Program-made: the position numbers and the translations under genes
Shown here: one piece after another, positions 1 through 64,000 of the stretch
How the letters are laid out: each line of letters opens with the position of its first letter
Numbering within the stretch: position 1 is the stretch's first letter
Assembly (NCBI GenBank): GCA_023484515.1
Contig: JAMDAY010000001.1
Coordinates: 758-64,757, forward strand
DNA: 64,000 nucleotides
Source of the DNA: Patescibacteria group bacterium
GTDB lineage: Bacteria; Patescibacteriota; Doudnabacteria; UBA920
Reading direction: 5' to 3'
The notes under the pieces: model-generated
Told to the model about the DNA's origin: nothing
The model's database searches: none
The model's input: the letters and a program-made list of their open reading frames with translations, nothing else

Positions 1-1
1 T

Positions 2-2158
2 TCCGGCATTATTACCGTTTTAGCTGCCGCCTTTGACAATGTCGCCATTTCTTCCGTCCAGTTTAAGGCAGATAATATTAACTTAGGCCTGGAAGACATG
101 GCTTCTCCCTATATCACCTTCTTGGACACCGCTGCCTTAGCTAACGGCCCCCATACTCTTACGGCCACCGCCAAGGATAGTTCCGGGAATACGGCTAGTG
201 CCACAATTAATATTATCGTAAACAACCCGGTTCCCGACACCTATCGTGTCAATTCCGGCGGCTTGGCCTATATTGACAAGTCCGGCAAACAATGGAGCGC
301 TGATGCCAAATATACGGGCGGAAATACCTACCAGGTAACTTCCGCCATGGCCAGTACCGAAGACGATTCTCTATACCAGAATGAGCGGTTTGGCAACTTT
401 TCCTATGTTTTCCCCGTATCCAACGGTTCCTACCGGGTGACCTTGAAGTTTACCGAACTCTACTGGAATTATGCCAATGCCAGGAAGTTCAATGTCTCCA
501 TCAATAACACCCAAGTCCTCTCTAATTTTGACATCTTTGCGCAGGCCGGAGGCAAAAATATCGCTTTGGATAAATCTTTTACCGTTAACGTCACCAATGG
601 CCAGGTTGTCATTCAATTTACTACCTTAGTTGACAATGCGGCAGTTGTGGCGGTGGAGGTGGTAAAATCTTCATCTGATATTGATGCTGTACCTCCTTCT
701 GTACCCGCCGGCCTCTCCGCCGCCGCCGTTTCTTCCAGCCAGATTAATCTTTCTTGGAACGCCAGCACGGACAACGCTGGTGTTGCAGGTTATCTCGTAT
801 ATCGCAACGGTTTTCAAATTGCCACCACAACCGATACTTCATATTCCAATACCGGCTTAGCCCCTTCGGCCGTTTATTCTTTTACGGTTGCCGCTTATGA
901 TGCATCGGGTAATGTCTCAGCCCAACCCTCTTCTGTCTCTGCGGTTACTCAGGCAGCCGTTATTGCACCTAGTTTGTTGGTAATTCAAAACGGGGATTTT
1001 GAAAACGGAACCACCGGTTGGAATTATTACAACAACGGTTCCGGTTCGTTTAACACGACAGCCGGTTATCAAGGACAGTCAGCCAGCCTGGCAATTGCCA
1101 GCGCCGGGAACAATAACCAGCTTTATCAGGCAGGTATGACTTTGAAACCAAACACTTCTTACCGCCTGACATTTATGGCTAAGTCTTCCATAGGGGATGA
1201 TATGTCTGCATCGTTGTTTCAGCATGTTTTCCCATACGTAAATTACGGACTTAGCGGTAAATCTTTCGACTTGACGAATGCTTGGCAAAATTTTTCCGTA
1301 GATTTTACTACTGCCAATTTCAGTAATACAGTATCCGACGCCCGGATTAGCTTTATCCTGAACGGTTATGCCCAAGATAGGGAAGTTTACCAGATTGATA
1401 ACGTGACTTTAGTTCCGGTTGCCGTTGATGCCGTACCGCCCACGGTTAATTTTACATCTCCGCCAAATAATGCCACGATTTCAGGAACCGCTACTTTGTC
1501 CGTCTCTGCTTTGGATAATGTTGCGGTTGCCGGGGTTCAGTTTAAAATGGATGAGTCCGACTATGGCAGCGAAGATACCTCTGCTCCTTATGCTACATCC
1601 TTGGATACTACGGCATTGGCCAACGGTGTGCACATCATTACAGCTACGGCTCGGGATGCTTCCAATAACCAAGCTTCCGCTACGGTTAATATTCTGGTAA
1701 GCAATACCGTTTCAGCAAATAGCTTAATACGCCTTAATGCCGGAAGTGCTGCTTATACTGACCCCTCCGGCTACAAGTGGGAAGGGGATAAAAATTATTC
1801 TGGTGGCTATAACTATTACAATAACCTCCCCATAGCCAATACGGAAAGCGATCCTTTGTATCAGTCCCAGAGGTATGGCAATTTCTCTTATGCGCTAGAC
1901 GTGCCTAATGGCTCTTACAATGTTACTTTAAAGTTTGCTGAAATCTACTGGAATTATGCCAATGCCAGGAAGTTCAATGTCTCCATCAATAACACCCAAG
2001 TCCTTTCCAACTTTGACATCTTTGCTGCTTCAGGAGGCAAGAATATTGCCATAGACAAGACTTTTCCGGTTACGGTCATGGACGGAAAAGTTAATATCCA
2101 GTTTATCACTGTCTTGGATAATGCACTGGTCAGCGCTGTGGAGATTACGCCGCTGTAA
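2..2158 (+). CDS. Secreted/surface multidomain carbohydrate-binding protein (Ig-like, FN3, CBM4/9-like, two malectin-like domains); 5' end lies outside the window
   Basis: The frame is open from base 2, with no stop before the first Met at 98. Ig-like segments (…TATAKDSSGNTASATINIIVNN; …TATARDASNNQASATVNILVSN). FN3 (LSWNASTDNAGVAGYLVYRNG…YSFTVAAYDASGN). CBM4/9-like (IQNGDFENGTTGWNYY). Two malectin-like blocks (RVNSGGLAYID…YRVTLKFTELYW and RLNAGSAAYTD…YNVTLKFAEIYW). Confidence 0.75.
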   Translation, partial: SGIITVLAAAFDNVAISSVQFKADNINLGLEDMASPYITFLDTAALANGPHTLTATAKDSSGNTASATINIIVNNPVPDTYRVNSGGLAYIDKSGKQWSADAKYTGGNTYQVTSAMASTEDDSLYQNERFGNFSYVFPVSNGSYRVTLKFTELYWNYANARKFNVSINNTQVLSNFDIFAQAGGKNIALDKSFTVNVTNGQVVIQFTTLVDNAAVVAVEVVKSSSDIDAVPPSVPAGLSAAAVSSSQINLSWNASTDNAGVAGYLVYRNGFQIATTTDTSYSNTGLAPSAVYSFTVAAYDASGNVSAQPSSVSAVTQAAVIAPSLLVIQNGDFENGTTGWNYYNNGSGSFNTTAGYQGQSASLAIASAGNNNQLYQAGMTLKPNTSYRLTFMAKSSIGDDMSASLFQHVFPYVNYGLSGKSFDLTNAWQNFSVDFTTANFSNTVSDARISFILNGYAQDREVYQIDNVTLVPVAVDAVPPTVNFTSPPNNATISGTATLSVSALDNVAVAGVQFKMDESDYGSEDTSAPYATSLDTTALANGVHIITATARDASNNQASATVNILVSNTVSANSLIRLNAGSAAYTDPSGYKWEGDKNYSGGYNYYNNLPIANTESDPLYQSQRYGNFSYALDVPNGSYNVTLKFAEIYWNYANARKFNVSINNTQVLSNFDIFAASGGKNIAIDKTFPVTVMDGKVNIQFITVLDNALVSAVEITPL

Positions 2159-2444
2159 GATAAGCTATAATTGAACGTTTAAAACCATCCTCGGGATTAT
2201 CCTGGGGATGTTTTGATTGCGGCCTGACGCACCCGCGCTTCCACTATTTTTCTCTGGCCTTATTTATAAGCAATTCCCCGACATCCCGGAAATTTTTACG
2301 TTGACGCATATCCTTGGTCGTAAAAATTGTCCGGGATCTAAAAATTAGCACAGGCTGGATTCCGGATCAATTTGATATCTTAAAAATTGTCCGGAATGAC
2401 ACAGGAGGCATGGGAAGCGCAGGCGGGCCAGGTCGCGGCTCACA

Positions 2445-2473
2445 TTGACGCTAAGCTGTTGACTTGCTATCCT
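2445..2473 (+). promoter_or_regulatory. Candidate sigma70 promoter (TTGACG-N17-TATCCT) upstream of the cupredoxin-copA operon
   Basis: Hexamers read directly from the sequence. Two direct repeats, gtaaaaattgtccggga at 2321-2337 and ttaaaaattgtccggaa at 2381-2397, lie just upstream and could be operator sites. Confidence 0.3.
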
Positions 2474-2493
2474 AAAAAAGCAGACGGAATAAT

Positions 2494-2847
2494 ATGGATA
2501 AAATTATTGTTACAATCATTGGCCTGCTGGCTATGGGATTTGTCTATTGGTTTTTTTTAATGAAAAAGGAAAAGGCGGTGCAAGCCGAAAAATCTATAGA
2601 TATAATTGTCAAAGGCGGTTACTTGCCGGAAATAATATCCGTTCCCCAAGGCCAGCCCACTGTTATTAATTTTAAAAGGATTGATCAAAATAGCTGTTTG
2701 GAAGAAGTGGTAATGCCGGAATTCAAGATTAGGAAATATTTGCCCGTAAACCAAACCGTACCCGTTAACATTAATCCGTCCAAGACCGGGGAATTCCCGT
2801 TTTCCTGCGGCATGGGAATGTATCACGGGAAAATAATCGTCAAATAA
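2494..2847 (+). CDS. Cupredoxin-like copper-binding membrane protein (N-terminal TM helix; Cys and Met/His-rich C-terminus GEFPFSCGMGMYHGKI)
   Basis: The 117-aa ORF has an N-terminal hydrophobic helix and a C-terminal C/M/H motif typical of cupredoxin-like proteins encoded next to copA. It sits immediately upstream of the P1B-type ATPase. Confidence 0.65.
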   Translation: MDKIIVTIIGLLAMGFVYWFFLMKKEKAVQAEKSIDIIVKGGYLPEIISVPQGQPTVINFKRIDQNSCLEEVVMPEFKIRKYLPVNQTVPVNINPSKTGEFPFSCGMGMYHGKIIVK

Positions 2848-2937
2848 TTAGCTGCCAGGAATTGCGGAAAACTGCAGAACTTTTCCGCAGGTTCTCTTGC
2901 CGGCAGGCAGGCGCAGTTTCGGATAGCGGATAAATTT

Positions 2938-5160
2938 ATGTCCAACCAAACCAAACAATTCCATGTAAAAGGCATGCATTGCGCTTCGTGCGTAGCGGTT
3001 TTGGAACAGTCGTTAAAGAAAGTGTCGGGAGTTTCCGTAGCCAGTGTCAACCTTGCGGCGGAAGAAGCCACAGTAAAATATGATTCTGACCGGGTTTCGG
3101 AAAAAGACTTATCCGAGGCTGTTACGCAAGTCGGCTACCGGGCCGATTTTTTGGCCGCGTCCAAGTCCGGCGACATTTTGGAAGAAGAAAAACAAAAGGA
3201 ATTGTGGAATTTGCGCAACCTAGTCCTAGCCAGCCTTGTTTTGGGCGGCTTTATTTTATGGGGAAGCTTTCCGGTTTTGGCCGCAACCGCCCCCGCGTTT
3301 TTACGGAATTTTTGGACGCAATTTGCCTTGGCTGCCGTTGTGCAAATTTGGCCTGGCCTGGGGTTTTACCGCGCGGCCGCAAATTCGCTCCGCCACCGCA
3401 CCGCCAATATGGACACCTTGGTGGCGCTTGGCACGACCGTGGCTTTCGGCTATTCCGCTTTTGTGACTATTTTTCCTTCGCTGATTAAAAATGCGGGGAT
3501 GCAGCCAATGCCGTATTTTGACGTTTCCGCTTTGGTCATTGGCTTAATTTTGTTAGGAAGATATTTTGAGGCCAGGGCCAAGTCCGGCACCGGCGAGGCC
3601 ATAAAAAAATTAATCGGCTTGCAGGCCAGGACGGCCCGCCTAATTAAGGACGGCAGGGAAATTGACGTGCCCGCGGGCGAGGTAAAGGCGGGCGATATTT
3701 TGCGCGTGCGGCCCGGGGAAAAAATTCCGGTTGACGGCGTGGTTACGCAGGGGTATTCGGCGGTGGATGAATCCGCCGTGACCGGCGAAAGCCTGCCTGC
3801 GGACAAGGTGCCGGGAGACAAAGTTACGGGCGCAACCTTAAACAAAACCGGCAGTTTTCTCATGCAGGCCGAAAAAGTCGGGCAGGACACCATGCTTTCG
3901 CAAATTATCAAATTGGTGCAGGAGGCGCAAGGGTCCAAGGCGCCCATCCAAAGGATGGCCGACTCCATTTCTTCCTATTTCGTGCCGGTTGTCATAATGC
4001 TGGCCATACTGACTTTTATTATCTGGTATAATTTCGGGCCGCAGCCCCATTTGCTGCATGCGCTGCTGAACGCCGTGGCGGTTTTAATAATTGCCTGCCC
4101 TTGCGCAATGGGTTTGGCCACGCCCACGGCAATAATGGTCGGCGCCGGCAAAGGGGCGCAGGCCGGCATTTTAATCAAGGATGCGGCAAGCCTGGAAATT
4201 GCGCACAAGGTTAACGTAGTCATATTCGACAAGACCGGCACGCTTACGCTCGGCCGGCCGGAAGTGACGGATATTATTCCCATAGATGACGGCAAGGAGC
4301 GCGACCTGCTTATGATAGCCGCGTCCCTGGAGCGCGGCAGCGAGCATTCGCTGGCCGAGACCGTGGTCAAAATGGCGGAAAAGGAAAACCTGGTTTTAGG
4401 GGGCGTGGAAAATTTCCGCGCTTTGCCCGGTTTGGGCGTGGAAGGGTCTTTGGACGGCAAGCGCGTGACTTTGGGCAACCGCAAGCTGATGCAGCGGGAA
4501 AAAATAAATATTGCGCCCATAGAAGAAAAAATCCGAGATTTGGAAAACCACGGCAAAACCGTAATGATTTTAGGGCTAAACGGCAAAGCGGCCGGGCTTT
4601 TGGCCGTGGCGGATACGGTTAAGGACAGCGCAAGAACCGCGGTTAAAAAATTGCAGCAAATGGGAATAGAAGCCGTAATGGTTTCCGGGGACAACCAGCG
4701 CACGGCCGAGGCCGTGGCCAATGTCCTGGGGATTACCCGCGTGCTGGGCGAAGTGCTGCCGGACCAAAAAGAGCAGCAGGTCAGGCAAATCCAGGGCCAA
4801 GGCAGAGTGGCGGCCATGGTCGGGGACGGCATTAACGACGCGCCCGCCCTGGCGGCCGCCGACCTCGGCATAGCAATGGGCAGCGGCACGGACATAGCCA
4901 TGGAGTCCGCGGATATTACCCTGGTCAGCAAGGACCTTTCCAGCGTTGCCGCGGCCATAAACCTGTCCCGCCAGACCATGCGCATCATAAAACAAAACTT
5001 GTTTTGGTCTTTTGGTTACAATGCCTTGCTTATTCCCGTGGCTATGGGCCTGCTTTATCCGCCGTTCCATATTTTGCTAAACCCGGTATTCGCTTCCGCG
5101 GCCATGGCTTTTAGTTCCGTATCGGTAGTGTTAAATTCTTTGCGGTTAAAACGAATATGA
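2938..5160 (+). CDS. copA: Copper-translocating P1B-type ATPase
   Basis: N-terminal HMA motif [10 protein letters not shown]6 CPC motif ([10 protein letters not shown]). Phosphorylation site DKTGTLT. Hinge GDGINDAP. Length 740 aa. Confidence 0.92.
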
Positions 5161-6269
5161 TTTTAATTTTTATTTTTACCACCCAAATATTGCTTTTTCT
5201 GCTCCACTTTTTTCTTTACAAGAGCATGGTGAGGTTTTTAGGGGTGGTAAATCCGGCATATTTGGGTGCGTTAAGGATTATTTTGGGATTGTTGTCGGTC
5301 AGCTTTATGGCCGCTTCCCTGGCCGCGTTCCGTTATTTTAACGCGGCCACGCGCGCCGGTTATGCCCTGGCTGCCGGCTGGCTGGGAATGGTTTATTCTT
5401 TGCTTCTCGCGTCCGCGCTGCTGTGGCTGGTTTTTGCCGTCACTAAAATATTTAATCTACCGGTTAATTTCCGCCTATTCGGCAGTGTTTTATACGGCGC
5501 GGCAATTGTAATTAGCGTTTACGGATTTTTTAACGCCGCCCACCCCCGCATCAAGACTATTGAAATTACCTTGCCCAACCTGCCGCCTTCCTGGCAGGGT
5601 AAAACAGCGGTGTGGGTAAGCGATATGCATTACGGCCAAATTTGGAATGCGGGGACCGCGCAAAAAACCGCAAATGCCGTAAAAAACCTTAAGCCGGACA
5701 TTGTGTTTTTGGGCGGCGATTTTTTTGACGGGACAGCCGCCAATTACAATCAATTAACAGAGGTTTATAACAATTTGGGCGCGCCTTGGGGTACGTATTT
5801 TGTTCCCGGCAACCACGAGGAGTTCGGCGGCGACATAGACAACAACGTCTATGCCCGGGCCATTAAATTAACGGACATAAAAATTTTGCATAACGAAATG
5901 GTTAATATAGAGGGTATGCAAATAATCGGGTCGGACTTTACTTTGGTGCGCAAGGACGCGCAATTGCAAGAGATGCTTAATAATGCCGGCCTAAATAAAA
6001 GCCAGGCAAGCATTTTGCTGCGGCACGAGCCTTCGCTGGTAGGGACTGCGGCAAAAAACAATATTGGCCTGCAGCTTTCCGGGCATACGCACGGCGGGGG
6101 ACAGGTTTGGCCGCTGGAGATTTTTACGCACATGATTTACGGGGCGTATGACACGGGTTTGCATCAATTGGAACAGACAACCATTTACACTTCTACGGGC
6201 GCCGGATCCTGGGGCCCTCCCGTCCGCATAGGCAACCGCCCGGAGATTGTGCAAATAAAATTCCATTAA
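5157..6269 (+). CDS. Membrane-anchored metallophosphoesterase (calcineurin-like)
   Basis: N-terminal TM helices followed by the metallophosphoesterase motifs GDFFDG, GNHEEFG and GHTHGG. The start overlaps the copA stop (ATGA), indicating translational coupling. Confidence 0.8.
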
Positions 6270-6344
6270 AATAAGGTTTTTTTACAATTTTATCCAAATT
6301 ACAACACATTTTTATAAAAATCCCAAAAATATGTGGAAAAAGTC

Positions 6345-6372
6345 TTGCAAAATATTTTTTTAGTGCTATATT
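6345..6372 (+). promoter_or_regulatory. Candidate promoter TTGCAA-N16-TATATT
   Basis: The hexamers are read from the sequence. No plausible ORF lies downstream before the terminator at 6523-6566. Confidence 0.3.
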
Positions 6373-6522
6373 AAAAAAGATCGGGAAGGGTGTAAAAAAC
6401 CAGGAGGCCGACAAAGCCTCTTTAAATTTGTGCGATAGCCTGACAGAGCTACGGGATATAAAGTTTCTTATGTCCTGTTTTTCATTTCTTGCGGTTCCAA
6501 TTTTGGAAAGGCAAATACAAGA

Positions 6523-6566
6523 GCCCAAACATTGAGCAAAAGCTTTTTGTTTGGGCTTTTATATTT
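6523..6566 (+). terminator. Rho-independent terminator (GCCCAAAC…GTTTGGGC followed by TTTTATATTT)
   Basis: An 8-bp GC-rich stem with an 18-nt loop, followed by a U-tract on the plus strand. Confidence 0.5.
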
Positions 6567-6860
6567 GCCCTGGGTTATCTTTGACCGCTTAAAGTAAAAG
6601 AATAACCCGGGGCGAGCTTTAAAGGTCGACGCCTTAGGCTTTGCGTTTGGCAAAGCCGGCGGTTTTATGCCAACCTTCCGTTTCATTTTATCTTTTTTCT
6701 TGATAATTTTCAAGCGCAAGGCTGGTGGGTTCATAAGGAGGAGCAGCTAGTTTAGGCCCCCGGTTTGGGGCCAAGAATCAAAAAAGATCTTAGCTCCATA
6801 TTGGGGGCGTTCCCCCAAAGTAAAAGGGGTAAACATAATTAACAATTAATAAAAAATATT

Positions 6861-8069
6861 ATGAAAAAAATAATCATAAGCCTGTCCATAGTCGGCGCCA
6901 TTGCCGCAGTCGTAGTCTACGGCACCACGGCTTTCTTCAGCGATGAAGAAGTGTCGCAAAACAACACCTTCACCGCCGGCGCGATAGATTTAAAGGTGGA
7001 CAGCGAATGTTCGTATAACGGTTCTACTTCCACGCAATGCGGCACTTGGACAATGAAAGACTTAGAGCCTACTGCGGACCAGTTTTTTAAGTTTACGGAC
7101 GTTAAGCCTGGCGATTTTGGAGAAAATACCATTGGTCTGCAGGTCACCAATAACGACGCCTGGGTTTGCGCCGCTATTTCCGGCGTGACGGATTCGGAAA
7201 ATGGGCGGACAGAGCCTGAGGCCTTAGTTGACACGACCGACGACACTGGCGAACTGTCCAGTAAATTAGAAATGACCATTTGGAGGGATACTGATGGTGA
7301 CAATGTACAAGACTCGGAAGAAACAGTTTTGTATACTGGAAATCCCAAAGACCAAGTGTTAGCGCTTTATGACTCATCTACCCACACCGGCGCGTTAACC
7401 GGCGGTTCAACTGGGTATTTGGGTATTAAATGGGATCTTCCTGCAAATACCGGCAACGAAGTCCAAACTGACAGCATGACCGCGGACATTAGCTTTAACG
7501 TAGTGCAATCAAGAAACAATGACGATTTCCGCTGTGTTGCTCAAACACCGCAATATACGCTTGTGACGGGTGCTAGCCTAGTACGATCTTGGGATGCCGA
7601 AGCTAGACACGGAAAACTCGGTGCTGCTGATTGGGAATTAGGAATTGGTTTAAATACCCAAGGAGCAGACCAGCATAACAATCTAACAGGAACCGATCTA
7701 TATAATTGGCCGCAGGATGTAGCTATGCCATTTACCTTGACATATGACAAAAGCACCGGTGTAGCTTCTATGACGATAAGAGATGTGGAAGAAACATATA
7801 ATGTAGGAACCTCCGTGCCTGCAAATTCTAAATTGGCAATCTATCTCGGAGCTTCATCGGGAGTATCAGATAGCACCACTCTTCAAAATTTAGTTCTTAA
7901 CAGTACACCGATTAGCGGTAGTGTAGTTGCTACTGCTGGCGGTACTGCCAGTAACAATATAAGTGGTTTTGATTTCTCCCAAAGTTTTACTCTTACCGGT
8001 GAAGCGGTATTTAACTATACCGGTACGACCGGGTCAAGGCCTGGGTTTTCTCTAACCATAGGGCAATAA
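6861..8069 (+). CDS. TasA/camelysin-like secreted protein with a SipW-cognate class signal peptide
   Basis: The N-terminus MKKIIISLSIVGAIAAVVVYGTTAFFSDEEVSQNNTFTAGAIDLKVD matches the SipW-cognate signal-peptide pattern of TasA/CalY-family fibre proteins. It lies in a cluster with sipW. Confidence 0.7.
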   Translation: MKKIIISLSIVGAIAAVVVYGTTAFFSDEEVSQNNTFTAGAIDLKVDSECSYNGSTSTQCGTWTMKDLEPTADQFFKFTDVKPGDFGENTIGLQVTNNDAWVCAAISGVTDSENGRTEPEALVDTTDDTGELSSKLEMTIWRDTDGDNVQDSEETVLYTGNPKDQVLALYDSSTHTGALTGGSTGYLGIKWDLPANTGNEVQTDSMTADISFNVVQSRNNDDFRCVAQTPQYTLVTGASLVRSWDAEARHGKLGAADWELGIGLNTQGADQHNNLTGTDLYNWPQDVAMPFTLTYDKSTGVASMTIRDVEETYNVGTSVPANSKLAIYLGASSGVSDSTTLQNLVLNSTPISGSVVATAGGTASNNISGFDFSQSFTLTGEAVFNYTGTTGSRPGFSLTIGQ

Positions 8070-8079
8070 AATTAATTCT

Positions 8080-9360
8080 ATGAAAAAAATATTAATTAGC
8101 CTTAGCGTTATTGGGGTTGTGGCGGCGGCTGCGGTTATAGGGACGCAGGCTTTGTTTACCGACCAGGAAACTTCTTCGGGCAACGTGTTTACCGCAGGGT
8201 CTATAGACCTGAAAGTAGACCATTTGGTGCAGACTTATAATGGCGTGAATTGCAATACTTGCAGTGTGACGGTTGTGAGCGACGCAACCAACGAAGTAGT
8301 GGCAAAATCGGAAAACGGGACTGATCCGGTAACATTGCCGCATCCTGCCGTGTTGGTTAACCCGATTAATCCTGCCTGGACGGCAAATGTGCCTGGCGCA
8401 AGCTGGATTTGGGCGCAGAACCCTACGCCAGAAGCAGAATACGGCATAGACACAATCTATACCTTTGAAAAAACCTTTAACTGGATGGGTCCGGTGACTG
8501 GAGCGACTTTGGTGCTAAGCATCGGCGCAGACAACAGTTACGAGGTGTATTTGAACGGAAGCCATGTTACCGGTGACAATACGGAGCAGAATTATAATAC
8601 CGCTGGTCAAGACGTTGTTAGCGGCACGCCTATTTCCGACCATATCGTCCAAGGAGTAAATACTTTGCGTTTTGTGGTTAAAAATTGGGCCAGACCTGCC
8701 GGTCAAACCTGGCTTAATCCGGGCGGCTTAATTTATAAATTAACCATAGACGGTAATTGCGGAGATAGCGAATTCAAAAACCACTGCACCTTGTTCGGCG
8801 AGAAAAATTTGGGGCCGGATGACCATTTCTGGATAATAGACGACGTTAAGCCGGGGGATTATGGCACAAACCTTATTAGCCTGCATGTAACTAGCAACGA
8901 CGCTTATGCCTGCTTGTATACCGGCAATACCGCGGATAACGAAAACGACCTGGTTAATGCCGAAACCAAAGCAAACGATGACACCCCAAATGAAGGCGAA
9001 CTTTCCAAGTATCTTAATGTGATAGTCTGGCCGGATAATGGCGACGGTATCCATCAGGTTTCCGAAACTCCCATATACAACGGGCCGTTAAATGAGGAGA
9101 TGACTTCGCGATTGGCAATTGTTGGCGGTGGGACTGAGTACTTGGGCCTGGCATGGTGTGCTGGAGATCAGGATATAGACAGCGAGACAGGGACAATCTC
9201 TTGCGACGGTTCCGGCAGCCAGAATGACGCGCAGACCGACTCGTTTGTAGCGGACCTGACCGCTTATGCGGTGCAGCAGAGGAATAATGGGAATTTCTCT
9301 TGCAGTGACCTTCGGCAGGTTAATGGTACGGTTGTAACCGGCGAAGGATTAAACGATTAA
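8080..9360 (+). CDS. TasA/camelysin-like secreted protein paralog with an inserted beta-rich domain
   Basis: The N-terminus MKKILISLSVIGVVAAAAVIGTQALFTDQETSSGNVFTAGSIDLKVD is SipW-cognate. It shares blocks with the upstream paralog (DVKPGDYGTNLISLHVTSNDAYAC vs DVKPGDFGENTIGLQVTNNDAWVC; C-terminal …QQRNNGNFSC vs …QSRNNDDFRC). An insertion of about 180 aa lies between these blocks. Confidence 0.7.
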   Translation: MKKILISLSVIGVVAAAAVIGTQALFTDQETSSGNVFTAGSIDLKVDHLVQTYNGVNCNTCSVTVVSDATNEVVAKSENGTDPVTLPHPAVLVNPINPAWTANVPGASWIWAQNPTPEAEYGIDTIYTFEKTFNWMGPVTGATLVLSIGADNSYEVYLNGSHVTGDNTEQNYNTAGQDVVSGTPISDHIVQGVNTLRFVVKNWARPAGQTWLNPGGLIYKLTIDGNCGDSEFKNHCTLFGEKNLGPDDHFWIIDDVKPGDYGTNLISLHVTSNDAYACLYTGNTADNENDLVNAETKANDDTPNEGELSKYLNVIVWPDNGDGIHQVSETPIYNGPLNEEMTSRLAIVGGGTEYLGLAWCAGDQDIDSETGTISCDGSGSQNDAQTDSFVADLTAYAVQQRNNGNFSCSDLRQVNGTVVTGEGLND

Positions 9361-9503
9361 AGTTCCTTTTCCCGCCCGGCAGGCTGAAATATTTACTTAA
9401 TTATTTACTTTAATATTTAAGTAAATATTTACTTAAATCAGCCAAAGCCGGGCGGGAGGGGGAGGCTTTAATCTCTCTTGTTGATTTTTAAAGCAGCTTT
9501 GTC

Positions 9504-10076
9504 ATGAAAACCATTGGCAAAATAATTGAATATCTGCTTTATTTGGCAATTGCGGCTATTGCGGCTTTGGTGCTGGCCAGCGCTTTGCCCGTGCCGGGCG
9601 GGGTGAAGATTTTCGTGGTGCAGTCGGGCAGCATGGAGCCGGCCATTAAAACCGGCAGCGTGGTTATAGATATGCCGCAAGCCGCGTATAAAATTGGCGA
9701 CGTTATTACCTTCGGGCCATACAGCAAAGCCAAGCCCCCCGTAACCCACCGCGTTGCCGACTTCCGCCTGCAGTCCGGCCAGCCAATTTACATTACCAAG
9801 GGCGATGCCAACAACGCCGCGGATGCGCGGGAGGTTTTGCCGCGCGACGTAATCGGCAAAGTCAGGCTGGCCGTGCCTTACGCCGGCTATGCCGTGGCAG
9901 CCGCGAAAAAGCCTTTGGGTTTCGCCCTGCTTATTATAGTCCCGGCAGCCATTATTATTTTCAGCGAACTGAACAAGATTTGGACGGAAGTAAAAAGAAT
10001 GCGCGCGAAAAAGAAAGAATCCCCGCAGCCGGCAAAAGAGCCGCCGCAGCCGGCAGGCGAAAACCCCGGCTATTGA
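9504..10076 (+). CDS. sipW: Signal peptidase I, SipW type (archaeal/eukaryotic-like S26B)
   Basis: VVQSGSMEPAIKTGSVVID catalytic Ser block, VTHRV and GDANN motifs, and TM helices at both ends. The TGA stop lies inside the 85-bp repeat at 10070-10156. Confidence 0.85.
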   Translation: MKTIGKIIEYLLYLAIAAIAALVLASALPVPGGVKIFVVQSGSMEPAIKTGSVVIDMPQAAYKIGDVITFGPYSKAKPPVTHRVADFRLQSGQPIYITKGDANNAADAREVLPRDVIGKVRLAVPYAGYAVAAAKKPLGFALLIIVPAAIIIFSELNKIWTEVKRMRAKKKESPQPAKEPPQPAGENPGY

Positions 10077-10156
10077 TCTCCGCAAAATCAGTTGAACAAA
10101 TTTGGGCTTACTGAAAACAAAAATTATTCAAGATAATATGCGGGCCTCAATAGCCT
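10070..10156 (+). repeat. 85-bp dispersed repeat, copy 1 (copy 2 at 49335-49421, about 93% identical)
   Basis: tattgatctccgcaaaatcagttgaacaaatttgggcttactga[a/t]aacaaaaattattcaagataatatgcgggcc… occurs at both loci. It contains a possible promoter, TTACTG-N18-GATAAT. Confidence 0.8.
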
Positions 10157-10173
10157 AAGCAAAGCCGCGGAGC

Positions 10174-10227
10174 TTCTCCCCTCATAAGGGGAGATGTCGC
10201 GCCTGGCGCGACAGAGAGGTTGCAGCT
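10174..10227 (+). repeat. 54-bp direct repeat, left copy flanking the DUF559 gene (hairpins ctcccct…aggggag and gtcgcgcc-tg-gcgcgac)
   Basis: Nearly identical to 10662-10715. Each copy contains two short perfect palindromes. The left copy ends in GAGAGGttgcagctATG, so it supplies the ribosome-binding site for the DUF559 ORF. Confidence 0.85.
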
Positions 10228-10602
10228 ATGGTTAAAAGAATTATTTTTGAACCTTACTTAACCAATTCCCGCCAGCAAAGAAAGAGCCAAAATCCCTGGG
10301 AATCCAAATTATGGCAGCATTTACGGGCAAATAGATTTTATAATTTACATTTTAAGAGACAAGTTCAAATCGGATGCTATATTTTTGATTTTTCCTGCAG
10401 GAATAAAATGTTGTTAATTGAACTTGACGGTAGCCAGCATGGCGGGGAAATAATTTTAAGAAAAGACCGTGATAAGCAAAAATTTGCGGAAAAGCAAGGA
10501 TATAAAGTTTTAAGGTTCTGGAATAATGACGTTGACAAAAATACCCGAGGCGTTCTGGAAACTATTAAGGAAGCCTGTGGTATTAACACAACCTCTCCCT
10601 AA
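10228..10602 (+). CDS. DUF559 endonuclease-domain protein (Vsr-like / restriction endonuclease-like fold)
   Basis: The 124-aa product has the characteristic …CYIFDFSCRNKMLLIELDGSQHG…KDRDKQKFAEKQGYKVLRFWNNDV… pattern of DUF559 proteins. Confidence 0.75.
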   Translation: MVKRIIFEPYLTNSRQQRKSQNPWESKLWQHLRANRFYNLHFKRQVQIGCYIFDFSCRNKMLLIELDGSQHGGEIILRKDRDKQKFAEKQGYKVLRFWNNDVDKNTRGVLETIKEACGINTTSP

Positions 10603-10661
10603 CCCTCCCCTCAAAAGGGGAGGGGAGCTCCGCAGCCAGCCTTGGAACAGTGGCGGCAGCC

Positions 10662-10715
10662 TTCTCCCCCTATGAGGGGAGATGTCGCGCCTGGCGCGAC
10701 AGAGAGGTTGCAGCT
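10662..10715 (+). repeat. 54-bp direct repeat, right copy flanking the DUF559 gene
   Basis: Same sequence as 10174-10227 with two substitutions. Confidence 0.85.
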
Positions 10716-10748
10716 TAAGGAGAGAAAAGCGTTTAATTTTTATTTTCA

Positions 10749-13022
10749 ATGCCAAAAAAATCCCAAAAAATTAATATGCGCCAAACGCGGTGTTATGGGA
10801 AGAGTGAATCAGTTGTATCCACTGCGGACCAGAACATTAGCCGGCCAAACAGCGGCCAAACCCGCCCCATTTGCGCGCGTTTGAGTTTGTCGGAATTATT
10901 GCGAGAGGGTCGCCATGATTTGGGATTGGCGCGGCAACAAATACCGTTAAACCTCATTTTAAAAAAATTTGCCGCTGTGTCACTGGCCTGCGGCTTAATT
11001 GGCTCCTTTTTGCCCGCGGCTTTCCAGCCGACTGTTGCTTTTTACGACGACATAGAAACGTCTTCCGGCAACGCCATTGTCGCCGGCAGCCTGGATTTTT
11101 CTTTGGATTCGCCGGGCTTTGCGTTGTCGGAAATCTCCTTGGAGGCTGCGGCAACGTCAACTGTCTCCATTTTGGACCATAGCAGCCTGCCTTTCCAATA
11201 CAATGTCAGAAGCGAAGTAACCGGCGGCGACAGCGACTTTTGCAACGCGCTTATTTTGTCCGCCAGCTTAAACAACGCGCCGCAAGGCCAGGAACCTCTC
11301 TCGTCTTACGTTTCCCCGGACAACATCTTTTCCACCACCACTCCCACCTGGCAAATCCAGGCCGGTTTTGCCGCCGGAACGCCGGACTTTTTGCAGGACA
11401 AGCAATGCGGCTTTAAAATAATCTATACCGGCTGGCAGGATAATCTTGCTACCAGCACCGAAGGCTTTAGCGACATAGAAGAAACATCTTTTAACTTAAT
11501 CTACCGCACGCCTTTAAAGGTTAAGATTAACAAAGTTTACGCCAATCCCGATGTTGCCCACGGGATTAATACGGATAACGAATGGATAGAGCTTTATAAT
11601 ACAGACTCCGCGCCCGTAAATATTTCCAATTGGACCATAAGCGACAACAGTTCTACCGACACTCTGGCTTCCACCAGCCCGCTAATTATTCCGGCAGGCG
11701 GCTATGCCATTATAACCGACAAACCAAGTACCTGGGATTATTGGGAAATTCCCGGCAACGTGTTAAAGATTGCGCTTAACAGCCCTATTGGGAATGGATT
11801 GAACGATGGCGGCGATCTCCTGATATTGAAAGACAGCGACGGCAAGATTATGGATTGGATGAATTGGGGCGCCGGGACAACCAAGTATGGCGTAACTTTC
11901 TGGAACCCGGGCGTAACCGCTCCGGCAAAGGGTGATTTTCTCGCCCGAGTACCAAGCGGCACAGACACAGATTCGCCAGCTGACTGGCAGGGCTTAAAAG
12001 CGCCTTTTGCAACTTTGGACTATCCGGTTGGCGGGGAAGTGTGGTATGCCGGGCATACCGAAACTTTGCGCTGGACCGCGCATAATCCCAACGGCAGCGA
12101 CGACGAGTTAAAAATAGATTTATATTATTCCCGCGACAGCGGCGCGACTTGGGCAATCATTGTTACCGGCACGCCCAATACCGGAAGCTATGACTGGCGC
12201 ATCCCACTGTTTTTGGAAGACGGCAGCTACTACGTGCCTTCGCATATCTCCCGCATAAAAGTGGTGGCCACGGGCCCGGAAAACTTTATGGTGCAGTCCG
12301 AAGACAGCAGCGAAGATTTCTGCCCGCCCATAGACTATAATATGTTGACCCCGCAGGAGCAGGAACTGGTGGATTGGCTGCTGCAAACGGGCACAATCCC
12401 GGCGAGTGAAGTTATTTACGGCGGCATGCCCCAGGGATTTTCCGGCAGCAGTCTTGTTGATGCTGATCCGGCGAATGAAAATGTATTGAAGGAAGAACAA
12501 TCTACGCTGGAAAATATTGGTAATAATGAATTGCCGGCAACGGATATATTGGAAACGTCTAATGCGACGGAGCAGGCAGGCGAACCGCAGCCAGCGGAAG
12601 ATCTTGGCGAGGGCGAAGATGAATTATTGGCGCCAGACGGAAATGTTCAGCCAGCCGCAGATTTTCAAACTGGCCCTGCCAAAGATATAACTATGGAATC
12701 CCCAGAATCCCAAGAGCAGCCGGAACAGGCTACGGCAAAATCCGAAGCCATCCCGATTCCAGACCAGCCTGGCGCTGAAGACCAAAATATTCCTAACGGG
12801 CCGTCCGGCAATCCTGACGCTGTTTTGCCAAATCCCGAACAAGATCCGGCGCCGGAAATTCCTGTTTTAGAGCCGCAAACGGCCGCCCCAGAACCGGAAG
12901 CCGGCGCACCGAAAGAAAGTTCTCCTGCGGAAACCGTAACCCCTCCGGCTCCTTTGCCGGAAAGCCTGCCCCCGGAACCCGCTCCCGCAGCCGATCCCGT
13001 TGCCGCGGCAGAGGGGGAATAA
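10749..13022 (+). CDS. Large secreted TasA-like protein with a lamin-tail domain (LTD) and a Pro/Glu-rich acidic C-terminal tail; start codon uncertain
   Basis: After a hydrophobic segment (FAAVSLACGLIGSFLPAAFQ) comes the SipW-cognate-like block PTVAFYDDIETSSGNAIVAGSLDFSLD. The lamin-tail domain reads KINKVYANPDVAHGINTDNEWIELYNTDSAPVNISNWTISDN…IIPAGGYAIIT. The last ~200 aa are low-complexity and E/P/A-rich. The true start is probably downstream of 10749 (no ATG directly precedes the signal peptide). Confidence 0.65.
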   Translation: MPKKSQKINMRQTRCYGKSESVVSTADQNISRPNSGQTRPICARLSLSELLREGRHDLGLARQQIPLNLILKKFAAVSLACGLIGSFLPAAFQPTVAFYDDIETSSGNAIVAGSLDFSLDSPGFALSEISLEAAATSTVSILDHSSLPFQYNVRSEVTGGDSDFCNALILSASLNNAPQGQEPLSSYVSPDNIFSTTTPTWQIQAGFAAGTPDFLQDKQCGFKIIYTGWQDNLATSTEGFSDIEETSFNLIYRTPLKVKINKVYANPDVAHGINTDNEWIELYNTDSAPVNISNWTISDNSSTDTLASTSPLIIPAGGYAIITDKPSTWDYWEIPGNVLKIALNSPIGNGLNDGGDLLILKDSDGKIMDWMNWGAGTTKYGVTFWNPGVTAPAKGDFLARVPSGTDTDSPADWQGLKAPFATLDYPVGGEVWYAGHTETLRWTAHNPNGSDDELKIDLYYSRDSGATWAIIVTGTPNTGSYDWRIPLFLEDGSYYVPSHISRIKVVATGPENFMVQSEDSSEDFCPPIDYNMLTPQEQELVDWLLQTGTIPASEVIYGGMPQGFSGSSLVDADPANENVLKEEQSTLENIGNNELPATDILETSNATEQAGEPQPAEDLGEGEDELLAPDGNVQPAADFQTGPAKDITMESPESQEQPEQATAKSEAIPIPDQPGAEDQNIPNGPSGNPDAVLPNPEQDPAPEIPVLEPQTAAPEPEAGAPKESSPAETVTPPAPLPESLPPEPAPAADPVAAAEGE

Positions 13023-13073
13023 TAGGATTTGCCCTATTTTTTAACAATCTAAAATCTTTATTTCTTCAAGATT

Positions 13074-14405
13074 GTGGCTATAAAAAAAATCTTGCAAAAA
13101 ATATTTTGGTTTTCCCCGGCAATGTTGACACTGGCTTTATGGCCGTCTTTGGTAATGGCAATCTCCCCCGGCTTGACTGTGGAATTTCAAAATTCCCCTT
13201 TACCGTTATTTTCCCAAACCAACTTTATGCCCGGGGAAAGCGCAGTGGCCTGGTTTAAGGTGGTCAACAATACTGCGCAAGGCCAGGACATTGCCGTGGA
13301 GGCAGTGGATTATCCGGGTTACGCCTTTGGCCAGCCCCGGCCGCACGACATAGCGGCCAACGACTTGTCCCGCGCCTTGTTCGTGGTTATTAGCGAACAA
13401 AACGGCGCGGATTTATACGGCGGCGCTGCCGGACAAAAAACCTTGTACGACTTTTACCAGGCCGGAGAAGTTGTTATTGCCAATCTGGACGGAGGCAGCA
13501 GCCAAACCTACGAAATAGAAATAAGCTTTCCCCTGGAAAAAAATAACGGCTGGCAAGAAAAAACCACTAGTTTTAAATTGGCAGCCGGCTTTGCAGGCAC
13601 AGAGGATCAAATAGATTCCGGCGGCGGCACGGTATCTACCTTTAGCGGCGGCGGGATAATCCAGGCGTGCTCAATTACCGAATCTGCCATTCAAGTTAGC
13701 AATGTAGGTACGGGCAGCGCCACAGTTTCCTGGACCACTTCCCAGGCAACCGATGGCAGCGTTATATATGCCGCAGCCAGCGAGAATTATAATTTTGACT
13801 TATCATTGCCTCCAAAATACGGATATGCCTATTCCATTTCGGAAAATTTGCAAACCGCAAGCCATTCGCTTGTTTTAAGCGGTTTGCTGCCCGGCACGGC
13901 CTATTATTTTCGGGTTTCTTCCTGCGCCGGCCAGGCGTTAAGTTTGGAGCATGAATTCGCGACGGGCGCCGTGGCAGGGGACAGTGCGGCCAATATTTTG
14001 GAAAAAGATTATTTGCCCCCACTTGAAACAAATAGTTCCAGCCGGCCTCCCAAAACATCCGGCGGCCAGGGGGAAGTTTTAGGCGAAAGTACCGCCACAC
14101 CGGCAAATTTAACCGCGCTTTTGGGCGAGAGTGCCGGAATTTGCAAGCCTGCAAATTGGCGGCAATTGGGATACGCAGCGTTGGCGGTATTATTAGTTTT
14201 AGGGTTCTTAATATTCAGGCGTAAAAATTCGTTTTACCAAACGCTGTTTGCGGCGGGGTTATTTCTGGCCGCAATTATTTGGTGGTGGTTCCAGCCGTGC
14301 GCGAGCCGCAGCTGGCACATTCCCGCAATATCTTTCTTGATAATTCTGCTGGTTTGGCCGTTTTTTATTGCGACTAAGGAAATCCCCAAAACCGGCAACC
14401 AATAA
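13074..14405 (+). CDS. Secreted protein with an FN3 domain and C-terminal TM helices (GTG start at 13074, or ATG at 13122)
   Basis: Signal peptide MLTLALWPSLVMA. FN3-like block (VSNVGTGSATVSWTTSQATDGSV…YYFRVSSCAG). Two hydrophobic C-terminal helices. Confidence 0.6.
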   Translation: MAIKKILQKIFWFSPAMLTLALWPSLVMAISPGLTVEFQNSPLPLFSQTNFMPGESAVAWFKVVNNTAQGQDIAVEAVDYPGYAFGQPRPHDIAANDLSRALFVVISEQNGADLYGGAAGQKTLYDFYQAGEVVIANLDGGSSQTYEIEISFPLEKNNGWQEKTTSFKLAAGFAGTEDQIDSGGGTVSTFSGGGIIQACSITESAIQVSNVGTGSATVSWTTSQATDGSVIYAAASENYNFDLSLPPKYGYAYSISENLQTASHSLVLSGLLPGTAYYFRVSSCAGQALSLEHEFATGAVAGDSAANILEKDYLPPLETNSSSRPPKTSGGQGEVLGESTATPANLTALLGESAGICKPANWRQLGYAALAVLLVLGFLIFRRKNSFYQTLFAAGLFLAAIIWWWFQPCASRSWHIPAISFLIILLVWPFFIATKEIPKTGNQ

Positions 14406-14489
14406 AGTTCCCTTGTTTAAAATTGCCTGGGATTTTTTCGCATTGGCAGAAATTCCCGGCTATGGCTAAGGAAAAATATGCTATAATTA

Positions 14490-15839
14490 TTGCAGTTTAA
14501 AACTATGTCCGTAAAGACTAAAAAAGCCGCTTTCTCTTTTTTAATTATTGCCAACCTGGCCATAATTATCTTTTTTTGGGGATGTTACTCAGGTCCGTGG
14601 TTTAGTATGGGCCGGGGAGACCCTTATATAGCCTTAGGCCGGTTGGCGGGGCTGCTGGCGGTATTTCTTGTCTTGCTGCAACTGTTGTTTATGAGCCGCG
14701 TGCGCTTTATGGAATCGGCTTTCGGTTTGGACAAGCTTTCCCTGCTGCATCATTATAACGGAGAAATTTTTACGATTTTTGTGATTGCTCATCCCGTATT
14801 TTTAACCGTTGGTTACGCCTTAAACGACAGGCTTACATTTTTTAGCCAGCTTTGGGATCTTGTCTTGCATTACGAAGACGTTTCCAGTGCGGCCATAGGG
14901 TTGGTTTTGCTCGTTTTTATTGCCGCATATTCAGTCATTTTTGTTTTCCGCCATTGGAATTATGAATGGTGGTATCGCACGCATTTACTGGCCTACCTTG
15001 CCGTATTATTGGCTTTTGGCCATCAGACCGGCCTGGGCGGGGATTTTGTCGGGCATCCGTTTTTTTCCGGATATTGGATATTACTCTACGCCGCGGTTTT
15101 TGCCGGTTTGTTGCTTTATAGGTTTATGCGCCCTGTTTGGTATTTTTACAAGTATGGTTTTTATGTCAAAGAGGTCAAGCCGGAAAGCGAAAATGTGACT
15201 TCCGTTTATATAGGCGGCAAGAATTTGGACAAGTTTAAGGTTTTAGCCGGGCAGTTTATGATCTTCAGGTTTTTGGGCAAGGGGTGGTGGCAGCAGGCGC
15301 ATCCTTTTTCCCTGTCTATGTATCCCGGCCAAGACTTGCTGCGGATATCCGTCAAAAATGTCGGGGATTATACTTCCCATATTAAAAATTTAAAGCCCGG
15401 GACCAAAGTGTTGATAGACGGGCCTTATGGGATTTTTACGCGCAAGGTTTTGTCGGGGGAGAAAATTTTGTTTATTGCAGGCGGCATTGGCATTACGCCC
15501 ATCCGTTCCTTAATTGAGCAGTTCGGCAAGGAAGGCAAAAATATGGTTTTGTTGTATGCCAACCGGACCGAGCAAGACATTACTTTTAAACGAGAGCTGC
15601 GTGATTTGACCCAACAATACCGGCTGGCAGTTAACCATATACTAAGCCGCCAGCAGGACTGGGCAGGGGAGAAAGGAAGGATTGACGAAGAAAAGATAAA
15701 AAAACTGGCGCCGGATTTTTTGCAGCGGGAAGTTTATTTGTGCGGACCGTTGCCAATGACCAAAGATGTAGTAAAAATATTAATTGATCTTGGCATGAAC
15801 CGTTCAAAGATTCATTTTGAAAATTTTTCTCTGCAATAA
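14490..15839 (+). CDS. Ferric reductase/NOX-family flavocytochrome (6-TM ferric-reductase domain plus FAD/NAD(P)H-binding domain)
   Basis: His-containing TM helices, the FAD-binding motif HPFSLS, NAD-binding GGIGITP, and CGP near the C-terminus. Confidence 0.8.
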   Translation: MQFKTMSVKTKKAAFSFLIIANLAIIIFFWGCYSGPWFSMGRGDPYIALGRLAGLLAVFLVLLQLLFMSRVRFMESAFGLDKLSLLHHYNGEIFTIFVIAHPVFLTVGYALNDRLTFFSQLWDLVLHYEDVSSAAIGLVLLVFIAAYSVIFVFRHWNYEWWYRTHLLAYLAVLLAFGHQTGLGGDFVGHPFFSGYWILLYAAVFAGLLLYRFMRPVWYFYKYGFYVKEVKPESENVTSVYIGGKNLDKFKVLAGQFMIFRFLGKGWWQQAHPFSLSMYPGQDLLRISVKNVGDYTSHIKNLKPGTKVLIDGPYGIFTRKVLSGEKILFIAGGIGITPIRSLIEQFGKEGKNMVLLYANRTEQDITFKRELRDLTQQYRLAVNHILSRQQDWAGEKGRIDEEKIKKLAPDFLQREVYLCGPLPMTKDVVKILIDLGMNRSKIHFENFSLQ

Positions 15840-15862
15840 AATTACAATTAATCATCAAAAAT

Positions 15863-16261
15863 ATGAATGGATACACCATAAACGTGGAAGAAGCCTCTAT
15901 AAAGAATAATTATTTCCGCAAAGTGCTTTATACGGCCAAAAACAGCCAGTTGGTGCTAATGAGTCTTAAGCCGGGGGAAGACATTGGCGAAGAAGTGCAC
16001 GGCTTGGACCAATTTTTGCGCGTGGAGGCCGGGTCAGGAAAGGCAGTGTTAAACGGTCAAGAAACCGAAATAGGGGACGGTTGGGCAGTGGTGGTGCCGG
16101 CCGGCACGCGCCACAACATAATTAACACTTCCGAAACCGAACCCATGAAATTATATACGCTGTATTCCCCGCCCAACCATCGCGACGGCGTAGTGCACGA
16201 AACCAAAGAGCAGGCTGAAAAAGACGAAGAAGAGCACTTCGACGGCAATACGACCGAATAG
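15863..16261 (+). CDS. Cupin-domain protein
   Basis: A single cupin fold (GEEVHGLDQFLRVEAGSG…VVVPAGTRHNIIN). Confidence 0.7.
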   Translation: MNGYTINVEEASIKNNYFRKVLYTAKNSQLVLMSLKPGEDIGEEVHGLDQFLRVEAGSGKAVLNGQETEIGDGWAVVVPAGTRHNIINTSETEPMKLYTLYSPPNHRDGVVHETKEQAEKDEEEHFDGNTTE

Positions 16262-16274
16262 GCATTATTGGACA

Positions 16275-16314
16275 AAACGAACGCCTCAACACGTGTTGAG
16301 GCGTTCGTTTTGGG
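16275..16314 (+). terminator. Rho-independent terminator (perfect 18-bp palindrome aaacgaacgcctcaacac/gtgttgaggcgttcgttt)
   Basis: A perfect inverted repeat followed by a T-rich stretch, immediately after the cupin gene stop. Confidence 0.7.
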
Positions 16315-16416
16315 GCGGCTATTATCGGGGACTGGGCAATGAATTTTTTTTGAGGGAATACCTATTTTGACGTTTAGGTTAAATTGTGAGAAAATTAAAG
16401 TGTAATAATATTTGGA

Positions 16417-16926
16417 ATGATGAATTTAAAAGATAAAAATTTTGCATTTATTGACAGTCAGAACCTGAACCTAGCCATTAAGACGCAAGGTTGGAATTTG
16501 GATTTTAAAAGATTCAGAATTTATCTAAAGGAAAAGTACGGCGTATCTGAAGCTTATTTGTTTATAGGATTTATGGCTGGCAACCAGCAACTTTATACAA
16601 ATTTGCAGCAAGCCGGATATATTGTAATTTTTAAACCAACTTTGGAAATCAAAAAAGGAAATGAGGTTGTTGTGAAAGGTAACGTGGATGCGGAATTAGT
16701 TTTGCATGCCATGATTCAATATAACAATTACGATAAAGCGGTTATTGTTACTGGGGACGGGGATTTTTATTGTTTGGTGGATTATTTAAACAAACAGAAT
16801 AAATTGTTGAGATTGCTGGTCCCGAATGCCCAAAAGTATTCAAAGCTATTGAAATCTTTTGCTCCTAACAAGTTGGATTTTATGAATAATTTACGGAATA
16901 AACTGGAATATAAAAAACCGGCTTAA
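16417..16926 (+). CDS. NYN-domain (LabA/PIN-like) predicted RNase
   Basis: FIDSQNLNLA… and VIVTGDGDFYCLV acidic motifs are typical of the NYN/DUF88 domain. Confidence 0.7.
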   Translation: MMNLKDKNFAFIDSQNLNLAIKTQGWNLDFKRFRIYLKEKYGVSEAYLFIGFMAGNQQLYTNLQQAGYIVIFKPTLEIKKGNEVVVKGNVDAELVLHAMIQYNNYDKAVIVTGDGDFYCLVDYLNKQNKLLRLLVPNAQKYSKLLKSFAPNKLDFMNNLRNKLEYKKPA

Positions 16927-17442
16927 ATGCCGGAAAATTATAAAGGGAGCCAATTACATAAGGACGAAACCTTATAAACCTGCTCCCATCGTGATGAATA
17001 TATTATAGGACGGTTTGTAGGGTGTGTCAATACGTTTACTTTATACAAAAAACAAGGCTTTAGGCCTTGCTTTTTTGGTCTGGAAATTTGACTGTAGTAT
17101 AGGCGGGGGGTTGCGGGTTGCCTATTACCCCTATGGTTGAGCCAGAGACGGCGGTTACGGTAACAGACCATCCCATTCTATAAGACCCTTCGTCGGGGAG
17201 GTCATCAACTGTCTTTGTATGAATTTTGTTATTCAAATTTAAATCGGAAAAAGCTACTTCAAAAGGGTATGGTCGTATTGGCGGGTAGATAAATATTTTT
17301 GGTTAAAGATTTTTTGTAAATGGTAAGGAAGCTGGTGTTCCTATTAAAACCATAATAAATAAAAGATTCGCCAGTTCAGGGAATGCCAATAATATTACTT
17401 TAAATTTTAAGCGTCGTGTAATTTTTGCCACAAATTGAACTT

Positions 17443-17518
17443 TGGGGCGGCTATCGGGAGTCGGACCCGAGTTCTCGCTGCCACAGAGCGATGTAATAAC
17501 CGTTATACCATAGCCGCC
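17443..17518 (-). tRNA. tRNA-His (anticodon GUG), with genome-encoded G-1 and CCA
   Basis: The minus-strand sequence GGCGGCUAUGGUAUAACGGUUAUUACAUCGCUCUGUGGCAGCGAGAACUCGGGUCCGACUCCCGAUAGCCGCCCCA folds as a cloverleaf. It has an 8-bp acceptor stem (G-1:C73) and anticodon loop CUGUGGC. The T-loop UCCGACU has C at position 55, which is atypical. Confidence 0.8.
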
Positions 17519-17935
17519 ATATTTGCTAACAATCCAACTTCGCTAAAGCTACGTCGGACAAAAGAAAAACTCTTGCACAGATTTCGTGAAGAGCTTGGGA
17601 TAATGTTAGCTGTGCCTAACATTTGTCTGTTGCCTGTCCGCCGAAGTTTTAACGTAGGCGGATGCCAAGTAAAGATAATATATCATTTTAAGGGGTTTTG
17701 GTCAAATTCATAGCAAGGCAAAATTAAAATAGCTCCATCAAAGGGTTGGTTAGTAGGCAATTATAGATACTTCTTCATTAAAAAGTAAATGAGTAATCCA
17801 ATTAATATTATGGCGAACACTATTCCTCTTGCCAGAAAAAAGTTTCGTATTTTCATAAGAGAATGGACATCTTTATGCCATAATTATAGCATAAAATTAT
17901 CGGTTAGGTGATTGAGGGGTCAAATATATTTTGAT

Positions 17936-18139
17936 TTATTTTTTATATTCCAAAATATCTCCAGGCTGGCACTGAAGCGCTTTGCAAATCGCCTCCAAGG
18001 TGGAGAGGCGGATGGCTCTTGCTTTGCCGTTTTTTAAGATGGAAATGTTGGCCATAGTAATGCCGACCTTTTCGGCGAGCTCCGTAACGCTCATTTTCCG
18101 CTTGGCCAACAAAACGTCGATGTTGATTACAATAGCCAT
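17936..18139 (-). CDS. XRE-family HTH transcriptional regulator (Cro/C1-type, 67 aa)
   Basis: HTH block MSVTELAEKVGITMANISILKNGK. Last gene of a three-gene minus-strand operon after two membrane proteins. Confidence 0.8.
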   Translation of the reverse strand: MAIVINIDVLLAKRKMSVTELAEKVGITMANISILKNGKARAIRLSTLEAICKALQCQPGDILEYKK

Positions 18140-18140
18140 A

Positions 18141-18605
18141 TTATACGGTTAAATCATTTTCCTTCTTTATCTCTAAGGCATCCCCAAGAAGCCTTTGCAG
18201 CACAGCGGCAAAAACCGCTACAACAAAAGACGCAAAAATAATCACCAGACCTATTGCCACCACTCCTGGCGCATCGTCATCTTGCGCTACGGAAAAGATA
18301 TACGGCATACCGGCAGCGTAAAGTGCGCTGATAACAAAGGCGCAGTATTTTATAATTTTTAGTACATCAATAGACAAGTGGGAAAAAGCCTTGTTTTGGT
18401 CAATCAGATTCAGGAGTTTGTAAGCCTGGTATAGCCCAAAGTAAAAGGGTATTGCCGGTATATACATACCAAGCAAAATATAGCGATACCGGCCAGCGTT
18501 CTCTGCCATAATCCCGGCAGGTAATGCAAAGACGCACAAAGCGAGCACTGCCAGTCCGATAGTGAAGACTGCGAACTTTAAGAATAAGGTTGAGCTTTTT
18601 TTCAT
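18141..18605 (-). CDS. Multi-pass membrane protein (DUF2975-like), paralog 1
   Basis: Four predicted TM helices. It pairs with the small XRE regulator in the arrangement typical of DUF2975/HTH pairs in Firmicutes. Confidence 0.6.
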   Translation of the reverse strand: MKKSSTLFLKFAVFTIGLAVLALCVFALPAGIMAENAGRYRYILLGMYIPAIPFYFGLYQAYKLLNLIDQNKAFSHLSIDVLKIIKYCAFVISALYAAGMPYIFSVAQDDDAPGVVAIGLVIIFASFVVAVFAAVLQRLLGDALEIKKENDLTV

Positions 18606-18623
18606 AGCTAAAGTTTAAGGCGG

Positions 18624-19097
18624 TTAATTCGTTTTAAATTTTATATTTACGGTATTTTGTAAAGTTCGTTCAAACACGGCCGCTACTGCGGCGATTATAG
18701 CAGAGCCAAAAATCATAAAAAGTCCCAAAGCGGCTCCGCCCGCAATATCGTCTTTGCCCCGTATAGCTATAAACAGGTAACCTTCTGCCCCTAGAATTAA
18801 AACGACCAGGGTTAGTGCGCAGTATTTTATGGTCCGTAGAGCTTTTATGGCAGTTGGTGAGTATGTCTTATTTTGCCTAACATATTCCAATACCTTGAAT
18901 GTTTGGTAGAGTGCTATAAAAAACGCTAATGAAGATACATACGCATACGCCAAAAAAGGGTCTTTGAAGTAAATTTCAAAAAACGTGGAGTGCGCATTTC
19001 TACCTTCAAGGTGCGGTTCCCAAAGCATTGCGGTTAGAACGACGATACCCAAGGCCACAATCACTATCTGGAGAAAAATTGTTAGATTTAGTTTCAT
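18624..19097 (-). CDS. Multi-pass membrane protein (DUF2975-like), paralog 2
   Basis: Same topology and shared motifs with 18141-18605 (…ALYQTFKVLEYVRQNKTYS… vs …GLYQAYKLLNLIDQNKAFS…). Confidence 0.6.
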   Translation of the reverse strand: MKLNLTIFLQIVIVALGIVVLTAMLWEPHLEGRNAHSTFFEIYFKDPFLAYAYVSSLAFFIALYQTFKVLEYVRQNKTYSPTAIKALRTIKYCALTLVVLILGAEGYLFIAIRGKDDIAGGAALGLFMIFGSAIIAAVAAVFERTLQNTVNIKFKTN

Positions 19098-19250
19098 AAG
19101 TGATTTTATAGATTGTTTATATATTTATCTTAAATGAGTATTTATCGTTTGTCAATATATGTTTATCGTTATTCGTATATATTACAATAAAAACTGCCTT
19201 TTAAGCAGTTTGCAACAGTTGGAGGTACTTATTACACTCCAATGATTTGA

Positions 19251-19302
19251 TTTTCTTCCAGAGTTGTACCGAAACTTGGGGTAAGTGATTGGTTGAGAGG
19301 AG
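19251..19302 (+). repeat. Dispersed ~52-bp repeat R, copy 1 (other copies at 24611-24662 and 27306-27357)
   Basis: gatttNcttccagagNtNg…tttctttaGGtAAGtGATTGgtTaaatGG is conserved in all three copies. Copy 1 directly abuts the truncated tRNA-His copy. Confidence 0.75.
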
Positions 19303-19358
19303 TCGGATCCGAGTTCTCGCTGCCACAGAGCGATGTAATAACCGTTATATCATAGCCG
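19303..19358 (-). pseudogene. Truncated tRNA-His copy (G-1 to T-loop; no 3' acceptor strand) plus about 80 bp of duplicated tRNA upstream region
   Basis: The minus strand matches tRNA-His positions -1 to about 60 with two substitutions, then diverges into repeat R. The upstream flank (19359-19440) is also similar to the flank of the intact tRNA (17519-17600). Confidence 0.7.
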
Positions 19359-19776
19359 CCATATTTTGTTATCCGACTTCGCCGAGAGGCTATATCGGGC
19401 TAAAGAAAAACTCCCGCACAGAAATGTTTAGGAGCTTACCGTTTTGCCTGCTGTGCCAGACAAACCAATTTATTCAAATTGTATTGGTATTATAGCGGAT
19501 TTAACCCTTCCCGTCAATGCTCTTTTTTGCTATTTAGACAAATATTTTTCCTTTTCGTAGTAGCGGAGACGGCAAGAAACGTATTTCTCTTATAGTACTA
19601 AGTTCCATCGCTCATTAGCCGTCAATCCGTGTTTGCACCTCAAAGAAGCGTCTTTTATTCGCTTATTCGTAACTTTCCTGCCTAGAGTCCGGGTGGGGGA
19701 ATGGAAGACTTGACAATTATGTTAGAATAATATAACATTAGAATAGTTAGAAATAATTAACTAAAGATATAAAAAT

Positions 19777-20154
19777 ATGACGTATAAGAGATTTAGAACG
19801 ATAAAAATAATCACGGGTTTTATCGTGGGTGTTATTACAGCTCAGGCGATAATATTTGATAACTATTTTCTGGCTGTTGTAGCGGTTTTTTCCGCTTTGG
19901 CGGTTATAGGTTCTATGAAGAAGAAGGTTGTTGAAGTGATAAATGACGAACGAGATTATGCAATAGCAGGAAATGCCGCAAGGCTTAGCTTGAGCCTGTT
20001 TTCCTTGGTTGGTGCGCTTCTGGCGTTCGCATTCATGTCTTTAAGAAATGTGAATTCAGATTTTATGCTCATTGGGTCAACGTTAGCTTATTCTGTTTGC
20101 GCATTGTTAATATTTCATAGAGCCACTTCGGCAATTTATGGAAAACAGAATTAA
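19777..20154 (+). CDS. Small membrane protein (3-4 TM)
   Basis: Hydrophobic 125-aa product. It overlaps the downstream XRE gene by 17 bp, consistent with an operon. Confidence 0.55.
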
Positions 20155-20329
20155 AGAATTTAGGTTAAAGCATAATTTAACGCAGGAAGAACTGGCAAAA
20201 AAAGCCGGCGTAAGGCGTGAGACTATTGTGTTTCTTGAACAGGGGAAATACAATCCTTCCTTAAAATTAGCCAGCGATGTGGCTAAAATCCTGAAAACAT
20301 CTGTTGATAAGTTGTTCCTTTTAGGATAG
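20138..20329 (+). CDS. XRE-family HTH transcriptional regulator (63 aa)
   Basis: [24 protein letters not shown] helix-turn-helix. Confidence 0.75.
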
Positions 20330-20698
20330 GGCGTTAAGAAACGTGAATAAAAATGTGAATGCAACATGTCTACGGGCGACGTGGATTTTCCGTTTCTTTG
20401 CCTTCGCATTTAGGTGCCGATCCCAAAAAACGTCTGTTAAGAGATGTGGTATTTGTGCATGGTCGTGGATTGGTGCTGATAATGGTGTTTAATTTGATTT
20501 CTATGTTTCCTAATTCAATCCGCCTCTCTCAGACCATAAAAGGTTTTTGAAAAAGTTGTCAACCAAAAATTAAAACAAAAAAACTGCCCTAAAGAGCAGT
20601 TTATTCCAGCAGTTCACACCGGAAAAGCTCAATATTTGCAAGGATTTTTAACTTAGGAAATCTGGCGGTCAAGTGGAGTCGGACCCATATGATTATTT

Positions 20699-21361
20699 TC
20701 ACGACAAGATTTCCGGTTTAAGTTTGTCGGCTTCAGACAAAAAGAAACCGTGCCAATCTTTTTCAGGTAAAGGAGAGACCAACCGGGGCAGGTCAGCCGC
20801 TTGCGTAGCTTTGTTAAATTGGGAACCAAGCTTGAGCAGGTCAATATGCGTGTCAAATTTTAAACGGGCCTTGGCTATAAGATCGGGAATGTTATAGTTG
20901 TATGTTTTGCAAAGTTGGAACAAGTCCATATAGTCCCTGGCCGCAGTGCGCTGGTAAATCGTGAAAAGCTTGTTGACCGCAATGTCCAGGGAACTGTCAA
21001 TTTGCACTCCGTACTCGGTTTTGCCTTTATCCATCCTGGTAAAGGGAAAGTATGTAAATTCTGTTTTTAAGGTGGAATTGTCCTTAAGAGTGAGAAAAAG
21101 CAGGTTACGGTTAAAACTGGTTTGAAATTCCGTTTTTTTGATATTCAACAAATCGCCGTTTTTTTTAAGAAAAGTTTGGATGGCGAGAATATCAACCTCG
21201 TTTTCGGAAAAAAAATCCAAGTCTTCGGAATAACGGTAGGGGATATAAAAACCGGCCAACGCCGTGCCGCCGGTCAGGTAAAAAGAACCGGCAAGACGGT
21301 GTTCCTGGCCCAGGATTCCCAAAAATTTTATCTGGTGACCGGTCAAGATGCTATTGGCCAT
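20699..21361 (-). CDS. AbiEii/AbiGii-family nucleotidyltransferase toxin (type IV TA / abortive infection)
   Basis: N-terminal nucleotidyltransferase signature FYLTGGTALAGFY…YRYSEDLDFF (GGTAL…R.SeDLDF, as in DUF1814/AbiEii). Length 220 aa. Confidence 0.75.
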   Translation of the reverse strand: MANSILTGHQIKFLGILGQEHRLAGSFYLTGGTALAGFYIPYRYSEDLDFFSENEVDILAIQTFLKKNGDLLNIKKTEFQTSFNRNLLFLTLKDNSTLKTEFTYFPFTRMDKGKTEYGVQIDSSLDIAVNKLFTIYQRTAARDYMDLFQLCKTYNYNIPDLIAKARLKFDTHIDLLKLGSQFNKATQAADLPRLVSPLPEKDWHGFFLSEADKLKPEILS

Positions 21362-21548
21362 AAATCAGGCGTCCCAAATACTTTTTTTTGTCAGGGTCAA
21401 TGTTAAGGCGGTCCCAATATTTTTTTAATTTTTTTTCTTCTAGTTTTTCTCCATCCAAACCAAAATTGACCATTTGTTCCAATTCCCAAATGGCCAGTTT
21501 TTCAGGATCTGTTTTTAGCCGATTAATATCGGTTGACCAGTTTTTCAT
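21351..21548 (-). CDS. Small (65 aa) charged protein overlapping the AbiEii start by 11 bp; putative non-canonical partner/antitoxin
   Basis: The overlap in operon orientation is typical of TA pairs. It has no recognisable AbiEi wHTH and is far shorter than AbiEi. Confidence 0.4.
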   Translation of the reverse strand: MKNWSTDINRLKTDPEKLAIWELEQMVNFGLDGEKLEEKKLKKYWDRLNIDPDKKKYLGRLIYGQ

Positions 21549-21629
21549 ATATGTATTATAGCATTTTTAAGCGTAAAATTCAACGGCTCAACGCGTTGAG
21601 CCGTTAAAAACAAGGGTTTTTTTGATACG

Positions 21630-22046
21630 CTAATCGCTTAAAAGTTGATTATGCAATACCGCTTCCAATAATTTCTGGTGGCCATAAAATAAAGGTTCGG
21701 GTAGTTTATCTATACTAAACCATTCCCAACCTTCGCACTTATTAGGTTCTGTATTTTTAGGTTCACCGAAAACATTTTTGGCCAAAAACACTAAATGAAT
21801 CCAATGTTCGTCTCCTGGGCGCGGGTCGTTGGTGATATTGACGAACTCTAATTCGTCGGCTGAAAGTCCTGTTTCCTCCAACAACTCCCGTTTGGCTCCG
21901 GCAATCATAGATTCTCCTGGTTCCAAATGCCCGCCAGGCAATCCCCATTGTCCGTTACCAACTTTCACCAGCCGTTTTCCAAAAAGAATTTTATCGCCGT
22001 TCCTAACTACGACAACTACACCTATTCCGATAGAATTTTTATCCAT
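21630..22046 (-). CDS. NUDIX hydrolase
   Basis: Nudix box GGHLEPGESMIAGAKRELLEETGL. Confidence 0.85.
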   Translation of the reverse strand: MDKNSIGIGVVVVVRNGDKILFGKRLVKVGNGQWGLPGGHLEPGESMIAGAKRELLEETGLSADELEFVNITNDPRPGDEHWIHLVFLAKNVFGEPKNTEPNKCEGWEWFSIDKLPEPLFYGHQKLLEAVLHNQLLSD

Positions 22047-22527
22047 TATTTTGCTTTATTTCTTTTGCTAAGTTTTTTAGCTCTTCCACGTCGGCCTGCG
22101 GGCCTAACTGGGTGGAAATATAGCCTTCATAACGGTCAAAATACACCCTGTCTTTTGCCCACATTTCCTTAAACTTTTCATCCAAACCGTATAGGGGATA
22201 GAGCTTGATATGGGTGTGGTTAATTCCCAACCCTTCCATAACCATTGCAACCCTTTGGACGTTTAAGCCTTTTTCCAATATGCCAGCAACCTTTTTGGCG
22301 GCCAACAAAAATTCCTGATACTCTTTGTCTGGTATATCAAAAGCATAGGAATCAAAATGTTGTTTGGTTAAGACCAAGGCCATTCCCTTGGTATTGGGGT
22401 TTACGTCCAAAATCGCCAAGAACTTCTCGTCTTCCCAAAACTTGGCCGAATCAATTTCCCCGTTTACGATTTTGCAAAAGATGCAGTTTTCCATAGATTT
22501 ATAAGTTGCCCTTAATCCACTTATCAA
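22039..22527 (-). CDS. HIT-family (histidine triad) protein
   Basis: N-terminal CIFCKI…, HIT-like fold and the GINHTHIKLYP histidine cluster. Confidence 0.65.
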   Translation of the reverse strand: MISGLRATYKSMENCIFCKIVNGEIDSAKFWEDEKFLAILDVNPNTKGMALVLTKQHFDSYAFDIPDKEYQEFLLAAKKVAGILEKGLNVQRVAMVMEGLGINHTHIKLYPLYGLDEKFKEMWAKDRVYFDRYEGYISTQLGPQADVEELKNLAKEIKQNNG

Positions 22528-23266
22528 AAATATCCTTAATCTCCTTTAGATGTTCGGGAGCTTTGAATGTGTGAGGCGCTCCTTTGATAATGTGCAGTTC
22601 TTTTTTACCCGGCAATTTTTCAAATAGGGTTTGCTGGTGATTTGGCGGCGTGCTGGTGTCCTTGTCTCCAACTATCATCAATACAGGCATAGTTAGCCTA
22701 TCCACATTATCCAGCAGGTTATACTTTAGGATATCTTCCATATTAGCCCAGTTCACTCGTTTCATCACCCCAGGCTTGGAAGAACTTTCGGATTCCTTAT
22801 ACCCAACCTTTTTCCATTCTTCAATTACTTGTGGCCCATAAGCTTCCCAAGCCAACTTTCCTGATACTGAAGTTGAAATGGGAGCGAGGCCTTTTGTCTG
22901 TTCGGGATATTTTTCTGCATAGAGGCTAATGCAAATACCTCCTAAGCTGTGTCCTGCAAGCCAAAACGGTTCCTGATACCAGCTTTGGGTTTTGGCCCAA
23001 TTAATAACATCTTCTAAATCCTGGTAATAGCTGGTTACGGAAGCGTCTTCCATTTTACCTTCGCTCTCGCCAATGGTGTTTCTGGTATCAAACCTGACTA
23101 CGGTAAGCCCGTTGTTCTTAAAGGCGTCAGCAAAAGTTTGAATATGCGCCTGTTCCTTGAAACCGCCTTGCCCGTGCATAACAAAAGCTAAACCTTTTTG
23201 ATTGGCGGTTTCTTCTATTATTACCGATATTTTTTTGTTATTGCGGTTTTGAATGAAAGTTTTCAT
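22499..23266 (-). CDS. Alpha/beta-fold hydrolase (serine hydrolase)
   Basis: GHSLGG nucleophile elbow, with downstream Asp/His candidates (…DKDTSTPP…GAPHTF). Confidence 0.75.
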   Translation of the reverse strand: MKTFIQNRNNKKISVIIEETANQKGLAFVMHGQGGFKEQAHIQTFADAFKNNGLTVVRFDTRNTIGESEGKMEDASVTSYYQDLEDVINWAKTQSWYQEPFWLAGHSLGGICISLYAEKYPEQTKGLAPISTSVSGKLAWEAYGPQVIEEWKKVGYKESESSSKPGVMKRVNWANMEDILKYNLLDNVDRLTMPVLMIVGDKDTSTPPNHQQTLFEKLPGKKELHIIKGAPHTFKAPEHLKEIKDIFDKWIKGNL

Positions 23267-23862
23267 ATAACAATTCCTAAGTTATTAAAATCAGTTAACA
23301 ATTTTTTGTTATCTACAAATAAAATATCGTTTAACCCCAACACCCTTGCCGCTATGACATTGCGTTCGTTGTCGTCCACAAACACTGCTTCGGCAGGCGA
23401 GCAGTTGGCTTTTTGCAGGGCTAATTGGTAAAATTTCGAGTCAGGTTTTTTTATTTTTTCTACGCAGGATAATACCACAAAGTCAAAATGCTCGTAAATT
23501 TTTAACGCTTCGTCAACCATCTTTCTTGGCGGCGTTAAATTGGAAAGTGCTCCGACCGTGTAGTTTTTCCTTAATTTGGAAATTATGTCTACCATTTCCG
23601 TGTTTACTTTCCTGATTTTCAGGGCTTCCTCCAGCCATATGGTTTTTAGGTCAGCTTCGGTATTTACTCCTTTGTTCCTAAAAGTTTCAAATATCTTTTC
23701 AAGGCTAATGTGGCCCATAAGCAGATTATTCCAATTTTCCTTAAAAAACCCAGAGATGAATTCGGGAGGCAAACCTACCCTCTCGGCGAAGTTTGCATAA
23801 ATTTGGTGATAGTTGTCAAAAGTAACCACCCCGCTTATATCAAAAATTATGGATTTTATCAT
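23263..23862 (-). CDS. HAD-superfamily hydrolase (subfamily IA-like)
   Basis: Motif I IIFDISGVV, motif II SN, and motif IV DD near the C-terminus (VFVDDNERN). Confidence 0.8.
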   Translation of the reverse strand: MIKSIIFDISGVVTFDNYHQIYANFAERVGLPPEFISGFFKENWNNLLMGHISLEKIFETFRNKGVNTEADLKTIWLEEALKIRKVNTEMVDIISKLRKNYTVGALSNLTPPRKMVDEALKIYEHFDFVVLSCVEKIKKPDSKFYQLALQKANCSPAEAVFVDDNERNVIAARVLGLNDILFVDNKKLLTDFNNLGIVI

Positions 23863-23910
23863 AGTTCTATATTTACTGAAATTGGTAAATGGTCAGAGGC
23901 TTTAGAACTT

Positions 23911-24462
23911 TCAACTTTGAATGAATTTGTCATTAATTCTTTTTGCTGATATTGATTTGTAATAATGTAAAAATTTTTCAAGTGTCCAAACGCAGGTTTT
24001 GCCTTCTATGGTCGTGGCGTGCCAAACCAGGGGAGTGTGTTTTGGATAATCTTCCCCTTCGGGTAAAATTTGGGACAGTTCGCTGTCAAATTCACCCAAA
24101 TAAATTGCGGTATGCAAATGTAATATCCATTCGTCTTCTGTAGGAAAAGTATCTTTATCTTTGTTTAACAGTTGTTCTTTCTTGCCCCTAAGATTTTGAG
24201 CGTATATTACAGCGCCTCTGTTCAGCTTACCGAAGTCAATAGGCTCTTCCTTGAATATAAACTTCCCGGTATTTTTGTAACCCTCGGGCAACAGTATTTG
24301 CTCAGGTTTTAGGAAAAGCGAATGGACGTAATAAAAATAGAGCTGTAACGCCGTGCGGCAATTCCCTTTGGTAAAGTTACTATCCAGTAGTTCTGGGCTT
24401 TGTAATGGCCCACTGCCTTTCTCGTATTCGTAATTAAAATTTTTAAGCCTTTTTGGAATCAT
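23911..24462 (-). CDS. Hypothetical protein (183 aa) with a possible Cys/His active-site pattern
   Basis: ORF with conserved-looking KGNCRTALQLYFYYVH and WILHLHTAIYLGEF blocks. No family assigned. Confidence 0.45.
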   Translation of the reverse strand: MIPKRLKNFNYEYEKGSGPLQSPELLDSNFTKGNCRTALQLYFYYVHSLFLKPEQILLPEGYKNTGKFIFKEEPIDFGKLNRGAVIYAQNLRGKKEQLLNKDKDTFPTEDEWILHLHTAIYLGEFDSELSQILPEGEDYPKHTPLVWHATTIEGKTCVWTLEKFLHYYKSISAKRINDKFIQS

Positions 24463-24470
24463 GAACTGCT

Positions 24471-24585
24471 TTAATTATACCAAAAAATCGCCGGCTTGCC
24501 ACGTCGGTCACGACCGATACGTGGCTTGTCCGTCCGTAGTCCGCCAGAGGCGGACGAAGGAGGATTAGGCGATTTGGAGTAATTG
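24471..24585 (-). repeat. ~115-bp structured repeat S, copy 1 (copy 2 at 26763-26877), in the 5' leader of the downstream minus-strand gene
   Basis: In gene orientation: …caaatcgcc taatCCTCCTTcgTCCGCCtctGGCGGActacggacggacaaGCCACGTatcggtcgtgaccgACGTGGCaagccGGCGATTTTTTgg TATAAT…. Nested hairpins close with AAATCGCC/GGCGATTT, followed by a T-run and an extended -10 (TGGTATAAT) about 14 nt before the ATG. Confidence 0.75.
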
Positions 24586-24610
24586 CGTATATTTGTTGCA
24601 CTCAAGTAAC

Positions 24611-24662
24611 TTGATTTGCTTCCAGAGCTTAAGGTTTTCTTTAGGTAAGTGATTGGTTAAAT
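24611..24662 (+). repeat. Dispersed repeat R, copy 2
   Basis: See 19251-19302. Confidence 0.75.
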
Positions 24663-24695
24663 GGAATTGAACCCGCACTTTCTTAAGCACGAAAA

Positions 24696-24980
24696 TTAGG
24701 AGATGGAAATGCGCAATTTGGCATCCAAAGCATCAGCCAGACGATAGAGGAATTGCAGGGATGGGCTAAAGTCGCCACGTTCTAAACGAGAGATGACGGG
24801 CTGCTTGGTTTTGGCTTTTTTAGCCAGTTCTTTTTGGGTCAAGCCTTCTTTTAACCGTTTGGCGATAATCATTTCCACCACGGCAAACTCCGGGCCTAAG
24901 TCTTTGTAGGCTTTCTTGATTTCCTTGTCCTTTAAGAGCTGTTTTTTGAAGTTTTTATAGTTATTCATAATATACTCCAT
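24696..24980 (-). CDS. HigA-like XRE-family HTH antitoxin
   Basis: LTQKELAKKAKTKQPVISRLERG HTH. It lies immediately downstream of a RelE/HigB-like toxin gene, in the higBA order. Confidence 0.7.
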   Translation of the reverse strand: MEYIMNNYKNFKKQLLKDKEIKKAYKDLGPEFAVVEMIIAKRLKEGLTQKELAKKAKTKQPVISRLERGDFSPSLQFLYRLADALDAKLRISIS

Positions 24981-25017
24981 AGATTATATTAATATTATAC
25001 TCTATAGGTTATATCTG

Positions 25018-25326
25018 TCAAGACGTTAAATTTTGGCATTTGTTACGGGCTTTAGCTAGTTCGCTTGGCGGTGTCTTTTGGGTTTTCTTAATAAAGCCAG
25101 ATAGCAGATAAATTGTACCTTTTTGAAAGCAATAAAATATCCTGACTTCCTGCTGGCCTCTTACCCGCAATTCAAAAAGGTCGTTTGCTACTTTCTTGCT
25201 ATGCGGCATACTAAGATTAAAGGTAAACTTTTCCAGCAAATCCAAAGTCCTTAAAGTTTTGGCAATAGTTGACTTTTCCAGGGAAGAAATAAATTCTTCC
25301 ACTTCAGGGTCAATATGGATTTGCAT
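25018..25326 (-). CDS. RelE/ParE-superfamily toxin, HigB/Gp49-like
   Basis: LRVRGQQEVRIFYCFQKGTIYLLSGFIKKTQKTPPSE resembles the HigB/phage Gp49-like family. Confidence 0.65.
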   Translation of the reverse strand: MQIHIDPEVEEFISSLEKSTIAKTLRTLDLLEKFTFNLSMPHSKKVANDLFELRVRGQQEVRIFYCFQKGTIYLLSGFIKKTQKTPPSELAKARNKCQNLTS

Positions 25327-25369
25327 AATTTTGGTGTGATTTTTTGGTGACTAATTTCAAGCAACCAGA

Positions 25370-26737
25370 TTATAAGGACAGAGTTTTTGTTAAAGCTGGG
25401 GAGGTGGATTCAAAACAGCCGTCCTTTGATGGGCTAATTTTATTGACAGTATAGGTTAAATTATTCTGCTGGTTATTTATTTTTACAATAGAATACGTAA
25501 AACCTGGTTCGCCGACCAGCTTGGTGATTTTTCCGCTCTCAATATCTTTTAGGATAATTCCTTCGCCAACGCTTTCGCCCATAGTTCCGCAAATTCCCGT
25601 ATTGGGATTAAAGTCAGTGTAAACTACTTTGTCATAAGAATCTAAAAATATGGCGTCTCCGTATGCCAAGTTTTCCATATTGCCGCCATTCGGGCTAATA
25701 GAAAAATACCAGTAACGGGTGTATCCTCCAGACCCGCAAGCCGTGGGGTTGCCCAATTCCAAAACAATCTTGTCGACGTTTTTAGACCAGGCAAGGGGGA
25801 AGGGAACAAGGGGGCATCCTCCTGCATGGGCTTCTTTGGCCAATAGATTTTGATACCACGATACCGGTTCAGGATAGGAGTATACTTTTTTAACTACGCC
25901 CGTTGTTAGATTTTTTACAAAGACATTATATTTCCAATCTCGGCAAGTATCACTTTCGGCAATATTGTAGCTGTTAGCCGCCTTAATGCAGTCGCTGATT
26001 TCAGAATAAACTATTTTACTTTTATCCTGGGACGCTATAGAGGTAGTTATAATGTATCCTTTGGTCGGGCTTAGCTTGAAATTATAATCTTTCTGCCGGA
26101 GTTCTTTTGGCAAATTGGCAAAAATATTATCAACATCAAAGCTGGAGATAATCTCATCGTAAATGTTTTCAAATTCGGGATTTTTAATAGGCATAGAGCC
26201 TATTACATAAATGCCGTTGGTAAAACCTGTATATTGTATACAGCGCGTATCAGGCTCATTTTTATATATGGCTTTGGCAATTTTTGTTTCTCCTACACGC
26301 AAGGTGCTGTTGCTAATCCATTTTGAGTTTTCGCCGCAACCAGAGCCGGGAAAATTTAGAAGGACTGTAAAGAAAGCTTTGTCATCTTTAGTCAGAGTTG
26401 TTTTTAAAGCGTATTCCGGTTCTCCATTTTCTCCAGGCAGTGTGCCGCCTTCGCCTCCCTTCAATTTAAAATCAGAAGGAAAATCAAAGCTGAATTTTTT
26501 TGTTGTATTTGCGTATGTTTTCCAACCGGTCTTTTGGCTGTCAGAGATTATATAATCTTGTTTAACGGCTTCTGTGTTGGTTGACTGCTGTGCATTCGGA
26601 TTTCCAAGATTCGGCCTGCTCTGGAGAGGAATATTGGCTTGAGATTGAGTACCTTGTTCATTTTCTGGCTGTTGGATTTTATTGCACCCCGCCGCTACTA
26701 ATAGAATGATTGAAAAAGCAAGTATAAAATTTTTCAT
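25370..26737 (-). CDS. Secreted lipoprotein, function unknown (start taken at MKNFILAFSIILLVAAGC)
   Basis: Lipobox LVAAGC after a hydrophobic signal peptide. The 455-aa mature part is rich in predicted beta strand. Confidence 0.6.
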   Translation of the reverse strand: MKNFILAFSIILLVAAGCNKIQQPENEQGTQSQANIPLQSRPNLGNPNAQQSTNTEAVKQDYIISDSQKTGWKTYANTTKKFSFDFPSDFKLKGGEGGTLPGENGEPEYALKTTLTKDDKAFFTVLLNFPGSGCGENSKWISNSTLRVGETKIAKAIYKNEPDTRCIQYTGFTNGIYVIGSMPIKNPEFENIYDEIISSFDVDNIFANLPKELRQKDYNFKLSPTKGYIITTSIASQDKSKIVYSEISDCIKAANSYNIAESDTCRDWKYNVFVKNLTTGVVKKVYSYPEPVSWYQNLLAKEAHAGGCPLVPFPLAWSKNVDKIVLELGNPTACGSGGYTRYWYFSISPNGGNMENLAYGDAIFLDSYDKVVYTDFNPNTGICGTMGESVGEGIILKDIESGKITKLVGEPGFTYSIVKINNQQNNLTYTVNKISPSKDGCFESTSPALTKTLSL

Positions 26738-26762
26738 AAAAAATGCCCTAGTGTTCCTTTGT

Positions 26763-26877
26763 TTAATTATACCAAAAAATCGCCAGCTTGCCACGTCGGT
26801 CACAATCGATACGCGGCTTGTCCGTCCGTAGTCCGCCAGAGGCGGACAAAGGAGGATTAGGCGATTTGGAATAATTG
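26763..26877 (-). repeat. ~115-bp structured repeat S, copy 2
   Basis: About 93% identical to 24471-24585. Confidence 0.75.
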
Positions 26878-26903
26878 GATATATTTATGACAACCCGGCC
26901 AAA

Positions 26904-27194
26904 TTAACTTGTTTCCAATTTTAAATTTAACTTGTCTGCCACCTGCTTAAACCACAAATCGTGGCGGTCAAGCCTGGCCCTCATCATCGCCATTTCCGTA
27001 TTCCAACTTTTAACATCCTTGGCTATGGAATCCAGGGCTGTGGTGTGGTTGTTTAAGGTTTCCGTATGGCTGGCCAGGGTTTCTTCCATTGCAGCCAATT
27101 TTGTGTTAATAGGTTCCAGCTTGTTGTCAAGCAATAACTCAATGTTTTGTAGGGTGAGTTCCGGCATATTTTCAGGTTTAATTAAATAATTCAA
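26904..27194 (-). CDS. Small coiled-coil protein (96 aa); paralog of 62711-62950
   Basis: The C-terminal block EMAMMRARLDRHDLWFKQVADKLNLKLE resembles EMAVMRHRLERLEEWVKEAAGKIGLEF in the other copy. Confidence 0.5.
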   Translation of the reverse strand: MNYLIKPENMPELTLQNIELLLDNKLEPINTKLAAMEETLASHTETLNNHTTALDSIAKDVKSWNTEMAMMRARLDRHDLWFKQVADKLNLKLETS

Positions 27195-27305
27195 CCATCT
27201 TTATTGTATTACTTATGACGAATTAGTCAAATGTTGGTGATAGAGATGACTTAAACATTACGTGGAGTATATAATTCAGGTATTAGCCGTATTCTAGTAA
27301 CTAGA

Positions 27306-27357
27306 TTTTATTCCAGAGTTGGATATTTTCTTTAAGGAAGCGATTGCTTAGTTGGAA
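27306..27357 (+). repeat. Dispersed repeat R, copy 3
   Basis: See 19251-19302. Confidence 0.7.
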
Positions 27358-27367
27358 TCACTCGCCC

Positions 27368-28336
27368 TTATTTGAGGAGCAGATTAAACAGCAGGCCGGT
27401 GAAGATTATGCCGGTGCTAACGATAGCGGCAAAGAGCAGGATGAGTTTGGTTTTCATCACTTTTTTCAGAATCATAAATTCAGGTAGCGATAAAGCCGTT
27501 ACGGACATCATAAAAGCTAAAGTCGTTCCCATAGCCACACCTTTTTCAGTTAAGGCAGAAACTAATGGGATAACGCCAGCGGCGTTAGAATATAGCGGGA
27601 TGCCAATTAAAACGGCCAGCGGCACGCCATACCATTTGCTACTGCCAGCAAATCTCGCCAAAAAGTCAGTCGGCACGTAACCGTGTATCCAGGCTCCCAC
27701 GCCAACGCCGATTATGATATACGGCCAAATTTTTTTCAGAATATCCAAGGTGTAGTCCTTGGCGTAAGCGAATCGTTCTATCCAAGACATTTGTGGTAAA
27801 ACCGTATTCGTATTCAAAGAATTTTGGAAGACAAAGGCTTCCACTAAACTCTCGGGGTTTAATTTGCCAATGACAATGCCAGATAAGATGGCAATAACAA
27901 GTCCGCTGACAATATAAATTAAGGCAATTTTCCAGCCGAATAATCCCAAAAGCAGGACTAAAGCCACTTCGTTTATCATTGGCGAGGCGACCAAAAAGGA
28001 AAAAGTCGTGCCCAGCGGCACGCCTGCCTGCACAAAGCCCAGGAAGAGGGGAATGGCCGAGCAGGAACAAAAAGGAGTGAATATTCCCAAAACCGAGGCG
28101 ATGACATTGCCCGTGTATTTGCTTTTGCCTGAAAGTAGCTTGCGGGTTTTCTCCGGCGGCAGGAACGAGCGGATAATCGACACCACGAAAATAATGACCG
28201 TTAAAAGGATAAAAATTTTTAGCGTATCATAAACAAAAAAGTTGACCGCATCGGCTAAAAGGGTTTGTGGGGCAATACGGAAAACAGAATAGGTCAGCCA
28301 GTCGACAAGCAGTTGGAGGGGGTAAAAAATACTCAT
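27368..28336 (-). CDS. Permease of the DUF318/YraQ family (8 TM)
   Basis: Polytopic membrane protein with an internal CSCSAIP motif. It follows a thioredoxin-fold protein and an ArsR regulator, as in the classical permease operon. Confidence 0.7.
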   Translation of the reverse strand: MSIFYPLQLLVDWLTYSVFRIAPQTLLADAVNFFVYDTLKIFILLTVIIFVVSIIRSFLPPEKTRKLLSGKSKYTGNVIASVLGIFTPFCSCSAIPLFLGFVQAGVPLGTTFSFLVASPMINEVALVLLLGLFGWKIALIYIVSGLVIAILSGIVIGKLNPESLVEAFVFQNSLNTNTVLPQMSWIERFAYAKDYTLDILKKIWPYIIIGVGVGAWIHGYVPTDFLARFAGSSKWYGVPLAVLIGIPLYSNAAGVIPLVSALTEKGVAMGTTLAFMMSVTALSLPEFMILKKVMKTKLILLFAAIVSTGIIFTGLLFNLLLK

Positions 28337-28337
28337 T

Positions 28338-28580
28338 TTAGGAAATTTGTTTCTTTATAACCGTTTTAATTTTTTCCACATCAGGCGTAAAACCGACTAA
28401 GGCGGGCTTGCCGTTTATAGCCAAAACAGGACTGGACATTAGGCCCATGTTCAAAATCTGTTGGATATCCTTTACGTATTCCACTTCATCAGCAATATTC
28501 AATTCAGCGGCGGCTTGTTTGGTTATTTCAAACAGTTTTTCGCAGGTCGGGCAACCTGAACCCAAAACTTGGATTTTCAT
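28338..28580 (-). CDS. Redox-active disulfide protein 2 (small thioredoxin-fold protein, CPTC motif)
   Basis: MKIQVLGSGCPTCEKL… in an 80-aa thioredoxin-like fold. Confidence 0.75.
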   Translation of the reverse strand: MKIQVLGSGCPTCEKLFEITKQAAAELNIADEVEYVKDIQQILNMGLMSSPVLAINGKPALVGFTPDVEKIKTVIKKQIS

Positions 28581-28602
28581 AATTTTATGATCGGTTAATT
28601 GT

Positions 28603-28926
28603 TCAAAATAGCTTCATTAGATTGGAAACAATCTTTTTCCCTTTGGCAGTCAGACCGTATTCAATAAATTTTCCGTCTTTTTTGCTGTTTACCAAATCGC
28701 CTCCCATTAAGTCCGCTAAATGGTGGGAAATTAAGGTCTGGGACAATTTGGTATGGGCTGCAATGTCGCAAACGCAGTGAGGAGACTGTTTTAAGAGCAA
28801 TAAGATGTTGAGCCGGGAAGGCACGGAAACCAGTTTTAATAACCGCGCTACCGGCATTACCCGGCTGTCGGGAAAATCTTTATTGACTGCGCATTCTTTG
28901 CAGGTGCAGCGTTGACGTATGAACAT
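28603..28926 (-). CDS. ArsR/SmtB-family metalloregulator with an N-terminal Cys cluster
   Basis: CTCKEC at the N-terminus. HTH and metal site CVCDIAAHTKLSQTLISHHL. Confidence 0.8.
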   Translation of the reverse strand: MFIRQRCTCKECAVNKDFPDSRVMPVARLLKLVSVPSRLNILLLLKQSPHCVCDIAAHTKLSQTLISHHLADLMGGDLVNSKKDGKFIEYGLTAKGKKIVSNLMKLF

Positions 28927-29013
28927 ATATTCATATATTAGCCCAGGTAAAAAAATATGTCAAATTAAAACCGCCTACTAAGCCAGGCGGTTTAAGAAAC
29001 TTTTCGCATTAAT

Positions 29014-29811
29014 TCATATAAACAGCAAAGCTACAAGCGGGGTAATTACGTGAATCACGATATCAGCTGAAAAATGGGCAATAATGGCAGATTCCAGGCC
29101 TTTTTTCCAAAACAACCAGCCGAAAATTATGCCGGGAACGCCGTTAAGGAAGATTGCCCTAAGAATTACCACAGGAGTTATGGCGGTAATGTCTGCCGTA
29201 ATCGGCAAATGGCCCAGGCCAAAAAGAATCGCGGCCAAAATTATTGACAGCCAAATGCCAATATTGGTTGGACGGCCTTCGCGCGTCTTTTTAAATTTCA
29301 TAAAAATCCAGGCGAATAAACTGACCAAAAACAGCCGGCACAGAATTTCTTCCGCTATCCCGCCGTAAAACGACGCTAAAAATCCTTTCCAAGCAGCCGC
29401 TGCCGCCTCGGCTCTTAAAAATTCAACTGACAAATTTCCAAAAGGCACACTTAATAGTATTATTAATAATCCCCCCAATATACCCAAACCAACAGAAAGG
29501 CCAAGAATGGATTTTAAGTACCCGCCCTGCTTTTCCCCCTTTAACCAGCCTTCCAAGACCGGCAGGTTAAAACCAACACGCTTGGATAGAATCAGGCCAA
29601 AAAATATTGCGATAGAAAAGAATACAATAGCCTGGACAAACGCCGCAACAAGCAGGGCCGGGCTGAACAATTCTGACATAGCCGGGATAATCGCGAATTC
29701 ATATGGCAGCACCAAAAACGATGCCACAACGCAAGCGGCAAGCAAAATAAAAAATAATTTCCAATTGATTATGTTTTTCATTATTTTGTTTATTAATTTC
29801 AAAATCGACAT
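29014..29811 (-). CDS. CPBP-family intramembrane metalloprotease (CAAX protease/Abi)
   Basis: EEILCRLFL motif 1, FGLGHL motif 2 and a C-terminal IIAHFSADIV motif. Length 265 aa, multi-TM. Confidence 0.75.
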   Translation of the reverse strand: MSILKLINKIMKNIINWKLFFILLAACVVASFLVLPYEFAIIPAMSELFSPALLVAAFVQAIVFFSIAIFFGLILSKRVGFNLPVLEGWLKGEKQGGYLKSILGLSVGLGILGGLLIILLSVPFGNLSVEFLRAEAAAAAWKGFLASFYGGIAEEILCRLFLVSLFAWIFMKFKKTREGRPTNIGIWLSIILAAILFGLGHLPITADITAITPVVILRAIFLNGVPGIIFGWLFWKKGLESAIIAHFSADIVIHVITPLVALLFI

Positions 29812-29826
29812 TTAAGCCGTAAGGAT

Positions 29827-30456
29827 TTAAAATAAGGTATTGGCCGTGGGCTTGGCTCCGGTAAGAGGAGGAGCGGGCAGGCTTTCCATTAATTCTTGGG
29901 GGTAGGGGTTAAGCATATTTATCAGCAGCAAAGGATTAGTCTCCTCGTCCAGCCACAACCTTTCTTTAAGCGGCGGTAAAACGGCTGGCATGCGGTCGTG
30001 GATTTTTTTAACCAGCAAGTTCGGGGCAATGGTGATAATTGTAAAAGCCGGCTGTCCGGTTGTTTTATCGGTTTGCCAAATTCCGGCAAAGGCAAAAATA
30101 TTTTTGGACTTAAGCCGGAACAAATAGGGAACTTTTTTGCTGGCAATTTGCGCCCATTCGTAAAATCCGTCTGCCGGAATGAGGCATCTCCGCTTATGAA
30201 ATGATTCCATAAAAACCGATTTGGTTTCCAAGCTTTCTTTGCGTGTGTTAATAATGGCGCCCCCGGTTTTTTTCCAGGCAGGCTTAACGCCCCAAAGCGC
30301 CAACTTAACCTCGTCCGGCTCGCTGTTTAAAATAACCGGCAGCATTTGCCCCGGCCTGGCATTGGGCTTCGGGCCTAAATCCGGCCCGTTATAACCGGCG
30401 TTAAACGGGCTCCCTAACTCTTTAAAAGGGTGCAGTATGGAAAATGCGCCGCACAT
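29827..30456 (-). CDS. SOS-response-associated peptidase (SRAP/YedK, abasic-site processing protein)
   Basis: Start taken at MCGAF (Cys2 nucleophile). SRAP-like core …NARPGQ…WGVKPAW…INTRKES…. Confidence 0.7.
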   Translation of the reverse strand: MCGAFSILHPFKELGSPFNAGYNGPDLGPKPNARPGQMLPVILNSEPDEVKLALWGVKPAWKKTGGAIINTRKESLETKSVFMESFHKRRCLIPADGFYEWAQIASKKVPYLFRLKSKNIFAFAGIWQTDKTTGQPAFTIITIAPNLLVKKIHDRMPAVLPPLKERLWLDEETNPLLLINMLNPYPQELMESLPAPPLTGAKPTANTLF

Positions 30457-30648
30457 AATGGAAAAATAGAAAAATGACAAAAATAATAAAATTGACAAAA
30501 CTGTCAAAAGAACTTATCAGTTGCGGCCAAGAATTGCGCCAAAGGCGCTATCATTGGCGTCTGCTTGTAAAGTTGGACAATTTTTCCATTAGAAAGGCAA
30601 AATAATTTTAACTTATTTTACAGGGCTCAATAGACGGTGCGTTTAAGT

Positions 30649-31050
30649 CTATTTGCACGAAGCAGCCTCGCCCAAGCAGATTTTTGCTCCCTTAGTCTGC
30701 AAATCAGCGTATCCTCCGGCGTTGCGTACATTGGTAAAGCTGTTTGCCTGTAATATCTGCAAAGCCTGTCCGGCGCGCACTCCTGTGCGGCAATACAGGG
30801 CAATGGAAGCGTCTTTGGGCAGGTTAGGCAGCTCTCCTTGCTGCATTTTGGCCAGGTCAAAGTGCAGGGCATTATCCAAATGCCCGGCTTGCCATTCCTG
30901 GTCCGTGCGCACGTCTATAAACACTTCCTGCTGCGTGGCGACTCCCTGCACAGCGCCATTGTCCGCAGTCTGCGGCCTGCTTTGCCAGAACATAAAACCC
31001 GCAGTCACGACTACAAGAACCGTTAAAACAATATATATTCGTTTGCTCAT
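30649..31050 (-). CDS. Secreted rhodanese-domain sulfurtransferase
   Basis: Signal peptide, DVRTDQEWQAGHLDNALH, and active-site loop CRTGVRAG. Confidence 0.8.
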   Translation of the reverse strand: MSKRIYIVLTVLVVVTAGFMFWQSRPQTADNGAVQGVATQQEVFIDVRTDQEWQAGHLDNALHFDLAKMQQGELPNLPKDASIALYCRTGVRAGQALQILQANSFTNVRNAGGYADLQTKGAKICLGEAASCK

Positions 31051-31493
31051 ATGTGTAAAATAAAATCTTGATAAAGCAAATTAAGCCTTAATTATATCTT
31101 TTTGCTTCTTCCCTCTCTTCTTTCTGTCTAATCTGTTCTTCCAGCTTGGAAAATTTTAGCAGGGAAAAAACCAGCATGCCGCCGATTACTATGGCGGAAT
31201 TATTTAAAAGCAGCCACAACGCAATAATTATTATGGACAAGACCAGCATGGTATAGGAAGAACTGGACTGGCTGTGTTCAAACAGCTCTTTGACCGTCCG
31301 GTATTTGTCGTTTTTGGAAATGTTTAAAATGTCACCCTTGTTCTTGTTTTTAGGTATGTGTTTTTTATTTAGTTGATAATATTATAGCAAAATAGCGTGT
31401 TTTAAGAAAGCTGGAACACGTAAATAAATTAAAAATCGCCCGTTTGTCCGTTCATTATTAGAACGAATTCGGGCGATTTTTAATTTTTACAAC

Positions 31494-32975
31494 CTAGTCT
31501 TCAATCCCGCCTGTAGAAAGCGTATTCAAATCTTGTTGCTGCACTTGAAGGACATTATTCAGTTTCCAGCCGTGGCGGTTGAATACGGTCATGGAAGTGA
31601 TGCCGTAAAGTTGCCCGTCTTTAACCACATAGACCGTATTGCTAGGCCCTTTTAGCAAGGTACCGTCCGGAAAGGTGGCTGGTGACCCCAAAGTTAAGGA
31701 GATGAACTGTTCCGGCGTAATTTGCCGGATATCGGAAAACTTCTTTTTATGGGCGTAGAAAATATTTTGCGAAGTAAATGGCTGAAGCACGCCTCCCGAT
31801 ACCAAGTAAACCGTAGGGTTGCCGGGGATTTTTACCACAGAACCGTCAGGTAAGCCAGACAGGCTTGGCGGCGTAGTCGTGCCGGCAGGCATGGTCGGAG
31901 GTATTATTATGGTTGAATCGTCGTCACTGCCCTGGCCGATAGGCCGGCCAATGCCATAGTAGGCGCCGTCCAGACTGCTGATATTCCTAATGTTTTCAAA
32001 TTTTTTGCCTTTAGCATGGAAGATGGCGGCCGAAGTAAACGGCCGAAGAACGCAATTAACCACCATATAAACGGTGGGACTGTCCCCAATTTTTACTAAA
32101 ATTCCGTTATGCAAGTCGCAAGTGGTTGCCACCGGCGGCGTGGTGGTGTTAGCCTGGTTGGAAAATGTTATGTTATTGCTGGTAGTTGAAGCCAGGCCGG
32201 AAGCGTTTGCTAGAAGCTGGATGGTTCCCGTAGCGGAAAAAGACAAAGCTGAAAAATTCGCATTTCCGTTGTTATCTATAGCTATGGCATTGTTCAAATA
32301 ACCGGCCGTGGTTGTAGGGCTTACCGGAATAACGGAAAGGGAAACGGTGCGGCCGCTGTCGGAAACGGCTACGTTTCCAAATTGATCCTTTACGCTTAAG
32401 GCAGCGCTAAAGGCGCTATTGGTATTTGCCGTAGCAGGCGGTTGAATGGAAAAAAATAGCTTATTGGCGGCACCAGCTACCTGGGCCAAGGTGCCAAAGC
32501 TGGAAGTGGCATTAAATCCGGCTATTTCACCCGAGCTTAGTAAGATGTTGCCAGCCGGGGCAAGCGGAGTGCCGGATTTGACTTTAACCCGCAAAGGGAT
32601 CGTGGAGCCGATTGTTATACTTCCCGCCGCAGTTGAAGTGGCCGTGACGGTTACGCTAAAATGCGTGCTGTCCGGAAAAGATACTGCACCGGAACCGCTT
32701 AAATTTGTGCCAGCAAAAGCTACGTCTGCCGCAGAAGCGGTATCAAACGCAAAGCCCGAAGGTAAGACCCATACTAGGGTACTGGCAGGAATATCTCCGG
32801 GGGCATTTTCGGAAATGGTAAGCGCCGGCAGGGAAACGGGTGTTCCGTTTACGCTGTCGGAGCTGATATTGGCCGTTATAGGAACGGCTACATTTGCGGC
32901 TAAAGCCGGGCTTTGCAGGCTGAGAGACAGGCCCAAAACCACAGCAAAAACCGCAATAATTCTTTTATGGTTCAT
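31494..32975 (-). CDS. Secreted protein with an Ig-like N-terminal region and three ~50-aa C-terminal repeats
   Basis: Signal peptide MNHKRIIAVFAVVLGLSLSLQSPALA. The C-terminal repeats are …TVYMVVNCVLRPFTSAAIFHAKGKKF…, …TVYLVSGGVLQPFTSQNIFYAHKKKF… and …TVYVVKDGQLYGITSMTVFNRHGWKL…. Confidence 0.6.
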   Translation of the reverse strand: MNHKRIIAVFAVVLGLSLSLQSPALAANVAVPITANISSDSVNGTPVSLPALTISENAPGDIPASTLVWVLPSGFAFDTASAADVAFAGTNLSGSGAVSFPDSTHFSVTVTATSTAAGSITIGSTIPLRVKVKSGTPLAPAGNILLSSGEIAGFNATSSFGTLAQVAGAANKLFFSIQPPATANTNSAFSAALSVKDQFGNVAVSDSGRTVSLSVIPVSPTTTAGYLNNAIAIDNNGNANFSALSFSATGTIQLLANASGLASTTSNNITFSNQANTTTPPVATTCDLHNGILVKIGDSPTVYMVVNCVLRPFTSAAIFHAKGKKFENIRNISSLDGAYYGIGRPIGQGSDDDSTIIIPPTMPAGTTTPPSLSGLPDGSVVKIPGNPTVYLVSGGVLQPFTSQNIFYAHKKKFSDIRQITPEQFISLTLGSPATFPDGTLLKGPSNTVYVVKDGQLYGITSMTVFNRHGWKLNNVLQVQQQDLNTLSTGGIED

Positions 32976-33104
32976 ATTGGTTTCCTTAATTTTTAGTTAT
33001 GTATATATTATATCCTAAAAAACCAGTATTACAAAGTGATTTTTAGGGAATTGTCAAGAAATGCTTTATGTTAAGGCATTAAACGGCAAAGCGCCGGTTT
33101 TTAC

Positions 33105-33133
33105 TTGACGAAAAATAATTTTGGGTATATATT
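33105..33133 (+). promoter_or_regulatory. Candidate sigma70 promoter TTGACG-N17-TATATT for the DUF134-ABC transporter operon
   Basis: The hexamers are read directly from the sequence, about 30 nt upstream of the DUF134 ATG. Confidence 0.4.
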
Positions 33134-33165
33134 CATTACAGATTATAGATAAAAGTTTTTAGATT

Positions 33166-33459
33166 ATGGCCAGGCCTCGGCTTTGTTTTTGTCCGGAGAT
33201 AAAATTTAATCCGCAGATAACCTATTTCAAGCCGCAGGGAATTCCTGTGGCGGTTTTGAAGATAATGGATTTGAGCGTGGAGGAGCTGGAAGCCATGCGG
33301 CTTAAGAATATGGAAGGCTTGGATCAGGAGAAATGCGCAAAAAAGATGCATACGTCCCAAAGCACGTTCCAGCGCATATTGTCATCCGCCTATAAGAAAG
33401 TTACCCAGGCGCTGGTGGAAGGGAAGGCGATAGAAATAGTCCACCATGACACAGATTGA
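33166..33459 (+). CDS. DUF134/UPF0251 predicted DNA-binding protein (sigma-70 region-4-like HTH)
   Basis: LSVEELEAMRLKNMEGLDQEKCAKKMHTSQSTFQRILSSAYKKV matches the DUF134 HTH. Genes of this family commonly precede metal ABC transporters. Confidence 0.7.
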   Translation: MARPRLCFCPEIKFNPQITYFKPQGIPVAVLKIMDLSVEELEAMRLKNMEGLDQEKCAKKMHTSQSTFQRILSSAYKKVTQALVEGKAIEIVHHDTD

Positions 33460-33525
33460 AAGATTGAAAATTTTCAGGCTTGCCAATCTTTCAATCTTTA
33501 AATCTTTAAATTTTTAAATTTTTTT

Positions 33526-34221
33526 ATGTCCCCAACAATCCTGGAAATAAAAAATCTGACCGTGGAGCTGGACAAGGAAAAAATCATAGACAATTTTTCT
33601 TTTTCCGTCCAGCAGGGCGACATTGTAGCCATCTTAGGGCCCAATGGCGCGGGCAAAACCGTGCTGCTTCGCACCCTGCTCGGCTTAATGCCTTTTAGCG
33701 GCCAGGTTTCCTGGCTCAAGCCCTTGCGCAAGGGCTATGTGCCGCAGCGTTTGCCTTTGGTTAAGGGTATTCCCATTACCGTAGCCGAATTTTTCAAGTT
33801 GAAAGGTATTAAAAATTACCAGGAAAGCGAGGAAAGCGTATTACGGTCAGTCGGACTGGAGAAGGGGATATTAAAGCGCCCCATGAACCTGCTGACTCCC
33901 GGGCAGTACCAGCGCACGCTCATGGCCTGGCAGCTAATGTCTAATCCGGAAGTGGTGTTTTTCGACGAGCCCATGGAAGGCATAGACGTATCCGGGCAGC
34001 AGTCAATTTACCGTTTGCTGGAAAAAATCCATTTGGAAAAAAATTTAACAATCTTTCTGGTTTCCCATGACTTGAGCGTGGTTTACCAGTTCGCCAGCAA
34101 AGTCATCTGCCTAAGCCGCAACTTGGTTTGCGCGGGCATGCCCAAAGAAGCCTTAACCGCCGAAATGCTGGGCCAGCTTTACGGCGGAGAAACTAAATTT
34201 TATCAACATCACCATGACTAG
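33526..34221 (+). CDS. Metal (Zn/Mn-type) ABC transporter ATP-binding protein
   Basis: Walker A GPNGAGKT, Walker B/D-loop IFLVSHD. It is followed by an ABC-3 family permease. Confidence 0.85.
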   Translation: MSPTILEIKNLTVELDKEKIIDNFSFSVQQGDIVAILGPNGAGKTVLLRTLLGLMPFSGQVSWLKPLRKGYVPQRLPLVKGIPITVAEFFKLKGIKNYQESEESVLRSVGLEKGILKRPMNLLTPGQYQRTLMAWQLMSNPEVVFFDEPMEGIDVSGQQSIYRLLEKIHLEKNLTIFLVSHDLSVVYQFASKVICLSRNLVCAGMPKEALTAEMLGQLYGGETKFYQHHHD

Positions 34222-34996
34222 CCATTTTTTGTACAGTTTGGTTACGGGCATATTTGTCGGCGGCATTGCCGGTTACTTGGGCACGCTAATGCTTTTGAAA
34301 AAAATGACCGTAGCCGTAGACCCGTTGTCGCATTTTGTGCTGCCGGGAGTCGGCCTGGCAGTGCTTATGTCTTTTGATCCTTCCTTGGGCGCTTTTGCTT
34401 CCATCCTGCTAGGCGTGGTTGCGGTTTGGATTCTGGAAACCAAAACCAAACTGCCGACGGAAACGCTTATTGCCGTGCTGTTTACCGCGGGCGTGGCCAT
34501 TGCCTTATTGATCGCACCCTCGGGAAGTTTGGAGGAAATTTTTACCGGCGACATTTTGCTCATTGGCCCCTGGTCCGCAGGAATTGCGGCGGCCGCTTCC
34601 TTGCTGATCTTTTTCGTTTTGCAAAAAATTTATTCCAAAATCATTTTAATGGAAATTTCCGAAGACCTGGCTAAAATGGAAGGCGTGAATACTAAAAAGT
34701 ACCTTTTAGTGTATTTAATCGCTTTGGCTTTGGTGGTGGCTTTGGAAGTCAAGCTGGTCGGGGGGCTAATGACTGCGGCCTTAGTCGCCGTGCCGGCCGT
34801 CACAGCCAGGCTGTTAAGCCGCAATTTAAGGCAATACGCCGTTTTGGGCATAGTGTTTGGCATTGTTTTTTCCGTTGCCGGAATTTTACTATCCCAGGCC
34901 ATAAGCCAACCGGCCGGCATTTTGATTACCTTGACTGCGGTTACGGTTTTTATGGTTGTGTTTTTGTTGAAATCCCTGGCTTTAAGAAAATCTTAA
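34214..34996 (+). CDS. Metal ABC transporter permease (ABC-3/ZnuB family)
   Basis: Multi-TM product of 260 aa with the ABC-3 signature region. It overlaps the ATPase gene by 8 bp. Confidence 0.8.
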   Translation: MTSHFLYSLVTGIFVGGIAGYLGTLMLLKKMTVAVDPLSHFVLPGVGLAVLMSFDPSLGAFASILLGVVAVWILETKTKLPTETLIAVLFTAGVAIALLIAPSGSLEEIFTGDILLIGPWSAGIAAAASLLIFFVLQKIYSKIILMEISEDLAKMEGVNTKKYLLVYLIALALVVALEVKLVGGLMTAALVAVPAVTARLLSRNLRQYAVLGIVFGIVFSVAGILLSQAISQPAGILITLTAVTVFMVVFLLKSLALRKS

Positions 34997-35124
34997 AATA
35001 GTTATGGGGGTTAGTGTCCAGGATTTATGGAAATTAAACAAATATCAACGATATCAACGGGCACCATTGCGCTGCGCAATGGTGCCCGTTGATTGGATTG
35101 TTTGAATTGTATGACTGCTTGGTG

Positions 35125-35952
35125 TCATTGGTTATCGGGAGTGCCGCTTGCCTGGGTTTGCGTTTGTGCTTGGAATGCGGCTTTTAGCTGGATGCGCGCC
35201 TGTTCCATGGCTGCCTTAAAGTCATCCGCGGCTTTTTTCACGGCCTGGTTTCTGGTTTGGGTTAAGGTTCTGACTTTTCCCCCGCGGTTGTCCAAGTTTT
35301 GTTTGGTTTTTTGCAATTCGGCCTGAGCCGCTCTTAAAGCGTTGTTTAATGCGGTTTTAGCCGTAACCGTATCCTGGCCGGCTTGGCAATCGCTTTGGGC
35401 TTTATTCAAAGCGGTTTGGACAGCGGTTTTGTATTTGCTGGCAGCGTTTTGCAGCAAGGTTTCCCGGTTTGCCGCTTCGGCATCCAGGCCTTTGCGGAAA
35501 GCTTCCATGGCCGCATCAACCGCGGCTTTTCTGGCTGCGGCCGCTGTCCGTACTTGCTGCTGGAATTGGACAATGGCTTGCTTTTGCGCTTCGGTTTGGG
35601 CGCGTTCCAGTAATTGCTGCATTACCGCTTTCGTGGTGGAAGCAGCCTGCTCGCGCGCCTGTTCCATATTTTGGTCGCGTTCCTCACGGCGGTTGTGCAA
35701 CGCATCTTTGGTATTCTGCCTTGCCTGGGTAACCTGCTGGTATTTTTCCGTCAAGCGGTTTTGGGTTGCGGCGCCGGCATTGGCAAGCCTGGTGCAAAAA
35801 GTGTTTTGGATAGTTTTAGGCGCGGTAGTGCTTGCGCTACCCGTCGCGACGGAAGAGTTGGGCCGCTGAACCGCCATGGCGGACGGGGCAAACGCAAGTC
35901 CGGCGCATGCTGCCGCTACGGCCAGCGCCCGTATTTTAGAAATCGTTTTCAT
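35125..35952 (-). CDS. Secreted Ala/Gln-rich helical-repeat protein (GC-rich gene)
   Basis: Signal peptide MKTISKIRALAVAAACAGLAFAPSAMA followed by repetitive A/Q/K-rich heptad-like sequence. Local GC content is clearly higher than in the flanks. Confidence 0.55.
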   Translation of the reverse strand: MKTISKIRALAVAAACAGLAFAPSAMAVQRPNSSVATGSASTTAPKTIQNTFCTRLANAGAATQNRLTEKYQQVTQARQNTKDALHNRREERDQNMEQAREQAASTTKAVMQQLLERAQTEAQKQAIVQFQQQVRTAAAARKAAVDAAMEAFRKGLDAEAANRETLLQNAASKYKTAVQTALNKAQSDCQAGQDTVTAKTALNNALRAAQAELQKTKQNLDNRGGKVRTLTQTRNQAVKKAADDFKAAMEQARIQLKAAFQAQTQTQASGTPDNQ

Positions 35953-36286
35953 TGTATACCTCATTTAGGGAGTTAATTGTATTTGACCCGTTGTTTATGA
36001 TAGAGGTATCGCCATCCTCTTGTGCCGCAATTGTTTGGTCCGGGTCATAGCCTTGGATTACCGCGTCTACAGCCGCATCCACGGCAGCCCCTGCCGTTGG
36101 TGCCTGCTTAATCCGGGTCGCCGCTTCTTCGGCGGCCGGTTGCGCAGCAGGCTGGGTTTGCGATGCCTGGTTTCCCTTGGGCGAAGTGTCTGAAGGCGCG
36201 GAAACGGGATATTTTAAATAAGCCGTTACCGCAACCGCAACAACCGCAACCGCCAAAGGAATTAAAACCTTGGTTTTTTTGCTCAT
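35936..36286 (-). CDS. Small secreted protein (116 aa), Ala/Pro-rich
   Basis: N-terminal TM/signal KVLIPLAVAVVAVAVTAYL. It overlaps the downstream gene start, consistent with an operon. Confidence 0.5.
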   Translation of the reverse strand: MSKKTKVLIPLAVAVVAVAVTAYLKYPVSAPSDTSPKGNQASQTQPAAQPAAEEAATRIKQAPTAGAAVDAAVDAVIQGYDPDQTIAAQEDGDTSIINNGSNTINSLNEVYNENDF

Positions 36287-36600
36287 TTTTGTTAAGTTAA
36301 TTTTATTTTACTTCCAATGAGGCTGTCTAAAAAACTCCATTTGGGCTGCAATTGCAAAATTTCGGCCATTTGGGCCAAAAAATTTTTCCGCTTAGCCTAC
36401 GGCTAAACATCAAAATTTATTTGCCCCAACTGCCTTGAAATTTTGCAATTTCGCCTACAAAGCGAGTTTTCAGACCACCTCAATTACATTATACTCCGGT
36501 TTGCAGATTCGCTCACGGCTGTTATCCACAATTATTATCCGCAAACTATTCTACTTGCCGCAACTGCCATGTTTCCAGCCGGTTTTGACTATCCGGCAAC

Positions 36601-36646
36601 TTGACAAATTTGCGGGTGTAAGGTATCATTCAAACAAACGTTTGAA
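36601..36646 (+). promoter_or_regulatory. Sigma70 promoter TTGACA-N17-TATCAT with an overlapping inverted-repeat operator TTCAAAC-aaac-GTTTGAA
   Basis: The consensus -35, 17-nt spacer and -10 are read directly. The 7-4-7 inverted repeat starts right after the -10, the classical ArsR/SmtB autoregulation position. A second inverted repeat, TTGCAAAATTTC…GAAATTTTGCAA, lies at 36347-36448. Confidence 0.5.
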
Positions 36647-36654
36647 TAATAAGT

Positions 36655-36960
36655 ATGAGGAATTTCCGGACAAAAATCGTAACTAAGGAACTGGCCCAAA
36701 AAGCCAGCATGCTGAGTTTGGCGGGAGAAGAGGCCAGGATCCGCATCTTGTGCGTATTGCTGGAACGCCCCGGTTCCTGCGTGTCGTTTATTTCCGAGCA
36801 GTTAAACATGTCAGTGGCTGCAGTATCCCACCATTTGCAGCTCATGCACAAAGGCGGCTTGCTGCAGGCGCAAAGGCAGGGCAAACAGGTATGTTACCGG
36901 CTAAGGAAAGGAAAATTGATCAGCCATTTAAGGAAGTTTATTTGCCACGAACCAGGGTAA
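36655..36960 (+). CDS. ArsR/SmtB-family transcriptional regulator
   Basis: RIRILCVLLERPGSCVSFISEQLNMSVAAVSHHLQLMHKGGLL winged HTH. Confidence 0.8.
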   Translation: MRNFRTKIVTKELAQKASMLSLAGEEARIRILCVLLERPGSCVSFISEQLNMSVAAVSHHLQLMHKGGLLQAQRQGKQVCYRLRKGKLISHLRKFICHEPG

Positions 36961-37044
36961 GGTTAAGTGTCCTTGAAGGGTCTCTTCAAGGAAGATACAA
37001 CATCAATTTAAATACCTCCGGAATTCCGGAGACAAGGAGAATAT

Positions 37045-37662
37045 ATGAATCTCGCATATTTCCGCAAAAGCAACCTGCCGGCAGAAGAGGCGGTTGCCGC
37101 GTTAAAAACCAAAGCCCAGGAAGCGGGTTTTAAGGTTTTGGGTGAAATGGATTTGCCCGAAGGGGCGGGTAAAACCATACTTATCTGCAACCAGGCATGG
37201 CTTAAGCAATTATTGGACATTGACCATAATCTGGTAGGATTTTTGCCTTGCGCCGTTTCCGTAATTAAAAAGGGTAACGACGTATTGGTCGGCAGCGGAC
37301 AGACCGCAATCTTAAAAGCCTTGGCCCAGCAGCCGCAATTGGCGCAATTGGCGGCCGATGCGGATAAAACCGTCAAGGAGATTATCCACCATGCTGCCGG
37401 CGTGGAAGCCCTAAAACCGGTTAGCGTTAAATTGTATTCCACCATGTCATGCCCTTACTGCAAAATGGAAAAGTCGTGGCTGGAAGGCAAAAATATCAAG
37501 CACGAAGTGGTTTATGTGGATTTAAACCAGAAAGAGGCCGAAGCAATGGTGCAAAAAACCGGGCAAATGGGCGTGCCGGTAACGGAAATCCAGTATGAAG
37601 ACGGCGAACCGGAATTTATAATCGGTTTTGACAAGCCGCGCTTGGAACAGATCTTAACGTAA
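37045..37662 (+). CDS. DUF302 domain fused to a glutaredoxin (NrdH-like CPYC) domain
   Basis: N-terminal DUF302-like (…AGFKVLGEMDLPEGAGKTILICNQAW…FLPCAVSV). C-terminal glutaredoxin VKLYSTMSCPYCKMEKSWLEGKNIKHEVVYVDLN…GVPVTEI. Confidence 0.7.
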   Translation: MNLAYFRKSNLPAEEAVAALKTKAQEAGFKVLGEMDLPEGAGKTILICNQAWLKQLLDIDHNLVGFLPCAVSVIKKGNDVLVGSGQTAILKALAQQPQLAQLAADADKTVKEIIHHAAGVEALKPVSVKLYSTMSCPYCKMEKSWLEGKNIKHEVVYVDLNQKEAEAMVQKTGQMGVPVTEIQYEDGEPEFIIGFDKPRLEQILT

Positions 37663-37816
37663 AATATACAACAGATATAGCATAGAAATACGGTTGTATT
37701 ACAACCGTATTTTTATATATTTCTATTGTATTTCATGCTTTATTTTGCCTTTTCCGGCCTATTGATCTTTGCAAGATAAGTTGAGCGAATTATGCCTGAT
37801 TGATTGGAAAAATTGT

Positions 37817-40189
37817 TCAACTTAATATGCTGTGCTCTATAGGGACCGGAGGGTTTTTTGATTTCCATTTTTTTGCGAACCAGCGGGCGGTAATCTGGTA
37901 TTGCAGCCAGCCGGTAATCCATACTACGCAGACAGTCATGAACAATGACCAAAAAGTCGGACGGCGCAAATCAAAAAAGTTGGAAAGGGCGGGGTTAAGC
38001 AAAACAGTGGCTAAAAATATAATGCCAACGCCGGCCAAAGCAAACAATACTTTTTCCTGTTTTTTTGAAGTTTTTATTCCGTGCGCCAGCGGCGCCAGCA
38101 CAAAGAACCAGTAGCCCAAGGCAATAAGGGCCAGCACTACCAGAATGTTGGAGCCGGCGGTTTTAAGGTAATCCGGCCCCAGCCAAAACACGGCCGCCGA
38201 AGCCAAAGCGGTTAAGAGCCCCATGGCCAGGGAGAAAGGAAGGATTTTCCGGAAAAAACCTTTTTCAGGGCTGAATCCGTCTTTGGGCGCGGGAAAAATT
38301 GCCCAGTAGAACATGGGCAGCCAAATGACAAAATAATTTATAATGGTAGTGTTGCGCGGCGAAAGGGGATAGGTGTAGCCCATTATTGCCAAGGCCAGGA
38401 ACACGCATAAGGCCACTGCCACTTTATTTAAAAAGATACTGGCTACCAGTTCAATGTTGGTTATAATGGTTTCGGCCAAATCCACGCCGTCTGGCAAGGC
38501 GGCAAAACTGTTGTTCATTAGCACTATCTGCGCGATTTGCCTGGTAGCGCCGGCGCCGTCAAACATGGCTACTCCCAAATCCGCGTTTTTAATGGCTAGG
38601 GCGTCATTGGCGCCGTCGCCGACCATGGCCGTGAAGCCTTTAGTTTTTAGGATGGAAATAATTTGTTCCTTTTGGCCGGGTTTGATGCGGGCGAACAAAT
38701 GGTAAGCGGGCACGCGCTCTTCAAACGCTTCGTTGTCCCATTTTTCCATTTCCGCGCCGGTAACCACCATGTCCGAATGTTTTATGCCGGACTGCCGGGC
38801 AATGGCCTGCACGGTTTGCGGGTTGTCGCCCGACAGTACGTAAAGGCGCACGCCGCGGCTTTGGAAAAAGCCAATTATCTCTTTGGTGCCGGGGCGCAAA
38901 GGGTTGCCCAGCACGAAAAGCGCGAGCGGGTGCAGAACTGGTTGGCTTAACGGAGAAGCGCCGGCCTGGTCAGCCTGCCCCAGCAAAACCAGGCGTTTGG
39001 CTTGCGGCGCAAAATTTGCAAGTTGGCTTTCCAGCCATTTTTTTTCGTCTCCTTCCGACAAAAAAGGAACCAGCATATCCGGCGCGCCTACCGCCACGGT
39101 TAAATTTTTATCATTAATTTTCAAGGAAGCAATGCCATACTTGCGGGAAGAAGAAAAGGGAAGGTAGTCAAAAACCGAACCGGCAAAGGATGCCCGGACA
39201 GAGGAGGTTAAGGCCTTAATGGTGTTGGAATCGTCGCGGTTGGCCTGTACGTATCCGCAGAGGGATTGCTCCACCAGAGCGCGGTCGACGTTACCATACA
39301 TAACCACTTGTTCCAGAACCGGCTTATTTTCCGTAAGCGTCCCGGTCTTGTCTACGCATAAATTTTTTATGCGGCCAAGCTTTTCCGTGGCGTTAATTTC
39401 CTGGAGCAAGACCTGTTTTTTCAGGAGCCGTACCGCGCCGTAAGCGAAAAAGACGGTGGTGGCCAATATTAGCCCTTGGGGAACCAGCGTGCCGGTTAAG
39501 GCCGCGATATCTTTGACAATGTATACCATAAGTTCATGACCGGTTAAGCCGTGGATTACCACATACAGCACAATGGCCAGCAGCAGGTAGGTCATATACT
39601 TGATAAAAGCATTCAAAGTCTGCTGAATGGGGCTTAAGTTTAGCGTATACTGTTTTATTTTTTCCGTCATTTTGGACACAAAACTGTCCTGCGGCTTTAC
39701 GGTCACGCGTAAAATTCCCGAGCCGGCCGTAACAAAGCTGCCGGCTAAAACATTGTCGCTTTGTTTTTTATGGATATTGTCCGATTCGCCCGTAAGCAGC
39801 GCTTCGTTGACTTCCAAGCCGAAACTTTCCTCCAGTTCACCGTCGGCCGGAATTTGGTCGCCGAGGGAAATTTTTATCAGATCGCCGGCAGACAAATCCT
39901 CCAACAGAGCCGTTTCTTCTTGGCTGCGGGAATTGAGGCGGGTAATTTTGGGGGTCATCAATATCTGCAATTGTTCCAGGGCTATTTTGGCGCGCAAGTC
40001 CTGGATAATGCCAATAACCACGTTTAAAATTAAGACAATGGCTAAAAACAGCGCTTCGTGCGCTTCTTTGAACGCCAAAAGCAGCAAGGTCACTATCAGG
40101 AAGATCACATTCACCAAAGTGACCGCATTCTGGTAAGCGACCGGTTTTATGTGTTTGGCCGTTGCTTTGTAAGCGGCGCGGATATTCAT
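37817..40189 (-). CDS. Cation-transporting P-type ATPase (not heavy-metal type; P2/P3-like)
   Basis: DKTGTLTENKP, MVGDGANDALAIKNADLGVAM, and a TM4 PQGL in place of PEGL. There is no HMA domain or CPC motif. Length 790 aa. Confidence 0.8.
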   Translation of the reverse strand: MNIRAAYKATAKHIKPVAYQNAVTLVNVIFLIVTLLLLAFKEAHEALFLAIVLILNVVIGIIQDLRAKIALEQLQILMTPKITRLNSRSQEETALLEDLSAGDLIKISLGDQIPADGELEESFGLEVNEALLTGESDNIHKKQSDNVLAGSFVTAGSGILRVTVKPQDSFVSKMTEKIKQYTLNLSPIQQTLNAFIKYMTYLLLAIVLYVVIHGLTGHELMVYIVKDIAALTGTLVPQGLILATTVFFAYGAVRLLKKQVLLQEINATEKLGRIKNLCVDKTGTLTENKPVLEQVVMYGNVDRALVEQSLCGYVQANRDDSNTIKALTSSVRASFAGSVFDYLPFSSSRKYGIASLKINDKNLTVAVGAPDMLVPFLSEGDEKKWLESQLANFAPQAKRLVLLGQADQAGASPLSQPVLHPLALFVLGNPLRPGTKEIIGFFQSRGVRLYVLSGDNPQTVQAIARQSGIKHSDMVVTGAEMEKWDNEAFEERVPAYHLFARIKPGQKEQIISILKTKGFTAMVGDGANDALAIKNADLGVAMFDGAGATRQIAQIVLMNNSFAALPDGVDLAETIITNIELVASIFLNKVAVALCVFLALAIMGYTYPLSPRNTTIINYFVIWLPMFYWAIFPAPKDGFSPEKGFFRKILPFSLAMGLLTALASAAVFWLGPDYLKTAGSNILVVLALIALGYWFFVLAPLAHGIKTSKKQEKVLFALAGVGIIFLATVLLNPALSNFFDLRRPTFWSLFMTVCVVWITGWLQYQITARWFAKKWKSKNPPVPIEHSILS

Positions 40190-40291
40190 GGTTTTAGTAT
40201 AACATAATTTTTTGGATGGGCATTATCAATAGATGTAAATAATCAAATATATAAACACAAAAGCCGGCTTAAACGCAAGCCGGCTTTGGTG

Positions 40292-40750
40292 TTATTGGCT
40301 TTGCTGGGAGGGAGGCTGGCTTTGGCCGGGAAAACCTTGCCCTGCCGGCCGGACTTGGATATTGCTGGCCGTAACCGACCCGTCGGAATTAGTGGCGCCG
40401 GTGACGATAACATTGTCGTCGGTGTTTAATTGCGAGGCGTCCACGTCTACCGGTTTGTTTATTTGCGTGCTGCCGGTGTATAAAACAATCCTGGTGCTGC
40501 CGTCCTGCGCTTTAACGGTTATGCTTTTGTCGTCTTTGGCAATAATTTGCCCGCCGGTAAAATTGCCGAAATTCCTGCTTCCGTTGCCGCTCCTATTGGC
40601 AAATTGCTGCCTCTGTGCCGCTGACAGGCTGCCAAAGCCCTGCCCGACTGCCGGAGCTTTGCTTTTTTGGTATTGCATGCCGCCAAAAAATCCGCCGCCG
40701 CCGAATACGACGGCAATAATTGCCACGATAATTATGTTTTTTTTGCCCAT
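40292..40750 (-). CDS. Small secreted protein with a Gly-rich N-terminal region and a beta-rich domain (possibly DUF5666-like); paralog of 44492-44971
   Basis: It shares …GQIIAKDDKSITVKAQDGSTRIVLYTGSTQI…VIVTGATNSDGSVTASNIQV with the other flank protein (…GQIIKIEGNIITVKNNDGTEKNILASSQTTF…IVAIGSPDSQGEINASLIRV). Confidence 0.55.
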   Translation of the reverse strand: MGKKNIIIVAIIAVVFGGGGFFGGMQYQKSKAPAVGQGFGSLSAAQRQQFANRSGNGSRNFGNFTGGQIIAKDDKSITVKAQDGSTRIVLYTGSTQINKPVDVDASQLNTDDNVIVTGATNSDGSVTASNIQVRPAGQGFPGQSQPPSQQSQ

Positions 40751-40771
40751 TGTTTTCCTTTCCTTTAATTT

Positions 40772-42010
40772 TTATTCAAATCTTAAAGCCTCAATCGGGT
40801 TTAGCCTGGAGGCGCGGCGGGCCGGATAATAGCCAAAAAGCAATCCGATGCCTGCGGAAACGCCAAAAGCCAGCATGACGGAATAAGCGGAAATGGCGGT
40901 TTGCGTGCCGGTAAAATGGGTCATCAGCAAAGACAGCAGCCAGCCGAATAAAATGCCTATGCCGCCGCCCAGGAATGTCAACAATACCGCTTCGGTTAGG
41001 AATTGCAAACTGATATCGTGCCGGGTGGCGCCTATGGATTTTCGCAAGCCAATCTCCCGCGTGCGCTCCGTAACCGTGGTCAGCATCATGTTCATAATTC
41101 CAATGCCGCCGACCAGCAGGGAGATGCCGGCAATGGATGCCAGCAGCATGGTGAATGTGTTGGTCACGCTGGATGCGGCGGAAACAATGTCCGCCTGGTT
41201 CTGTACGGTAAAATCCGCGGAAGCGGGATTGCCAATGTTATGCCTTTGCAATAAGATGTTGGTGACTTGCTGCTGCACGGCATCCATTGCGCCGGGGTTT
41301 TGGGCGGAAACGCTTATGGCGCTGACATAAAGTTTGCCGTCGGCATTCGGGCCGGCCAAATAATGCTGGGCCACGGAAATGGGAATGAAAATCATGTCGT
41401 CCTGGTTAGCGAATCCGCTCCCGCCTTTGGATTGCGTTACGCCGACCACTTTAAATTGCTGTCCGGAAATCCTAATGGTCTGTCCCACTGCCGGCGTGCT
41501 GGTGCCGAATAAATCTTCCCAAACCGTGGGCCCGATCACGGCCACTTTGGACATATTGGCTACCTGCTGGTCAGTGATAAAAGAACCGGAATCCATGTTT
41601 AAGTTATGCACGGCAGGGTAATTGCTGTCCGTACCGATTACTTGGGTATTGGTGTTAGTTCCCTTGGCCGTAACCTGGTAGCGCCGCGACAGTTCCCCGT
41701 CCAAGGCGCTAATTTGGGTTAAACCGCTTCGCAAGGCATCAACGTCTTCCTGGGTCAGGGTTTGGCTGCTGCCCAGGCCGCTGCTGACAAAAGTGCCAAC
41801 TCCGCGCTGGGCGCCCGGCGACACGCTGATTAAATTGGAACCTATGGAAGCAATGTTGGCCTGGATGGCGTCTTTGGCTCCTTGGCCGATTGCGACCATG
41901 GCAATAACCGAACCGATGCCGATGATAATACCCAGCATGGTCAAGGCTGTCCGGGCTTTGTTGACCGTTAAGGCGCTATATGATTCTTGAAATAAGTCCG
42001 AGGTTTTCAT
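40772..42010 (-). CDS. MacB/FtsX-family ABC transporter permease
   Basis: N-terminal TM helix, large periplasmic domain and a C-terminal FtsX 3-TM bundle (…LRKSIGATRHDISLQFLTEA…). Confidence 0.8.
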   Translation of the reverse strand: MKTSDLFQESYSALTVNKARTALTMLGIIIGIGSVIAMVAIGQGAKDAIQANIASIGSNLISVSPGAQRGVGTFVSSGLGSSQTLTQEDVDALRSGLTQISALDGELSRRYQVTAKGTNTNTQVIGTDSNYPAVHNLNMDSGSFITDQQVANMSKVAVIGPTVWEDLFGTSTPAVGQTIRISGQQFKVVGVTQSKGGSGFANQDDMIFIPISVAQHYLAGPNADGKLYVSAISVSAQNPGAMDAVQQQVTNILLQRHNIGNPASADFTVQNQADIVSAASSVTNTFTMLLASIAGISLLVGGIGIMNMMLTTVTERTREIGLRKSIGATRHDISLQFLTEAVLLTFLGGGIGILFGWLLSLLMTHFTGTQTAISAYSVMLAFGVSAGIGLLFGYYPARRASRLNPIEALRFE

Positions 42011-42090
42011 AAGAGTGCGGCGTAAATCTGCAAATTTTGCGCTAATAATGCAAATCGCAAATTAGCATGAGATTCGCATGCAGGCATTAT

Positions 42091-42801
42091 TTATTCCGGC
42101 CTTGGATTTGCCATCCTTTGCCGTTGGTTAATTTCGTCGCTGATAATTTTTCCGTCCCGAATGTGGATGATCCGTTTGGCATGCAGGGCCACGTCATGCT
42201 CGTGGGTGATTAAAACAATAGTGCGGCCCTGGGCGTTTAAAGATTGGAAGGTGGAAAGGACAATTTCGCCGGTCTGGGTATCCAGGTTGCCGGTCGGTTC
42301 GTCGGCTAACAGCAAAGCCGGGTCATTTACCAGCGCGCGGGCAATAGCCACCCGCTGCATTTGTCCCCCGGAAAGCTGGTTGGACAAATGGTAATACCGC
42401 GATTCGTCCAAGCCGGTCTCCCGCAAAGCTTTTTCCGCCAGTTGTTCCCGCTGGTTTTTGGTTATTTCCGCGTATACTAAAGGCAAGGCGACATTGCGCA
42501 CTACCGTGGCGCGGGTCAGGAGGTTGAATGCCTGGAACACGAAGCCGATTTTTTTCCTGCGGATACCAGCCAGCTCGTCGTCGGATAGCTTGCCGACATC
42601 ATGCCCGTCTAAAAAATATTTCCCTTGGGTGGGGGTATCCAGCGCCCCCAGAATATGCATCATGGTGGATTTGCCCGAACCCGAAGGCCCCATTATGGCC
42701 ACGAATTCCCCGTCAGCAATGGAAAAAGTTACGTCTTTTAAGACTTTGGTTTCCACATCGCCGGCGAAGTAGGACTTAAAAATATGTTCGCATTGGATCA
42801 T
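42091..42801 (-). CDS. ABC transporter ATP-binding protein (MacB-type ATPase)
   Basis: Walker A GPSGSGKST, signature LSGGQMQR, Walker B LLLADEPTGNLD. Confidence 0.9.
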   Translation of the reverse strand: MIQCEHIFKSYFAGDVETKVLKDVTFSIADGEFVAIMGPSGSGKSTMMHILGALDTPTQGKYFLDGHDVGKLSDDELAGIRRKKIGFVFQAFNLLTRATVVRNVALPLVYAEITKNQREQLAEKALRETGLDESRYYHLSNQLSGGQMQRVAIARALVNDPALLLADEPTGNLDTQTGEIVLSTFQSLNAQGRTIVLITHEHDVALHAKRIIHIRDGKIISDEINQRQRMANPRPE

Positions 42802-42802
42802 A

Positions 42803-44482
42803 CTATTTTCCGCCTTGGATAAATGTCCTGTTCCCGCCGCTAAACCCTCCGCCCCCGGTCATTCCCGGAATCCGCAAGCCGGAGGAAGGCTGGCTTGACG
42901 CGGCCGTGGAAGCCCCGGAGCTGACGGTCTGGGTAACTACTTCTTGGCCTTCGTTTAGGCCATTTTGTATTTCCGTTTCCGTATCATTGGACAGGCCGGT
43001 TTGAACCGTTATGTTTTGCGGCTTGCCGTCACTGCCCAAGACCTGCACGTAACTTCCGGAACCGCCGCTCTTTACCGCGGAATTGGGTACGGCCAGGACA
43101 TCGGCCGCCATATTGGTAATTATGGAAGCTGAAACGCTCATTCCCGGTTTGACGCGCTCGTCCTGGGTATCCAGGCTGATTTTAACGTTATAATTTACCA
43201 CGCCTTGAGTAACGGTTCCGATGGCATCAATCTCCGCGACCTTGCCGGTCAGGGTCAAGCCTTCAATGGCGTCAAAAGTTACCGTGGCTTTTTGTCCTAT
43301 TTTGACTTTCGCCACATCCACTTCGTTCAGGGTAATTTCGGCGATTTGCTGGGGGGTGATTATCGTGGCTATGGCGGCGCCGCTGTTTGCCTGGTCGCCC
43401 ATGCTTGCGTCTAAAGTCGCAATAACCCCGTCAAACGGCGCAGTGATGATGGTATTGTTATAAGCTGCCTGGGCGTCAGCCAGGTCTGACTGCGCCGCGG
43501 CTATTTGGGCTTTGGCGGAATCCAGGCTGGCCTGGGTGGGAGCGGCGGTTTTTTGGCGGATCTGGATTTGTGTTTGCAGGAGGGAGTCGTTTGCCGAATC
43601 AATGCTTTGCTGGGCTTTGTCCAGGGCGTCTGTTTGGCTTTGCAGGGCATTGTTGTAAGCCAGCAGATTGCTGGCATAGTTGGAAGACCGCTGGTTGGGG
43701 ACGTCCACAGTCCAAGTTGTGGTTTGGCTGAGGGTGCCGGTTGAGCCGAAAGTAATATATAGGCCGTTACCTATGGGCTGGGGCAGGCCTTTTTGAATTG
43801 CCCTGTTTTCTCCGCCTAGGCCGTTGACCTGGTAATGCATGCCGTCTCCCGCTTGGTATAGGCTGATAATGTACTGGCCTTCCTGCTGCCCCAGGTAGCT
43901 TCCGCTTAGGGCGACTGAAGTTGAAGTTAAGGTGTCGCTTGGAGTAAGTTGCAAATCGGCATTGAGCAAAGTGGTGTGTGCTTTGTCTACCGCCTGTTGC
44001 TGGTCAATGACGGTTTGGTCATAATTTTTTTTGGCCTGGTCAACCGCCTTTTGAGCAGATTTCAAAGACAGGTTATTTAAGGCCTGGTCGTCGGTGGTTG
44101 GGCCGTCCAGTAACTCCTGGTAAGCGGCCTGGGCTTGTTCCAGTGAAGCCTTGGCTTTGGCCACTTGCACGCTGGCAGTCTGCTGGTCTAAAGTGGCCAA
44201 GACATTTCCGGTCTTGACGCTTTGTCCTTGTTTGACCGGAACCGATTTTATTGTTCCCGAAGTTTGGGCTTTAATATCCACCTGGTTTGATGCCGCTACC
44301 TGGCCGGTTCCGGTAATGGAGGAAATGATAGTGGTTTTTTGTGCGGCCTGGGTTACGTATTTTATCGTTTGCGCCTCGCTGTGGGATTTTTTTTGCCAAT
44401 AGTAGCCTCCGCCGGCCAGAATAAGAATTAGGACCGCCGTCGGCAATTTATGGTTTTTGATATATGCGATTATGCTTTTCAT
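42803..44482 (-). CDS. HlyD/MacA-family periplasmic adaptor (membrane-fusion protein) with a long coiled-coil hairpin
   Basis: N-terminal TM helix, long Q/A-rich coiled-coil, and a C-terminal beta-barrel/lipoyl-like region (…VVNYNVKISLD…). Confidence 0.8.
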   Translation of the reverse strand: MKSIIAYIKNHKLPTAVLILILAGGGYYWQKKSHSEAQTIKYVTQAAQKTTIISSITGTGQVAASNQVDIKAQTSGTIKSVPVKQGQSVKTGNVLATLDQQTASVQVAKAKASLEQAQAAYQELLDGPTTDDQALNNLSLKSAQKAVDQAKKNYDQTVIDQQQAVDKAHTTLLNADLQLTPSDTLTSTSVALSGSYLGQQEGQYIISLYQAGDGMHYQVNGLGGENRAIQKGLPQPIGNGLYITFGSTGTLSQTTTWTVDVPNQRSSNYASNLLAYNNALQSQTDALDKAQQSIDSANDSLLQTQIQIRQKTAAPTQASLDSAKAQIAAAQSDLADAQAAYNNTIITAPFDGVIATLDASMGDQANSGAAIATIITPQQIAEITLNEVDVAKVKIGQKATVTFDAIEGLTLTGKVAEIDAIGTVTQGVVNYNVKISLDTQDERVKPGMSVSASIITNMAADVLAVPNSAVKSGGSGSYVQVLGSDGKPQNITVQTGLSNDTETEIQNGLNEGQEVVTQTVSSGASTAASSQPSSGLRIPGMTGGGGFSGGNRTFIQGGK

Positions 44483-44491
44483 AAAGTTTGG

Positions 44492-44971
44492 TTAATTGGG
44501 ATTTGCAGGTGCGTATGACGGGTCCATAACGCGGATTAAGCTGGCGTTAATTTCTCCTTGGCTGTCCGGCGAGCCTATGGCTACGATATTTTCGTTAATT
44601 TTTAAATCGTTCAGGCTAATATTTTGCCTTCCTTGCCTGAATGTGGTTTGGGAACTTGCCAAGATATTTTTTTCCGTGCCGTCGTTGTTTTTTACGGTTA
44701 TTATATTCCCTTCAATTTTTATAATTTGCCCGGTTGAGCCGTGCGCATTAAGATAGTCGCGGTCCAGGGGAATGCCCGGAGGCACTGGCGGTCCCGGACG
44801 GCGGGCCGCAAAATTTTTATAATAGTTTTCACCCCAACTATAGGAATATCTTGCCTTTTCCAAACCTACGGCCACACCCGCTGCGAAAACCGCGGCAAGC
44901 AGGACTATGGCTGAAAAAAATTTTAAGCCTTTTTTGAAAGTATTTGACTTTATTGCTCCTTTTAAATCCAT
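44492..44971 (-). CDS. Small secreted protein, paralog of 40292-40750
   Basis: See 40292-40750. It has an N-terminal TM/signal peptide. Confidence 0.55.
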   Translation of the reverse strand: MDLKGAIKSNTFKKGLKFFSAIVLLAAVFAAGVAVGLEKARYSYSWGENYYKNFAARRPGPPVPPGIPLDRDYLNAHGSTGQIIKIEGNIITVKNNDGTEKNILASSQTTFRQGRQNISLNDLKINENIVAIGSPDSQGEINASLIRVMDPSYAPANPN

Positions 44972-45351
44972 TATTTTTCCAATTGTTTAATTTCCCAGCC
45001 GCAACTTAAAAGCTTGGCCAAGCTGAATAGCAAGGAGAGCAAGACAATGCCGGTAAAAGCCGCGCTAATAGACGGCAGGGATTCAACCAAAGACAGGAAG
45101 TAGTCCGAAAAATTGGCGCTGACCACCCGAAAATCGGTATATGCCAATTGCAGCATTTGGAAAAATCCCGTACGGTTAATTTGCATTGACAAATCTTTAA
45201 GCAGGAAAAGCAGGGCGGGCAGGGAAACGGTAAAAGCAACAACGTAAAAAGCCAACCGCTTTTTTAATATTTGCAGCCTTTGTTCAGTATGGATTTGGCT
45301 AATTATGCGGCCGAATAATTCCGGCGGGGGAGTTAAATCCTGCATACACAA
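44971..45351 (-). CDS. Membrane protein, possible anti-sigma factor partner
   Basis: Two TM helices. It lies directly downstream of the ECF sigma gene in the same orientation. Confidence 0.4.
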   Translation of the reverse strand: MCMQDLTPPPELFGRIISQIHTEQRLQILKKRLAFYVVAFTVSLPALLFLLKDLSMQINRTGFFQMLQLAYTDFRVVSANFSDYFLSLVESLPSISAAFTGIVLLSLLFSLAKLLSCGWEIKQLEK

Positions 45352-45616
45352 TAATACGAATGAAATGGCTGTTTTGGTTCACCGGGGCAAGGGTGAAAAA
45401 AGGTTTAAGTTGTTTGGCAATGCTTATCCGGGGAATGCGCAATCGTATATCGGTCGGTGATTAATTGCCCTATAACAGGCAAACGGGAACGCATACCGGC
45501 CAAATGGACATTGCCAATAGCCGGACAAGATTTATGAAGGCCGTTGTCTTATTTTCCCTAAAGATTTAAATACCGGCCTTGCGGCCGGCTGTTAAATGAT
45601 CCTTAAATAAAATTTG

Positions 45617-46181
45617 TTATTCTTCCGCCATCATTTTTTTTAGATGAATGATTGCGCGGCGGTGCCTGGTTTTTACTGTATCCAAAGATTCCTTAAGAAG
45701 TTCGGCTATTTCGCGGAAATTAAAATCCTGCTGGTAGTAAAGAGCTAGGACTTTGCGGTATTTTTCCGGCAATTGTTCTACGGCCAAACGGAGCATTTGC
45801 AAATCGTCTATTTTAGCCATTACCTGGTCCGGTAAAAGTTCGCGCGAGGTCAGGGGGCGGGCAAATTCTGCGCCAAGGCTTTCTTCGGGAAGCCCGGAGA
45901 GGGGAATTATTCCCTTTTTTTTTCAAGTAATCCAAAGCCGAATTTTTCGTAATCGTATAAGCCCAAGCCTTAAATTTTCCGTTGGTGCGGAATTTTTTTA
46001 AATTTTTCCATATTTTGACCATTGCTTCCTGCGTTACGTCCTGGGCCCCTTCTGCCGTATGCGTATATTTAAAGGCGAAATTGTACAGCGGGCTTAAGTG
46101 CCTTTGGAATAAAAATTCCAGAGATTGCTCGTCGCCTTCCAAATATGCCGTAATAAGTTGTTCGTCGCTTAGGTTTTCCAT
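45617..46181 (-). pseudogene. ECF-type sigma-70 factor interrupted by a -1/+1 frameshift in an A9 homopolymer (minus strand, about 45907-45915)
   Basis: Region 2 (…AWAYTITKNSALDYLKKK) is encoded in ORF 45813-46181. Region 4 (…LPEKYRKVLALYYQQDFNFREIAELL…) is encoded in ORF 45617-45820 in another frame. Removing one A from the tttttttt[t] tract restores a continuous reading frame (…DYLKKKGIIPLSGLPEESLGAEFARPLTSRELLPDQVMAKIDDL…). Confidence 0.7.
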
Positions 46182-46371
46182 AATGGAATTTTATCATAAA
46201 TAATTGCTGTTGTTAATGATGACGGTTTTTCGGCAATGCTATTAATATTGTCAGAAAATCTGTTGAAAAAACCGTTCCGGGATTAACCCCGGAACGGTTT
46301 TGTATGTCTAATTCTATTATGAGTATTAATGATTTTCGATTTTCCCGGCCGGGAAAATCGCTAGCCGCCAT

Positions 46372-46761
46372 TTATCTTATTTGCGGACGGTGGTAGGAGG
46401 AAGCCAAGCTGGCGCTCCAAGATGCCAGGACGATGACAATTATGCCCAAGATGACGTTATTCCACATTGCCCTCGCTGACGTGTCAAAACCCAGGGCAAA
46501 AGGCGAGAAGAACAGCCAAATGCCAAACACGACGTTGATAATTCTGGACCACGCTATCCTGGTTCCCACAAGCCCGGAAATGGCAAAAATTGCCACCAGC
46601 GCCCCGACGATTATGTTATTTTCCACCGCCGAAGAAATTGAAGAAAATCCCAAAATGAAAGGGGAAAGAATTAGCCATATGCCGATAATTAAATTCATAA
46701 CGCTTCCGGCCCGGACATCGGCGCGCTCATAGCGGTCTAAATGATCCATTTGGTCAGCCAT
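46372..46761 (-). CDS. SPW-repeat membrane protein
   Basis: Two WLILSPFILGF / WLFFSPFALGF SPW repeats, four TM helices. Confidence 0.65.
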   Translation of the reverse strand: MADQMDHLDRYERADVRAGSVMNLIIGIWLILSPFILGFSSISSAVENNIIVGALVAIFAISGLVGTRIAWSRIINVVFGIWLFFSPFALGFDTSARAMWNNVILGIIVIVLASWSASLASSYHRPQIR

Positions 46762-46939
46762 ATATTTCCACCTCCTCCCAATGGTAACGGGAAATTAATT
46801 CTATTGATCTTTGCAAGATAAGCTGGATAAATTACGTCTGATTGGTGAGGAAAATCGTCCAACTCATTATGCTATACTCAATAATTAGGTAAATTTATAT
46901 ATTTAAAGACGGCTCGTTTCGGGGATTATTTCAATAGCC

Positions 46940-47371
46940 TCACGGAGCTCCGGTTGCAGCCCCGCCAGCTCCCGCCCCGCCCAATAAATTGACAATGACA
47001 TTAATTATGACGTAAGACAGTATAATAATGATAATTCCTATAATGGCGTTCGTCACGGCCTTCTTGCCTTTTTCCGCAGCTTCTTCGTTGCCGCCGGACA
47101 TAATGTACATGAAGCCCCCGATAATCAAAAACAAAACGGCCAAACCAAAAGCAATGCCCAGCAGCCAACTGATTACTGTTAGGATAAAGGCGTTTATGCT
47201 ATTGCCTCCCCCCAGTTCGCACGGCAAGCCGGGAGGGCAGGGGAAGCGCAAAAATTGGGCACGGGCAAGCAGGGGAAGCAGGTAAGCCGCAGCAGGCAGC
47301 ATATAGGCTGATATTGTTTTTATGGAATTGCGCATGTTGTTGTAGACGGAAGGGACTGTTGTTATTTTCAT
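46940..47371 (-). CDS. Small membrane protein with a long signal peptide and two TM helices (VirB2/TrbC-pilin-like topology)
   Basis: …LLPLLARAQF… signal, then ILTVISWLLGIAFGLAVLFLIIGGFMYIMSGG and IIGIIIIILSYVIINVIVNLLGG. Gly-rich C-terminus. Confidence 0.45.
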   Translation of the reverse strand: MKITTVPSVYNNMRNSIKTISAYMLPAAAYLLPLLARAQFLRFPCPPGLPCELGGGNSINAFILTVISWLLGIAFGLAVLFLIIGGFMYIMSGGNEEAAEKGKKAVTNAIIGIIIIILSYVIINVIVNLLGGAGAGGAATGAP

Positions 47372-47398
47372 AAAATCGGAGCAGGTGCGGGGCCAGAA

Positions 47399-47425
47399 AA
47401 ATACCCTCCTTGCGGAGGGTATTAA
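47399..47425 (-). terminator. Rho-independent terminator for the small KGG gene (CCCTCC-ttgc-GGAGGG plus T-run on the minus strand)
   Basis: A perfect 6-bp GC-rich hairpin followed by TATTTTT in the minus orientation. Confidence 0.5.
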
Positions 47426-47431
47426 ATACTA

Positions 47432-47557
47432 TTAACTGCCTTTTGGCCTGCCGCCGCCGTGCGACGCTTTTCCGCCCATACGTGCCACGCGCCTGCGCGT
47501 TTCCGGATCTGCCGAAGCCAAGCCGCGCTTGCCTTTTTCGTTATAAACGTTCACCAT
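47432..47557 (-). CDS. Small KGG-repeat stress protein (41 aa; YciG/general-stress-like), absent from the ORF track (<60 aa)
   Basis: The minus-strand ORF translates to MVNVYNEKGKRGLASADPETRRRVARMGGKASHGGGRPKGS. It is preceded by a strong SD, GGAGGTG, 9 nt upstream, and followed by a terminator. Confidence 0.55.
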   Translation of the reverse strand: MVNVYNEKGKRGLASADPETRRRVARMGGKASHGGGRPKGS

Positions 47558-47838
47558 AAAATGCTTCACCTCCCCTGTGGATTAATTTATTTATGCCGCA
47601 TAGGTTGATCCAATTTGCAATTGTTGCCAGCCTTTGCGACAGCCAATCTCGCCTATTATAGGACGTCTTTGGCAAAATTATTTATTTCCTTTGCCAAAAA
47701 TAAAGGTTAAGAAATATAATCGTATTTTGGAAAGCGAAAATTGTCTGGCAAGATCTTAATTATGCTGGCTTTAAACGGCAACTGCCTTATCCGGCTTCGG
47801 CAAAAGGCGGTCTGGAATTTTTAAATTAACCTTTATTA

Positions 47839-47867
47839 TTGATGTTTTTGGATAAAAGTGGTATAAT
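47839..47867 (+). promoter_or_regulatory. Candidate promoter TTGATG-N17-TATAAT (extended -10 TGgTATAAT)
   Basis: Read from the sequence. It would produce a roughly 185-nt leader before the CBS/MgtE-N gene, containing the terminator-like hairpin at 47957-47995. Confidence 0.4.
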
Positions 47868-47956
47868 TATGTCACGGCAAATGTTTTGGATCCCGGCAAT
47901 TTTTTTGCAACAAGTAGGCGAGCGGGTATGGATTTAATCTACCTTTTGGATTTAAA

Positions 47957-47995
47957 AAAACCGAAATCAGCGTGAAATTTTTCGGTTATTTTTTT
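47957..47995 (+). terminator. Terminator-like hairpin plus U-tract in the leader (possible attenuator/riboswitch expression platform)
   Basis: AACCGAAAT…ATTTTTCGGTT followed by ATTTTTTT, about 60 nt upstream of ATG 48054. Confidence 0.45.
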
Positions 47996-48053
47996 ACTCC
48001 AATCCGGCAATTTGTAATGTAATTTGATACTTGTAATTTGGAACTTTTTAGTT

Positions 48054-49274
48054 ATGCCTTACATCAGCGAACTGCTAAATAACCAGATTAACGACAGTTC
48101 AGACGCAAGCGCAGGCAAGTTAGTGGATATTTTAATTAAACCCGAAAACGGGACATTCAGTCCCCTGGAGTTTTTAGTCATCAAAACGGCAAAAGGGGAA
48201 ATTAAATACGTGCCTTATGAAGCCGTGGCTAATTTTACGAGCAGCCGCATTTCTTTAAAGAACTTGTTTAATAGCGTGGCCAAGGACCAGCTGCCTCCCG
48301 AGCAGTTTATTTATTTAAAGCGCGACGTCTTAGACCAGCAGATAGTGGACGTGGCCGGAACCCGCATAGTCAGGGTGGACGACCTTAGGATTGGCAACTT
48401 TGAAAACCGCATGTGCGTATTGGCCATAGACTCCAGTTTTCCCGGACTGTTGCGGCGCCTGGGGTTGTCCGGCGACATTTGGGGAAAATTTTTCAAGGTA
48501 CAGCTTATTGACTGGCGCCAGGCCCAGCTATTGGGCGACAAGGGGGCTTTGCGGCTAAATACCGCAGCCGGACAATTGGGCAAGCTGCATCCGGCTGACC
48601 TGGCTAACATTGTGGAAGAGATGGATATAAAACACGGCAGCACCTTGTTGGCGTCTCTGGATGCCAAGAGGGCGGCCAAGGTGCTGGAAGAAGTGGACAC
48701 CAACTGGCAAAATATTTTGGTAAAGCATTTGGGGCCGGAAAAAGCCAGCAAGATTTTGGCGCATATGTCAGTGGACGAAGTCGTAGACCTGGTTAAGACT
48801 TTTTCTTCCCAGGAAGAAGCCAGGGCTTTCCTTTCCCAAGTTGGCGGCGGCCGCGCCCGGCACATTGAACGTTTAACCTCTTATCCCGACAACACTGCGG
48901 GAGGCTTGATGACTACGGAGTTCGTGGCCGTGCGGCCGGAATGGACGGTGGCACAGGTTAGGGAGGAAATTAAAAAGCTGTCGCCAAGCTTAAGGTCCAT
49001 AGGTTTCGTTTACGTAACGGCCGATGACGGTAAGTTTTTAGGGCTGGCTTCCATGCGCCGGCTCCTGGTAGCTGACGCCGCGGCTGACATGAAAAGTTTG
49101 GCTAAATCGTTCGGACCGAATTTGACGCTGCGCCCGCGGGACAAGATGAGGAAAATCATTAAGCTAATGACCAAGTATAATTTATACAGTTCAGTGGTTT
49201 TAGATGAACAAAAAAGGCTTTTAGGCGTGGTAACCATTGATGACGTCATGCGGCAGTTGTTCCCCAGCGCGTAA
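48054..49274 (+). CDS. Soluble regulatory protein: PRC-barrel-like N-terminus, MgtE-N domain and tandem CBS domains (no membrane domain)
   Basis: MgtE-N-like helical region (…ANIVEEMDIKHGSTLLASLD…). Two CBS domains (…LMTTEFVAVRPEWTVAQVREEI… and …YSSVVLDEQKRLLGVVTIDDVMRQL). An alternative start lies at 48024. Confidence 0.65.
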   Translation: MPYISELLNNQINDSSDASAGKLVDILIKPENGTFSPLEFLVIKTAKGEIKYVPYEAVANFTSSRISLKNLFNSVAKDQLPPEQFIYLKRDVLDQQIVDVAGTRIVRVDDLRIGNFENRMCVLAIDSSFPGLLRRLGLSGDIWGKFFKVQLIDWRQAQLLGDKGALRLNTAAGQLGKLHPADLANIVEEMDIKHGSTLLASLDAKRAAKVLEEVDTNWQNILVKHLGPEKASKILAHMSVDEVVDLVKTFSSQEEARAFLSQVGGGRARHIERLTSYPDNTAGGLMTTEFVAVRPEWTVAQVREEIKKLSPSLRSIGFVYVTADDGKFLGLASMRRLLVADAAADMKSLAKSFGPNLTLRPRDKMRKIIKLMTKYNLYSSVVLDEQKRLLGVVTIDDVMRQLFPSA

Positions 49275-49334
49275 TATTAATCGCAGTTATGCATATGGAG
49301 CGGATAAACTGGCAAGCAAATAAGCTAATTAGTT

Positions 49335-49421
49335 TGCTATTGATCTCCGCAAAATCAGTTGAACAAATTTGGGCTTACTGATAACAAAAATTATTCAAGA
49401 TAATATGCGGGCCTTAATAGT
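49335..49421 (+). repeat. 85-bp dispersed repeat, copy 2 (see 10070-10156)
   Basis: Direct sequence identity with 10070-10156. Confidence 0.8.
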
Positions 49422-49635
49422 CCTTGGCGTGCCTTAATGGTTTTTATCAGAGACAATCTTTCTTTAGTTTAGGCTGGTGATAATTTTAATTGGATAATTT
49501 AAAAATCATTTATTTCAGATGGGGACCATTCACCGTAATCAACCGCTTATCTATACCAATCATTCCCATAAATAACAAGATTCCCAACACCTATTTGTAT
49601 ATTTGTTAAGATTTGTATATTTGCGGCTACTACAC

Positions 49636-50889
49636 ATGACCAAGTTTTGGAAAAATTACAAAACCCGCTTCCTGATTTTTTTTGCCGTTGTCGGTCCTGG
49701 CCTAATTACCGCGGTAGCGGACAATGATGCCGGCGGGGTAGCCACGTATACGGTGGCGGCGTCGCTTTACGGCATGGCTTCCCAGTATTTTGTAATTATC
49801 ACTACGCTGTTGCTAGCCGTTACCCAGGAAATTGGAGCGCGCATTGCCATTGTCACCGGCAAAGGTTTGGGAGATTTAATCCGCGAACAATACGGCGCCA
49901 GGATGGCTGTGGCCATTTTTCTAATATATTTTGTAGTCAATCAGGGCGTGGTACTTCAGAACGTTTCCGGGCTTAAAGCGGCCATCCAATTGTTCGGCTT
50001 GCCATGGCAAGCCACTTTGGTACTGGCTTGCCTGATATTGGTGACTTTGGTGGTTGCGCTAAGCTACCGCAGCCTGCAGCGTATTTTTCTATTTACCATC
50101 CTGTTTTACGCCACCTACGTTTTTTCCGCGGTTTTGGCGCATCCGAACTGGGGCGATGCCTTGCGCGAAAGCTTGGTTTTTCCCCGACATGTCCAAATAA
50201 GCAATCCCGGTTACTGGTTTGCCTTAATAGCGGTATTAGGCACTACGGTCACTGCCTGGGGGCAATTTTTCGTCAACAGTTACGTGGCGGACAAAGGTTT
50301 GCGCCTACAGCAGCTTAAGGAAGAACGCGCCGAAGTCTATATGGGAGCATTCCTAACCAACTTTTTTTCCTGGATGATAGCCGTAGCCGTCACTTACACG
50401 CTGTTTGTCCACCATATCACGGTCACTAACGGCCTGACCGCGGCTATGGCCATAAGGCCTTTGGCCGGCGCTTTGTCATATACCCTGTTTGCTGTGGGGC
50501 TTTTGGCCGCCTCTTTCCTGGGCCTGACCATAGTGCCGCTGGCCACGGCATACGTGTTCACGGAATTTTTCGGCTACGAGCGCACCTTAAATGCCAATTT
50601 TACCAAAGGCCGCACTTTTTACGTATTTTTTATTTTACAGATTGCCTTTGGCTTAGTGGTTACGCTTTTTCCCAAAGTCAACCTGTTCGGGATAACGCTT
50701 TACGCCGATTACCTAAACGGGGCCATGCTCCCCGTAATTTTTTATTTCTTAATTAGATTTTCCGAAAATAAAGCTATTATGGGGGAGAAACACGTCTCCC
50801 GCGGCTTTTCCAAATATTTCCTCCGCGCTTCCGCCCTCGCCGTCACCCTGGCCGTAATTATTTCATTCGTGGGGAAAGTAGTCCGTTAA
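49636..50889 (+). CDS. mntH: NRAMP-family divalent metal transporter (MntH-like)
   Basis: GPGLITAVADNDAGG (the Nramp D-P-G-N region equivalent), 11 TM helices, 418 aa. Confidence 0.75.
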   Translation: MTKFWKNYKTRFLIFFAVVGPGLITAVADNDAGGVATYTVAASLYGMASQYFVIITTLLLAVTQEIGARIAIVTGKGLGDLIREQYGARMAVAIFLIYFVVNQGVVLQNVSGLKAAIQLFGLPWQATLVLACLILVTLVVALSYRSLQRIFLFTILFYATYVFSAVLAHPNWGDALRESLVFPRHVQISNPGYWFALIAVLGTTVTAWGQFFVNSYVADKGLRLQQLKEERAEVYMGAFLTNFFSWMIAVAVTYTLFVHHITVTNGLTAAMAIRPLAGALSYTLFAVGLLAASFLGLTIVPLATAYVFTEFFGYERTLNANFTKGRTFYVFFILQIAFGLVVTLFPKVNLFGITLYADYLNGAMLPVIFYFLIRFSENKAIMGEKHVSRGFSKYFLRASALAVTLAVIISFVGKVVR

Positions 50890-50898
50890 CAATATTTT

Positions 50899-51615
50899 AT
50901 GCTTAACGAGATAGAAAATATTTTAAAAAATATTCCTCCCGCTGACCGTGGATTGAACCGTGAGGTGGAAGGAAATTTCAGCCAGCTTTTCGATGGCCAT
51001 AAGGACAGTCTGGTTAGTTCGGCCATTTCAGCGGAAAAACGGGCATTGCATTGGGATGACGAAAACAGGAATCCGAAAATGCATGTAGGGTGCAGTATTT
51101 TAACTTTAGGCAAAAAAGCAGACTTGTCCAAACCCGATATTTACACGGGAGCGAATTCTAAACCGGAGCCCGGAGATATGGTTGCTTACCCCAACAGAAA
51201 ATGTGCGGAAATGAATGCCTTGGAAAATGCATTCGGGGAGGAATACGAAGGAAAAATAAAGCCCGAACCTTTTGAAGAAATGGAAAAAGAAGACGTGGGT
51301 GTTGTGGCTGCCATTGTTACGGTTTCTCCTTCAGAAAATACCGGCGAAACTGACACCATTAACCATAAAATAGTCTATTCATGCAAACAGTGCGTGTCCA
51401 GCTATAAAGTGTTAATGGAAAAAGGCATTTTGACTCCGAAAACCATAGTATATAATGCGCGAACAAAAGATGGAACAGTGGTGGCGGGAGAACCTGTGGA
51501 GTTGGGTATTTTGCTGGAAAAAAACAGCAAGGACGAAGAAGCAAAAAATGCAAAAACAATTGAAGATTTGTTTCAAACAATAAGTAAAATTAAAGCCTCT
51601 TTTTACAGGCAGTAG
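50899..51615 (+). CDS. Cytidine/deoxycytidylate-deaminase-fold protein (CAE … CxxC zinc motifs), function unknown
   Basis: KCAEMNAL (the C/H-A-E helix) and YSCKQCVSS (the PCxxC-like motif). The spacing is longer than in canonical CDA. Confidence 0.45.
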   Translation: MLNEIENILKNIPPADRGLNREVEGNFSQLFDGHKDSLVSSAISAEKRALHWDDENRNPKMHVGCSILTLGKKADLSKPDIYTGANSKPEPGDMVAYPNRKCAEMNALENAFGEEYEGKIKPEPFEEMEKEDVGVVAAIVTVSPSENTGETDTINHKIVYSCKQCVSSYKVLMEKGILTPKTIVYNARTKDGTVVAGEPVELGILLEKNSKDEEAKNAKTIEDLFQTISKIKASFYRQ

Positions 51616-51653
51616 CCAATATTTACAAGGATATAGGGGAACAGGTAAAAAAA

Positions 51654-51956
51654 GTGCAAAGTAGGCATGGTTCAAATGGTTCGAAAATAGAGAGTTTAAT
51701 ATCCGAAAAGTTAAAAGATTTGCAGAGGGAAAAGGTGGAAGGGGCTTGGGAGGGATTTGAACCCTACTTAAAAACTATTAGTAATGCTGTTAAGTCGGCG
51801 GTAGAAGAAGGGGTGTCCAAACGGAAAGTGATTGACAGTTTGGGACTAAACGACATTGGCTTAGAACAAGGAACAGTCGGGTTAAGTAAGGCGGAGTTGG
51901 ATTTGATTATTGAGGAATTAGGGAAATCTTGGATAAGAGAATCCGCTAAATCTTGA
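51654..51956 (+). CDS. Small acidic hypothetical protein (100 aa)
   Basis: ORF directly downstream of the deaminase-like gene. Its stop codon is embedded in the 40-bp palindrome. Confidence 0.45.
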   Translation: MQSRHGSNGSKIESLISEKLKDLQREKVEGAWEGFEPYLKTISNAVKSAVEEGVSKRKVIDSLGLNDIGLEQGTVGLSKAELDLIIEELGKSWIRESAKS

Positions 51957-51994
51957 ACCTTCTATAAACAATCATGATTGTTTATAGAAGGTTC
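51955..51994. repeat. Perfect 40-bp palindrome GAACCTTCTATAAACAATCA/TGATTGTTTATAGAAGGTTC
   Basis: The two 20-bp arms are exact reverse complements with no loop. It lies between convergent genes and has no U-tract. Confidence 0.85.
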
Positions 51995-52212
51995 AAGACC
52001 GGCAGTAAAAACAGTGCGGGATAACGTCGCCTCTAATTTAAATTCATGTGTTTTAGCTATCAGTTTTTAATCTTCGCCTCGCTTAAATTGAGAAGCGTCT
52101 GCTGTCGAAAACTTTTTTTAAATAGGTTATTGTAGCAATTTTATAACATATGTTATAAAATTGCTACAAATTTTTAATCTATAAATGTGAATTTTTTGGT
52201 AAGGATATTTAA

Positions 52213-52872
52213 TTATAATTTAAAAAATTTTTTAAGCTTTTTTTCGTCGTCTGTATCCAACCTGTTTATTTCCATTACAGTAACAAAGCGTCCGATATGA
52301 AAATGATTCGCCGTAAATTCTATTTGTTCTGCCGGGTTATAGGAGTATATCCATAAAGTTTTCTGGAGAGGATAAAATCCCATCTGCTTGATTTTCCGCC
52401 TAAAGTAATCTGCATAAAGGCGATACTCTTTGGTGGGAATGTCGGCAGCCACCAGCCACCATCTGCCGTTCCATTTTTTCTGCATAGGAATCTTTAACGA
52501 TTGAAAACTGATTTTTTCCAAATTTTTCCTTCCTTTTCCGGTTAATAAGATTTTAAGACTGGTTTGTTCCGGCTTAATGGTTATCTGCCCGGTTTTTTTC
52601 AGGTAGTAAAAAACTTGGGTTATTTTTTTCTGCTTTTCCTTATGATTCCAGCGCTGTTTGTTGTTTGTAAACTTTCCCAATTTGTCCAAAGCGGTAAGAA
52701 GATTGGGGGCCGCAACGGCAATCGTTGCCACGCTTAAAGTACCAATAATCGCCAGTGCGATTTGACCCGCCGACTTCAAATGTTCAATATCTTTATTGGT
52801 CAAGTTTATTTTAACCAGCCTATTGTCTGGGGTGGCGTTTTTGATGTCTTTGGCCAGTTTTTCGTATCGCAT
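52213..52872 (-). CDS. Hypothetical membrane-anchored protein with a PaaX/Cas2-like C-terminal domain
   Basis: TM helix ALAIIGTLSVATIAVAAP. C-terminal WNGRWWLVAADIPTKEYRLYADYFRRKIKQMGFYPLQKTLWIY resembles the PaaX C-terminal / VapD-like fold. Confidence 0.45.
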   Translation of the reverse strand: MRYEKLAKDIKNATPDNRLVKINLTNKDIEHLKSAGQIALAIIGTLSVATIAVAAPNLLTALDKLGKFTNNKQRWNHKEKQKKITQVFYYLKKTGQITIKPEQTSLKILLTGKGRKNLEKISFQSLKIPMQKKWNGRWWLVAADIPTKEYRLYADYFRRKIKQMGFYPLQKTLWIYSYNPAEQIEFTANHFHIGRFVTVMEINRLDTDDEKKLKKFFKL

Positions 52873-52962
52873 AATTCCATTTTATAGCAAAGTAAATTTG
52901 TGTCAAATTTGTAACAATTGTGTTAAAAATGACGTTTAATTTTGAAAATTGTATATATAGGC

Positions 52963-53802
52963 TTATTTCCACACCGCAATCGCCACTTTTTGGTTTTGGT
53001 CCACGGTTTGCTTGGACTGGTCCCAGTCGGCCGCAGCGCTTTTTATGGTATTAAAAGAATATAAATAACTTTGTCCACGTTTGGTGCCGGGGTCGTTAGT
53101 AATAAAATAACCGCCGTTAAAGCCTCTTATTACCAGCATGTGATGTATGGGTCCTGGTTGTTTGTAATAAGGGTTGCCAAGTTTTTGTCCGTTTTCGGAA
53201 ATTATTACCAGATGATTTTGTGCCAGTTCGTTTTTTAAATCCGTTTCCGAAAAATTATTAAGCAGTTTGGCCTTTAGGCCGTAAACCCGTTCTATCATTT
53301 TGGCGGTTTCCGTCGCCGTGGTATCCAAATAATGTCCATAATTATCCTTTTCCCATTTGGTCAAATCGGCAATTTGGCTTTCTACAAACTGCGGATCAAG
53401 CTGCGGTTTTTTATTGCCAGAGAAATACTCTTCCGCCATTATGGCGGAGGCTTCTTCACACGACTCGTTATGCAGTTCGTCCCAGTTTCCGGTCGGCGCC
53501 TGGACGGTAAAAGGCACTTGTAAATTTAAATAAACCGGAGCAGAAGTATTGCTATTGGCCTGGCTAGAGGTTTGATTGTCATTTTCCGCCGACTCAGACG
53601 GCAAAAGATTGTTGTCTCGCGGTTGGCGGGCAAAGCTTGGAATATCGGCAGTGTCATCCACGCGGTAGTGCCGGTATATCCAATACACTCCCGATTCCGC
53701 AATTAGCGCAAAAGCCAGTAAATAAATTGCCAGTCTTTTAAAGTTCATAAAATTGCCGGGAAGATCATATTCGGCCTGGCCAAAGGAGTCCTTTGAAAAC
53801 AT
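52963..53802 (-). CDS. Secreted peptidase C39-like (YvpB-like) domain protein
   Basis: TM/signal, then NESCEEASAIMAEEYF (Cys nucleophile region) and HHMLVIRGF (His) in the arrangement of Peptidase_C39_2. Confidence 0.5.
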   Translation of the reverse strand: MFSKDSFGQAEYDLPGNFMNFKRLAIYLLAFALIAESGVYWIYRHYRVDDTADIPSFARQPRDNNLLPSESAENDNQTSSQANSNTSAPVYLNLQVPFTVQAPTGNWDELHNESCEEASAIMAEEYFSGNKKPQLDPQFVESQIADLTKWEKDNYGHYLDTTATETAKMIERVYGLKAKLLNNFSETDLKNELAQNHLVIISENGQKLGNPYYKQPGPIHHMLVIRGFNGGYFITNDPGTKRGQSYLYSFNTIKSAAADWDQSKQTVDQNQKVAIAVWK

Positions 53803-53908
53803 GAGGGCCGCCCTCTGGGATAGCCGGGCTTAAGATTATTATGCAACAAACTATCATCGCCAATCTTAAGGTAGGTGATCCCAGAGGGCGGCCCTCATGT
53901 TTTCCTGT

Positions 53909-54592
53909 TTAAATAATATCTTCCCGTTTGATTAATATATAATGTCCGGAAGCAAGGTTCCCGGGCAATTTAAATTTATTGACGCGGAGCCGCTTTAAGT
54001 TCTTAATGCTTAAGCCGACTGCATCAAACATCCTCCTAATTTGGCGCTTTTTTCCCTCGCGGATGGTAATATGAATATTGCCGTTTTTTGTTTTGACAGT
54101 GGCGGGAGCGGTCAGTCCCGTGGCAATAACCACGCCCTCGCGCAATTTTTCCAGTTGCGTTTCGGCGGGAATTTCCCGAACCGCCACTTCGTATTCTTTT
54201 TCGTGTTCAAATTTGGGGTGCGCCAAGGTTTGGGTTAAATCGCCGTCGTTAGTCATCAATAACAGCCCTTCTGTTTCAAAATCCAGCCTGCCAATGTTCC
54301 AAACTTTGTTCCTTAATTCTTCGGGCAGCAGGCTGAAAACTGTTTTGCGGCCGCGCGGGTCTTTTTTGCTGACCACGTAACCCTTGGGTTTGTTTAAGGC
54401 AATGTAGATTTTTTGCGGGATCGGCTTTACCACTTTCCCGTAAACTTTAACCGTGTCTTTTTCCGGATCTACCTTGTCTCCCAGTTTGGCCTTTTTGCCA
54501 TTAATAAAAACCTGGCCCGATTTAATGAATTCTTCGGCTTTGCGCCTGCTGGCATAACCGGCAGAACTTAAGAATTTCTGGACGCGTTCCAT
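53909..54592 (-). CDS. Pseudouridine synthase, RsuA/RluB family (S4 domain plus catalytic domain)
   Basis: S4 RNA-binding N-terminus (…ASRRKAEEFIKSGQVFINGK…) and catalytic motif GRLDFETEGLLLMTNDG. Confidence 0.85.
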   Translation of the reverse strand: MERVQKFLSSAGYASRRKAEEFIKSGQVFINGKKAKLGDKVDPEKDTVKVYGKVVKPIPQKIYIALNKPKGYVVSKKDPRGRKTVFSLLPEELRNKVWNIGRLDFETEGLLLMTNDGDLTQTLAHPKFEHEKEYEVAVREIPAETQLEKLREGVVIATGLTAPATVKTKNGNIHITIREGKKRQIRRMFDAVGLSIKNLKRLRVNKFKLPGNLASGHYILIKREDII

Positions 54593-54611
54593 ATAGTTGA
54601 GATAGCTTGAA

Positions 54612-55340
54612 TTATTGTTTGATAACGGTTATATAAGTCCCGCTGACCCAGCCTGTTTGGCCGTTGGGCAAGGCAATCTGATACCAGTCGTATTTGGAGT
54701 CAGTATACGCATATTGCTCGCCGGGATGGGCCTGGGCAACAACTTTGCCTGAAGTTGCGGGTTCGCTCCGGACATTCAAATAACCGGTAGAAGTATTATT
54801 TATTTTCAACTGCGGCCCGGCTGGTACAGCCGGAGGAGTGGCGGTTGCCGTAGAGCCGGAAGGATTCAAAATTCCGGAAGGGGTTCCGGAAGCTGCCGGA
54901 TTTCCGTCACTGCTAATTGGAGTATTGTCCGGCGGATCAGCGGCAAGGCCGTTATCTGCGGGATTGTAATTATCACCAAACCCGCTTGCCCCTTCAAGGG
55001 CAGCGGTTGTCCCTTGTGCGTTTTCTTTTGGCCAATACTTCAAATACGCTTGGTAGCCGCCGTAACCCAGTCCCCCTAAAATAATAATCCAAATAAAAAA
55101 GTTCCTTATGGGATGGGGTTTCCGGCGCGCCCTTTTTGCCACGGAAGGCAGAATTAGGCGCGAGTCTTGCGGCTCCTCGTATCCGGAATTTTTATTGGAA
55201 GACTTTACCGTCAGGGTTTCCTTGGTACTCATAGGCGCGTTAATGCCTTCCACAGTCGGTTTTACCCGGCGTTGCGGCTTAGGGGGGGGCTGGATTTTTT
55301 CGGTGTCTTGATTGGTGTTGGGGTTGTTGTTTGGTTCCAT
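54612..55340 (-). CDS. Membrane-anchored secreted protein with a C-terminal bacterial SH3 (SH3b) domain
   Basis: TM helix FFIWIIILGGLGYGGY. C-terminal YLNVRSEPATSGKVVAQAHPGEQYAYTDSKYDWYQIALPNGQTGWVSGTYI. Confidence 0.65.
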   Translation of the reverse strand: MEPNNNPNTNQDTEKIQPPPKPQRRVKPTVEGINAPMSTKETLTVKSSNKNSGYEEPQDSRLILPSVAKRARRKPHPIRNFFIWIIILGGLGYGGYQAYLKYWPKENAQGTTAALEGASGFGDNYNPADNGLAADPPDNTPISSDGNPAASGTPSGILNPSGSTATATPPAVPAGPQLKINNTSTGYLNVRSEPATSGKVVAQAHPGEQYAYTDSKYDWYQIALPNGQTGWVSGTYITVIKQ

Positions 55341-55448
55341 AATCTGCGGAGTTAATAGTAATAATGACTTATTTTATTAATGGCAGTTGGCAATAATGAT
55401 TGATGTCTATACTGGCGGTAGTTTGTGAGTTATGAAGGCAGGTTTTGA

Positions 55449-55539
55449 GGGGCATCTTCTGGGATAAACAGACTTATAGATTATTAGTCCACTAACATCA
55501 TCTTACAATCTTTATATAGATAGTCCCACAGGATGCCCC
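55449..55539 (-). repeat. ~90-nt long-hairpin element, copy A (family members at 58905-58990 and 60167-60261)
   Basis: In minus orientation: GGGGCATCCTGTGGGActatc…ggactaataatctataagtctgtttaTCCCAGAAGATGCCCC. A 16-bp closing stem encloses about 58 nt. It is roughly 70-75% identical to copy B in inverted orientation. Confidence 0.7.
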
Positions 55540-55555
55540 TCTAATCCTTTAATCG

Positions 55556-56893
55556 CTACTGGTTCAATTGGTCAATGTCGTTTTGATATTTTTCCGCCTG
55601 GGCAACAACACTGTCGCCGTAAAACCGGTATTTAACGTTAGTTGATCCGGAAAAATACCTCATGGCAGCGGCCCATTCGCCGTCCACTGTGCCGGCGCCG
55701 TCAGCCTTAAGTTTAATGGCCGAGGCGACAAAAGCGTCGCGGATGTCCCACGGGTTGGCCATTTTGCCGGTAATAGCGGAAACTTGGTCTTTGTAGCCCA
55801 TCCAGGTGGAAGGTATAAACTGGGCCGGGCCCATGGCCCCGCCCCAGCCTACCTGGTTGCCCTTGCTGTCATGCATGGGGCAGGACACGGGCGTGGTATT
55901 CGGGTCCAGGCCCAAGTCGGAAGTAATTTGTAAAAACGGCCTTATGTCGCGGTCGGGTTTCATAATTACCGTAAAGCTCTTTTCCGGCGGGTCGCCCGCG
56001 CGGTTGCAGGTGCCGACATTTTTCCCCAGGTTGGATTCCTGCGTTAAAATGGCGAGGAGAAAAGCCGCGCGCACCCCGGTCTGCTGGGAAGCCCATTGCG
56101 CAATTTCCACTGCCTGGCCAAAAGTAATCTGCGAAGACACCCCCATTAGCTGGTATAAGCGGTTGCGTATTTCCGCCGCCCTCTTTTGCGTATCGCTCAA
56201 GGTAATTTGGTAATCGCTTTCTTTTCCTTTGGTTTGTTGTAATAAGGTATTCTGTTCGCTGACTGAATCCGCCAATTGCTGCTGTTGGAGGTTTTGGATT
56301 GAGAGCAGGTTCCTGCTTTCGTCCTGCTGTTCGGACAAGTCTTCTTTTTGCGCGGCCAATTGGTTTTTGGTTTGCAATGCCTGGCTTAGGAGTGACCGCA
56401 AGTTGCCGGAAATTTTAGCGTAATTCTGTATTTGGTCCAAAGCACCGGATAAATTACCTTCGGCCACTACCGCGTATAAAAAAGGGTAACTGTCTTGTTC
56501 ATGTATGGACCGGATTAGTTCCGCCATTTGGCTTTGCAGCAGCAGGGCCTTGGCCGTATTTTGGTCAATTCCCGTTTGCGTGTCCGTTATTTGGGAGTCC
56601 AAGTCCGCAATCTGCAAATTTATGGCCCGAATCTGCAGGTTAATGGTAGTCTGTTGTTTTTTTAACTGGTTAATTTTATTTTGCAGGGTATTTTTTTCCC
56701 CCTGGATATTTTTAAGTTCCCGCTGGAATTGCGCTATTTGGCTTTCAATTTCCGAGAGCTGCTGCTGGAGCTGCGCCTTTTCGTCTTGTGCAATGTTTTG
56801 CGCCGGCGCGGTTTGGGCTTTTACTGCGGAAACGGCCATTCCCGCGGCAATAATAGACAGGATAAAAATTTTTATTGTCCGTTTTTTTCCCAT
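55556..56893 (-). CDS. Secreted coiled-coil protein with a C-terminal lytic transglycosylase (SLT-like) domain
   Basis: Signal peptide, about 250 aa of Q-rich coiled coil, then AILTQESNLG…GAMGPAQFIPSTWMGY (cf. ES…GLMQ.MP.T. of SLT domains). Confidence 0.7.
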   Translation of the reverse strand: MGKKRTIKIFILSIIAAGMAVSAVKAQTAPAQNIAQDEKAQLQQQLSEIESQIAQFQRELKNIQGEKNTLQNKINQLKKQQTTINLQIRAINLQIADLDSQITDTQTGIDQNTAKALLLQSQMAELIRSIHEQDSYPFLYAVVAEGNLSGALDQIQNYAKISGNLRSLLSQALQTKNQLAAQKEDLSEQQDESRNLLSIQNLQQQQLADSVSEQNTLLQQTKGKESDYQITLSDTQKRAAEIRNRLYQLMGVSSQITFGQAVEIAQWASQQTGVRAAFLLAILTQESNLGKNVGTCNRAGDPPEKSFTVIMKPDRDIRPFLQITSDLGLDPNTTPVSCPMHDSKGNQVGWGGAMGPAQFIPSTWMGYKDQVSAITGKMANPWDIRDAFVASAIKLKADGAGTVDGEWAAAMRYFSGSTNVKYRFYGDSVVAQAEKYQNDIDQLNQ

Positions 56894-56999
56894 GTTTGAA
56901 TTATAGCAAAAAATTGGGAATAAATCTTGGCAATTAAAAAACAGGGATTCCAGCCCTGTAGATGCGTAAAAAAAATAAAATAATCTTCCTGAAGTATTC

Positions 57000-57076
57000 T
57001 GGTGCGCCCGGCAGGAGTCGAACCTGCGACCTAGAGATTAGAAGTCTCTCGCTCTATCCAACTGAGCTACGGGCGC
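57000..57076 (-). tRNA. tRNA-Arg (anticodon UCU) with encoded CCA
   Basis: The minus strand GCGCCCGUAGCUCAGUUGGAUAGAGCGAGAGACUUCUAAUCUCUAGGUCGCAGGUUCGACUCCUGCCGGGCGCACCA gives a canonical cloverleaf. Confidence 0.85.
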
Positions 57077-57190
57077 GTAATTTTGTGCCGCGGGCAGGCC
57101 ATTAACCAACCGTAAAGCCCGTATAGTTGGTCCTAGAAAAGATCATGGCTGCGCCATGAATCGGAGCGAGCGGAGCGAGCGACTGGTTCA

Positions 57191-57267
57191 TGGTGATCCC
57201 GGCAGGAGTCGAACCTGCGACCTCAAGCTCCGCAAGCTTGCGCTCTATCCAACTGAGCTACGGGACC
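57191..57267 (-). tRNA. tRNA-Arg, anticodon apparently GCG, with encoded CCA
   Basis: The minus strand GGUCCCGUAGCUCAGUUGGAUAGAGCGCAAGCUUGCGGAGCUUGAGGUCGCAGGUUCGACUCCUGCCGGGAUCACCA has D and T arms identical to the neighbouring tRNA-Arg(UCU). The anticodon loop is UUGCGGA. Confidence 0.75.
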
Positions 57268-57530
57268 ACATTTGATAACCTACGGTTAAGGCATTGCGGA
57301 TTTGTTGCCTTAACAATTTTATGCTTTAAGGAACAGCACGAAAATAATTATCTGATTATTTTTAATACAATACCATAAAACGTTTTATTTTTCAAGTTTA
57401 ACTTGACATAATTTTAAAAAAGTATTACATCATAATTAGAAGCGTAAAGGACAACAGCAAATAGCCGTCTTATTAGCTGCGCCAGATACTTTTACCAACC
57501 AAGCGGATTTTATCCGCAAAACGAGAGGGG

Positions 57531-57716
57531 GTGGTAAATATGCAAACATTTTATATGTACCTGTGCGACGGGTGCGGTTTTAGCCGTGAAAAACCGGGTA
57601 TTTGCCCGTTTTGCGAAACGCCTTTAACCGAGTATGCCAAGGAGTCGCAGGCCGAATACCAGGTGGATATGGAAGAAGCCATGCGCGCCATGAGCCCATA
57701 TAAATGGTACCTTTAA
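57531..57716 (+). CDS. Small zinc-ribbon protein (CxxC…CxxC)
   Basis: MYLCDGCGFSREKPGICPFCETPL in 61 aa. Confidence 0.4.
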   Translation: MVNMQTFYMYLCDGCGFSREKPGICPFCETPLTEYAKESQAEYQVDMEEAMRAMSPYKWYL

Positions 57717-57788
57717 GAACTAATCAAGTTAATTTCATGAAAGGCAATATATGAAAGCCCGCGTAACAAAAGACGCGGGCTTTTAAAT

Positions 57789-58796
57789 TCATTTTTTATT
57801 ATGGAATTTTTTATGGATGTCGCGCAGGCCCTGGTCGGTAATGTGAGTGTATATTTGCGTAGTGGTAATGCTGGCGTGGCCCAGCATGGACTGGACCGAG
57901 CGGATATCCGCGCCGTTGCGCAATAGGTCGGTCGCGAAAGAGTGGCGCAGGGTGTGCGGAGTGACTTTTTTGACAATGCCGGCCAGCCGGCAGTATTTTT
58001 TTATGACGCGCTCTATGCTGCGCGCGGTCAAGCCTGCCGCTAAGTTATTGTTACGGTTGTCGTTATTGTTTTTTCCGTATCCCTGGCTGGCAATTTGTTT
58101 TTCTATGGTGTTGCCTACGGCCGAATGGCTGACAAACAAAGCTTTGCTGTTGTCCTTGCGCTTGGTCAAATATTTTTTTATGGATTCCGCGGCCTCGCCG
58201 GACAAAAACACCAGGCGCAGCTTGCTGCCTTTGCCGCGCACCGTAAATTCGCCGCGCTCAATGTTTAAATTGTCGCGGCGCAGGCTGGCCAGTTCGGACA
58301 CGCGCAAGCCGGTGGAGAACAAGGTCTGCAAAATAGCGTAATCGCGCAGTCGGAGCTGTTCGTTCGGTTCCTTGCGCGTGGCTTCAAACAGCCGGTTTAG
58401 TTCGCCGGCTTCCAAAAACTCCACTTGCCGCGCCGGATTTTTGGGTAATTCAATCTTTTCGGGAGCCAAAGTTTCCACGTCCTGCTTGGTCAGGTATTTT
58501 AAAAACGCGCGCAAGGCGATTAAGTGGTAACTTTGCGTAATCAGCTTAAGCGTCTTGCCGTTTTCGTCCACCAGCCGGTTTAAGTATAGGCGGTATTTTT
58601 TTATTAAATCCAAATTGATGTTTTTGGGCTCTTTAACTCCGCTGTTTTTGGCGAACACGGCAAACCGCCGCAAATAGTGGTCGTAGTTTTTTATGGTGCG
58701 CAAACTTTGGTTTTTGCCAATCTCGCAATATTCCAAAAAGTCCGTCACATATTTCAAAAGGGGAGAGGTGGGGGTTGTGTTTTTGGTTTCGGGCAT
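57789..58796 (-). CDS. Tyrosine recombinase (XerC/XerD-like, phage-integrase family)
   Basis: Catalytic R…HxxR…Y region: …LRHSFATDLLRNGADIRSVQSMLGHASITTTQIYTHI…. It has an N-terminal core-binding domain and an unusual N/D-rich insertion (GKNNNDNRNNN). Confidence 0.85.
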   Translation of the reverse strand: MPETKNTTPTSPLLKYVTDFLEYCEIGKNQSLRTIKNYDHYLRRFAVFAKNSGVKEPKNINLDLIKKYRLYLNRLVDENGKTLKLITQSYHLIALRAFLKYLTKQDVETLAPEKIELPKNPARQVEFLEAGELNRLFEATRKEPNEQLRLRDYAILQTLFSTGLRVSELASLRRDNLNIERGEFTVRGKGSKLRLVFLSGEAAESIKKYLTKRKDNSKALFVSHSAVGNTIEKQIASQGYGKNNNDNRNNNLAAGLTARSIERVIKKYCRLAGIVKKVTPHTLRHSFATDLLRNGADIRSVQSMLGHASITTTQIYTHITDQGLRDIHKKFHNKK

Positions 58797-58904
58797 AAAA
58801 AGACAGTTAGCGTTTAGCTTTTAGGGAGATGGTGGGATTTTTTTGAAGTCATATTGAAGATTTTTCGGCTCATAAAATGTTGCGGCGGTAAATTAAGCTA
58901 ACAG

Positions 58905-58990
58905 GAGTCATCCTTTCGGGACTATCAATCTTAACATCGGCTGATGATAATCTTAGACTAATAATCTAAAGCCTGTTTATCCCGGAAGGA
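58905..58990 (+). repeat. ~90-nt long-hairpin element, copy B
   Basis: GTCATCCTTTCGGGActatcaatc…gactaataatctaaagcctgtttaTCCCGGAAGGAC. The closing stem resembles that of the pnp-leader hairpin. Confidence 0.7.
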
Positions 58991-59255
58991 CAACCCTTGT
59001 TATTCTCGTTACAACATTGTGCGACACAGGTATTATAGCGCAATATTTTACAACCGGCTATTCGGGAATCAGGCCAGTCCTGCTCCTGTAATTATTAAAA
59101 ATGTTTTCATGAATATATTCATGAACTAATTATGTAATTGAGGAGAGGGGGAGGCTATATCAATTTTATTCTGTATAGCCGCCTTCTTGCTGTCATGGCT
59201 TTGGCGAAGGCGACATTCACTTCAGTATGCGAAAAACCCAGAAAAATGGGCTTAT

Positions 59256-59284
59256 TTGCTTGTTTGGGGCAAGTAGGGTATAAT
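59256..59284 (+). promoter_or_regulatory. Candidate rpsO promoter TTGCTT-N17-TATAAT
   Basis: Read from the sequence. The roughly 190-nt leader contains a ttgaaagattgaaaa…aatctttcaa motif, which is also present at 33459-33500. Confidence 0.45.
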
Positions 59285-59475
59285 ATAGGCATAATTAATC
59301 CACGGATAAGTGTAAAAGCAATTGAAATATTGAAAGATTGAAAAATTGAAAATATTAAATAATTTTTTAATCTTGTAATTTTTAATCTTTCAATTAACAA
59401 ACTGCTACTTATTTCGTGCAGACCCCGATGGGGCGGCTGAAAATTTGTCCCGCATCATCAGGCAAGAAAGGCAGT

Positions 59476-59742
59476 ATGTTAACCCCAAAAGAAAAAAACG
59501 CGATTATTAAAAAGTACCAGGTGCACAAGGATGACACCGGCAGCCCCGAAGTGCAAGTGGCAATTTTGACCAAAGAGATTGAACAGGTCAGCGAACATTT
59601 AAAAGTGCACCGCAAAGACAACCATTCCCGCCGCGGCTTGCTAAAAATGGTCGGCAACCGCCGCCGCTTGCTGCGTTATTTAAAGAACGAAGACGCCAAG
59701 CGCTACGAGAAAATTACGGAAAAGCTGAAGTTAAAGGCATAA
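59476..59742 (+). CDS. rpsO: 30S ribosomal protein S15
   Basis: [69 protein letters not shown]…, 89 aa. Confidence 0.9.
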
Positions 59743-59757
59743 CAGGTTATATTAATT

Positions 59758-60150
59758 ATGGACATACAAAAATTTGAGCAAGACTGGACCAAGCTGGGCA
59801 TAGAAATTTGCCAGGCAATATATACAAATCCCAAAACACAGGAGCTAAAAAATTCCCTGGTTAAGAACGGCTTCCTGACTTTGGAAGAAAAAAGCGAGTT
59901 CATTAACATTTGTGACAAGACAAAATACGAAATCATTTACCAAAAATACGGCAAGGAAGACAGCCAGGGCTACAAAGACTTCAGTAAGCAATGGCAGCAA
60001 TGGTTCCAGCAAAAGGGCGTAGAAAGCCAAAAAGACCGCGGCCAGCGCAGCAGCGTAGACCATATCTTATTTGGCAGCACGCCCGATCCCGTGCCTTTTC
60101 TGCTGCATTTTGAGGAAGAAATATTGGGAAGTTTGAGTACTGAAAGTTAA
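59758..60150 (+). CDS. Hypothetical protein (130 aa) inserted between rpsO and pnp
   Basis: ORF with a start 16 nt after the rpsO stop. No family recognised. Confidence 0.45.
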   Translation: MDIQKFEQDWTKLGIEICQAIYTNPKTQELKNSLVKNGFLTLEEKSEFINICDKTKYEIIYQKYGKEDSQGYKDFSKQWQQWFQQKGVESQKDRGQRSSVDHILFGSTPDPVPFLLHFEEEILGSLSTES

Positions 60151-60166
60151 CATTTTTTCCTTGAAG

Positions 60167-60261
60167 GGCGCCTTCCGGGAATAACAAATTTTTAATTATT
60201 AGCCGTCAGATATCATCTACCAAATTAAAGACAGATGATCCCGGAAGGCACCCTTCAAGGA
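60167..60261 (+). promoter_or_regulatory. Long imperfect hairpin in the pnp 5' leader (23-bp stem TCCTTGAAGGGCGCCTTCCGGGA / TCCCGGAAGGCACCCTTCAAGGA); candidate RNase III autoregulatory site
   Basis: The inverted repeat is read directly. A RNase III-processed leader stem-loop controlling pnp autoregulation is established in E. coli. Confidence 0.5.
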
Positions 60262-60380
60262 TGTAATAAATTTAATTCTCAAAAGGCGGGCAGATTCAGC
60301 GAAGACTTCTTATCATCAATTATTTGGATGATTCAGGTCTCGTCCATTTGCCCGGCTTTTGGGACAAAAAGGATTTTAGT

Positions 60381-62636
60381 ATGGAAGCACAAAAGATATC
60401 TTGCAAGGTCGGCGGCAGCGACCTTGGTTTTGAGGCGGGCAAACTGGCCCGCCAGGCCGACGGCGCCGTGGTTGCCCGCCTGGGCGACACAGTGGTTTTG
60501 GCCACCGCCGTCATGAGCGACCGGGCCCGCGAAGGCATTAGTTTTTTTCCGCTGTTGGTGGACTACGAAGAAAGGCTGTACGCGGCCGGAAAAATTAAAG
60601 GCTCCCGGTGGGTAAAGCGCGAAGGCCGCGCCACCGACGACGCCATCTTAAAAGGGCGTGTCATTGACCGCACGCTGCGCCCGCTATTTCCCTATGGCAT
60701 GCGCAACGACGTGCAGGTTATTGCCACGGTCTTGTCCGTGGACGGTATAAACGAGCCGGACATGCTGGCGGTAAACGCCGCGGCCATGGCGCTGGCTATT
60801 TCCAAAATCCCGTTCGGCGGGCCGGTTGCGGCCGTGCGCGTGGGCAAGGTCAACGGCGAATACGTAGTTAACCCGACTTACGAACAGCAGGACAACTCCG
60901 TTATGGATTTGGTAGTTTGCGGCACGGCCGACCACATTATGATGGTGGAAATGGGAGCCCAATTAGTCACGGAAGAGGAAATTGTGGAAGGAATCAAGTT
61001 TGCGCAGCCTTTTTTGGGGCAGTTGTGCGAAGCGCAGGGCAAATTCAGGGAACAGGTTGGCAAGGAAAAAGCAGAACCCATTATTGTGCTGCCCCATCAA
61101 ACAGTTATAGACAAGGTTAAGGAATTATTGAGCGATGATAAAATTGAAGCGGCGGTTTACGTTAAAAGCAAGGAAGAGCGGGAAGCGAATATTAAAAGAT
61201 TGACCGAAGAAACGGTAGAAGCGGTAAAAAGCGCTTTGGGCGAGATTGAAGGAGTAAGCGTGGAAAAAGACGCGGCCGAAGCAATAGACAAAGTCCTTAA
61301 AAAATACCAGCAAAAGCAAATTTTGGAACATGAGCGCCGCGTGGACGGCCGCAAGCTTACCGAAACCAGGCCCATTACCTGCGAAGTCGGGGTCTTGCCG
61401 CGCACGCACGGCAGCGCCTTGTTTACCCGCGGCGAAACGCAGGCTTTAACCACGGTTACTTTGGGGTCTAAAGGCGACGAACAGACCTTGGACGGCATGG
61501 AAGATCCTGTAGAAGGCCGCGCCAAGCGTTACATTCACCATTACAATATGCCCGGATATTCCGTGGGCGAGGTTGCGCCTATCCGCGGCCCCGGCCGGCG
61601 CGAAATTGGGCATGGCGCTTTGGCCGAGCGCGCCGTGGAAGTCGTATTGCCCCCCCAGGAAGAATTCCCTTACACCATGAGGCTGGTCAGCGAAATTATG
61701 TCTTCCAACGGATCAACTTCTATGGCCAGCACTTGCGGATCTACGCTCGCATTAATGGATGCCGGCGTACCCGTTAAGGAAGTCATTGGCGGCTGCGCCA
61801 TGGGTTTGGTGCTGGACGAGGAAGACCCTTCCAAGTTCAAGGTGCTTACGGACATTGCGGGCATAGAGGACTTTAACGGCCACATGGACTTTAAGGTTAC
61901 GGGCAGCGAAACCGGAGTTACGGCTCTGCAACTGGATATTAAAGTAAAAGGCTTGACCGCGGAAATTTTGGCCAAGGCTTTGGAGCAGGCCAAGCCCGCG
62001 CGCACCCACATTTTAAGCAAAATGAAAGAAGCGCTGGCCGCGCCCCGCCCCGAACTTTCCCCTTACGCGCCGCGCATAACTTCGTTTACAATTAAGCCCG
62101 ACAAGATCCGCGAAGTCATTGGCAGCGGCGGCAAGACCATTAACGAAATTATTGCCAATTGCCCGGGCGTAAAAATTGACATTGAGGATTCCGGACTGGT
62201 CATGGTTACGTCTACCGACGCCGAATCCGCGAAAAAAGCGACCGAGTGGATCCAGAATATTGTCAAAGAAGTTCAAGCCGGCGAAATTTACGAAGGCAAA
62301 GTCACCCGCCTCATGGATTTTGGCGCGTTTGTGGAAGTGCTGCCCGGCAAGGAAGGGCTGGTGCATATTTCGCAACTGGCCAACTACCGCGTCGGCCGCG
62401 TGGAAGACGTGGTAAAAGTCGGGGACACGCTAAAAGTGCAGGTTACGGAAATAGACGACCAGGGCAGGATTAATTTGACGCACAAGCCGTTTGCGGCAGC
62501 GCCGTCGGCCGAGCAAATGGCATCCGCTGATCGCGGCTACGACGACTACCGTCCCCGCAAGCCGTTCAACCACAACGGAAATCACCATAACGGCCACGGC
62601 AACGGCCGCCCGCCCAGACGGAATTTTGACAGGTAA
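60381..62636 (+). CDS. pnp: Polynucleotide phosphorylase (PNPase)
   Basis: Two RNase PH domains, KH and S1 domains (…GKVTRLMDFGAFVEV…), about 750 aa. Start taken at MEAQKISCKVGG…. Classical rpsO-pnp synteny. Confidence 0.93.
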   Translation: MEAQKISCKVGGSDLGFEAGKLARQADGAVVARLGDTVVLATAVMSDRAREGISFFPLLVDYEERLYAAGKIKGSRWVKREGRATDDAILKGRVIDRTLRPLFPYGMRNDVQVIATVLSVDGINEPDMLAVNAAAMALAISKIPFGGPVAAVRVGKVNGEYVVNPTYEQQDNSVMDLVVCGTADHIMMVEMGAQLVTEEEIVEGIKFAQPFLGQLCEAQGKFREQVGKEKAEPIIVLPHQTVIDKVKELLSDDKIEAAVYVKSKEEREANIKRLTEETVEAVKSALGEIEGVSVEKDAAEAIDKVLKKYQQKQILEHERRVDGRKLTETRPITCEVGVLPRTHGSALFTRGETQALTTVTLGSKGDEQTLDGMEDPVEGRAKRYIHHYNMPGYSVGEVAPIRGPGRREIGHGALAERAVEVVLPPQEEFPYTMRLVSEIMSSNGSTSMASTCGSTLALMDAGVPVKEVIGGCAMGLVLDEEDPSKFKVLTDIAGIEDFNGHMDFKVTGSETGVTALQLDIKVKGLTAEILAKALEQAKPARTHILSKMKEALAAPRPELSPYAPRITSFTIKPDKIREVIGSGGKTINEIIANCPGVKIDIEDSGLVMVTSTDAESAKKATEWIQNIVKEVQAGEIYEGKVTRLMDFGAFVEVLPGKEGLVHISQLANYRVGRVEDVVKVGDTLKVQVTEIDDQGRINLTHKPFAAAPSAEQMASADRGYDDYRPRKPFNHNGNHHNGHGNGRPPRRNFDR

Positions 62637-62640
62637 ATTA

Positions 62641-62668
62641 AAAGCCAGCTTAATAGCTGGCTTTTTTG
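62641..62668 (+). terminator. Rho-independent terminator after pnp (AAAGCCAGCT-taat-AGCTGGCTTTTTTG)
   Basis: A perfect 10-bp stem with a tetraloop and a U6 tract, 5 nt after the stop. Confidence 0.75.
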
Positions 62669-62710
62669 TCCGTCATTTGTTATACTTTGGGTGTCAGTAA
62701 ATTCGCGTTT

Positions 62711-62950
62711 ATGATAACACAAGATGACATTAAGTTGATAATTGAGGCGGAGAAAGAGGTTTTTCCAACCAGAGAAGATTTCTCCGATTTGCGTAAAGAT
62801 TTTCATGACTTACAAACCTCGGTGGATAAATACGCCAAGAAAGCCGACACTTATTATCAGGAAATGGCGGTAATGCGCCATCGGCTGGAGAGGCTGGAAG
62901 AGTGGGTAAAAGAGGCGGCAGGAAAAATCGGGTTGGAGTTTAAGGTTTAG
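62711..62950 (+). CDS. Small coiled-coil protein, paralog of 26904-27194 (start at MITQDD)
   Basis: The C-terminus EMAVMRHRLERLEEWVKEAAGKIGLEFKV resembles EMAMMRARLDRHDLWFKQVADKLNLKLE. Confidence 0.5.
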   Translation: MITQDDIKLIIEAEKEVFPTREDFSDLRKDFHDLQTSVDKYAKKADTYYQEMAVMRHRLERLEEWVKEAAGKIGLEFKV

Positions 62951-63146
62951 AATAATTTTATTAATTATGAGTGATTTTGAACAAAATCAAACCAAACCCC
63001 GCCCTTATCTTTATTCCTTTGAAGATTAGTTTTGTAGTTTATATTAAACAGCGCCTCGCCAACGGGGCGCTGTTTTGGTATAGTTAATATAGATTTAAAG
63101 ATTTAAAAATTGAAGTTTTGCATAATTTTTTTATTTTTAATTTTTT

Positions 63147-64000
63147 ATGCCTTACTTTGATATCCTGAAAAAAGACGAATCATCGCGCGCCCGCAGCGGC
63201 GTTATCCATACCGCGCATGGCGACGTAAGGACGCCGGCGTTTTTGCCTATTGGCACAAAAGGAACGGTAAAGACCGTTACGAGCGAAGAGCTGAAATTTT
63301 GGGGTGCGGATATAATTTTGGCCAACACCTATCACTTATGGCAAAGGCCGGGCGACGCGCTTATCTACAAGGCCGGCGGCCTGCACAAATTCATGAATTG
63401 GAAAGGGCCAATTTTTACGGACAGCGGCGGGTTCCAGGTTTTTTCTTTGGCCAAAATGAGGAAAGTGATGGAGGCGGGCGTGCTGTTCCAGTTTGATTTG
63501 GACGGCAGGCAGGAAATCCTTTCGCCGGAGAAATCCGTGGACATCCAGGCTAATTTGGGCAGCGACATCGCTTTAATTTTAGACGACTTCCCGGGTTTTC
63601 CGTTTGAATACGAAAGGTCAAAACAATCCATTGAACTGACCAAACGGTGGGCAGAGCGGGCAATTAAGGAATATCAAAAAATAATAATTGACGGCGATCC
63701 TGTCAATCCCGGGCAAAAATTGTGGGGAATTGTCCAGGGGGCGTCGTTTCCCGATCTTCGCGAACAGTCGGCGCGCGATATGGTGAATTTCGGCTTTGAA
63801 GGGTTTGCCATTGGCGGCGTGGCAGTGGGGGAGCCGCATGAGGAAATGATGAAAGCCGTGGAAGCGGCTGTTCCGCATTTGCCCGAGCAATCGCCAAAAC
63901 ATCTTTTGGGCGTGGGCACGCCTTATGATATTGTACAAGCCGTAGCCCGCGGTTGTGATACTTTCGATTGCGTGATCCCGACAAGGGAGGCGAGGCATGG
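63147..64000 (+). CDS. tgt: Queuine tRNA-ribosyltransferase (tRNA-guanine transglycosylase); 3' end lies beyond the window
   Basis: MPYFDILKKDESSRARSGVIHTAHGDVRTPAFLPIGTKGTVK…LANTYHL…DSGGFQV…. The frame is open to the window end. Confidence 0.9.
   Translation, partial: MPYFDILKKDESSRARSGVIHTAHGDVRTPAFLPIGTKGTVKTVTSEELKFWGADIILANTYHLWQRPGDALIYKAGGLHKFMNWKGPIFTDSGGFQVFSLAKMRKVMEAGVLFQFDLDGRQEILSPEKSVDIQANLGSDIALILDDFPGFPFEYERSKQSIELTKRWAERAIKEYQKIIIDGDPVNPGQKLWGIVQGASFPDLREQSARDMVNFGFEGFAIGGVAVGEPHEEMMKAVEAAVPHLPEQSPKHLLGVGTPYDIVQAVARGCDTFDCVIPTREARH

Follow-up and report, generated by a model that had tools for sequence, protein, structure and literature searches.

The locus described here, with our probability at about 0.6, is the Patescibacteria version of a TasA-superfamily fiber system. 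We infer that its subunits polymerize by donor-strand exchange, with a lamin-tail domain (LTD) protein as initiator or tip and an acceptor-only protein as anchor and terminator. The window, i.e., the whole 64-kb stretch of DNA analyzed, comes from an uncultivated ultra-small Patescibacteria bacterium, and the five open reading frames (ORFs) of the locus are present on its + strand (Table 1). A TasA/CalY-type jelly-roll domain was recognized in four of the encoded proteins (subunits 1 and 2, the LTD protein, and the anchored FN3 protein). Three of these four (subunit 1, subunit 2, and the LTD protein) carry a SipW-cognate signal peptide followed by a conserved donor-strand-like segment. The gene set is conserved across Patescibacteria and probably builds a sugar-binding surface fiber.

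Table 1. Features of the locus, in window coordinates (nt) and protein residues.
Feature	Residues	Position (nt)	Strand	Evidence or remark
Subunit 1, 402 aa		6861..8069	+	TIGR04088, PF12389, NF041928, TasA/CalY profile
Signal peptide	1-24	6861-6932	+	
Donor-strand-like segment	25-43	6933-6989	+	
TasA-like jelly-roll core	44-232	6990-7556	+	
C-terminal ConA-like 'choice-of-anchor W' domain	234-392	7560-8036	+	
Subunit 2, 426 aa, paralogue of subunit 1		8080..9360	+	BLASTP, TIGR04088
Signal peptide and donor-strand motif like those of subunit 1		8149-8211	+	
Inserted ~170-aa beta-sandwich	~50-220	8227-8739	+	
TasA-like core	221-424		+	
SipW-like ER/archaeal-type signal peptidase I, 190 aa		9504..10076	+	TIGR02228
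Catalytic residues	Ser43, His82, Asp101	9630-9632, 9747-9749, 9804-9806	+	
N- and C-terminal TM segments	3-40, 130-160		+	
DUF559 cassette including repeats		10173..10715	+	outside conserved cassette
DUF559 gene (Vsr-like endonuclease fold)		10228-10602	+	PF04480, 112 bits
55-nt direct repeats flanking the DUF559 gene		10173-10227, 10661-10715		95% identical, two palindromes each
LTD protein, 757-aa ORF		10749..13022	+	PF00932, hhalign, AF2
Basic N-terminal tail, then TM	TM 69-92		+	
SipW-type motif	97-117	11037-11099	+	
TasA-like N-domain	to ~245	to 11483	+	
Lamin-tail domain	257-374	11517-11870	+	PF00932
Ig-like domain	426-495	12024-12233	+	
Acidic P/E/A-rich tail	560-757	12426-13019	+	
Anchored protein, 443 aa		13074..14405	+	alternative start 13122
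Ordinary signal peptide	to A29		+	
TasA-like N-domain without donor strand	~30-175	13161-13598	+	
FN3 domain, after Gly-rich linker	206-297	13689-13964	+	
C-terminal TM segments, after linker	362-383, 413-438	14157-14387	+	

Of the 156 window ORFs that are 80 aa or longer, exactly three contain the motif A-F/L-F/Y-x-D-x-E…G-x-[IL]-D-[LF] (AFFSDEEVSQNNTFTAGAIDL, ALFTDQETSSGNVFTAGSIDL, and AFYDDIETSSGNAIVAGSLDF), and all three ORFs lie no more than 2.6 kb from the peptidase gene. They flank this TIGR02228-positive gene, just as a sequence-only reading of the window had placed proteins with a SipW-cognate motif around a SipW-type peptidase. The same order, one to four TasA-like genes followed by sipW, the LTD gene, and the anchored-protein gene, recurs in about 15 Patescibacteria loci, and the complete Ca. 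Campbellbacteria genome CP011215 is among the cassette-bearing genomes. Adjacency to sipW, which the sequence-only reading had named as a feature to look for in relatives, is retained in all related loci whose sequence extends far enough. In the related loci, the LTD and anchored-protein genes stand in a set order right after sipW with usually overlapping reading frames, the anchored gene lying directly 3' of the LTD gene in about 15 loci, and SipW-LTD fusions were found in L022, L023, and L031. The shared TasA-type domain, the fixed order, and the fusions argue for a functional unit. Giant VWA/PA14/CLIPPER adhesins are downstream neighbors in related loci. In this genome only, a DUF559 cassette parts sipW from the LTD gene; elsewhere, the 3' end of sipW overlaps or abuts it. 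This DUF559 gene, absent from the sequence-only reading, may have uncoupled the LTD and anchored-protein genes from sipW by its insertion.

The peptidase scored 111 against TIGR02228 (cutoff 51.85), and S43, H82, D101, and D107 are invariant in five peptidase orthologues. In the alignment with human SEC11A (7p2p, E 3.9e-9), its catalytic Ser, His, and Asp are all matched; S43 falls on the SEC11A catalytic Ser, which is replaced by Ala in 9rjb, and H82 on the His of 'VHRV'. The proposed S26-type SipW peptidase is therefore confirmed by TIGR02228 and the SEC11A alignment, with a Ser/His(/Asp) rather than a Ser/Lys set (ER/archaeal-type, S26B). The Bacillus SipW equivalog NF046067 aligned over its full length at 115.8 bits, below its cutoff of 190; hence, we rejected the enzyme as a Bacillus SipW orthologue, although the enzyme type is the same.

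Subunits 1 and 2 are indeed paralogues, one of them with an insert, as had been suggested. By BLASTP, they are 51% identical at residues 1-68 and 36% identical in the core, and subunit 2 has about 170 extra residues. Both subunits exceeded the TIGR04088 cutoff for SipW-cognate signal peptides, a check the sequence-only reading had pointed to (25.7 and 22.8 against 19). The similar suggestion for PF12389 (Peptidase_M73, threshold 22.5) held in part: subunit 1 matched at 24.3 and subunit 2 scored 16.7, and matches in this clade span only profile positions ~4-73 of 196, the signal-peptide/N-strand part. Over the whole domain, the subunit 1 family matched the TasA/CalY profile with 96.3% probability (E 1.6e-9) at 22% identity over aligned columns, a relationship that beyond the N-terminal region was detected at the profile level only. 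The subunit family profile had no match among PDB sequences, and TasA was not among the Foldseek matches of the two-domain model. The B. subtilis TasA equivalog NF046066 (cutoff 450) gave no match among the window proteins at E<=0.1 and 14-15 bits on relatives, and the window proteins were thus rejected as TasA orthologues.

The C-terminal domain of subunit 1, absent from the sequence-only reading, matched choice-of-anchor W (NF041928) at 81 bits against a cutoff of 45, which identifies it, at the sequence level, as a ConA-like lectin domain. The insert of subunit 2 weakly matched the N-terminal sandwich of alpha-L-rhamnosidase (E 4e-7, far below cutoff) and is predicted to be a sugar-binding-like sandwich; in L005, the paralogue at this position bears DUF642/choice-of-anchor C. 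C-terminal anchors are lacking in all 85 subunit homologues.

The segment after the cleavage site was aligned with TasA residues 25-47 by hhalign, which placed A24, F26, and F37 of subunit 1 on A27, F29, and F39. F29 and F39 of TasA are donor-strand contact residues (Bohning et al. 2022, PMC9674648). Among the 85 subunit homologues, conservation peaks at residues 24-48, which are invariant or nearly so; it continues for over 20 residues of the mature protein, far more than a cleavage site needs. By alignment, this segment is homologous to the TasA donor strand in subunits 1 and 2 and the LTD protein. The donor segment alone was unstructured (pLDDT <50) in both AF2 monomer models, which is compatible with donor-strand exchange without proving it.

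The giant protein was confirmed to carry a lamin-tail domain (PF00932, 62.4 bits against 34.3) and an acidic tail of about 200 aa, with 17.7% P, 14.6% E, 21% D+E, and 2% K+R over residues 560-757. The NCBI call is 748 aa long and starts at 10776, possibly the true start. The Ig-like domain is an addition to the sequence-only reading. The proposed TasA-like character of the LTD protein was upheld for the N-domain, whose family matched the subunit family at 97.7% and TasA/CalY at 96.1% (hhalign). TIGR04088 did not match the LTD protein even at E<=1, yet its motif aligns at the profile level. PF12389 matched neither the LTD protein nor the anchored protein; LTD homologues do match it, one of them bearing the name 'TasA family protein'. 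The AF2 model had a pLDDT of 89.2, with only the motif segment below 50. No TapA-type model in NCBIfam or Pfam matched the LTD protein, the matches being LTD and Kre9_KNH just under its cutoff (23.0 against 24.6). The resemblance to TapA would be one of function, by analogy: a larger accessory protein that bears a TasA-like strand.

The anchored protein agrees with the earlier description of a secreted FN3 protein with C-terminal anchors (fn3 29 against 25; Pur_ac_phosph_N 38.1 against 30; the two hydrophobic segments of Table 1). Its family matched the LTD-family N-domain at 97.8% and the TasA/CalY core at 85.4%, from TasA residue ~38, whereas the direct profile match to the subunit family was weak (17%). 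The link to the subunits runs transitively through the LTD family and TasA/CalY. By profile comparison, we classify the protein as TasA-like and as a fourth TasA-superfamily member, new relative to the sequence-only reading. A C-terminal TM was found in 81 of 85 relatives and a SipW-type N-terminal motif in none of them. The donor-strand segment is absent: signal-peptide cleavage takes off exactly this segment, and the TasA-like domain starts at the donor-strand end. With such a fourth member, the likely architecture shifts from a released matrix fiber to an anchored pilus.

In the proposed system, SipW would cut subunits 1 and 2 after Ala24 (between GTTA and FFSD, the position between A27 and A28 of TasA) and the LTD protein after the equivalent Ala, freeing the N-terminal strand. 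The freed strand would enter the beta-sandwich of the next subunit, giving a fiber whose shaft displays the ConA-like C-domain of subunit 1 and the sugar-binding-like sandwich insert of subunit 2. The single-copy LTD protein, with strand, core, bulky LTD/Ig domains, and acidic tail, might work like TapA or a tip protein and give the first strand. The anchored protein would offer an acceptor domain and a C-terminal membrane anchor; as it has no donor strand, polymerization would end there, and the fiber would be tied to the cell. We infer these roles of the LTD and anchored proteins purely from domain logic. The fiber would likely serve in adhesion to surfaces or host-cell glycans. Packing as in TasA could be impeded by the bulky extra domains beside the donor strand.

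The bulky lectin-like domain on each subunit is also what one would expect of non-polymerizing, SipW-processed adhesins, at the surface or secreted, in which the N-segment is a recognition or export element and the sandwich a scaffold for carbohydrate-binding modules. The curated TasA models, matching only the signal-peptide/N-strand part, fit such adhesins, as do the giants downstream in relatives, which suggest a general surface-protein island. We consider this explanation unlikely, given the conserved segment, which lines up with the donor strand of TasA and the hydrophobic contacts of that strand, the full-length homology of the core to TasA/CalY, and an acceptor-only membrane-anchored member in strict synteny, which is hard to explain without strand exchange. 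A further explanation, which we rate as quite improbable, is that of released, bundling biofilm-matrix fibers exactly as in Bacillus subtilis, with the LTD and FN3 proteins merely co-located surface proteins. TasA is the closest characterized relative, the subunit homologues lack C-terminal anchors, and the LTD protein is acidic and partly of low complexity, as matrix components are. However, the LTD and FN3 proteins both contain the TasA-type domain, and the fixed gene order after sipW, the overlapping frames, and the SipW-LTD fusions speak against mere co-location.

The Pfam name Peptidase_M73 and the JGI label 'predicted ribosomally synthesized peptide with SipW-like signal peptide' would make these proteins camelysin-type metalloproteases or ribosomally synthesized peptide precursors. 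Both labels derive from the N-terminal signal model only. An HExxH motif occurs in none of the four proteins, and multi-domain beta-sandwich proteins of 400-750 aa with confident folds are not short peptides, so that we hold this explanation to be very improbable. Returning to the donor-strand-exchange fiber, its most specific form is tentative and, in our view, possible rather than expected. It is a second, undescribed class of cell-anchored pilus in Patescibacteria besides type IV pili, with a lectin-like module on each shaft subunit, an LTD tip start, an acceptor-only, C-terminally anchored TasA-like terminator or tether, and SipW cleavage coupling export to polymerization. Such a pilus would be a candidate organelle by which episymbiotic ultra-small bacteria attach to host glycans.

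To our knowledge, every cultivated member of the Patescibacteria lives attached to a host cell, and we know of no structure besides type IV pili that has been tied experimentally to their attachment. If the proposal is true, the lectin-decorated TasA-type fiber would add a second candidate to the adhesion organelles, one whose parts are concrete and testable. The TasA superfamily would gain a bacterial system with an explicit anchor/terminator subunit, helping to answer how TasA-like fibers start, end, and attach to cells, a question in Bacillus too. If the proteins do not polymerize, the locus is a group of SipW-processed surface lectins of modest interest. The papers found in our literature searches treat type IV pili as well as a type IV secretion system, and among them SipW or TasA in these bacteria appears only in one line of Wang et al. 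2022. As that study lists Patescibacteria among the phyla with PF12389 homologues (PMC9245690) and NCBI names the window subunit protein 'CalY family protein', the occurrence outside Bacillus to which the sequence-only reading drew attention is not new. The protein family was already known in Patescibacteria, and what is new here is the architecture variant: the TasA-like N-domain in the FN3 protein, the ConA-like lectin on subunit 1, the sandwich insert in subunit 2, and the DUF559 split.

The suggested parallel to TasA/TapA/SipW and the archaeal bundling pili stood for the TasA-superfamily proteins and the SipW-type peptidase and failed at the sequence level for TapA, with no TapA-type model match. 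Compared with the Bacillus subtilis tapA-sipW-tasA operon (TasA PDB 8aur/5of1), curated TasA models match here only over the N-terminal ~50-70 positions, and the window proteins score far below the cutoffs of the Bacillus TasA and SipW equivalogs. The subunits here are fused to lectin-like domains, come as two to four paralogues, and stand in another gene order. Instead of the TapA fold, the LTD protein combines a complete TasA-like core with LTD/Ig domains and an acidic tail. The membrane-anchored, donor-strand-less fourth member is without a Bacillus counterpart, and the C-terminal interface of TasA (residues 239-261) has none in the locus subunits. The closest N-terminal sequence is CalY/camelysin of the Bacillus cereus group, whose 'GGGT[YF]AYFSD[KQR][EV]V[ST][NQ]N[ST]FAAGTLDL' resembles 'YGTTAFFSDEEVSQNNTFTAGAIDL' of subunit 1. 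CalY is a single-domain protein of ~197 aa; the window proteins have additional domains and double its length.

For the Tafi pili of Haloarcula/Natrinema, the proposed parts are TasA-superfamily major and minor pilins, the TafD signal peptidase, the TafC tip, and the TafF anchor, which consists of one N-terminal TM helix and a jelly-roll domain (PMC12337348). As published, this parts list matches the locus in pilins, signal peptidase, tip, and a TM plus jelly-roll anchor. Tafi pili are, however, archaeal, often Tat-dependent, and without an LTD. The anchor helix stands at the N-terminus in TafF and at the C-terminus, behind FN3, in the anchored protein of the locus. The ABP operon (AbpA/AbpB, Pyrobaculum, PDB 7ueg) has no dedicated signal peptidase (PMC9245690), and its proteins are much more distant in sequence, without lectin, LTD, or anchor modules. 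Chaperone-usher pili, with their PapH terminator/anchor and FimH tip adhesin, have unrelated proteins and offer a functional analogy only; the locus system has no chaperone, usher, or outer membrane. The shared logic is that of a strand-exchange polymer with a lectin-type adhesin, whose ends are set by subunits without a donor strand or usable groove.

The ORF list places five cassette genes on one strand, encoding two TasA-like proteins (subunits 1 and 2), a signal peptidase (sipW), a protein with a lamin-tail domain (LTD protein), and an FN3 protein (anchored protein). All lie where the sequence-only reading had proposed a SipW-dependent TasA-like fibre locus. The start codons follow AT-rich stretches without Shine-Dalgarno motifs, as that reading had described. 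A motif and phmmer scan of the 156 window ORFs of at least 80 aa found the SipW-type element A-[FL]-[FY]-x-D-x-E…G-[AS]-[IL]-D-[LF] in three proteins only, subunit 1, subunit 2, and the LTD protein, the same three named from the sequence alone. The predicted lamin-tail domain (62.4 bits) and acidic P/E-rich tail of the LTD protein (198 aa; 17.7% P, 14.6% E, 21% D+E) were also recovered, and an Ig-like Kre9/KNH-type domain scored 23.0, barely under its cut-off of 24.6. In NCBI, a protein identical to subunit 1 is named 'MAG: CalY family protein [Patescibacteria group bacterium]', and the LTD ORF is listed, with 748 aa, under the name 'lamin tail domain-containing protein'; the window accordingly belongs to a metagenome-assembled genome of Patescibacteria (CPR).

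Coordinates of cassette genes and neighbouring features in the window and in related, numbered loci of other genomes
Feature	Locus	Coordinates	Length	Source or remark
Malectin protein gene	window	98-2158	686 aa	two Malectin domains, CBM_4_9, Big_7, fn3
First P-type ATPase gene	window	2938-5160		HMA domain; cupredoxin neighbour in source contig
Region 5' of subunit 1	window	6270-6860	590 nt	
Subunit 1 gene	window	6861-8069	402 aa	ORF list
Subunit 2 gene	window	8080-9360	426 aa	ORF list
sipW-like peptidase gene	window	9504-10076	190 aa	ORF list
Tandem duplication, sipW 3' end	window	10014-10055	21-nt unit	encodes KESPQPA/KEPPQPA
DUF559 unit	window	10173-10715		55-nt direct repeats at 10173-10227 and 10661-10715
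DUF559 gene	window	10228-10602	124 aa	DUF559 match 112 bits; absent from the sequence-only reading
LTD protein gene	window	10749-13022	757-aa ORF	ORF list
Anchored (FN3) protein gene	window	13074-14405	443 aa	ORF list
NOX/FRE-like gene	window	14490-15839	449 aa	ferric-reductase-like TM domain, FAD-/NAD-binding domains
Second P-type ATPase gene	window	37817-40189		
Nramp and MgtE-like transporters	window	48024-50889		
sipW-LTD fusion ORF	L022	9308-10639	~440 aa	then anchored TasA-like protein
sipW-LTD fusion ORF	L023 (Chisholmbacteria)	9269-10582	~440 aa	then anchored TasA-like protein
sipW-LTD fusion ORF	L031	9239-10576	~440 aa	then anchored TasA-like protein
csgG-, csgF-, csgE-like genes	L004	3202-4924 (minus strand)		201-kb JGI contig
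Giant surface protein	L003	9365-14365		no Pfam match
Giant surface protein	L005	14118-20336		
Giant surface protein	L006	13840-18435		

Two profile checks had been proposed for the subunits. Both subunits passed TIGR04088 (SipW-cognate signal peptide; cut-off 19), with 25.7 for subunit 1 and 22.8 for subunit 2. For PF12389 (Peptidase_M73, TasA/camelysin family), subunit 1 exceeded the threshold and subunit 2 did not; in subunit 1 and ten relatives, the match covered only profile positions ~4-73 of 196, which comprise the signal peptide and first strand. Therefore, existing 'TasA/CalY family' labels derive from the N-terminus alone. The paralogy and the inserted domain claimed for one paralogue were borne out, as the subunits share 51% identity at residues 1-68 and 36% in the core, and in subunit 2 ~170 additional residues separate the N-terminal strand from the core.

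PDB sequence searches with the three proteins and the family profile resulted in nothing relevant, and hhalign against a single TasA sequence aligned the signal peptide and N-terminal strand and nothing further. Against a small TasA/CalY alignment, comprising TasA (checked against 8aur/5of1) and six Bacillus cereus-group plasmid TasA/CalY genes, the subunit family aligned with 96.3% probability (E 1.6e-9) over 180 columns, with subunit 1 residues 1-218 on TasA residues 3-234. The core, and not the leader alone, is therefore homologous to TasA/CalY, and the similarity first claimed from sequence is upheld with the core included. The AF2 model of subunit 1, built from an 85-homologue alignment, had pLDDT >90 at residues 44-230 and <50 at residues 26-39. 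The complete model gave nothing informative in Foldseek; we infer that the TasA structural match lies on the subunit N-domain, the matched model part not being given by Foldseek. The subunit 2 insert showed a weak match of rhamnosidase-N type; at the corresponding place, the L005 paralogue carries DUF642/choice-of-anchor C. The subunits carry lectin-like modules, a ConA-like domain in subunit 1 and a sugar-binding-like sandwich inserted in subunit 2.

In the TasA fibre, the donor strand, which inserts into the beta-sandwich of the neighbouring subunit, comprises residues 28-38, with hydrophobic contacts at F29, I32, and F39 (Bohning et al. 2022, PMC9674648). In the hhalign alignment, A24 of subunit 1 falls on TasA A27 (the -1 residue; the 8aur chain starts at A28), F26 on F29, and F37 on F39. 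Residues 24-48 are the best-conserved stretch of the 85-member subunit alignment, in which D28, E30, S32, N35, G40, D43, and L44 are invariant, and high conservation runs deep into the mature subunit. Exactly this motif/donor segment is disordered in the AF2 models of subunit 1 and the LTD protein, as would be expected of a strand ordered only in a neighbour's groove, which is no proof of strand exchange.

The peptidase scored 111 bits against NCBIfam TIGR02228 (archaeal/ER-type signal peptidase I; cut-off 51.85), and its full-length match to the Bacillus SipW equivalog reached 115.8 bits, under the cut-off of 190. Residues S43 (SGSMEP), H82 (THR), D101 (GDAN), and D107 are invariant in five orthologues. 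The protein aligns with human SEC11A (E 3.9e-9, phmmer, PDB sequences), its S43 aligns on the serine replaced by alanine in PDB entry 9rjb, and hydrophobic segments occur at both termini. By the conserved S/H/D residues, the SEC11A alignment, and the TIGR02228 match, the peptidase is a SipW-type Ser/His enzyme, consistent with the S26B assignment made earlier, but not an orthologue of Bacillus SipW. The tandem duplication extends this SipW C-terminally; its orthologues do not have that extension.

The LTD protein itself matched neither TIGR04088 nor PF12389. Its family comprises ~100 full-length homologues with 40-48% identity, nearly all from Patescibacteria; some match PF12389, and one is labelled 'TasA family protein'. 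The family aligned with the subunit family at 97.7% probability over 163 columns and with TasA/CalY at 96.1% (hhalign). The AF2 model had a pLDDT of 89.2, falling below 50 in the motif segment only.

In the anchored protein, an ordinary signal peptide precedes an N-domain, which a Gly-rich linker joins to FN3/Pur_ac_phosph_N; a second linker leads to C-terminal TM segments. A word-indexed homologue search with this protein resulted in 4 matches, whereas exhaustive phmmer with the N-domain resulted in 573 cluster representatives, in which the domain is always N-terminal within ~400-500-aa proteins. The family aligned with the LTD-family N-domain (97.8% probability, E 7.7e-13), with the TasA/CalY core (85.4%, E 5.8e-6, TasA 38-221), and weakly but co-linearly with the subunit family (17%). 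The anchored protein is thereby a fourth TasA-superfamily member in the locus. In the TasA alignment, its signal-peptide cleavage site, VMA|ISPGLTVEF, sits at approximately TasA residue 40, so the mature protein has no donor strand. Among 85 relatives, 81 have a C-terminal TM helix and none the N-terminal motif; a C-terminal TM occurs in 0/85 subunit homologues and 0/61 LTD homologues. Database annotation for this family is FN3 or hypothetical only, and a cluster look-up gave a single name, 'fibronectin type III domain-containing protein [Patescibacteria group bacterium]'.

Synteny was scanned in 86 loci with HMMs for five domain types. A genome scan by an LTD-derived peptide pattern resulted in 80 loci, of which ~60 were unrelated LTD proteins (Chloroflexota, archaea, and others) and were left out. 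Four contigs reached via LTD homologues showed the window's order (Ca. Zambryskibacteria, Ca. Nealsonbacteria, and two JGI metagenomes, one contig being 922 kb). The cassette runs from one to four TasA-like genes to sipW, the LTD protein with a TasA-like N-domain, and the anchored protein. It is whole in the window, L003-L006, L009, L010, L012-L017, L019, L024, and L044, and cut short by contig ends in L007, L011, and L018. By record title, the loci belong to Paceibacterota, Campbellbacteria (complete genome CP011215), Portnoybacteria, CPR3, and bins labelled Saccharibacteria. The sipW adjacency, a further proposed check, is kept in the complete cassettes. In L020, L032, L036 (Berkelbacteria), and L045, sipW precedes a short LTD-only protein; given these and the fusion ORFs, the LTD seems tied to the peptidase in some lineages.

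Among the scanned loci, a DUF559 gene (Vsr-like endonuclease fold) occurs at the sipW/LTD junction in the window only. Its flanking repeats are 95% identical, each with two palindromes, TCTCCCCTCATAAGGGGAGA and TGTCGCGCCTGGCGCGACA. The unit looks like a recent, small mobile insertion, because it splits a junction at which, in all other loci, sipW overlaps or directly adjoins the following gene at its 3' end.

Several neighbours were recorded. A few kb upstream in the window, the Malectin gene encodes a further carbohydrate-binding surface protein, with ATPase and phosphoesterase genes between it and the cassette; downstream, the NOX/FRE-like gene adjoins the cassette. In the region 5' of subunit 1, no gene call is convincing (an 88-aa antisense ORF comes from a single pipeline) and Rfam has no match; the region may contain the promoter or regulatory sequence of the cassette. 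The promoter/terminator scan was uninformative, and the Rfam matches in the window were three tRNAs only. With two P-type ATPases and the Nramp and MgtE-like transporters, the neighbourhood is rich in metal transport. In other loci, giant surface proteins (1,500-2,000 aa) follow the cassette, those of L005 and L006 with VWA plus PA14, CLIPPER, or DUF642 domains; CAP-domain proteins occur in L003 and L005, which suggests a larger surface-protein island. The csg-like genes of L004 lie upstream of the cassette, from which ~1.8 kb and three small ORFs separate them. CsgG, CsgF, and CsgE are curli secretion components of diderm bacteria; if this contig belongs to a Patescibacterium, their presence is unexpected.

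Three of the four TasA-superfamily proteins carry, by alignment, a SipW-type leader and a conserved donor-strand homologue, and the locus has one dedicated ER-type peptidase and a strictly conserved gene order. The products are very probably SipW-processed TasA-superfamily proteins, and we put the probability of a donor-strand-exchange fibre at 0.6-0.65. SipW would cut after A24 of the subunits and A97 of the LTD ORF, and each freed strand would complete the following subunit's sandwich. The shaft would be built of subunits 1 and 2 and would display the ConA-like domain and the inserted sugar-binding-like sandwich. The single-copy, bulky LTD protein would give the first strand at the distal end, as proposed for TapA, and the anchored protein, an acceptor without a donor strand, would halt elongation and tether the fibre to the membrane. 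These end roles are tentative, at somewhat under even odds.

Surface lectins that carry such modules and do not polymerise are an unlikely explanation of the cassette, and matrix fibres released from the cell, with the neighbours unrelated, are slightly less likely again. That the products are protease or RiPP proteins is very improbable; the metalloprotease reading was rejected on the absent HExxH motif and the large folded domains, and the RiPP reading on those domains. The cassette offers a concrete, testable candidate for a non-type-IV adhesion fibre in bacteria for which little is understood of how they attach to their hosts.

The presence of the TasA/CalY family in Patescibacteria is known and expected: the phylum is among those with PF12389 homologues (Wang et al. 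2022, PMC9245690), PGAP names are already on these proteins, and the cassette is no surprise in kind. Literature on SipW, TasA, camelysin, or lamin tail domain in CPR/Patescibacteria gave no account of the cassette. The conserved four-part cassette, the lectin-fused TasA-like subunits, the TasA-like protein bearing an LTD, and the anchored family member without a donor strand appear undescribed. For a first-strand donor like the LTD protein, TapA is the proposed precedent (PMC9674648). In architecture, the closest parallel, compared by published description, is the archaeal Tafi pilus, for which a set made up of pilins, signal peptidase, tip protein, and an anchor of TM plus jelly-roll has been proposed (PMC12337348); the AbpX preprint describes accessory sets of this sort as common across the TasA superfamily. 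Among characterised systems, tapA-sipW-tasA is the closest and, by N-terminal sequence, CalY.

Follow-up and report, generated by a model that had tools for sequence, protein, structure and literature searches.

The DUF559 nuclease gene of the window (the whole 64-kb stretch of DNA that was analysed) lies between copies of a conserved palindromic element, here termed E, which consists of a C/T-rich hairpin (H1), an optional hairpin of variable sequence (H2) and a purine-rich half-site. Comparison across DUF559 loci identified the two direct repeats that flank the gene, R and R', as two long-form copies of E and not as target-site duplications. As judged from its sequence, the cassette core (10166–10634) is a DUF559 nuclease gene bounded by imperfect terminal inverted repeats. 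Its left end (E>) reads GCGGAGCT, followed by H1, H2 and AGAGAGGTTG; its right end (E<) reads CAACCTCTCCC, followed by H1 and then GAGCTCCGC. R' is an additional left-end copy, 36 nt beyond the right end. The direct repeat is thus a left end plus a spare left end, and therefore not a duplicated host target. Our best reading, about evenly poised between right and wrong, is that of a selfish nuclease cassette with its own inverted repeats, analogous to a RAYT and its REPs. A conserved fibre operon would then have been split by a selfish cassette in the window.

Table 1. Positions in the window of the cassette, its repeat elements and the neighbouring genes.
Feature	Position	Strand	Description
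sipW-like signal peptidase	9504–10076	+	Upstream neighbour; signal peptidase I according to NCBI; 18-aa C-terminal extension
Repeat Q	10069–10153	.	Unrelated 85-nt imperfect palindrome; second copy at 49336–49420, 97% identical
Outer end of left inverted repeat	10166–10174	+	CGCGGAGCT; pairs with GAGCTCCGC at 10625–10633 in the minimum-free-energy fold of 10165–10720
R	10173–10227	+	Left 55-nt repeat; long-form E> (H1, H2, purine-rich half-site)
H1 of R	10175–10194	+	Hairpin TCTCCCCT-cata-AGGGGAGA
H2 of R	10196–10212	+	GTCGCGCC-tg-GCGCGAC; hairpin of variable sequence and conserved structure
G-half-site of R	10213–10222	+	AGAGAGGTTG; Shine-Dalgarno-like GAGAGG inside; complementary to 10589–10597
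DUF559 ORF	10228–10602	+	124 aa; Vsr-like PD-(D/E)xK nuclease fold; apparently intact
C-half-site	10589–10599	+	CAACCTCTCCC; G-half-site in reverse complement; covers the four final codons of the DUF559 ORF
H1 of short-form inverted E<	10603–10624	+	CCCTCCCCT-caaa-AGGGGAGGG
Spacer E< to R'	10625–10660	+	Last ~22 nt ~65% identical to the 22 nt left of R
R'	10661–10715	+	Supernumerary E> of the long form; no ORF behind it; with E<, an inverted REPIN-like '<>' doublet
LTD protein (lamin-tail domain, PF00932)	10776–13022	+	Downstream neighbour; homology to orthologues starts at ~10881

The nuclease gene and its host operon

The product of the DUF559 ORF matched PF04480 (DUF559) with E = 1.4e-32 and 112.2 bits against a cut-off of 20.6, over profile positions 5–108 of 109, and 17 of 17 family-invariant residues were present, including D54, E65, D67 and H71. 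The AlphaFold model of the protein (pLDDT 88) resembled 3HRL, I-Bth0305I and Vsr. The comparison with 3HRL (NGO0050-type) gave a TM of 0.90 at 33% identity, with a profile E of 5.5e-35, and that with 3R3P (I-Bth0305I) a TM of 0.75, with E values of 3.6e-4 (Foldseek) and 3.5e-4 (profile); the match of the model to 1VSR (probability 0.99, E = 0.05) is a structural resemblance only. Toxoplasma mitoribosomal proteins were also among the structural matches. On the basis of the PF04480 match and the likeness of the model to Vsr, the original prediction of a 124-aa, Vsr-like DUF559 protein was borne out. The Vsr profile PF03852 itself gave no match at E ≤ 0.01, with only PF04480 and PF18741 being reported, and the NF007294 score of 89.8 bits was far under the 218-bit cut-off. 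Exact-sequence look-ups returned no identical entry for either the DUF559 protein or the 757-aa LTD ORF. Among nuclease families that await characterisation, DUF559 is one of the most common; at least 593 relatives were confirmed in the genome scan, and viral contigs rarely carry the family (27 loci).

No cytosine-5 methyltransferase gene adjoins the DUF559 gene, the neighbours being sipW and the gene of the LTD protein. The window SipW is 64% identical over residues 1–172 to its orthologue at locus L091, which is without the 18-aa extension. The alignment with the L091 LTD protein begins at residue 45 of the 757-aa window ORF; the recorded LTD protein (P0241) is the 748-aa form. In three orthologous Patescibacteria loci (L091, L216 and L217), sipW and the LTD gene are spaced by −14, +49 and −47 nt, and their junctions contain no DUF559 gene and no E-like hairpins. 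All three loci are distant, with at most 64% identity in SipW, and a close relative of the source genome was not found. The DUF559 ORF has a GC content of 35.7%, as compared to 46–55% in its neighbours, and ranks among the lowest 3.9% of 375-nt windows; since it is GC-poor relative to its neighbours, it is regarded as compositionally foreign. Because sipW and the LTD gene adjoin or overlap each other in the three orthologous loci and the ORF is GC-poor, sequence comparison identifies the block between the two genes as an insertion into a TasA-like/SipW/LTD-protein operon. The predicted interruption of the tasA-sipW/large-subunit gene order was thus confirmed, with sipW being directly followed by the LTD gene in the three loci. 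The empty site with a single repeat copy, proposed as a check, was not found, as none of the three orthologous junctions carries R or an R-like sequence.

Repeat Q makes up the left portion of the inserted block and includes a promoter-like sequence, TTACTG-17-GATAAT. Two Logan contig ends at 10098 were considered as an empty-site branch, which would have meant population heterogeneity, and are explained by repeat Q.

Element E at the locus and in other genomes

As predicted, near-identical direct repeats flank the DUF559 ORF; at 55 nt, they are one base longer than originally noted. In a repeat search of the window, R and R' were identical at 52 of 55 positions (95%), with all three differences at the apex of the first hairpin, and were spaced by exactly 488 nt. 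Their identical 33-nt core occurs exactly twice in the 64 kb; it had 0 matches in 100 dinucleotide-preserving shuffles, and none are expected by chance. The two palindromes described for each repeat were found in both, those of R' being located at 10663–10682 (H1, with a weaker apex) and 10684–10700 (H2). A third H1 copy, an inverted short form directly 3' of the DUF559 stop codon, had been missed; an equivalent hairpin also follows the DUF559 stop codon in L001, L003, L006 and L010. The pattern CTCCCCT-N4-AGGGGAG, with up to two mismatches, was matched three times in the window, always at the cassette, as compared to 0.14 expected matches. R ends exactly at the ATG of the DUF559 ORF, with GAGAGG 6–11 nt upstream of it, and so the left repeat does supply the Shine-Dalgarno and start codon context, as had been proposed.

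The cassette (10165–10720, 556 nt) was predicted to fold into a panhandle of −197 kcal/mol (z −6.3), in which the G-half-site (10213–10222) pairs with 10589–10597 of the C-half-site. The region of E< and R' (10585–10760) had a predicted fold of −77.2 kcal/mol (z −5.2); in the fold of the 3' fragment, the C-half-site pairs with 10701–10710 of R' instead. An independent Logan contig, found in two samples, starts at 10686, i.e., at the first unique 31-mer past the 41-nt R/R' identity. The R/R' repeat accounts for this contig break, and R/R' as an artefact of MAG assembly was ruled out by the contig. The orientation of the cassette in the window agreed with independent assemblies.

The unit composed of H1, H2 and AGAGAGGTTG also precedes the DUF559 gene at the loci GlyRS-DUF559-M24 in Doudnabacteria and rpe-DUF559-tkt in Saccharibacteria, and its reverse complement follows the gene. 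The DUF559 homologues at these junctions share 65–75% identity and have the same flanks as the gene in the window; homologues of GlyRS, M24 and M16 are absent from the 64-kb window. R-type architecture was also found upstream of the DUF559 genes of L006, L010, L068, L033, L022 and others, and E-flanked DUF559 modules occur in many phyla of bacteria. A formation of the 54-bp repeats by the insertion itself, through target or cassette duplication, had been suggested; it is not supported, given the same unit at the GlyRS/M24 and rpe/tkt loci and the inverted copy that separates R' from the gene. As far as its flanking positions tell, E is tied to the gene and not to the site.

A C/T-rich hairpin was present within 120 nt upstream of 62 of 77 DUF559 genes (81%), as compared to 10 of 343 control ORFs (3%). 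The corresponding downstream counts were 40 of 77 and 11 of 343, and the enrichment of E at DUF559 genes was about 25-fold. In 525 kb, 212 of 282 hairpins were located within 200 nt of a DUF559 gene. The nearest upstream element was E> for 48 of 78 genes, the nearest downstream element was E< for 48 of 78, and a '<>' doublet followed the DUF559 gene at 14 of 78 loci (18%), including L010 and Sinorhizobium meliloti. These statistics are position-anchored; a MAFFT alignment of 24 units held on the G-arm, with the C-arm out of register. The median distance to the start codon is 14 nt for the G-half-site, which contains GGAG/GAGG, and the median distance to the stop codon is 5 nt for the C-half-site. 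A change in the half-site at one end is matched by a change at the other (GAGAGGTTG/CAACCTCTC, GGGTGAGG/CCTCACCC and GGGGTGGGGTGA/TCACCCCACCCC). The alignment score of the inverted repeats had a median of 21 within a locus and 16 between loci, the within-locus score being only modestly higher because the family consensus is common to the loci.

Within E, the H2 inserts of 26 long-form elements were unrelated in sequence, yet self-folding (median z −2.7). The spacers between H1 and the half-site varied (TTA, TCA, CTA, GTA, CTG, CCG and others), with no fixed head. Mismatches in the H1 stem comprised 11 T.G and 7 C.A, with no strand bias, which is neutral as to a role in RNA. A terminator scan of 9300–11000 returned no U-tract and no intrinsic terminator at R, E< or R', the hairpins being followed by G/A-rich sequence. 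Rfam 15 gave no relevant window match at E ≤ 10, and no family reached its gathering score with the elements of 32 related loci. Tandem DUF559 modules were found at L084 (2.9 copies of a 350-nt unit). In the Neisseria homologues L063 and L085, the stop codon is followed by an E-type element; the Escherichia coli locus L081 (PRK09767) is without E flanks.

In 80 metagenome contigs, E patterns were matched 103 times, and 3 of the 103 matches adjoin a DUF559 gene. These copies occur in both orientations and often form inverted doublets with spacers of 7–90 nt. One of 19 ORFs between two E hairpins in metagenome loci was a DUF559 gene, and the others were heterogeneous or spurious. The S. meliloti doublet occurs at 22 places in one 3.7-Mb replicon with one DUF559 gene, and ISRm16 is inserted in an E doublet of this species. 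By these pattern matches, the E family is dispersed in some genomes in the manner of REPs and REPINs, with both single copies and inverted pairs. The window has three copies of E in 64 kb, all at the cassette, and no dispersed ones. The alternative of a REP-like terminator put forward in the original prediction was thus right as to the REP-like character, which is seen in other bacteria, and wrong as to a generic terminator, since a U-tract is lacking and E is enriched about 25-fold at DUF559 genes. Nor is the repeat a generic element unrelated to DUF559, given this enrichment and its restriction to the cassette within the window.

Proposed mechanism and rival explanations

Taken as a whole, the mechanism is put forward tentatively and with more doubt than confidence: the nuclease and its repeats would form a selfish unit, comparable in its action to a RAYT and its REPs or to a free-standing homing endonuclease. 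The Vsr-like nuclease would recognise the CCCTCTCC/GGAGAGGG-type hairpin, as a duplex, a cruciform or a single strand, and would nick at or near E. The nick or break may stimulate recombination or gene conversion, which would maintain, duplicate and occasionally move the E copies and the gene between two inverted ones. The spare R' may stem from tandem duplication or from unequal recombination between E copies. At the transcript level, as a secondary effect, the 5' half-site, which is also the Shine-Dalgarno sequence, could pair with the 3' half-site and throttle the translation of a potentially toxic nuclease, and R' would offer the 3' half-site an alternative pairing partner. The putative link between the activity of the enzyme and E is drawn from their proximity. 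Movement must be rare, because DUF559 genes are syntenic within lineages (GlyRS/M24, rpe/tkt and prfA); at prfA, the gene was found in seven Azospirillum replicons with 91–100% identity. Further points also speak against the mechanism. In the 64-kb window, the nuclease has only its own flanks as E targets; 97% of the dispersed E copies are remote from any DUF559 gene, so that another agent could be spreading E; and a 124-aa single-domain nuclease is incapable of strand transfer on its own.

The pairing of the half-sites may also be read as that of a cis-regulatory RNA, in which E would be a structured UTR or insulator, H1 and H2 would stabilise or insulate the transcript, and the nuclease would not act on E. 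The G-half-site as Shine-Dalgarno and the C-half-site as anti-Shine-Dalgarno sequence would then close an mRNA panhandle that keeps a toxic nuclease poorly translated, and the dispersed E copies would be generic REP-like 3'-UTR elements. The positions of the half-sites near the start and stop codons, the pairing of 10213–10221 with 10589–10597 in the minimum-free-energy fold and the conservation of H2 as structure only agree with this; GGAGG/CCUCC-like arms would explain sequence conservation across phyla without a protein, and the Toxoplasma mitoribosomal matches indicate that Vsr-like folds are possible in RNA contexts. However, a regulatory RNA would leave unexplained why E is in such excess at one gene family and why the 5' flank, with H1 and H2, is mirrored in full on the 3' side. 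The sense-strand mismatches of H1 show no G.U-compatible excess, the dispersed copies occur in both orientations and as doublets, and the elements lack U-tracts. We consider the RNA explanation unlikely, though worth keeping in mind. It is quite improbable that R and R' were made by the insertion itself and have no wider meaning, whether through a long duplication of the target site or as a 488-bp cassette of Campbell-type or tandem-duplication origin. Their exact spacing and 95% identity would suit such an origin, the order R-gene-E<-spacer-R' fits a 488-bp circle integrating at a single R, or 1.1 tandem copies, and tandem DUF559 module arrays exist (L084). However, units of the R type also stand upstream of DUF559 genes in other phyla, at loci unrelated to this one, and the empty orthologous sites without R imply that R was not the host target; moreover, the gene is followed by the '<>' arrangement at 14 of 78 loci, and similarity decays outside the 55 nt without a sharp end. 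For the extra copy R' alone, a duplication origin is compatible with a selfish nuclease cassette.

The two remaining explanations concern the role of the enzyme and of the inverted copies. In Caulobacter, VsrA is a DUF559 protein for which very-short-patch repair was proposed, with detection of T:G in ScmA-methylated motifs (PMC12907096). By analogy, and in line with the Vsr fold of the model and with a gene that is stable and syntenic within lineages, the window protein might be a Vsr-like T:G nicking enzyme in housekeeping repair that serves a cytosine methyltransferase encoded elsewhere, REP-like elements having accumulated in permissive intergenic DNA. This is very unlikely: no methyltransferase gene is adjacent, the Vsr Pfam family was not matched at E ≤ 0.01, and a build-up by chance would account neither for the fixed orientation E> gene E< nor for an enrichment of 81% versus 3%, E having come with the gene into a region otherwise without E. 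An invertible switch, in which the inverted E copies would serve as recombination sites and the flipping gene segment would be expressed phase-variably, might be suspected from the inverted repeats of ~45–57 nt that bracket the ORF, from the different order of E in L010 and L064, and from an odds ratio of 14.3 for DUF559 among predicted programmed-inversion targets (PMC9881135). That prediction is a regression on repeat features, with no validation for DUF559. A recombinase gene is not adjacent, independent assemblies show the orientation seen in the window, and flipping a segment with symmetric ends leaves its relation to E unchanged; a switch is extremely improbable.

Relation to known systems

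The cassette resembles the REP/REPIN systems with their RAYTs in that inverted palindromic repeats, here E> at 10173–10222 and E< at 10589–10624, enclose a gene that encodes a small DNA-cleaving enzyme, is present once and is passed on mostly by vertical inheritance. In some genomes, E, like REPs, far outnumbers the gene, occurs as singlets and inverted doublets, and receives insertion sequences, such as ISRm16 in the S. meliloti doublet; rare movement, as deduced for DUF559, is a further likeness to RAYTs. The enzymes differ, the RAYT being an HUH/Y1 (IS200/IS605-like) transposase and the window enzyme having a PD-(D/E)xK Vsr-like fold. REPs have a GTAG/CGTC head; E has none and is composed of the C/T-rich H1, the optional H2 and the purine-rich half-site. 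The dispersal of repeats in the same genome that marks REP/RAYT systems is not seen in the window, with its three copies at one site, and the partnership of enzyme and repeat is putative here.

Vsr-like (EDxHD) homing endonucleases such as I-Bth0305I (3R3P) have a catalytic fold related to that of the window protein, and their genes are called to mind by the small GC-poor ORF, which separates two conserved genes that lie next to each other in relatives. As for presence and absence, the gene is missing from the three orthologous loci, all of which are distant (SipW ≤ 64%). In contrast to homing endonuclease genes, the cassette has no intron or intein and brings its own inverted repeats, and the DUF559 family is rare in viral contigs and syntenically stable within lineages. 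NGO0050-type DUF559 (3HRL) and E. coli PRK09767 belong to the same family as the window protein. The Vsr repair endonuclease is alike in structure only, given the missing PF03852 match and the lack of a neighbouring methyltransferase gene. S. meliloti carries annotated RIMEs and Sm-repeats without an assigned function (PMC2573895); by their description, these are likened to the DUF559-flanking element of the same species, likewise a dispersed intergenic palindromic mosaic. No mention of a link between RIMEs or Sm-repeats and DUF559 was found in the accessible literature. Flanking repeats were not described in the literature mentioning DUF559, and searches for REP and Vsr returned nothing relevant.

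DUF559 nucleases might be dedicated partners of a cross-phylum, REP-like E family, which would constitute a second, mechanistically independent system of REPs and enzyme; we regard this as rather unlikely. Such a partner system would be built on a PD-(D/E)xK nicking nuclease instead of an HUH transposase, and the window would show it in minimal and solitary form, as a cassette brought into a Patescibacteria operon. The oriented association of E and DUF559 makes the idea testable, since it supplies a candidate substrate for the enzyme and a candidate enzyme for the repeats; intergenic palindromic repeats, e.g., the rhizobial mosaic elements, have so far been without an assigned origin or function. 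'DUF559' and 'endonuclease domain-containing protein' were enriched among genes overlapped by inverted repeats (PMC9881135), and the E flanks are the probable reason for the listing of DUF559 with predicted programmed-inversion targets. They also account for spurious extensions at the N and C termini of annotated DUF559 proteins (e.g., P0002, P0013 and P0071).

Repeats flanking the DUF559 gene of the fibre locus

A repeat search of the window identified near-identical direct repeats, R (left) and R' (right), on either side of a DUF559 ORF. They measure 55 nt instead of the predicted 54 nt, match at 52/55 positions and lie 488 nt apart. The first hairpin has all three mismatches at its apex, and a 33-nt core, identical in both copies, has no further copy in the window and was absent from all 100 shuffles. 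As predicted, each copy carries two palindromes, H1 (TCTCCCCT-cata-AGGGGAGA) and H2 (GTCGCGCC-tg-GCGCGAC, followed by AGAGAGGTTGCAGCT). R stops exactly at the ATG of the 124-aa ORF, the context assigned to it originally, and the product is clearly a DUF559 protein (PF04480, E=1.4e-32). A third H1-type hairpin immediately follows the stop codon; these three copies, all at the cassette, are the only ones in 64 kb (0.14 expected). The window comes from a Patescibacteria MAG contig 100,725 bp long. Since an independent Logan assembly breaks exactly at the point required of a 31-mer graph if R and R' both exist, the duplication is not a MAG artefact.

Three orthologous loci share the order TasA-like (M73) genes, SipW, lamin-tail-domain (LTD) protein and purple-acid-phosphatase-N/FN3 protein. 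There, sipW either runs into the LTD gene or ends just short of it (gaps of -14 nt in L091, +49 nt in L216 and -47 nt in L217), whereas the two are about 700-800 nt apart in the window, where LTD homology starts at residue 45 of a long ORF. The DUF559 ORF has a GC content of 35.7% (GC3 35%) compared to 46-55% (GC3 43-65%) for its neighbours, and ranks among the lowest 3.9% of 375-nt windows. Thus, the DUF559 gene is an insertion in the fibre locus, as proposed. The anticipated empty site with a single repeat copy was not found: none of the three empty sipW-LTD junctions, examined with 8-9 kb around them, carried a hairpin of the kind flanking the DUF559 gene. The same operon has received a different small selfish-type insertion in L091, from another Patescibacteria MAG, where a nucleotidyltransferase/HEPN pair separates the TasA-like genes from sipW.

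The protein keeps all 17 family-invariant residues. Profile searches retrieved 3HRL (E=5.5e-35) and, at E=3.5e-4, the domain of the homing endonuclease I-Bth0305I, and the AlphaFold model (pLDDT 88) matched both (TM 0.90 and 0.75, respectively) as well as Vsr and the nuclease domains of AbaSI and PvuRts1I. The protein is not the equivalog of E. coli PRK09767, and its matches to defence proteins were via shared Vsr-like domains only.

Positions of features in the window and in comparison loci
Feature	Sequence	Position (nt)
R (long-form E>)	window	10173-10227
DUF559 ORF	window	10228-10602
Short-form E<	window	10589-10624
Third H1-type hairpin	window	10603-10624
R' (long-form E>)	window	10661-10715
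Inverted repeat arms	window	10166-10222; 10589-10634
Start of LTD homology	window	~10881
Q copies	window	10069-10153; 49336-49420
Strong hairpin	window	9355-9473
21-nt tandem duplication	window	10014-10055
Nucleotidyltransferase/HEPN pair	L091	2319-3259
Common E variant	L093	3738-3771
Tandem DUF559 modules	L084	3182-4194
E hairpin array	L073	1427-1665
ISRm16 in E doublet	L213 (S. meliloti CP090106.1)	2380-2560

A flank element typical of DUF559 genes

The closest homologues (65-75% identity), from other candidate-phyla-radiation lineages, occupy different but lineage-conserved sites, between glycyl-tRNA synthetase and M24 peptidase genes in Doudnabacteria and between rpe and tkt in Saccharibacteria. 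Despite the different sites, their flanks are those of the window: a C/T-rich hairpin, in some a second hairpin, and (A/G)GAGAGGTTG immediately ahead of the start codon; on the 3' side, CAACCTCTCCC followed by another copy of the hairpin. This element, E, is built of H1 (consensus CCCTCTCC-loop-GGAGAGGG) and a purine-rich half-site, with or without H2 between them. The 5' flank recurs in reverse complement on the 3' side, which places the gene between terminal inverted repeats (E> gene E<). These run, in the window, from GCGGAGCT outside H1 up to the half-sites, and the 556-nt cassette region gave a panhandle fold (-197 kcal/mol, z -6.3).

Because DUF559 genes at unrelated loci share these flanks, R and R' are two long-form E>, with a short-form E< between them. 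E< and R' fold jointly (-77 kcal/mol, z -5.2). Such a '<>' doublet follows the DUF559 gene at 14 of 78 loci, among them those of Sinorhizobium meliloti and of Saccharibacteria L010, so the window is not alone in having a supernumerary E> beyond E<. The original view of the repeats as by-products of insertion or duplication is therefore not supported for R, a family-typical E>; duplication may account for R' alone. Very probably, then, the window holds an inserted cassette whose repeats are flank elements typical of the DUF559 family.

In a survey of 88 DUF559 loci from many phyla, a C/T-rich hairpin was present within 120 nt upstream of 62/77 DUF559 genes but only 10/343 control ORFs of the same loci, and downstream of 40/77 and 11/343, respectively. 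Within 525 kb, 212 of 282 such hairpins lay no more than 200 nt from a DUF559 gene. The nearest upstream element was E> in 48/78 genes, and the nearest downstream element was E<, likewise in 48/78. H2, found in 26 of 57 scored E units, is self-folding (median z -2.7) and unrelated in sequence among lineages (GTCGCGCC/GCGCGAC, GGCC/GGCC, GTCAC/GTGAC, GCCGGC/GCCGGC, GCCC/GGGC and others); its structure is conserved, its sequence is not. The half-sites at both ends of one gene covary. Viral contigs rarely carried DUF559 genes (27 loci), and where they did the E flanks were retained.

In a common E variant (e.g., in L093 and an L075 flank), the G-arm and half-site read GGGAGAGGG-TTA-GGGTGAGGG, four G3 tracts with 3-nt loops. 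This textbook G-quadruplex motif competes with H1, and H2 would lie within its central loop; R has no such potential. In L073, seven E hairpins form an array 1.3 kb from the DUF559 gene. Extensions of some database DUF559 proteins at the N- or C-terminus (P0002, P0013, P0031, P0071; e.g., SLSPFEER... or PSPDVGRPS) are translated flanking hairpins and thus probably mis-called starts or read-through.

Dispersal of E and possible mechanisms

Scanning metagenomes with an E pattern derived from proteobacterial flanks gave 103 matches on 80 contigs, only three adjoining a DUF559 gene. Many paired up as inverted doublets 7-90 nt apart, an arrangement shared with REPINs (inverted REP doublets). In S. 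meliloti, mutually inverted E doublets lie on both sides of the DUF559 gene, and the doublet occurs at 22 places in a 3.7-Mb replicon holding one such gene. In Azospirillum, the gene adjoins prfA in seven replicons (91-100% identity), with E copies on other replicons. The picture is of a stable single-copy nuclease gene between inverted copies of an otherwise scattered repeat. It was this picture that first tied the REP-associated tyrosine transposases (RAYTs) to REPs. The suggested REP-like nature of the repeat thus stands for genomes where E is dispersed as singlets or inverted doublets, but not for the window, where E is confined to the cassette, with which it evidently arrived. In S. meliloti, the IS4-like ISRm16 sits within the second hairpin of the doublet 3' of the DUF559 gene, recalling the REP-targeting insertion sequences; Azospirillum replicon H66 has an insertion of ~1.1 kb in the equivalent region.

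As a tentative mechanism, the nuclease may nick E at the conserved hairpin or half-site, and the recombination so triggered would maintain or spread both E and the gene; R' would stem from unequal exchange between E copies or from a tandem duplication. Tandem arrays do exist, as in L084, where a 350-nt DUF559 module is repeated 2.9 times at 95% identity. The main alternative, E as a purely cis-regulatory RNA structure, is somewhat less likely; it would accommodate the G-half-site at the 5' end of the gene, which is the Shine-Dalgarno sequence and pairs in the fold with its reverse complement at the 3' end. Mismatches within H1 stems had no strand bias (11 T.G, 7 C.A), a pattern favouring neither of the two. 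Several large-subunit proteins of Toxoplasma and Tetrahymena mitoribosomes also match the DUF559 model (prob up to 1.0); Vsr-like domains thus occur in RNA-bound contexts, which bears on this alternative. Rated lower were a one-off or target-site duplication as the origin of the repeats, a housekeeping function in Vsr-type repair, which has been proposed for Caulobacter VsrA (PMC12907096), and an invertible switch (cf. PMC9881135).

Rfam holds no family covering E, and a limited search of the DUF559 literature found no description of flanking repeats. DUF559 is one of the genes that Milman et al. (PMC9881135) report as enriched for overlap with inverted repeats, without comment on it. E may be identical with the RIME and Sm-repeats of rhizobia. 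The association between nuclease gene and E would resemble those of REP/RAYT and homing endonucleases, with a different enzyme and repeat architecture, and would be new.

Other repeats and hairpins in the window

An 85-nt imperfect palindrome, Q, unrelated to R/R', occurs twice (83/85 identical), overlapping the final 8 nt of sipW and between MgtE-like and NRAMP-like genes. It carries a promoter-like TTACTG-17-GATAAT and had no match in Rfam. A very strong hairpin of ~120 nt (-68 kcal/mol, z -10.3) separates the second TasA-like gene from sipW; the base of its stem is rich in C/T on the 5' strand and in G/A on the 3' strand, and Rfam returned weak miRNA-like hits only. Finally, a 21-nt tandem duplication (AAAGAATCCCCGCAGCCGGCA / AAAGAGCCGCCGCAGCCGGCA) codes for part of the proline-rich 18 aa by which SipW is extended at its C-terminus relative to the L091 orthologue.

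What the first reader, a model, noticed from the sequence alone, without database searches (positions are those of the whole stretch)
50899..51994. Deaminase-fold protein plus small acidic ORF ending in a perfect 40-bp palindrome
The 238-aa ORF carries the two zinc-ligand motifs of the cytidine-deaminase fold (CAE in KCAEMNAL, and CxxC in SCKQCVSS) with an unusually long insert between them. It does not resemble housekeeping CDA or dCMP deaminase in length or context. It is followed by a 100-aa acidic ORF. Deaminase-superfamily toxins are typically followed by small immunity proteins. The pair is terminated by an exact 40-bp palindrome (51955-51994) with no U-tract. A perfect palindrome of that length is unusual and could be a dimeric-regulator operator, a recombination site, or a bidirectional structured terminator.
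Basis: inference. Interest (0 to 1): 0.55.

Follow-up and report, generated by a model that had tools for sequence, protein, structure and literature searches.

The report
Split cytidine-deaminase-like gene with terminator palindrome
The two reading frames are one gene for an unusual zinc deaminase with a helical tail, broken here by a one-base deletion, and the palindrome after it is one of this genome's many hairpins at gene ends, so this is not a toxin-immunity pair.

Summary
The sequence features are real. ORF1 (50899-51615) carries the CAE and CxxC motifs. ORF2 (51654-51956) follows it. The palindrome is perfect and is 48 bp long (51951-51998), not 40.

The deaminase fold is confirmed. 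A family profile hits homotetrameric cytidine deaminases in the PDB (2d30, E 5e-9). A confident AlphaFold model (pLDDT 92) has 2d30 as its top Foldseek match, with blasticidin-S deaminase second.

The toxin plus immunity reading fails. Every full-length relative (308-364 aa) is a single protein covering ORF1, a linker and ORF2. The two frames join exactly at a T5 run (51600-51604); one more T restores "ASFLQAV", matching a homolog's "RAFLQAV". Two independent read sets show the same break, which falls inside a predicted long helix. A related genome carries an independent CAA-to-TAA nonsense mutation.

The family is rare (75 representatives among 1.84 billion proteins) and appears confined to Patescibacteria. 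It usually sits directly downstream of an MsbA-like ABC exporter, which is missing here. Cytidine-binding residues are replaced, so the substrate is unknown.

The palindrome is one of nine perfect inverted repeats in the window. All nine lie just 3' of genes, and related loci carry unrelated hairpins at the same position. This fits a terminator or 3'-end hairpin. Interest is modest.

The parts
50899..51956 (+). One gene for a ~352-aa two-domain protein: a cytidine-deaminase-fold domain plus a helical tail. In this genome a frameshift interrupts it.
   Evidence: The frameshift-corrected translation aligns end to end with 337-364-aa single-chain homologs. The AF2 model of the fused sequence has pLDDT 92 and pTM 0.88.
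50899..51615 (+). ORF1, 238 aa. It holds the complete catalytic domain (residues ~27-210) plus the first ~20 residues of the long helix, then 3 out-of-frame codons and TAG.
   Evidence: A42, G64, N86, C102, E104, C162 and C165 are invariant in 40 family members.
51202..51210 (+). Codons for C102-A103-E104, the first zinc ligand and the catalytic glutamate.
   Evidence: Sequence. These residues align with C53-A54-E55 of B. subtilis CDA.
51382..51393 (+). Codons for C162-K-Q-C165, the second and third zinc ligands.
   Evidence: Sequence. These residues align with the PCGAC motif of CDA and are invariant.
51600..51604 (+). T5 run, the frameshift site. A sixth T would fuse ORF1 with the tail frame.
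   Evidence: The tail frame is open from 51594. With T6 the junction reads 'KASF|LQAV', matching homolog P0010 'RAFLQAV'. The sequence is identical in two independent Logan assemblies.
51594..51956 (+). Tail reading frame, at -1 relative to ORF1. The called ORF2 is 51654-51956, with a GTG start and a weak AGG Shine-Dalgarno 8 nt upstream.
   Evidence: The tail is no more diverged than the tails of intact homologs: tail/head identity ratio 0.55 against 0.56.
51951..51998 (.). Perfect 48-bp zero-spacer palindrome overlapping the stop codon. As RNA it is predicted to form a 22-bp stem with a 4-nt loop, dG -33 kcal/mol.
   Evidence: It belongs to a class of 9 perfect inverted repeats that all lie within 120 nt 3' of genes. 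Unrelated hairpins occupy the same position in L001, L003, L012 and L019.
52130..52169 (.). Second perfect palindrome, 40 bp, 44 nt downstream of the convergent PaaX_M-like gene. A T-run follows it on the + strand.
   Evidence: L013 holds an 85% identical but imperfect copy next to its PaaX_M-like gene.
49603..50889 (+). Nramp transporter gene, which ends 9 nt before ORF1. It is the upstream member of the same-strand gene string. In relatives an MsbA-like ABC exporter gene sits between Nramp and the deaminase-like gene.

Best explanation
Positions 50899-51956 are a single gene for a ~352-aa protein.

Its N-terminal ~210 residues form a zinc-dependent hydrolytic deaminase domain of the homotetrameric cytidine-deaminase / blasticidin-S-deaminase class. 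Cys102, Cys162 and Cys165 would hold the zinc. Glu104 would shuttle the proton to deaminate a 4-aminopyrimidine-type substrate (inferred from homology).

Its C-terminal ~140 residues form a long antiparallel helical hairpin plus a small helical bundle. This probably mediates assembly or regulation (inferred).

In this genome a 1-nt deletion in a T run (T6 to T5, 51600-51604) shifts the frame in the middle of the first long helix. The cell can then make only a 238-aa protein with an intact catalytic domain, plus at most a separately initiated 100-aa tail fragment. The most likely state is a recently disabled or crippled gene, not an evolved two-gene system.

The family appears confined to Patescibacteria (named relatives are Doudnabacteria or Saccharibacteria MAGs). 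It evolves faster than its neighbours and normally follows an MsbA-like ABC exporter, which has been lost here. Residues that bind cytidine in canonical Cdd are replaced (Phe24 to Met, Glu44 to Lys, Arg56 to Met), so the substrate is probably not plain cytidine.

The 48-bp palindrome is the gene's 3'-end RNA hairpin. It would act as a transcription terminator or transcript stabiliser between convergent genes, like the hairpins after eight other genes in the window.
For: Single gene: 8 of 8 close full-length homologs are one chain covering both ORFs, as are more distant ones. The tail frame is open 60 nt upstream of the GTG and is homologous there. The fused model is confident (pLDDT 92), and the break falls inside helix 213-256.

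Break is real: two Logan contigs from different runs are 100% identical over the site.

Deaminase: weak Pfam PF00383 hit, while shorter relatives pass the gathering score. PDB profile hits are cytidine deaminases 2d30 (5e-9) and 1jtk (2e-6). Foldseek gives 2d30 at E 2e-6, prob 1.0, and blasticidin-S deaminase at 5.5e-3. The catalytic residues are invariant in 40 sequences.

Dispensability: L013 carries an independent in-frame TAA in the catalytic domain.

Synteny: ABC exporter, then the gene, then convergent Peptidase_C39_2 and RluB, in L001, L003, L007 and L019. In L006 the contig ends before the downstream genes. In L013 a PaaX_M-like gene lies between, as in the window. The ABC exporter is absent from the window.

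Hairpin: all 9 perfect inverted repeats lie in the 3' zone, which is 10.7% of the window (p about 2e-9). Unrelated hairpins sit at the orthologous position. The literature reports more than 12-fold enrichment of perfect inverted repeats after bacterial gene ends (PMC13155455).
Against: No enzymatic data exist, and the substrate is unknown. ORF1 retains the whole catalytic domain, and ~190-aa relatives lack the tail altogether. The truncated protein could therefore still be active.

The tail frame shows no extra decay. In L021/L022 a tail-like protein is encoded as a separate gene after a distant deaminase-like protein. A two-polypeptide arrangement is therefore not impossible.

The palindrome lacks a U-tract and is AT-rich, so it does not meet the classical intrinsic-terminator definition. 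Why the hairpin loops in this genome are themselves self-complementary is not explained.
Confidence: 0.85

Rival explanations
1. Toxin-immunity pair. ORF1 would be a deaminase toxin and ORF2 its small cognate immunity protein.
For: ORF1 has a deaminase fold. DddA and APOBEC appear among weak structural matches, at E 0.08-1. The gene evolves fast and has been inactivated twice. One distant lineage encodes the tail separately.
Against: ORF2 is the C-terminal domain of the same chain in essentially all relatives. The break falls mid-helix, not at a domain border. There is no secretion or targeting domain, no toxin-deaminase Pfam hit, and no PADLOC hit. The protein is acidic (pI ~5.2), which suits nucleic-acid binding poorly. 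Its closest relatives are metabolic CDA and BSD enzymes. The gene is inherited in a conserved chromosomal slot.
Confidence: 0.03
2. Functional gene fission. After the frameshift, both pieces are still made (ORF2 from its GTG) and either assemble, or the catalytic fragment works alone.
For: ORF1 holds the complete catalytic domain. Tail-less ~190-aa relatives exist. The tail frame is intact and not extra-diverged. A GTG with an AGG 8 nt upstream is available. L021 has a naturally separate tail gene.
Against: 17 residues of the first long helix would be lost and the helical hairpin cut. No other family member is split at this point. An independent nonsense allele in L013 shows the gene can be lost. 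The usual ABC partner is already gone from this locus.
Confidence: 0.25
3. Programmed -1 ribosomal frameshift on U_UUU_UAC would produce the full-length protein.
For: tRNA-Phe can re-pair perfectly one base back within the T5 run, and doing so yields exactly the homologous junction.
Against: This is not an X_XXY_YYZ heptamer. No stable downstream structure is predicted: dG is -14 for 91 nt. No homolog is frameshifted, so the site is not conserved.
Confidence: 0.03
4. The 48-bp palindrome is a DNA-level site, such as an operator for a dimeric regulator (for example the adjacent PaaX_M-like protein) or a recombination site, and not an RNA hairpin.
For: The symmetry is perfect through the centre, which an RNA hairpin does not need. 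A PaaX-like putative regulator is encoded 215 nt away. The neighbouring 40-bp palindrome is conserved in sequence in L013.
Against: It lies at a gene's 3' end and overlaps the stop codon. The nine palindromes in the window share no sequence motif. L013 has the PaaX-like gene without this palindrome. The orthologous positions in genomes lacking the PaaX-like gene carry unrelated hairpins. The arm sequence was not found in the metagenome collection.
Confidence: 0.08

Closest known systems
Homotetrameric cytidine deaminase (Cdd; B. anthracis 2d30, B. subtilis 1jtk; TIGR01354)
   Same: Both have a Cys-Cys-Cys zinc site (CAE ... PCxxC), the catalytic Glu, the conserved Asn corresponding to Asn42, and the same core fold. 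It is the best sequence-profile and structural match.
   Different: The protein is 352 aa against ~135 aa. It has an N-terminal helical extension, two inserts between the zinc motifs, and a ~140-aa helical tail. Phe24, Glu44 and Arg56 are replaced by Met61, Lys88 and Met105 (residue roles are from my own knowledge of B. subtilis CDA). It has no NCBIfam hit and scores below Pfam's gathering score.
Blasticidin-S deaminase (BSD, 1wn6)
   Same: It is the second-best structural match, at E 5.5e-3 and prob 0.97. It has the same Cys3 zinc class. It is a precedent for a CDA-type enzyme acting on a non-cytidine aminopyrimidine.
   Different: No sequence-level hit was found at E <= 1. BSD is a ~130-aa tetramer without a tail. 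No link to antibiotics has been shown here.
Polymorphic-toxin deaminases with immunity proteins (for example DddA-DddI)
   Same: They share the deaminase superfamily fold, and a small ORF lies downstream.
   Different: Structural matches are only weak, at E >= 0.08. There is no delivery domain. The 'immunity' ORF is part of the same protein in relatives.
Rho-independent (intrinsic), bidirectional terminator hairpins between convergent genes
   Same: The position is immediately 3' of the stop codon between convergent genes, and the stem is very stable at dG -33. Orthologous loci carry non-homologous hairpins at the same place.
   Different: There is no U-tract, and the stem is AT-rich. The stem is unusually long and perfect (24-nt arms) with zero spacer, whereas bacterial inverted repeats usually have ~4-nt spacers (PMC13155455).

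Membership tests
Cytidine/deoxycytidylate deaminase superfamily (Pfam PF00383, CDA fold) | [C/H]AE motif with catalytic Glu | tested here: met
   C102-A-E104 is present. C102 and E104 are invariant in 40 family sequences.
Cytidine/deoxycytidylate deaminase superfamily (Pfam PF00383, CDA fold) | PCxxC zinc motif | tested here: met
   The motif is S-C162-K-Q-C165, and both cysteines are invariant. The Pro is replaced by Ser here but is present in many relatives.
Cytidine/deoxycytidylate deaminase superfamily (Pfam PF00383, CDA fold) | Score at or above the Pfam gathering threshold (25 bits) | tested here: not met
   The window protein scores 17.1 bits, E 0.005. Shorter family relatives score 25.4-29.9 bits, so membership rests on transitive homology.
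Cytidine/deoxycytidylate deaminase superfamily (Pfam PF00383, CDA fold) | Three-layer alpha/beta/alpha deaminase fold | tested here: met
   The AF2 domain model has pLDDT 91.6. The Foldseek top hit is 2d30, with E 2e-6, prob 1.00 and TM(target) 0.74.
Homotetrameric cytidine deaminase, EC 3.5.4.5 (TIGR01354) | Equivalog score at or above 113.65 bits | tested here: not met
   The window protein has no hit. Short relatives score 22-28 bits.
Homotetrameric cytidine deaminase, EC 3.5.4.5 (TIGR01354) | Cys3 zinc ligation (Cys in the CAE motif, not His) | tested here: met
   The motif is CAE, not HAE.
Homotetrameric cytidine deaminase, EC 3.5.4.5 (TIGR01354) | Nucleoside-binding residues Phe24, Asn42, Glu44, and Arg56 next to the catalytic Glu (B. 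subtilis numbering) | tested here: not met
   Only the Asn is kept, as N86. The other positions are Met61, Lys88 and Met105, by the profile alignment. The residue roles come from my knowledge of the B. subtilis CDA structures.
Homotetrameric cytidine deaminase, EC 3.5.4.5 (TIGR01354) | Cytidine/deoxycytidine deaminase activity; tetramer | not testable with these tools
   This needs an enzyme assay and measurement of oligomeric state.
Deaminase toxin + immunity (polymorphic toxin / TA) system | Immunity protein encoded as a separate, co-conserved downstream gene | tested here: not met
   The ORF2 region is fused in-frame in all close homologs. Only one distant lineage (L021/L022) has a separate tail gene.
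Deaminase toxin + immunity (polymorphic toxin / TA) system | N-terminal secretion or trafficking domain, or match to a toxin-deaminase family | tested here: not met
   No Pfam, PADLOC or PHROGs matches of that kind were found. The N-terminus is a short helical extension.
Deaminase toxin + immunity (polymorphic toxin / TA) system | Toxicity neutralised by the partner | not testable with these tools
   This needs expression experiments.
Intrinsic (Rho-independent) terminator | Stable stem-loop immediately downstream of a gene | tested here: met
   The hairpin has a 22-bp stem, a 4-nt loop and dG -33.4, and it overlaps the stop codon.
Intrinsic (Rho-independent) terminator | U-tract directly after the stem | tested here: not met
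   The + strand is followed by GACCGGCAGT and the - strand by TTTAGCGGAT. The consensus scan did not call it, whereas it did call the 52130-52169 palindrome.
Intrinsic (Rho-independent) terminator | Transcript 3' ends map to the hairpin | not testable with these tools
   This needs Term-seq or 3'-RACE.

The most novel reading that the evidence does not exclude
In this Patescibacteria clade, the gene slot after the MsbA-like ABC exporter may hold a rapidly diversifying zinc deaminase. Three forms are seen: a 340-aa cytidine-deaminase core plus tail, a 406-420-aa form with CAER/PCxYC motifs, and that longer form with a detached tail gene. On this reading it acts on a non-cytidine substrate, for example a nucleoside-type antibiotic or a host-derived compound, in concert with the exporter. 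The helical tail would be a detachable regulatory partner. The repeated inactivation (frameshift here, nonsense in L013, exporter loss here) would reflect conditional, conflict-driven selection and not simple decay.
Probability: 0.15. Interest if true: 0.6.

Novelty: new variant of a known kind. Interest (0 to 1): 0.3.

Why it matters
The result removes a false toxin-immunity lead. It shows how a frameshifted gene in a metagenome-assembled genome can look like a two-gene system.

It also defines a small, uncharacterised branch of the cytidine-deaminase fold in Patescibacteria. This branch keeps the catalytic zinc site, has lost the residues that recognise cytidine, and has gained a helical tail. 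If its substrate proves unusual, it would add to the known deaminase repertoire and could inform nucleoside salvage or detoxification in these reduced-genome symbionts.

The genome's habit of ending genes with perfect zero-spacer palindromes is a minor curiosity about terminator evolution.

Tried and rejected
- Foldseek with the full-length model returned only generic helical bundles because the tail dominated. Re-modelling the catalytic domain alone solved this.
- PADLOC, PHROGs and the viral structure library gave nothing significant. The best viral structural match was a CMP/dCMP-type deaminase domain protein at E 3.8e-3.
- Rfam found only three tRNAs in the window and nothing near the locus.
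- An exact search for the palindrome arm in metagenome contigs found nothing.
- A broad alignment was too diverse for the genome-contig scan. The narrower alignment found only 4 species genomes.
- A literature search for Patescibacteria cytidine deaminase returned nothing relevant.
- Programmed frameshifting was considered and rejected, because there is no canonical slippery heptamer, no stimulatory structure and no conservation.
- A PaaX-operator reading of the palindrome was considered and rejected on position and lack of conservation.
- The contexts of short ~190-aa relatives were examined for salvage genes and were uninformative.

Full report
**Observation.** ORF1 (50899-51615, 238 aa) and ORF2 (51654-51956, GTG start, 100 aa) are present. 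The motifs KCAEMNAL and SCKQCVSS are present. The palindrome is longer than reported. It has perfect 24-nt arms with no spacer, spans 51951-51998 and overlaps the TGA stop. Chance expectation in 64 kb is about 3e-10. ORF2 is only mildly acidic: pI 5.5, net charge about -2. A second perfect 40-bp palindrome lies at 52130-52169.

**The two ORFs are one gene.**
- A search of 5.8 billion proteins found the window's own 238-aa protein, named as a hypothetical protein of a Patescibacteria MAG. It also found ten relatives at 44-58% identity, of which nine are 337-364 aa long.
- These relatives cover ORF1, a linker and ORF2 in a single chain.
- ORF2's frame is open for 60 nt upstream of its GTG, from 51594. 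It overlaps the end of ORF1's frame across a T5 run (51600-51604).
- Reading the run as T6 gives ...KIKASFLQAVANIYKDIGEQVKKVQSRHG.... This aligns without a gap to the homologs, and the junction 'ASFLQAV' matches 'RAFLQAV' in P0010.
- An AlphaFold2 model of the fused 352-aa sequence is confident throughout (pLDDT 92, pTM 0.88). It places the break inside a long helix, residues 213-256. The split therefore cuts a structural element and not a domain linker.
- Two Logan assemblies from different sequencing runs are 100% identical to the window across the site. The frameshift is therefore not a one-off assembly error. Both contigs stop inside the palindrome.
- The tail is no more diverged from homologs than is normal for this family: tail/head identity ratio 0.55 against 0.56 +/- 0.15. 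The lesion is therefore recent, or the tail is still under selection.

**What the protein is.**
- Pfam gives only a sub-threshold dCMP_cyt_deam_1 hit: 17 bits against a gathering score of 25.
- An exhaustive profile search of 1.84 billion representatives found just 75 relatives at E <= 1e-3. About 15 have the long architecture. The rest are mostly ~190-aa proteins that contain only the catalytic domain.
- Several of the short proteins pass the Pfam threshold, and JGI names two of them 'cytidine deaminase'.
- In a 40-sequence alignment the invariant residues are A42, G64, N86, C102, E104, C162 and C165. These include the Cys3 zinc site and the catalytic Glu.
- The family profile hits homotetrameric cytidine deaminases in the PDB: 2d30 at E 5e-9 and 1jtk at 2e-6.
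- A domain-only model (pLDDT 91.6) has 2d30 as its top Foldseek match (E 2e-6, prob 1.0). Blasticidin-S deaminase is second (5.5e-3). DddA and APOBECs appear only at E >= 0.08.
- It is not a canonical Cdd. It has no NCBIfam cytidine-deaminase hit. By the profile alignment, the positions of B. subtilis Phe24, Glu44 and Arg56 are Met61, Lys88 and Met105. The roles of those residues in nucleoside binding and zinc-site charge balance are from my knowledge of the B. subtilis CDA structures.
- The protein is acidic, has no secretion signal or delivery domain, and matches no defence or phage family.

**Context.**
- In L001, L003-5, L007 and L019/20 the gene follows an MsbA-like ABC exporter on the same strand and faces a convergent Peptidase_C39_2 gene and an RluB-like pseudouridine synthase gene. 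In L006 the gene follows the exporter, but the contig ends before any downstream gene. In L013 a PaaX_M-like gene lies between the gene and Peptidase_C39_2.
- L006 and L013 also have the MgtE_N/CBS-Nramp pair upstream, as in the window.
- The window lacks the ABC gene. It has an extra PaaX_M-like gene at 52213-52872 on the minus strand, as does L013.
- L012 has a different context.
- The gene is the fastest-evolving of the block: 38-50% identity against 62-70% for MgtE_N, Nramp and RluB.
- In L013 the gene is broken independently, by an in-frame TAA where a close homolog has Gln.
- In a sister clade (L021, L024, L025) the same slot holds a 406-420-aa protein with invariant CAER and PCxYC motifs. 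This protein has no Pfam or PDB hit, and its profile-profile link to this family is only weak: hhalign prob 24%, E 8e-4.
- In L021/L022 that protein is followed by a separate 135-aa protein that matches the tail.
- The slot therefore holds a fast-changing deaminase-like gene, and its tail can be fused or separate.

**The palindrome.**
- The window contains nine perfect inverted repeats with arms >= 12 nt and spacer <= 8 nt.
- All nine are intergenic and lie within 120 nt downstream of a gene's 3' end. That zone covers 10.7% of the window, giving p about 2e-9. The nine share no common sequence.
- At the orthologous position after the gene, L001, L003, L012 and L019 carry stable hairpins of unrelated sequence.
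- As RNA the 48-bp palindrome is predicted to fold into a 22-bp stem with a 4-nt loop, dG -33 kcal/mol.
- A large survey reports more than 12-fold enrichment of perfect inverted repeats downstream of bacterial gene ends, with a preference for 4-nt spacers (PMC13155455).
- The element is best read as a 3'-end terminator or stabiliser hairpin between convergent genes, although it lacks a U-tract.
- It was not found elsewhere: the arm has no exact match in the metagenome collection. L013, which has the PaaX-like gene, lacks it. This argues against an operator or a mobile-element end.

**Verdict.**
- The deaminase fold is confirmed.
- The toxin-immunity interpretation is refuted.
- The pair is a single, frameshifted gene of a rare Patescibacteria branch of the cytidine-deaminase fold, with unknown substrate.
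- The palindrome is an extreme example of this genome's ordinary gene-end hairpins.
- The catalytic mechanism (zinc-activated water, Glu104 proton shuttle) is inferred from homology. The roles of the tail and of the ABC neighbour are conjecture.

Noticed in passing
window 9415-9438, 16273-16312, 21582-21605, 35053-35093, 37686-37712, 46337-46360, 51951-51998, 52130-52169: Eight of the nine perfect gene-end inverted repeats have a spacer of 0 or 1 nt, so even the loop bases are self-complementary. In 94 kb of related loci only 1 of 13 is like this (Fisher p 2e-4). Six fully palindromic 4-nt loops out of nine has a chance probability of about 5e-6. This suggests a DNA-level process, such as template switching, that perfects these hairpins in this genome. 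It remains unexplained.
   Followed up: partly
L013 5989-7077: The orthologous deaminase-like gene in a related MAG (CAYIHW010000012) is broken by an in-frame TAA where a close homolog has Gln. The catalytic domain is cut before the CxxC motif. A near-identical fragment (P0050) hints that a second strain carries the same break.
   Followed up: yes
L021 2752-4408; L024 4001-5263; L025 4001-5251: In a sister clade the same slot after the ABC exporter holds a 406-420-aa protein with invariant CAER and PCxYC motifs. It has no Pfam or PDB match. In L021/L022 a separate 135-aa tail-like gene follows it. It may be a very divergent two-domain deaminase.
   Followed up: partly
window 53795-53904: An inverted repeat with 43-nt arms (88% complementary, 24-nt spacer) fills the gap between the RluB-like stop and the Peptidase_C39_2 start. 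The 3' arm contains the C39_2 ATG, so the start codon would be buried in a long hairpin. Each arm also holds a GAGGGCGGCCCTC mini-hairpin. In L001 and L013 the two genes abut and the element is absent.
   Followed up: partly
window 52213-52872 (-) and 52130-52169: A PaaX_M (Cas2-like) domain protein with a predicted N-terminal membrane helix is 77% identical to its L013 counterpart, while flanking genes are 38-70% identical. The 40-bp palindrome beside it is 85% conserved in L013 but imperfect there. Other relatives lack this gene.
   Followed up: partly
window 48024-50889; L006 1788-4289; L013 1717-4218; L024 1-2053: A soluble MgtE_N + CBS (+PRC-barrel) protein lacking the MgtE membrane domain is paired with an Nramp-family transporter in several genomes. 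This may be a split regulator-transporter unit for divalent cations.
   Followed up: no
window 50889-50899: The MsbA-like ABC exporter gene that precedes the deaminase-like gene in nine related loci is absent here. Nramp's stop is only 9 nt from ORF1's start. No ortholog exists elsewhere in the window; only generic ABC ATPase hits at 29-33% identity were found.
   Followed up: yes
window 33453-33505 and 59329-59394: Inverted repeats built from a repeated GATTGAAA-type motif lie in two intergenic regions, one of them between divergent genes. They may be a shared regulatory motif.
   Followed up: no
L008 and L009 (window 49391/49630-51980): Both independent Logan contigs end at 51980, six bases past the palindrome centre. 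This is probably the assembler breaking at a perfect palindrome longer than its k-mer.
   Followed up: no
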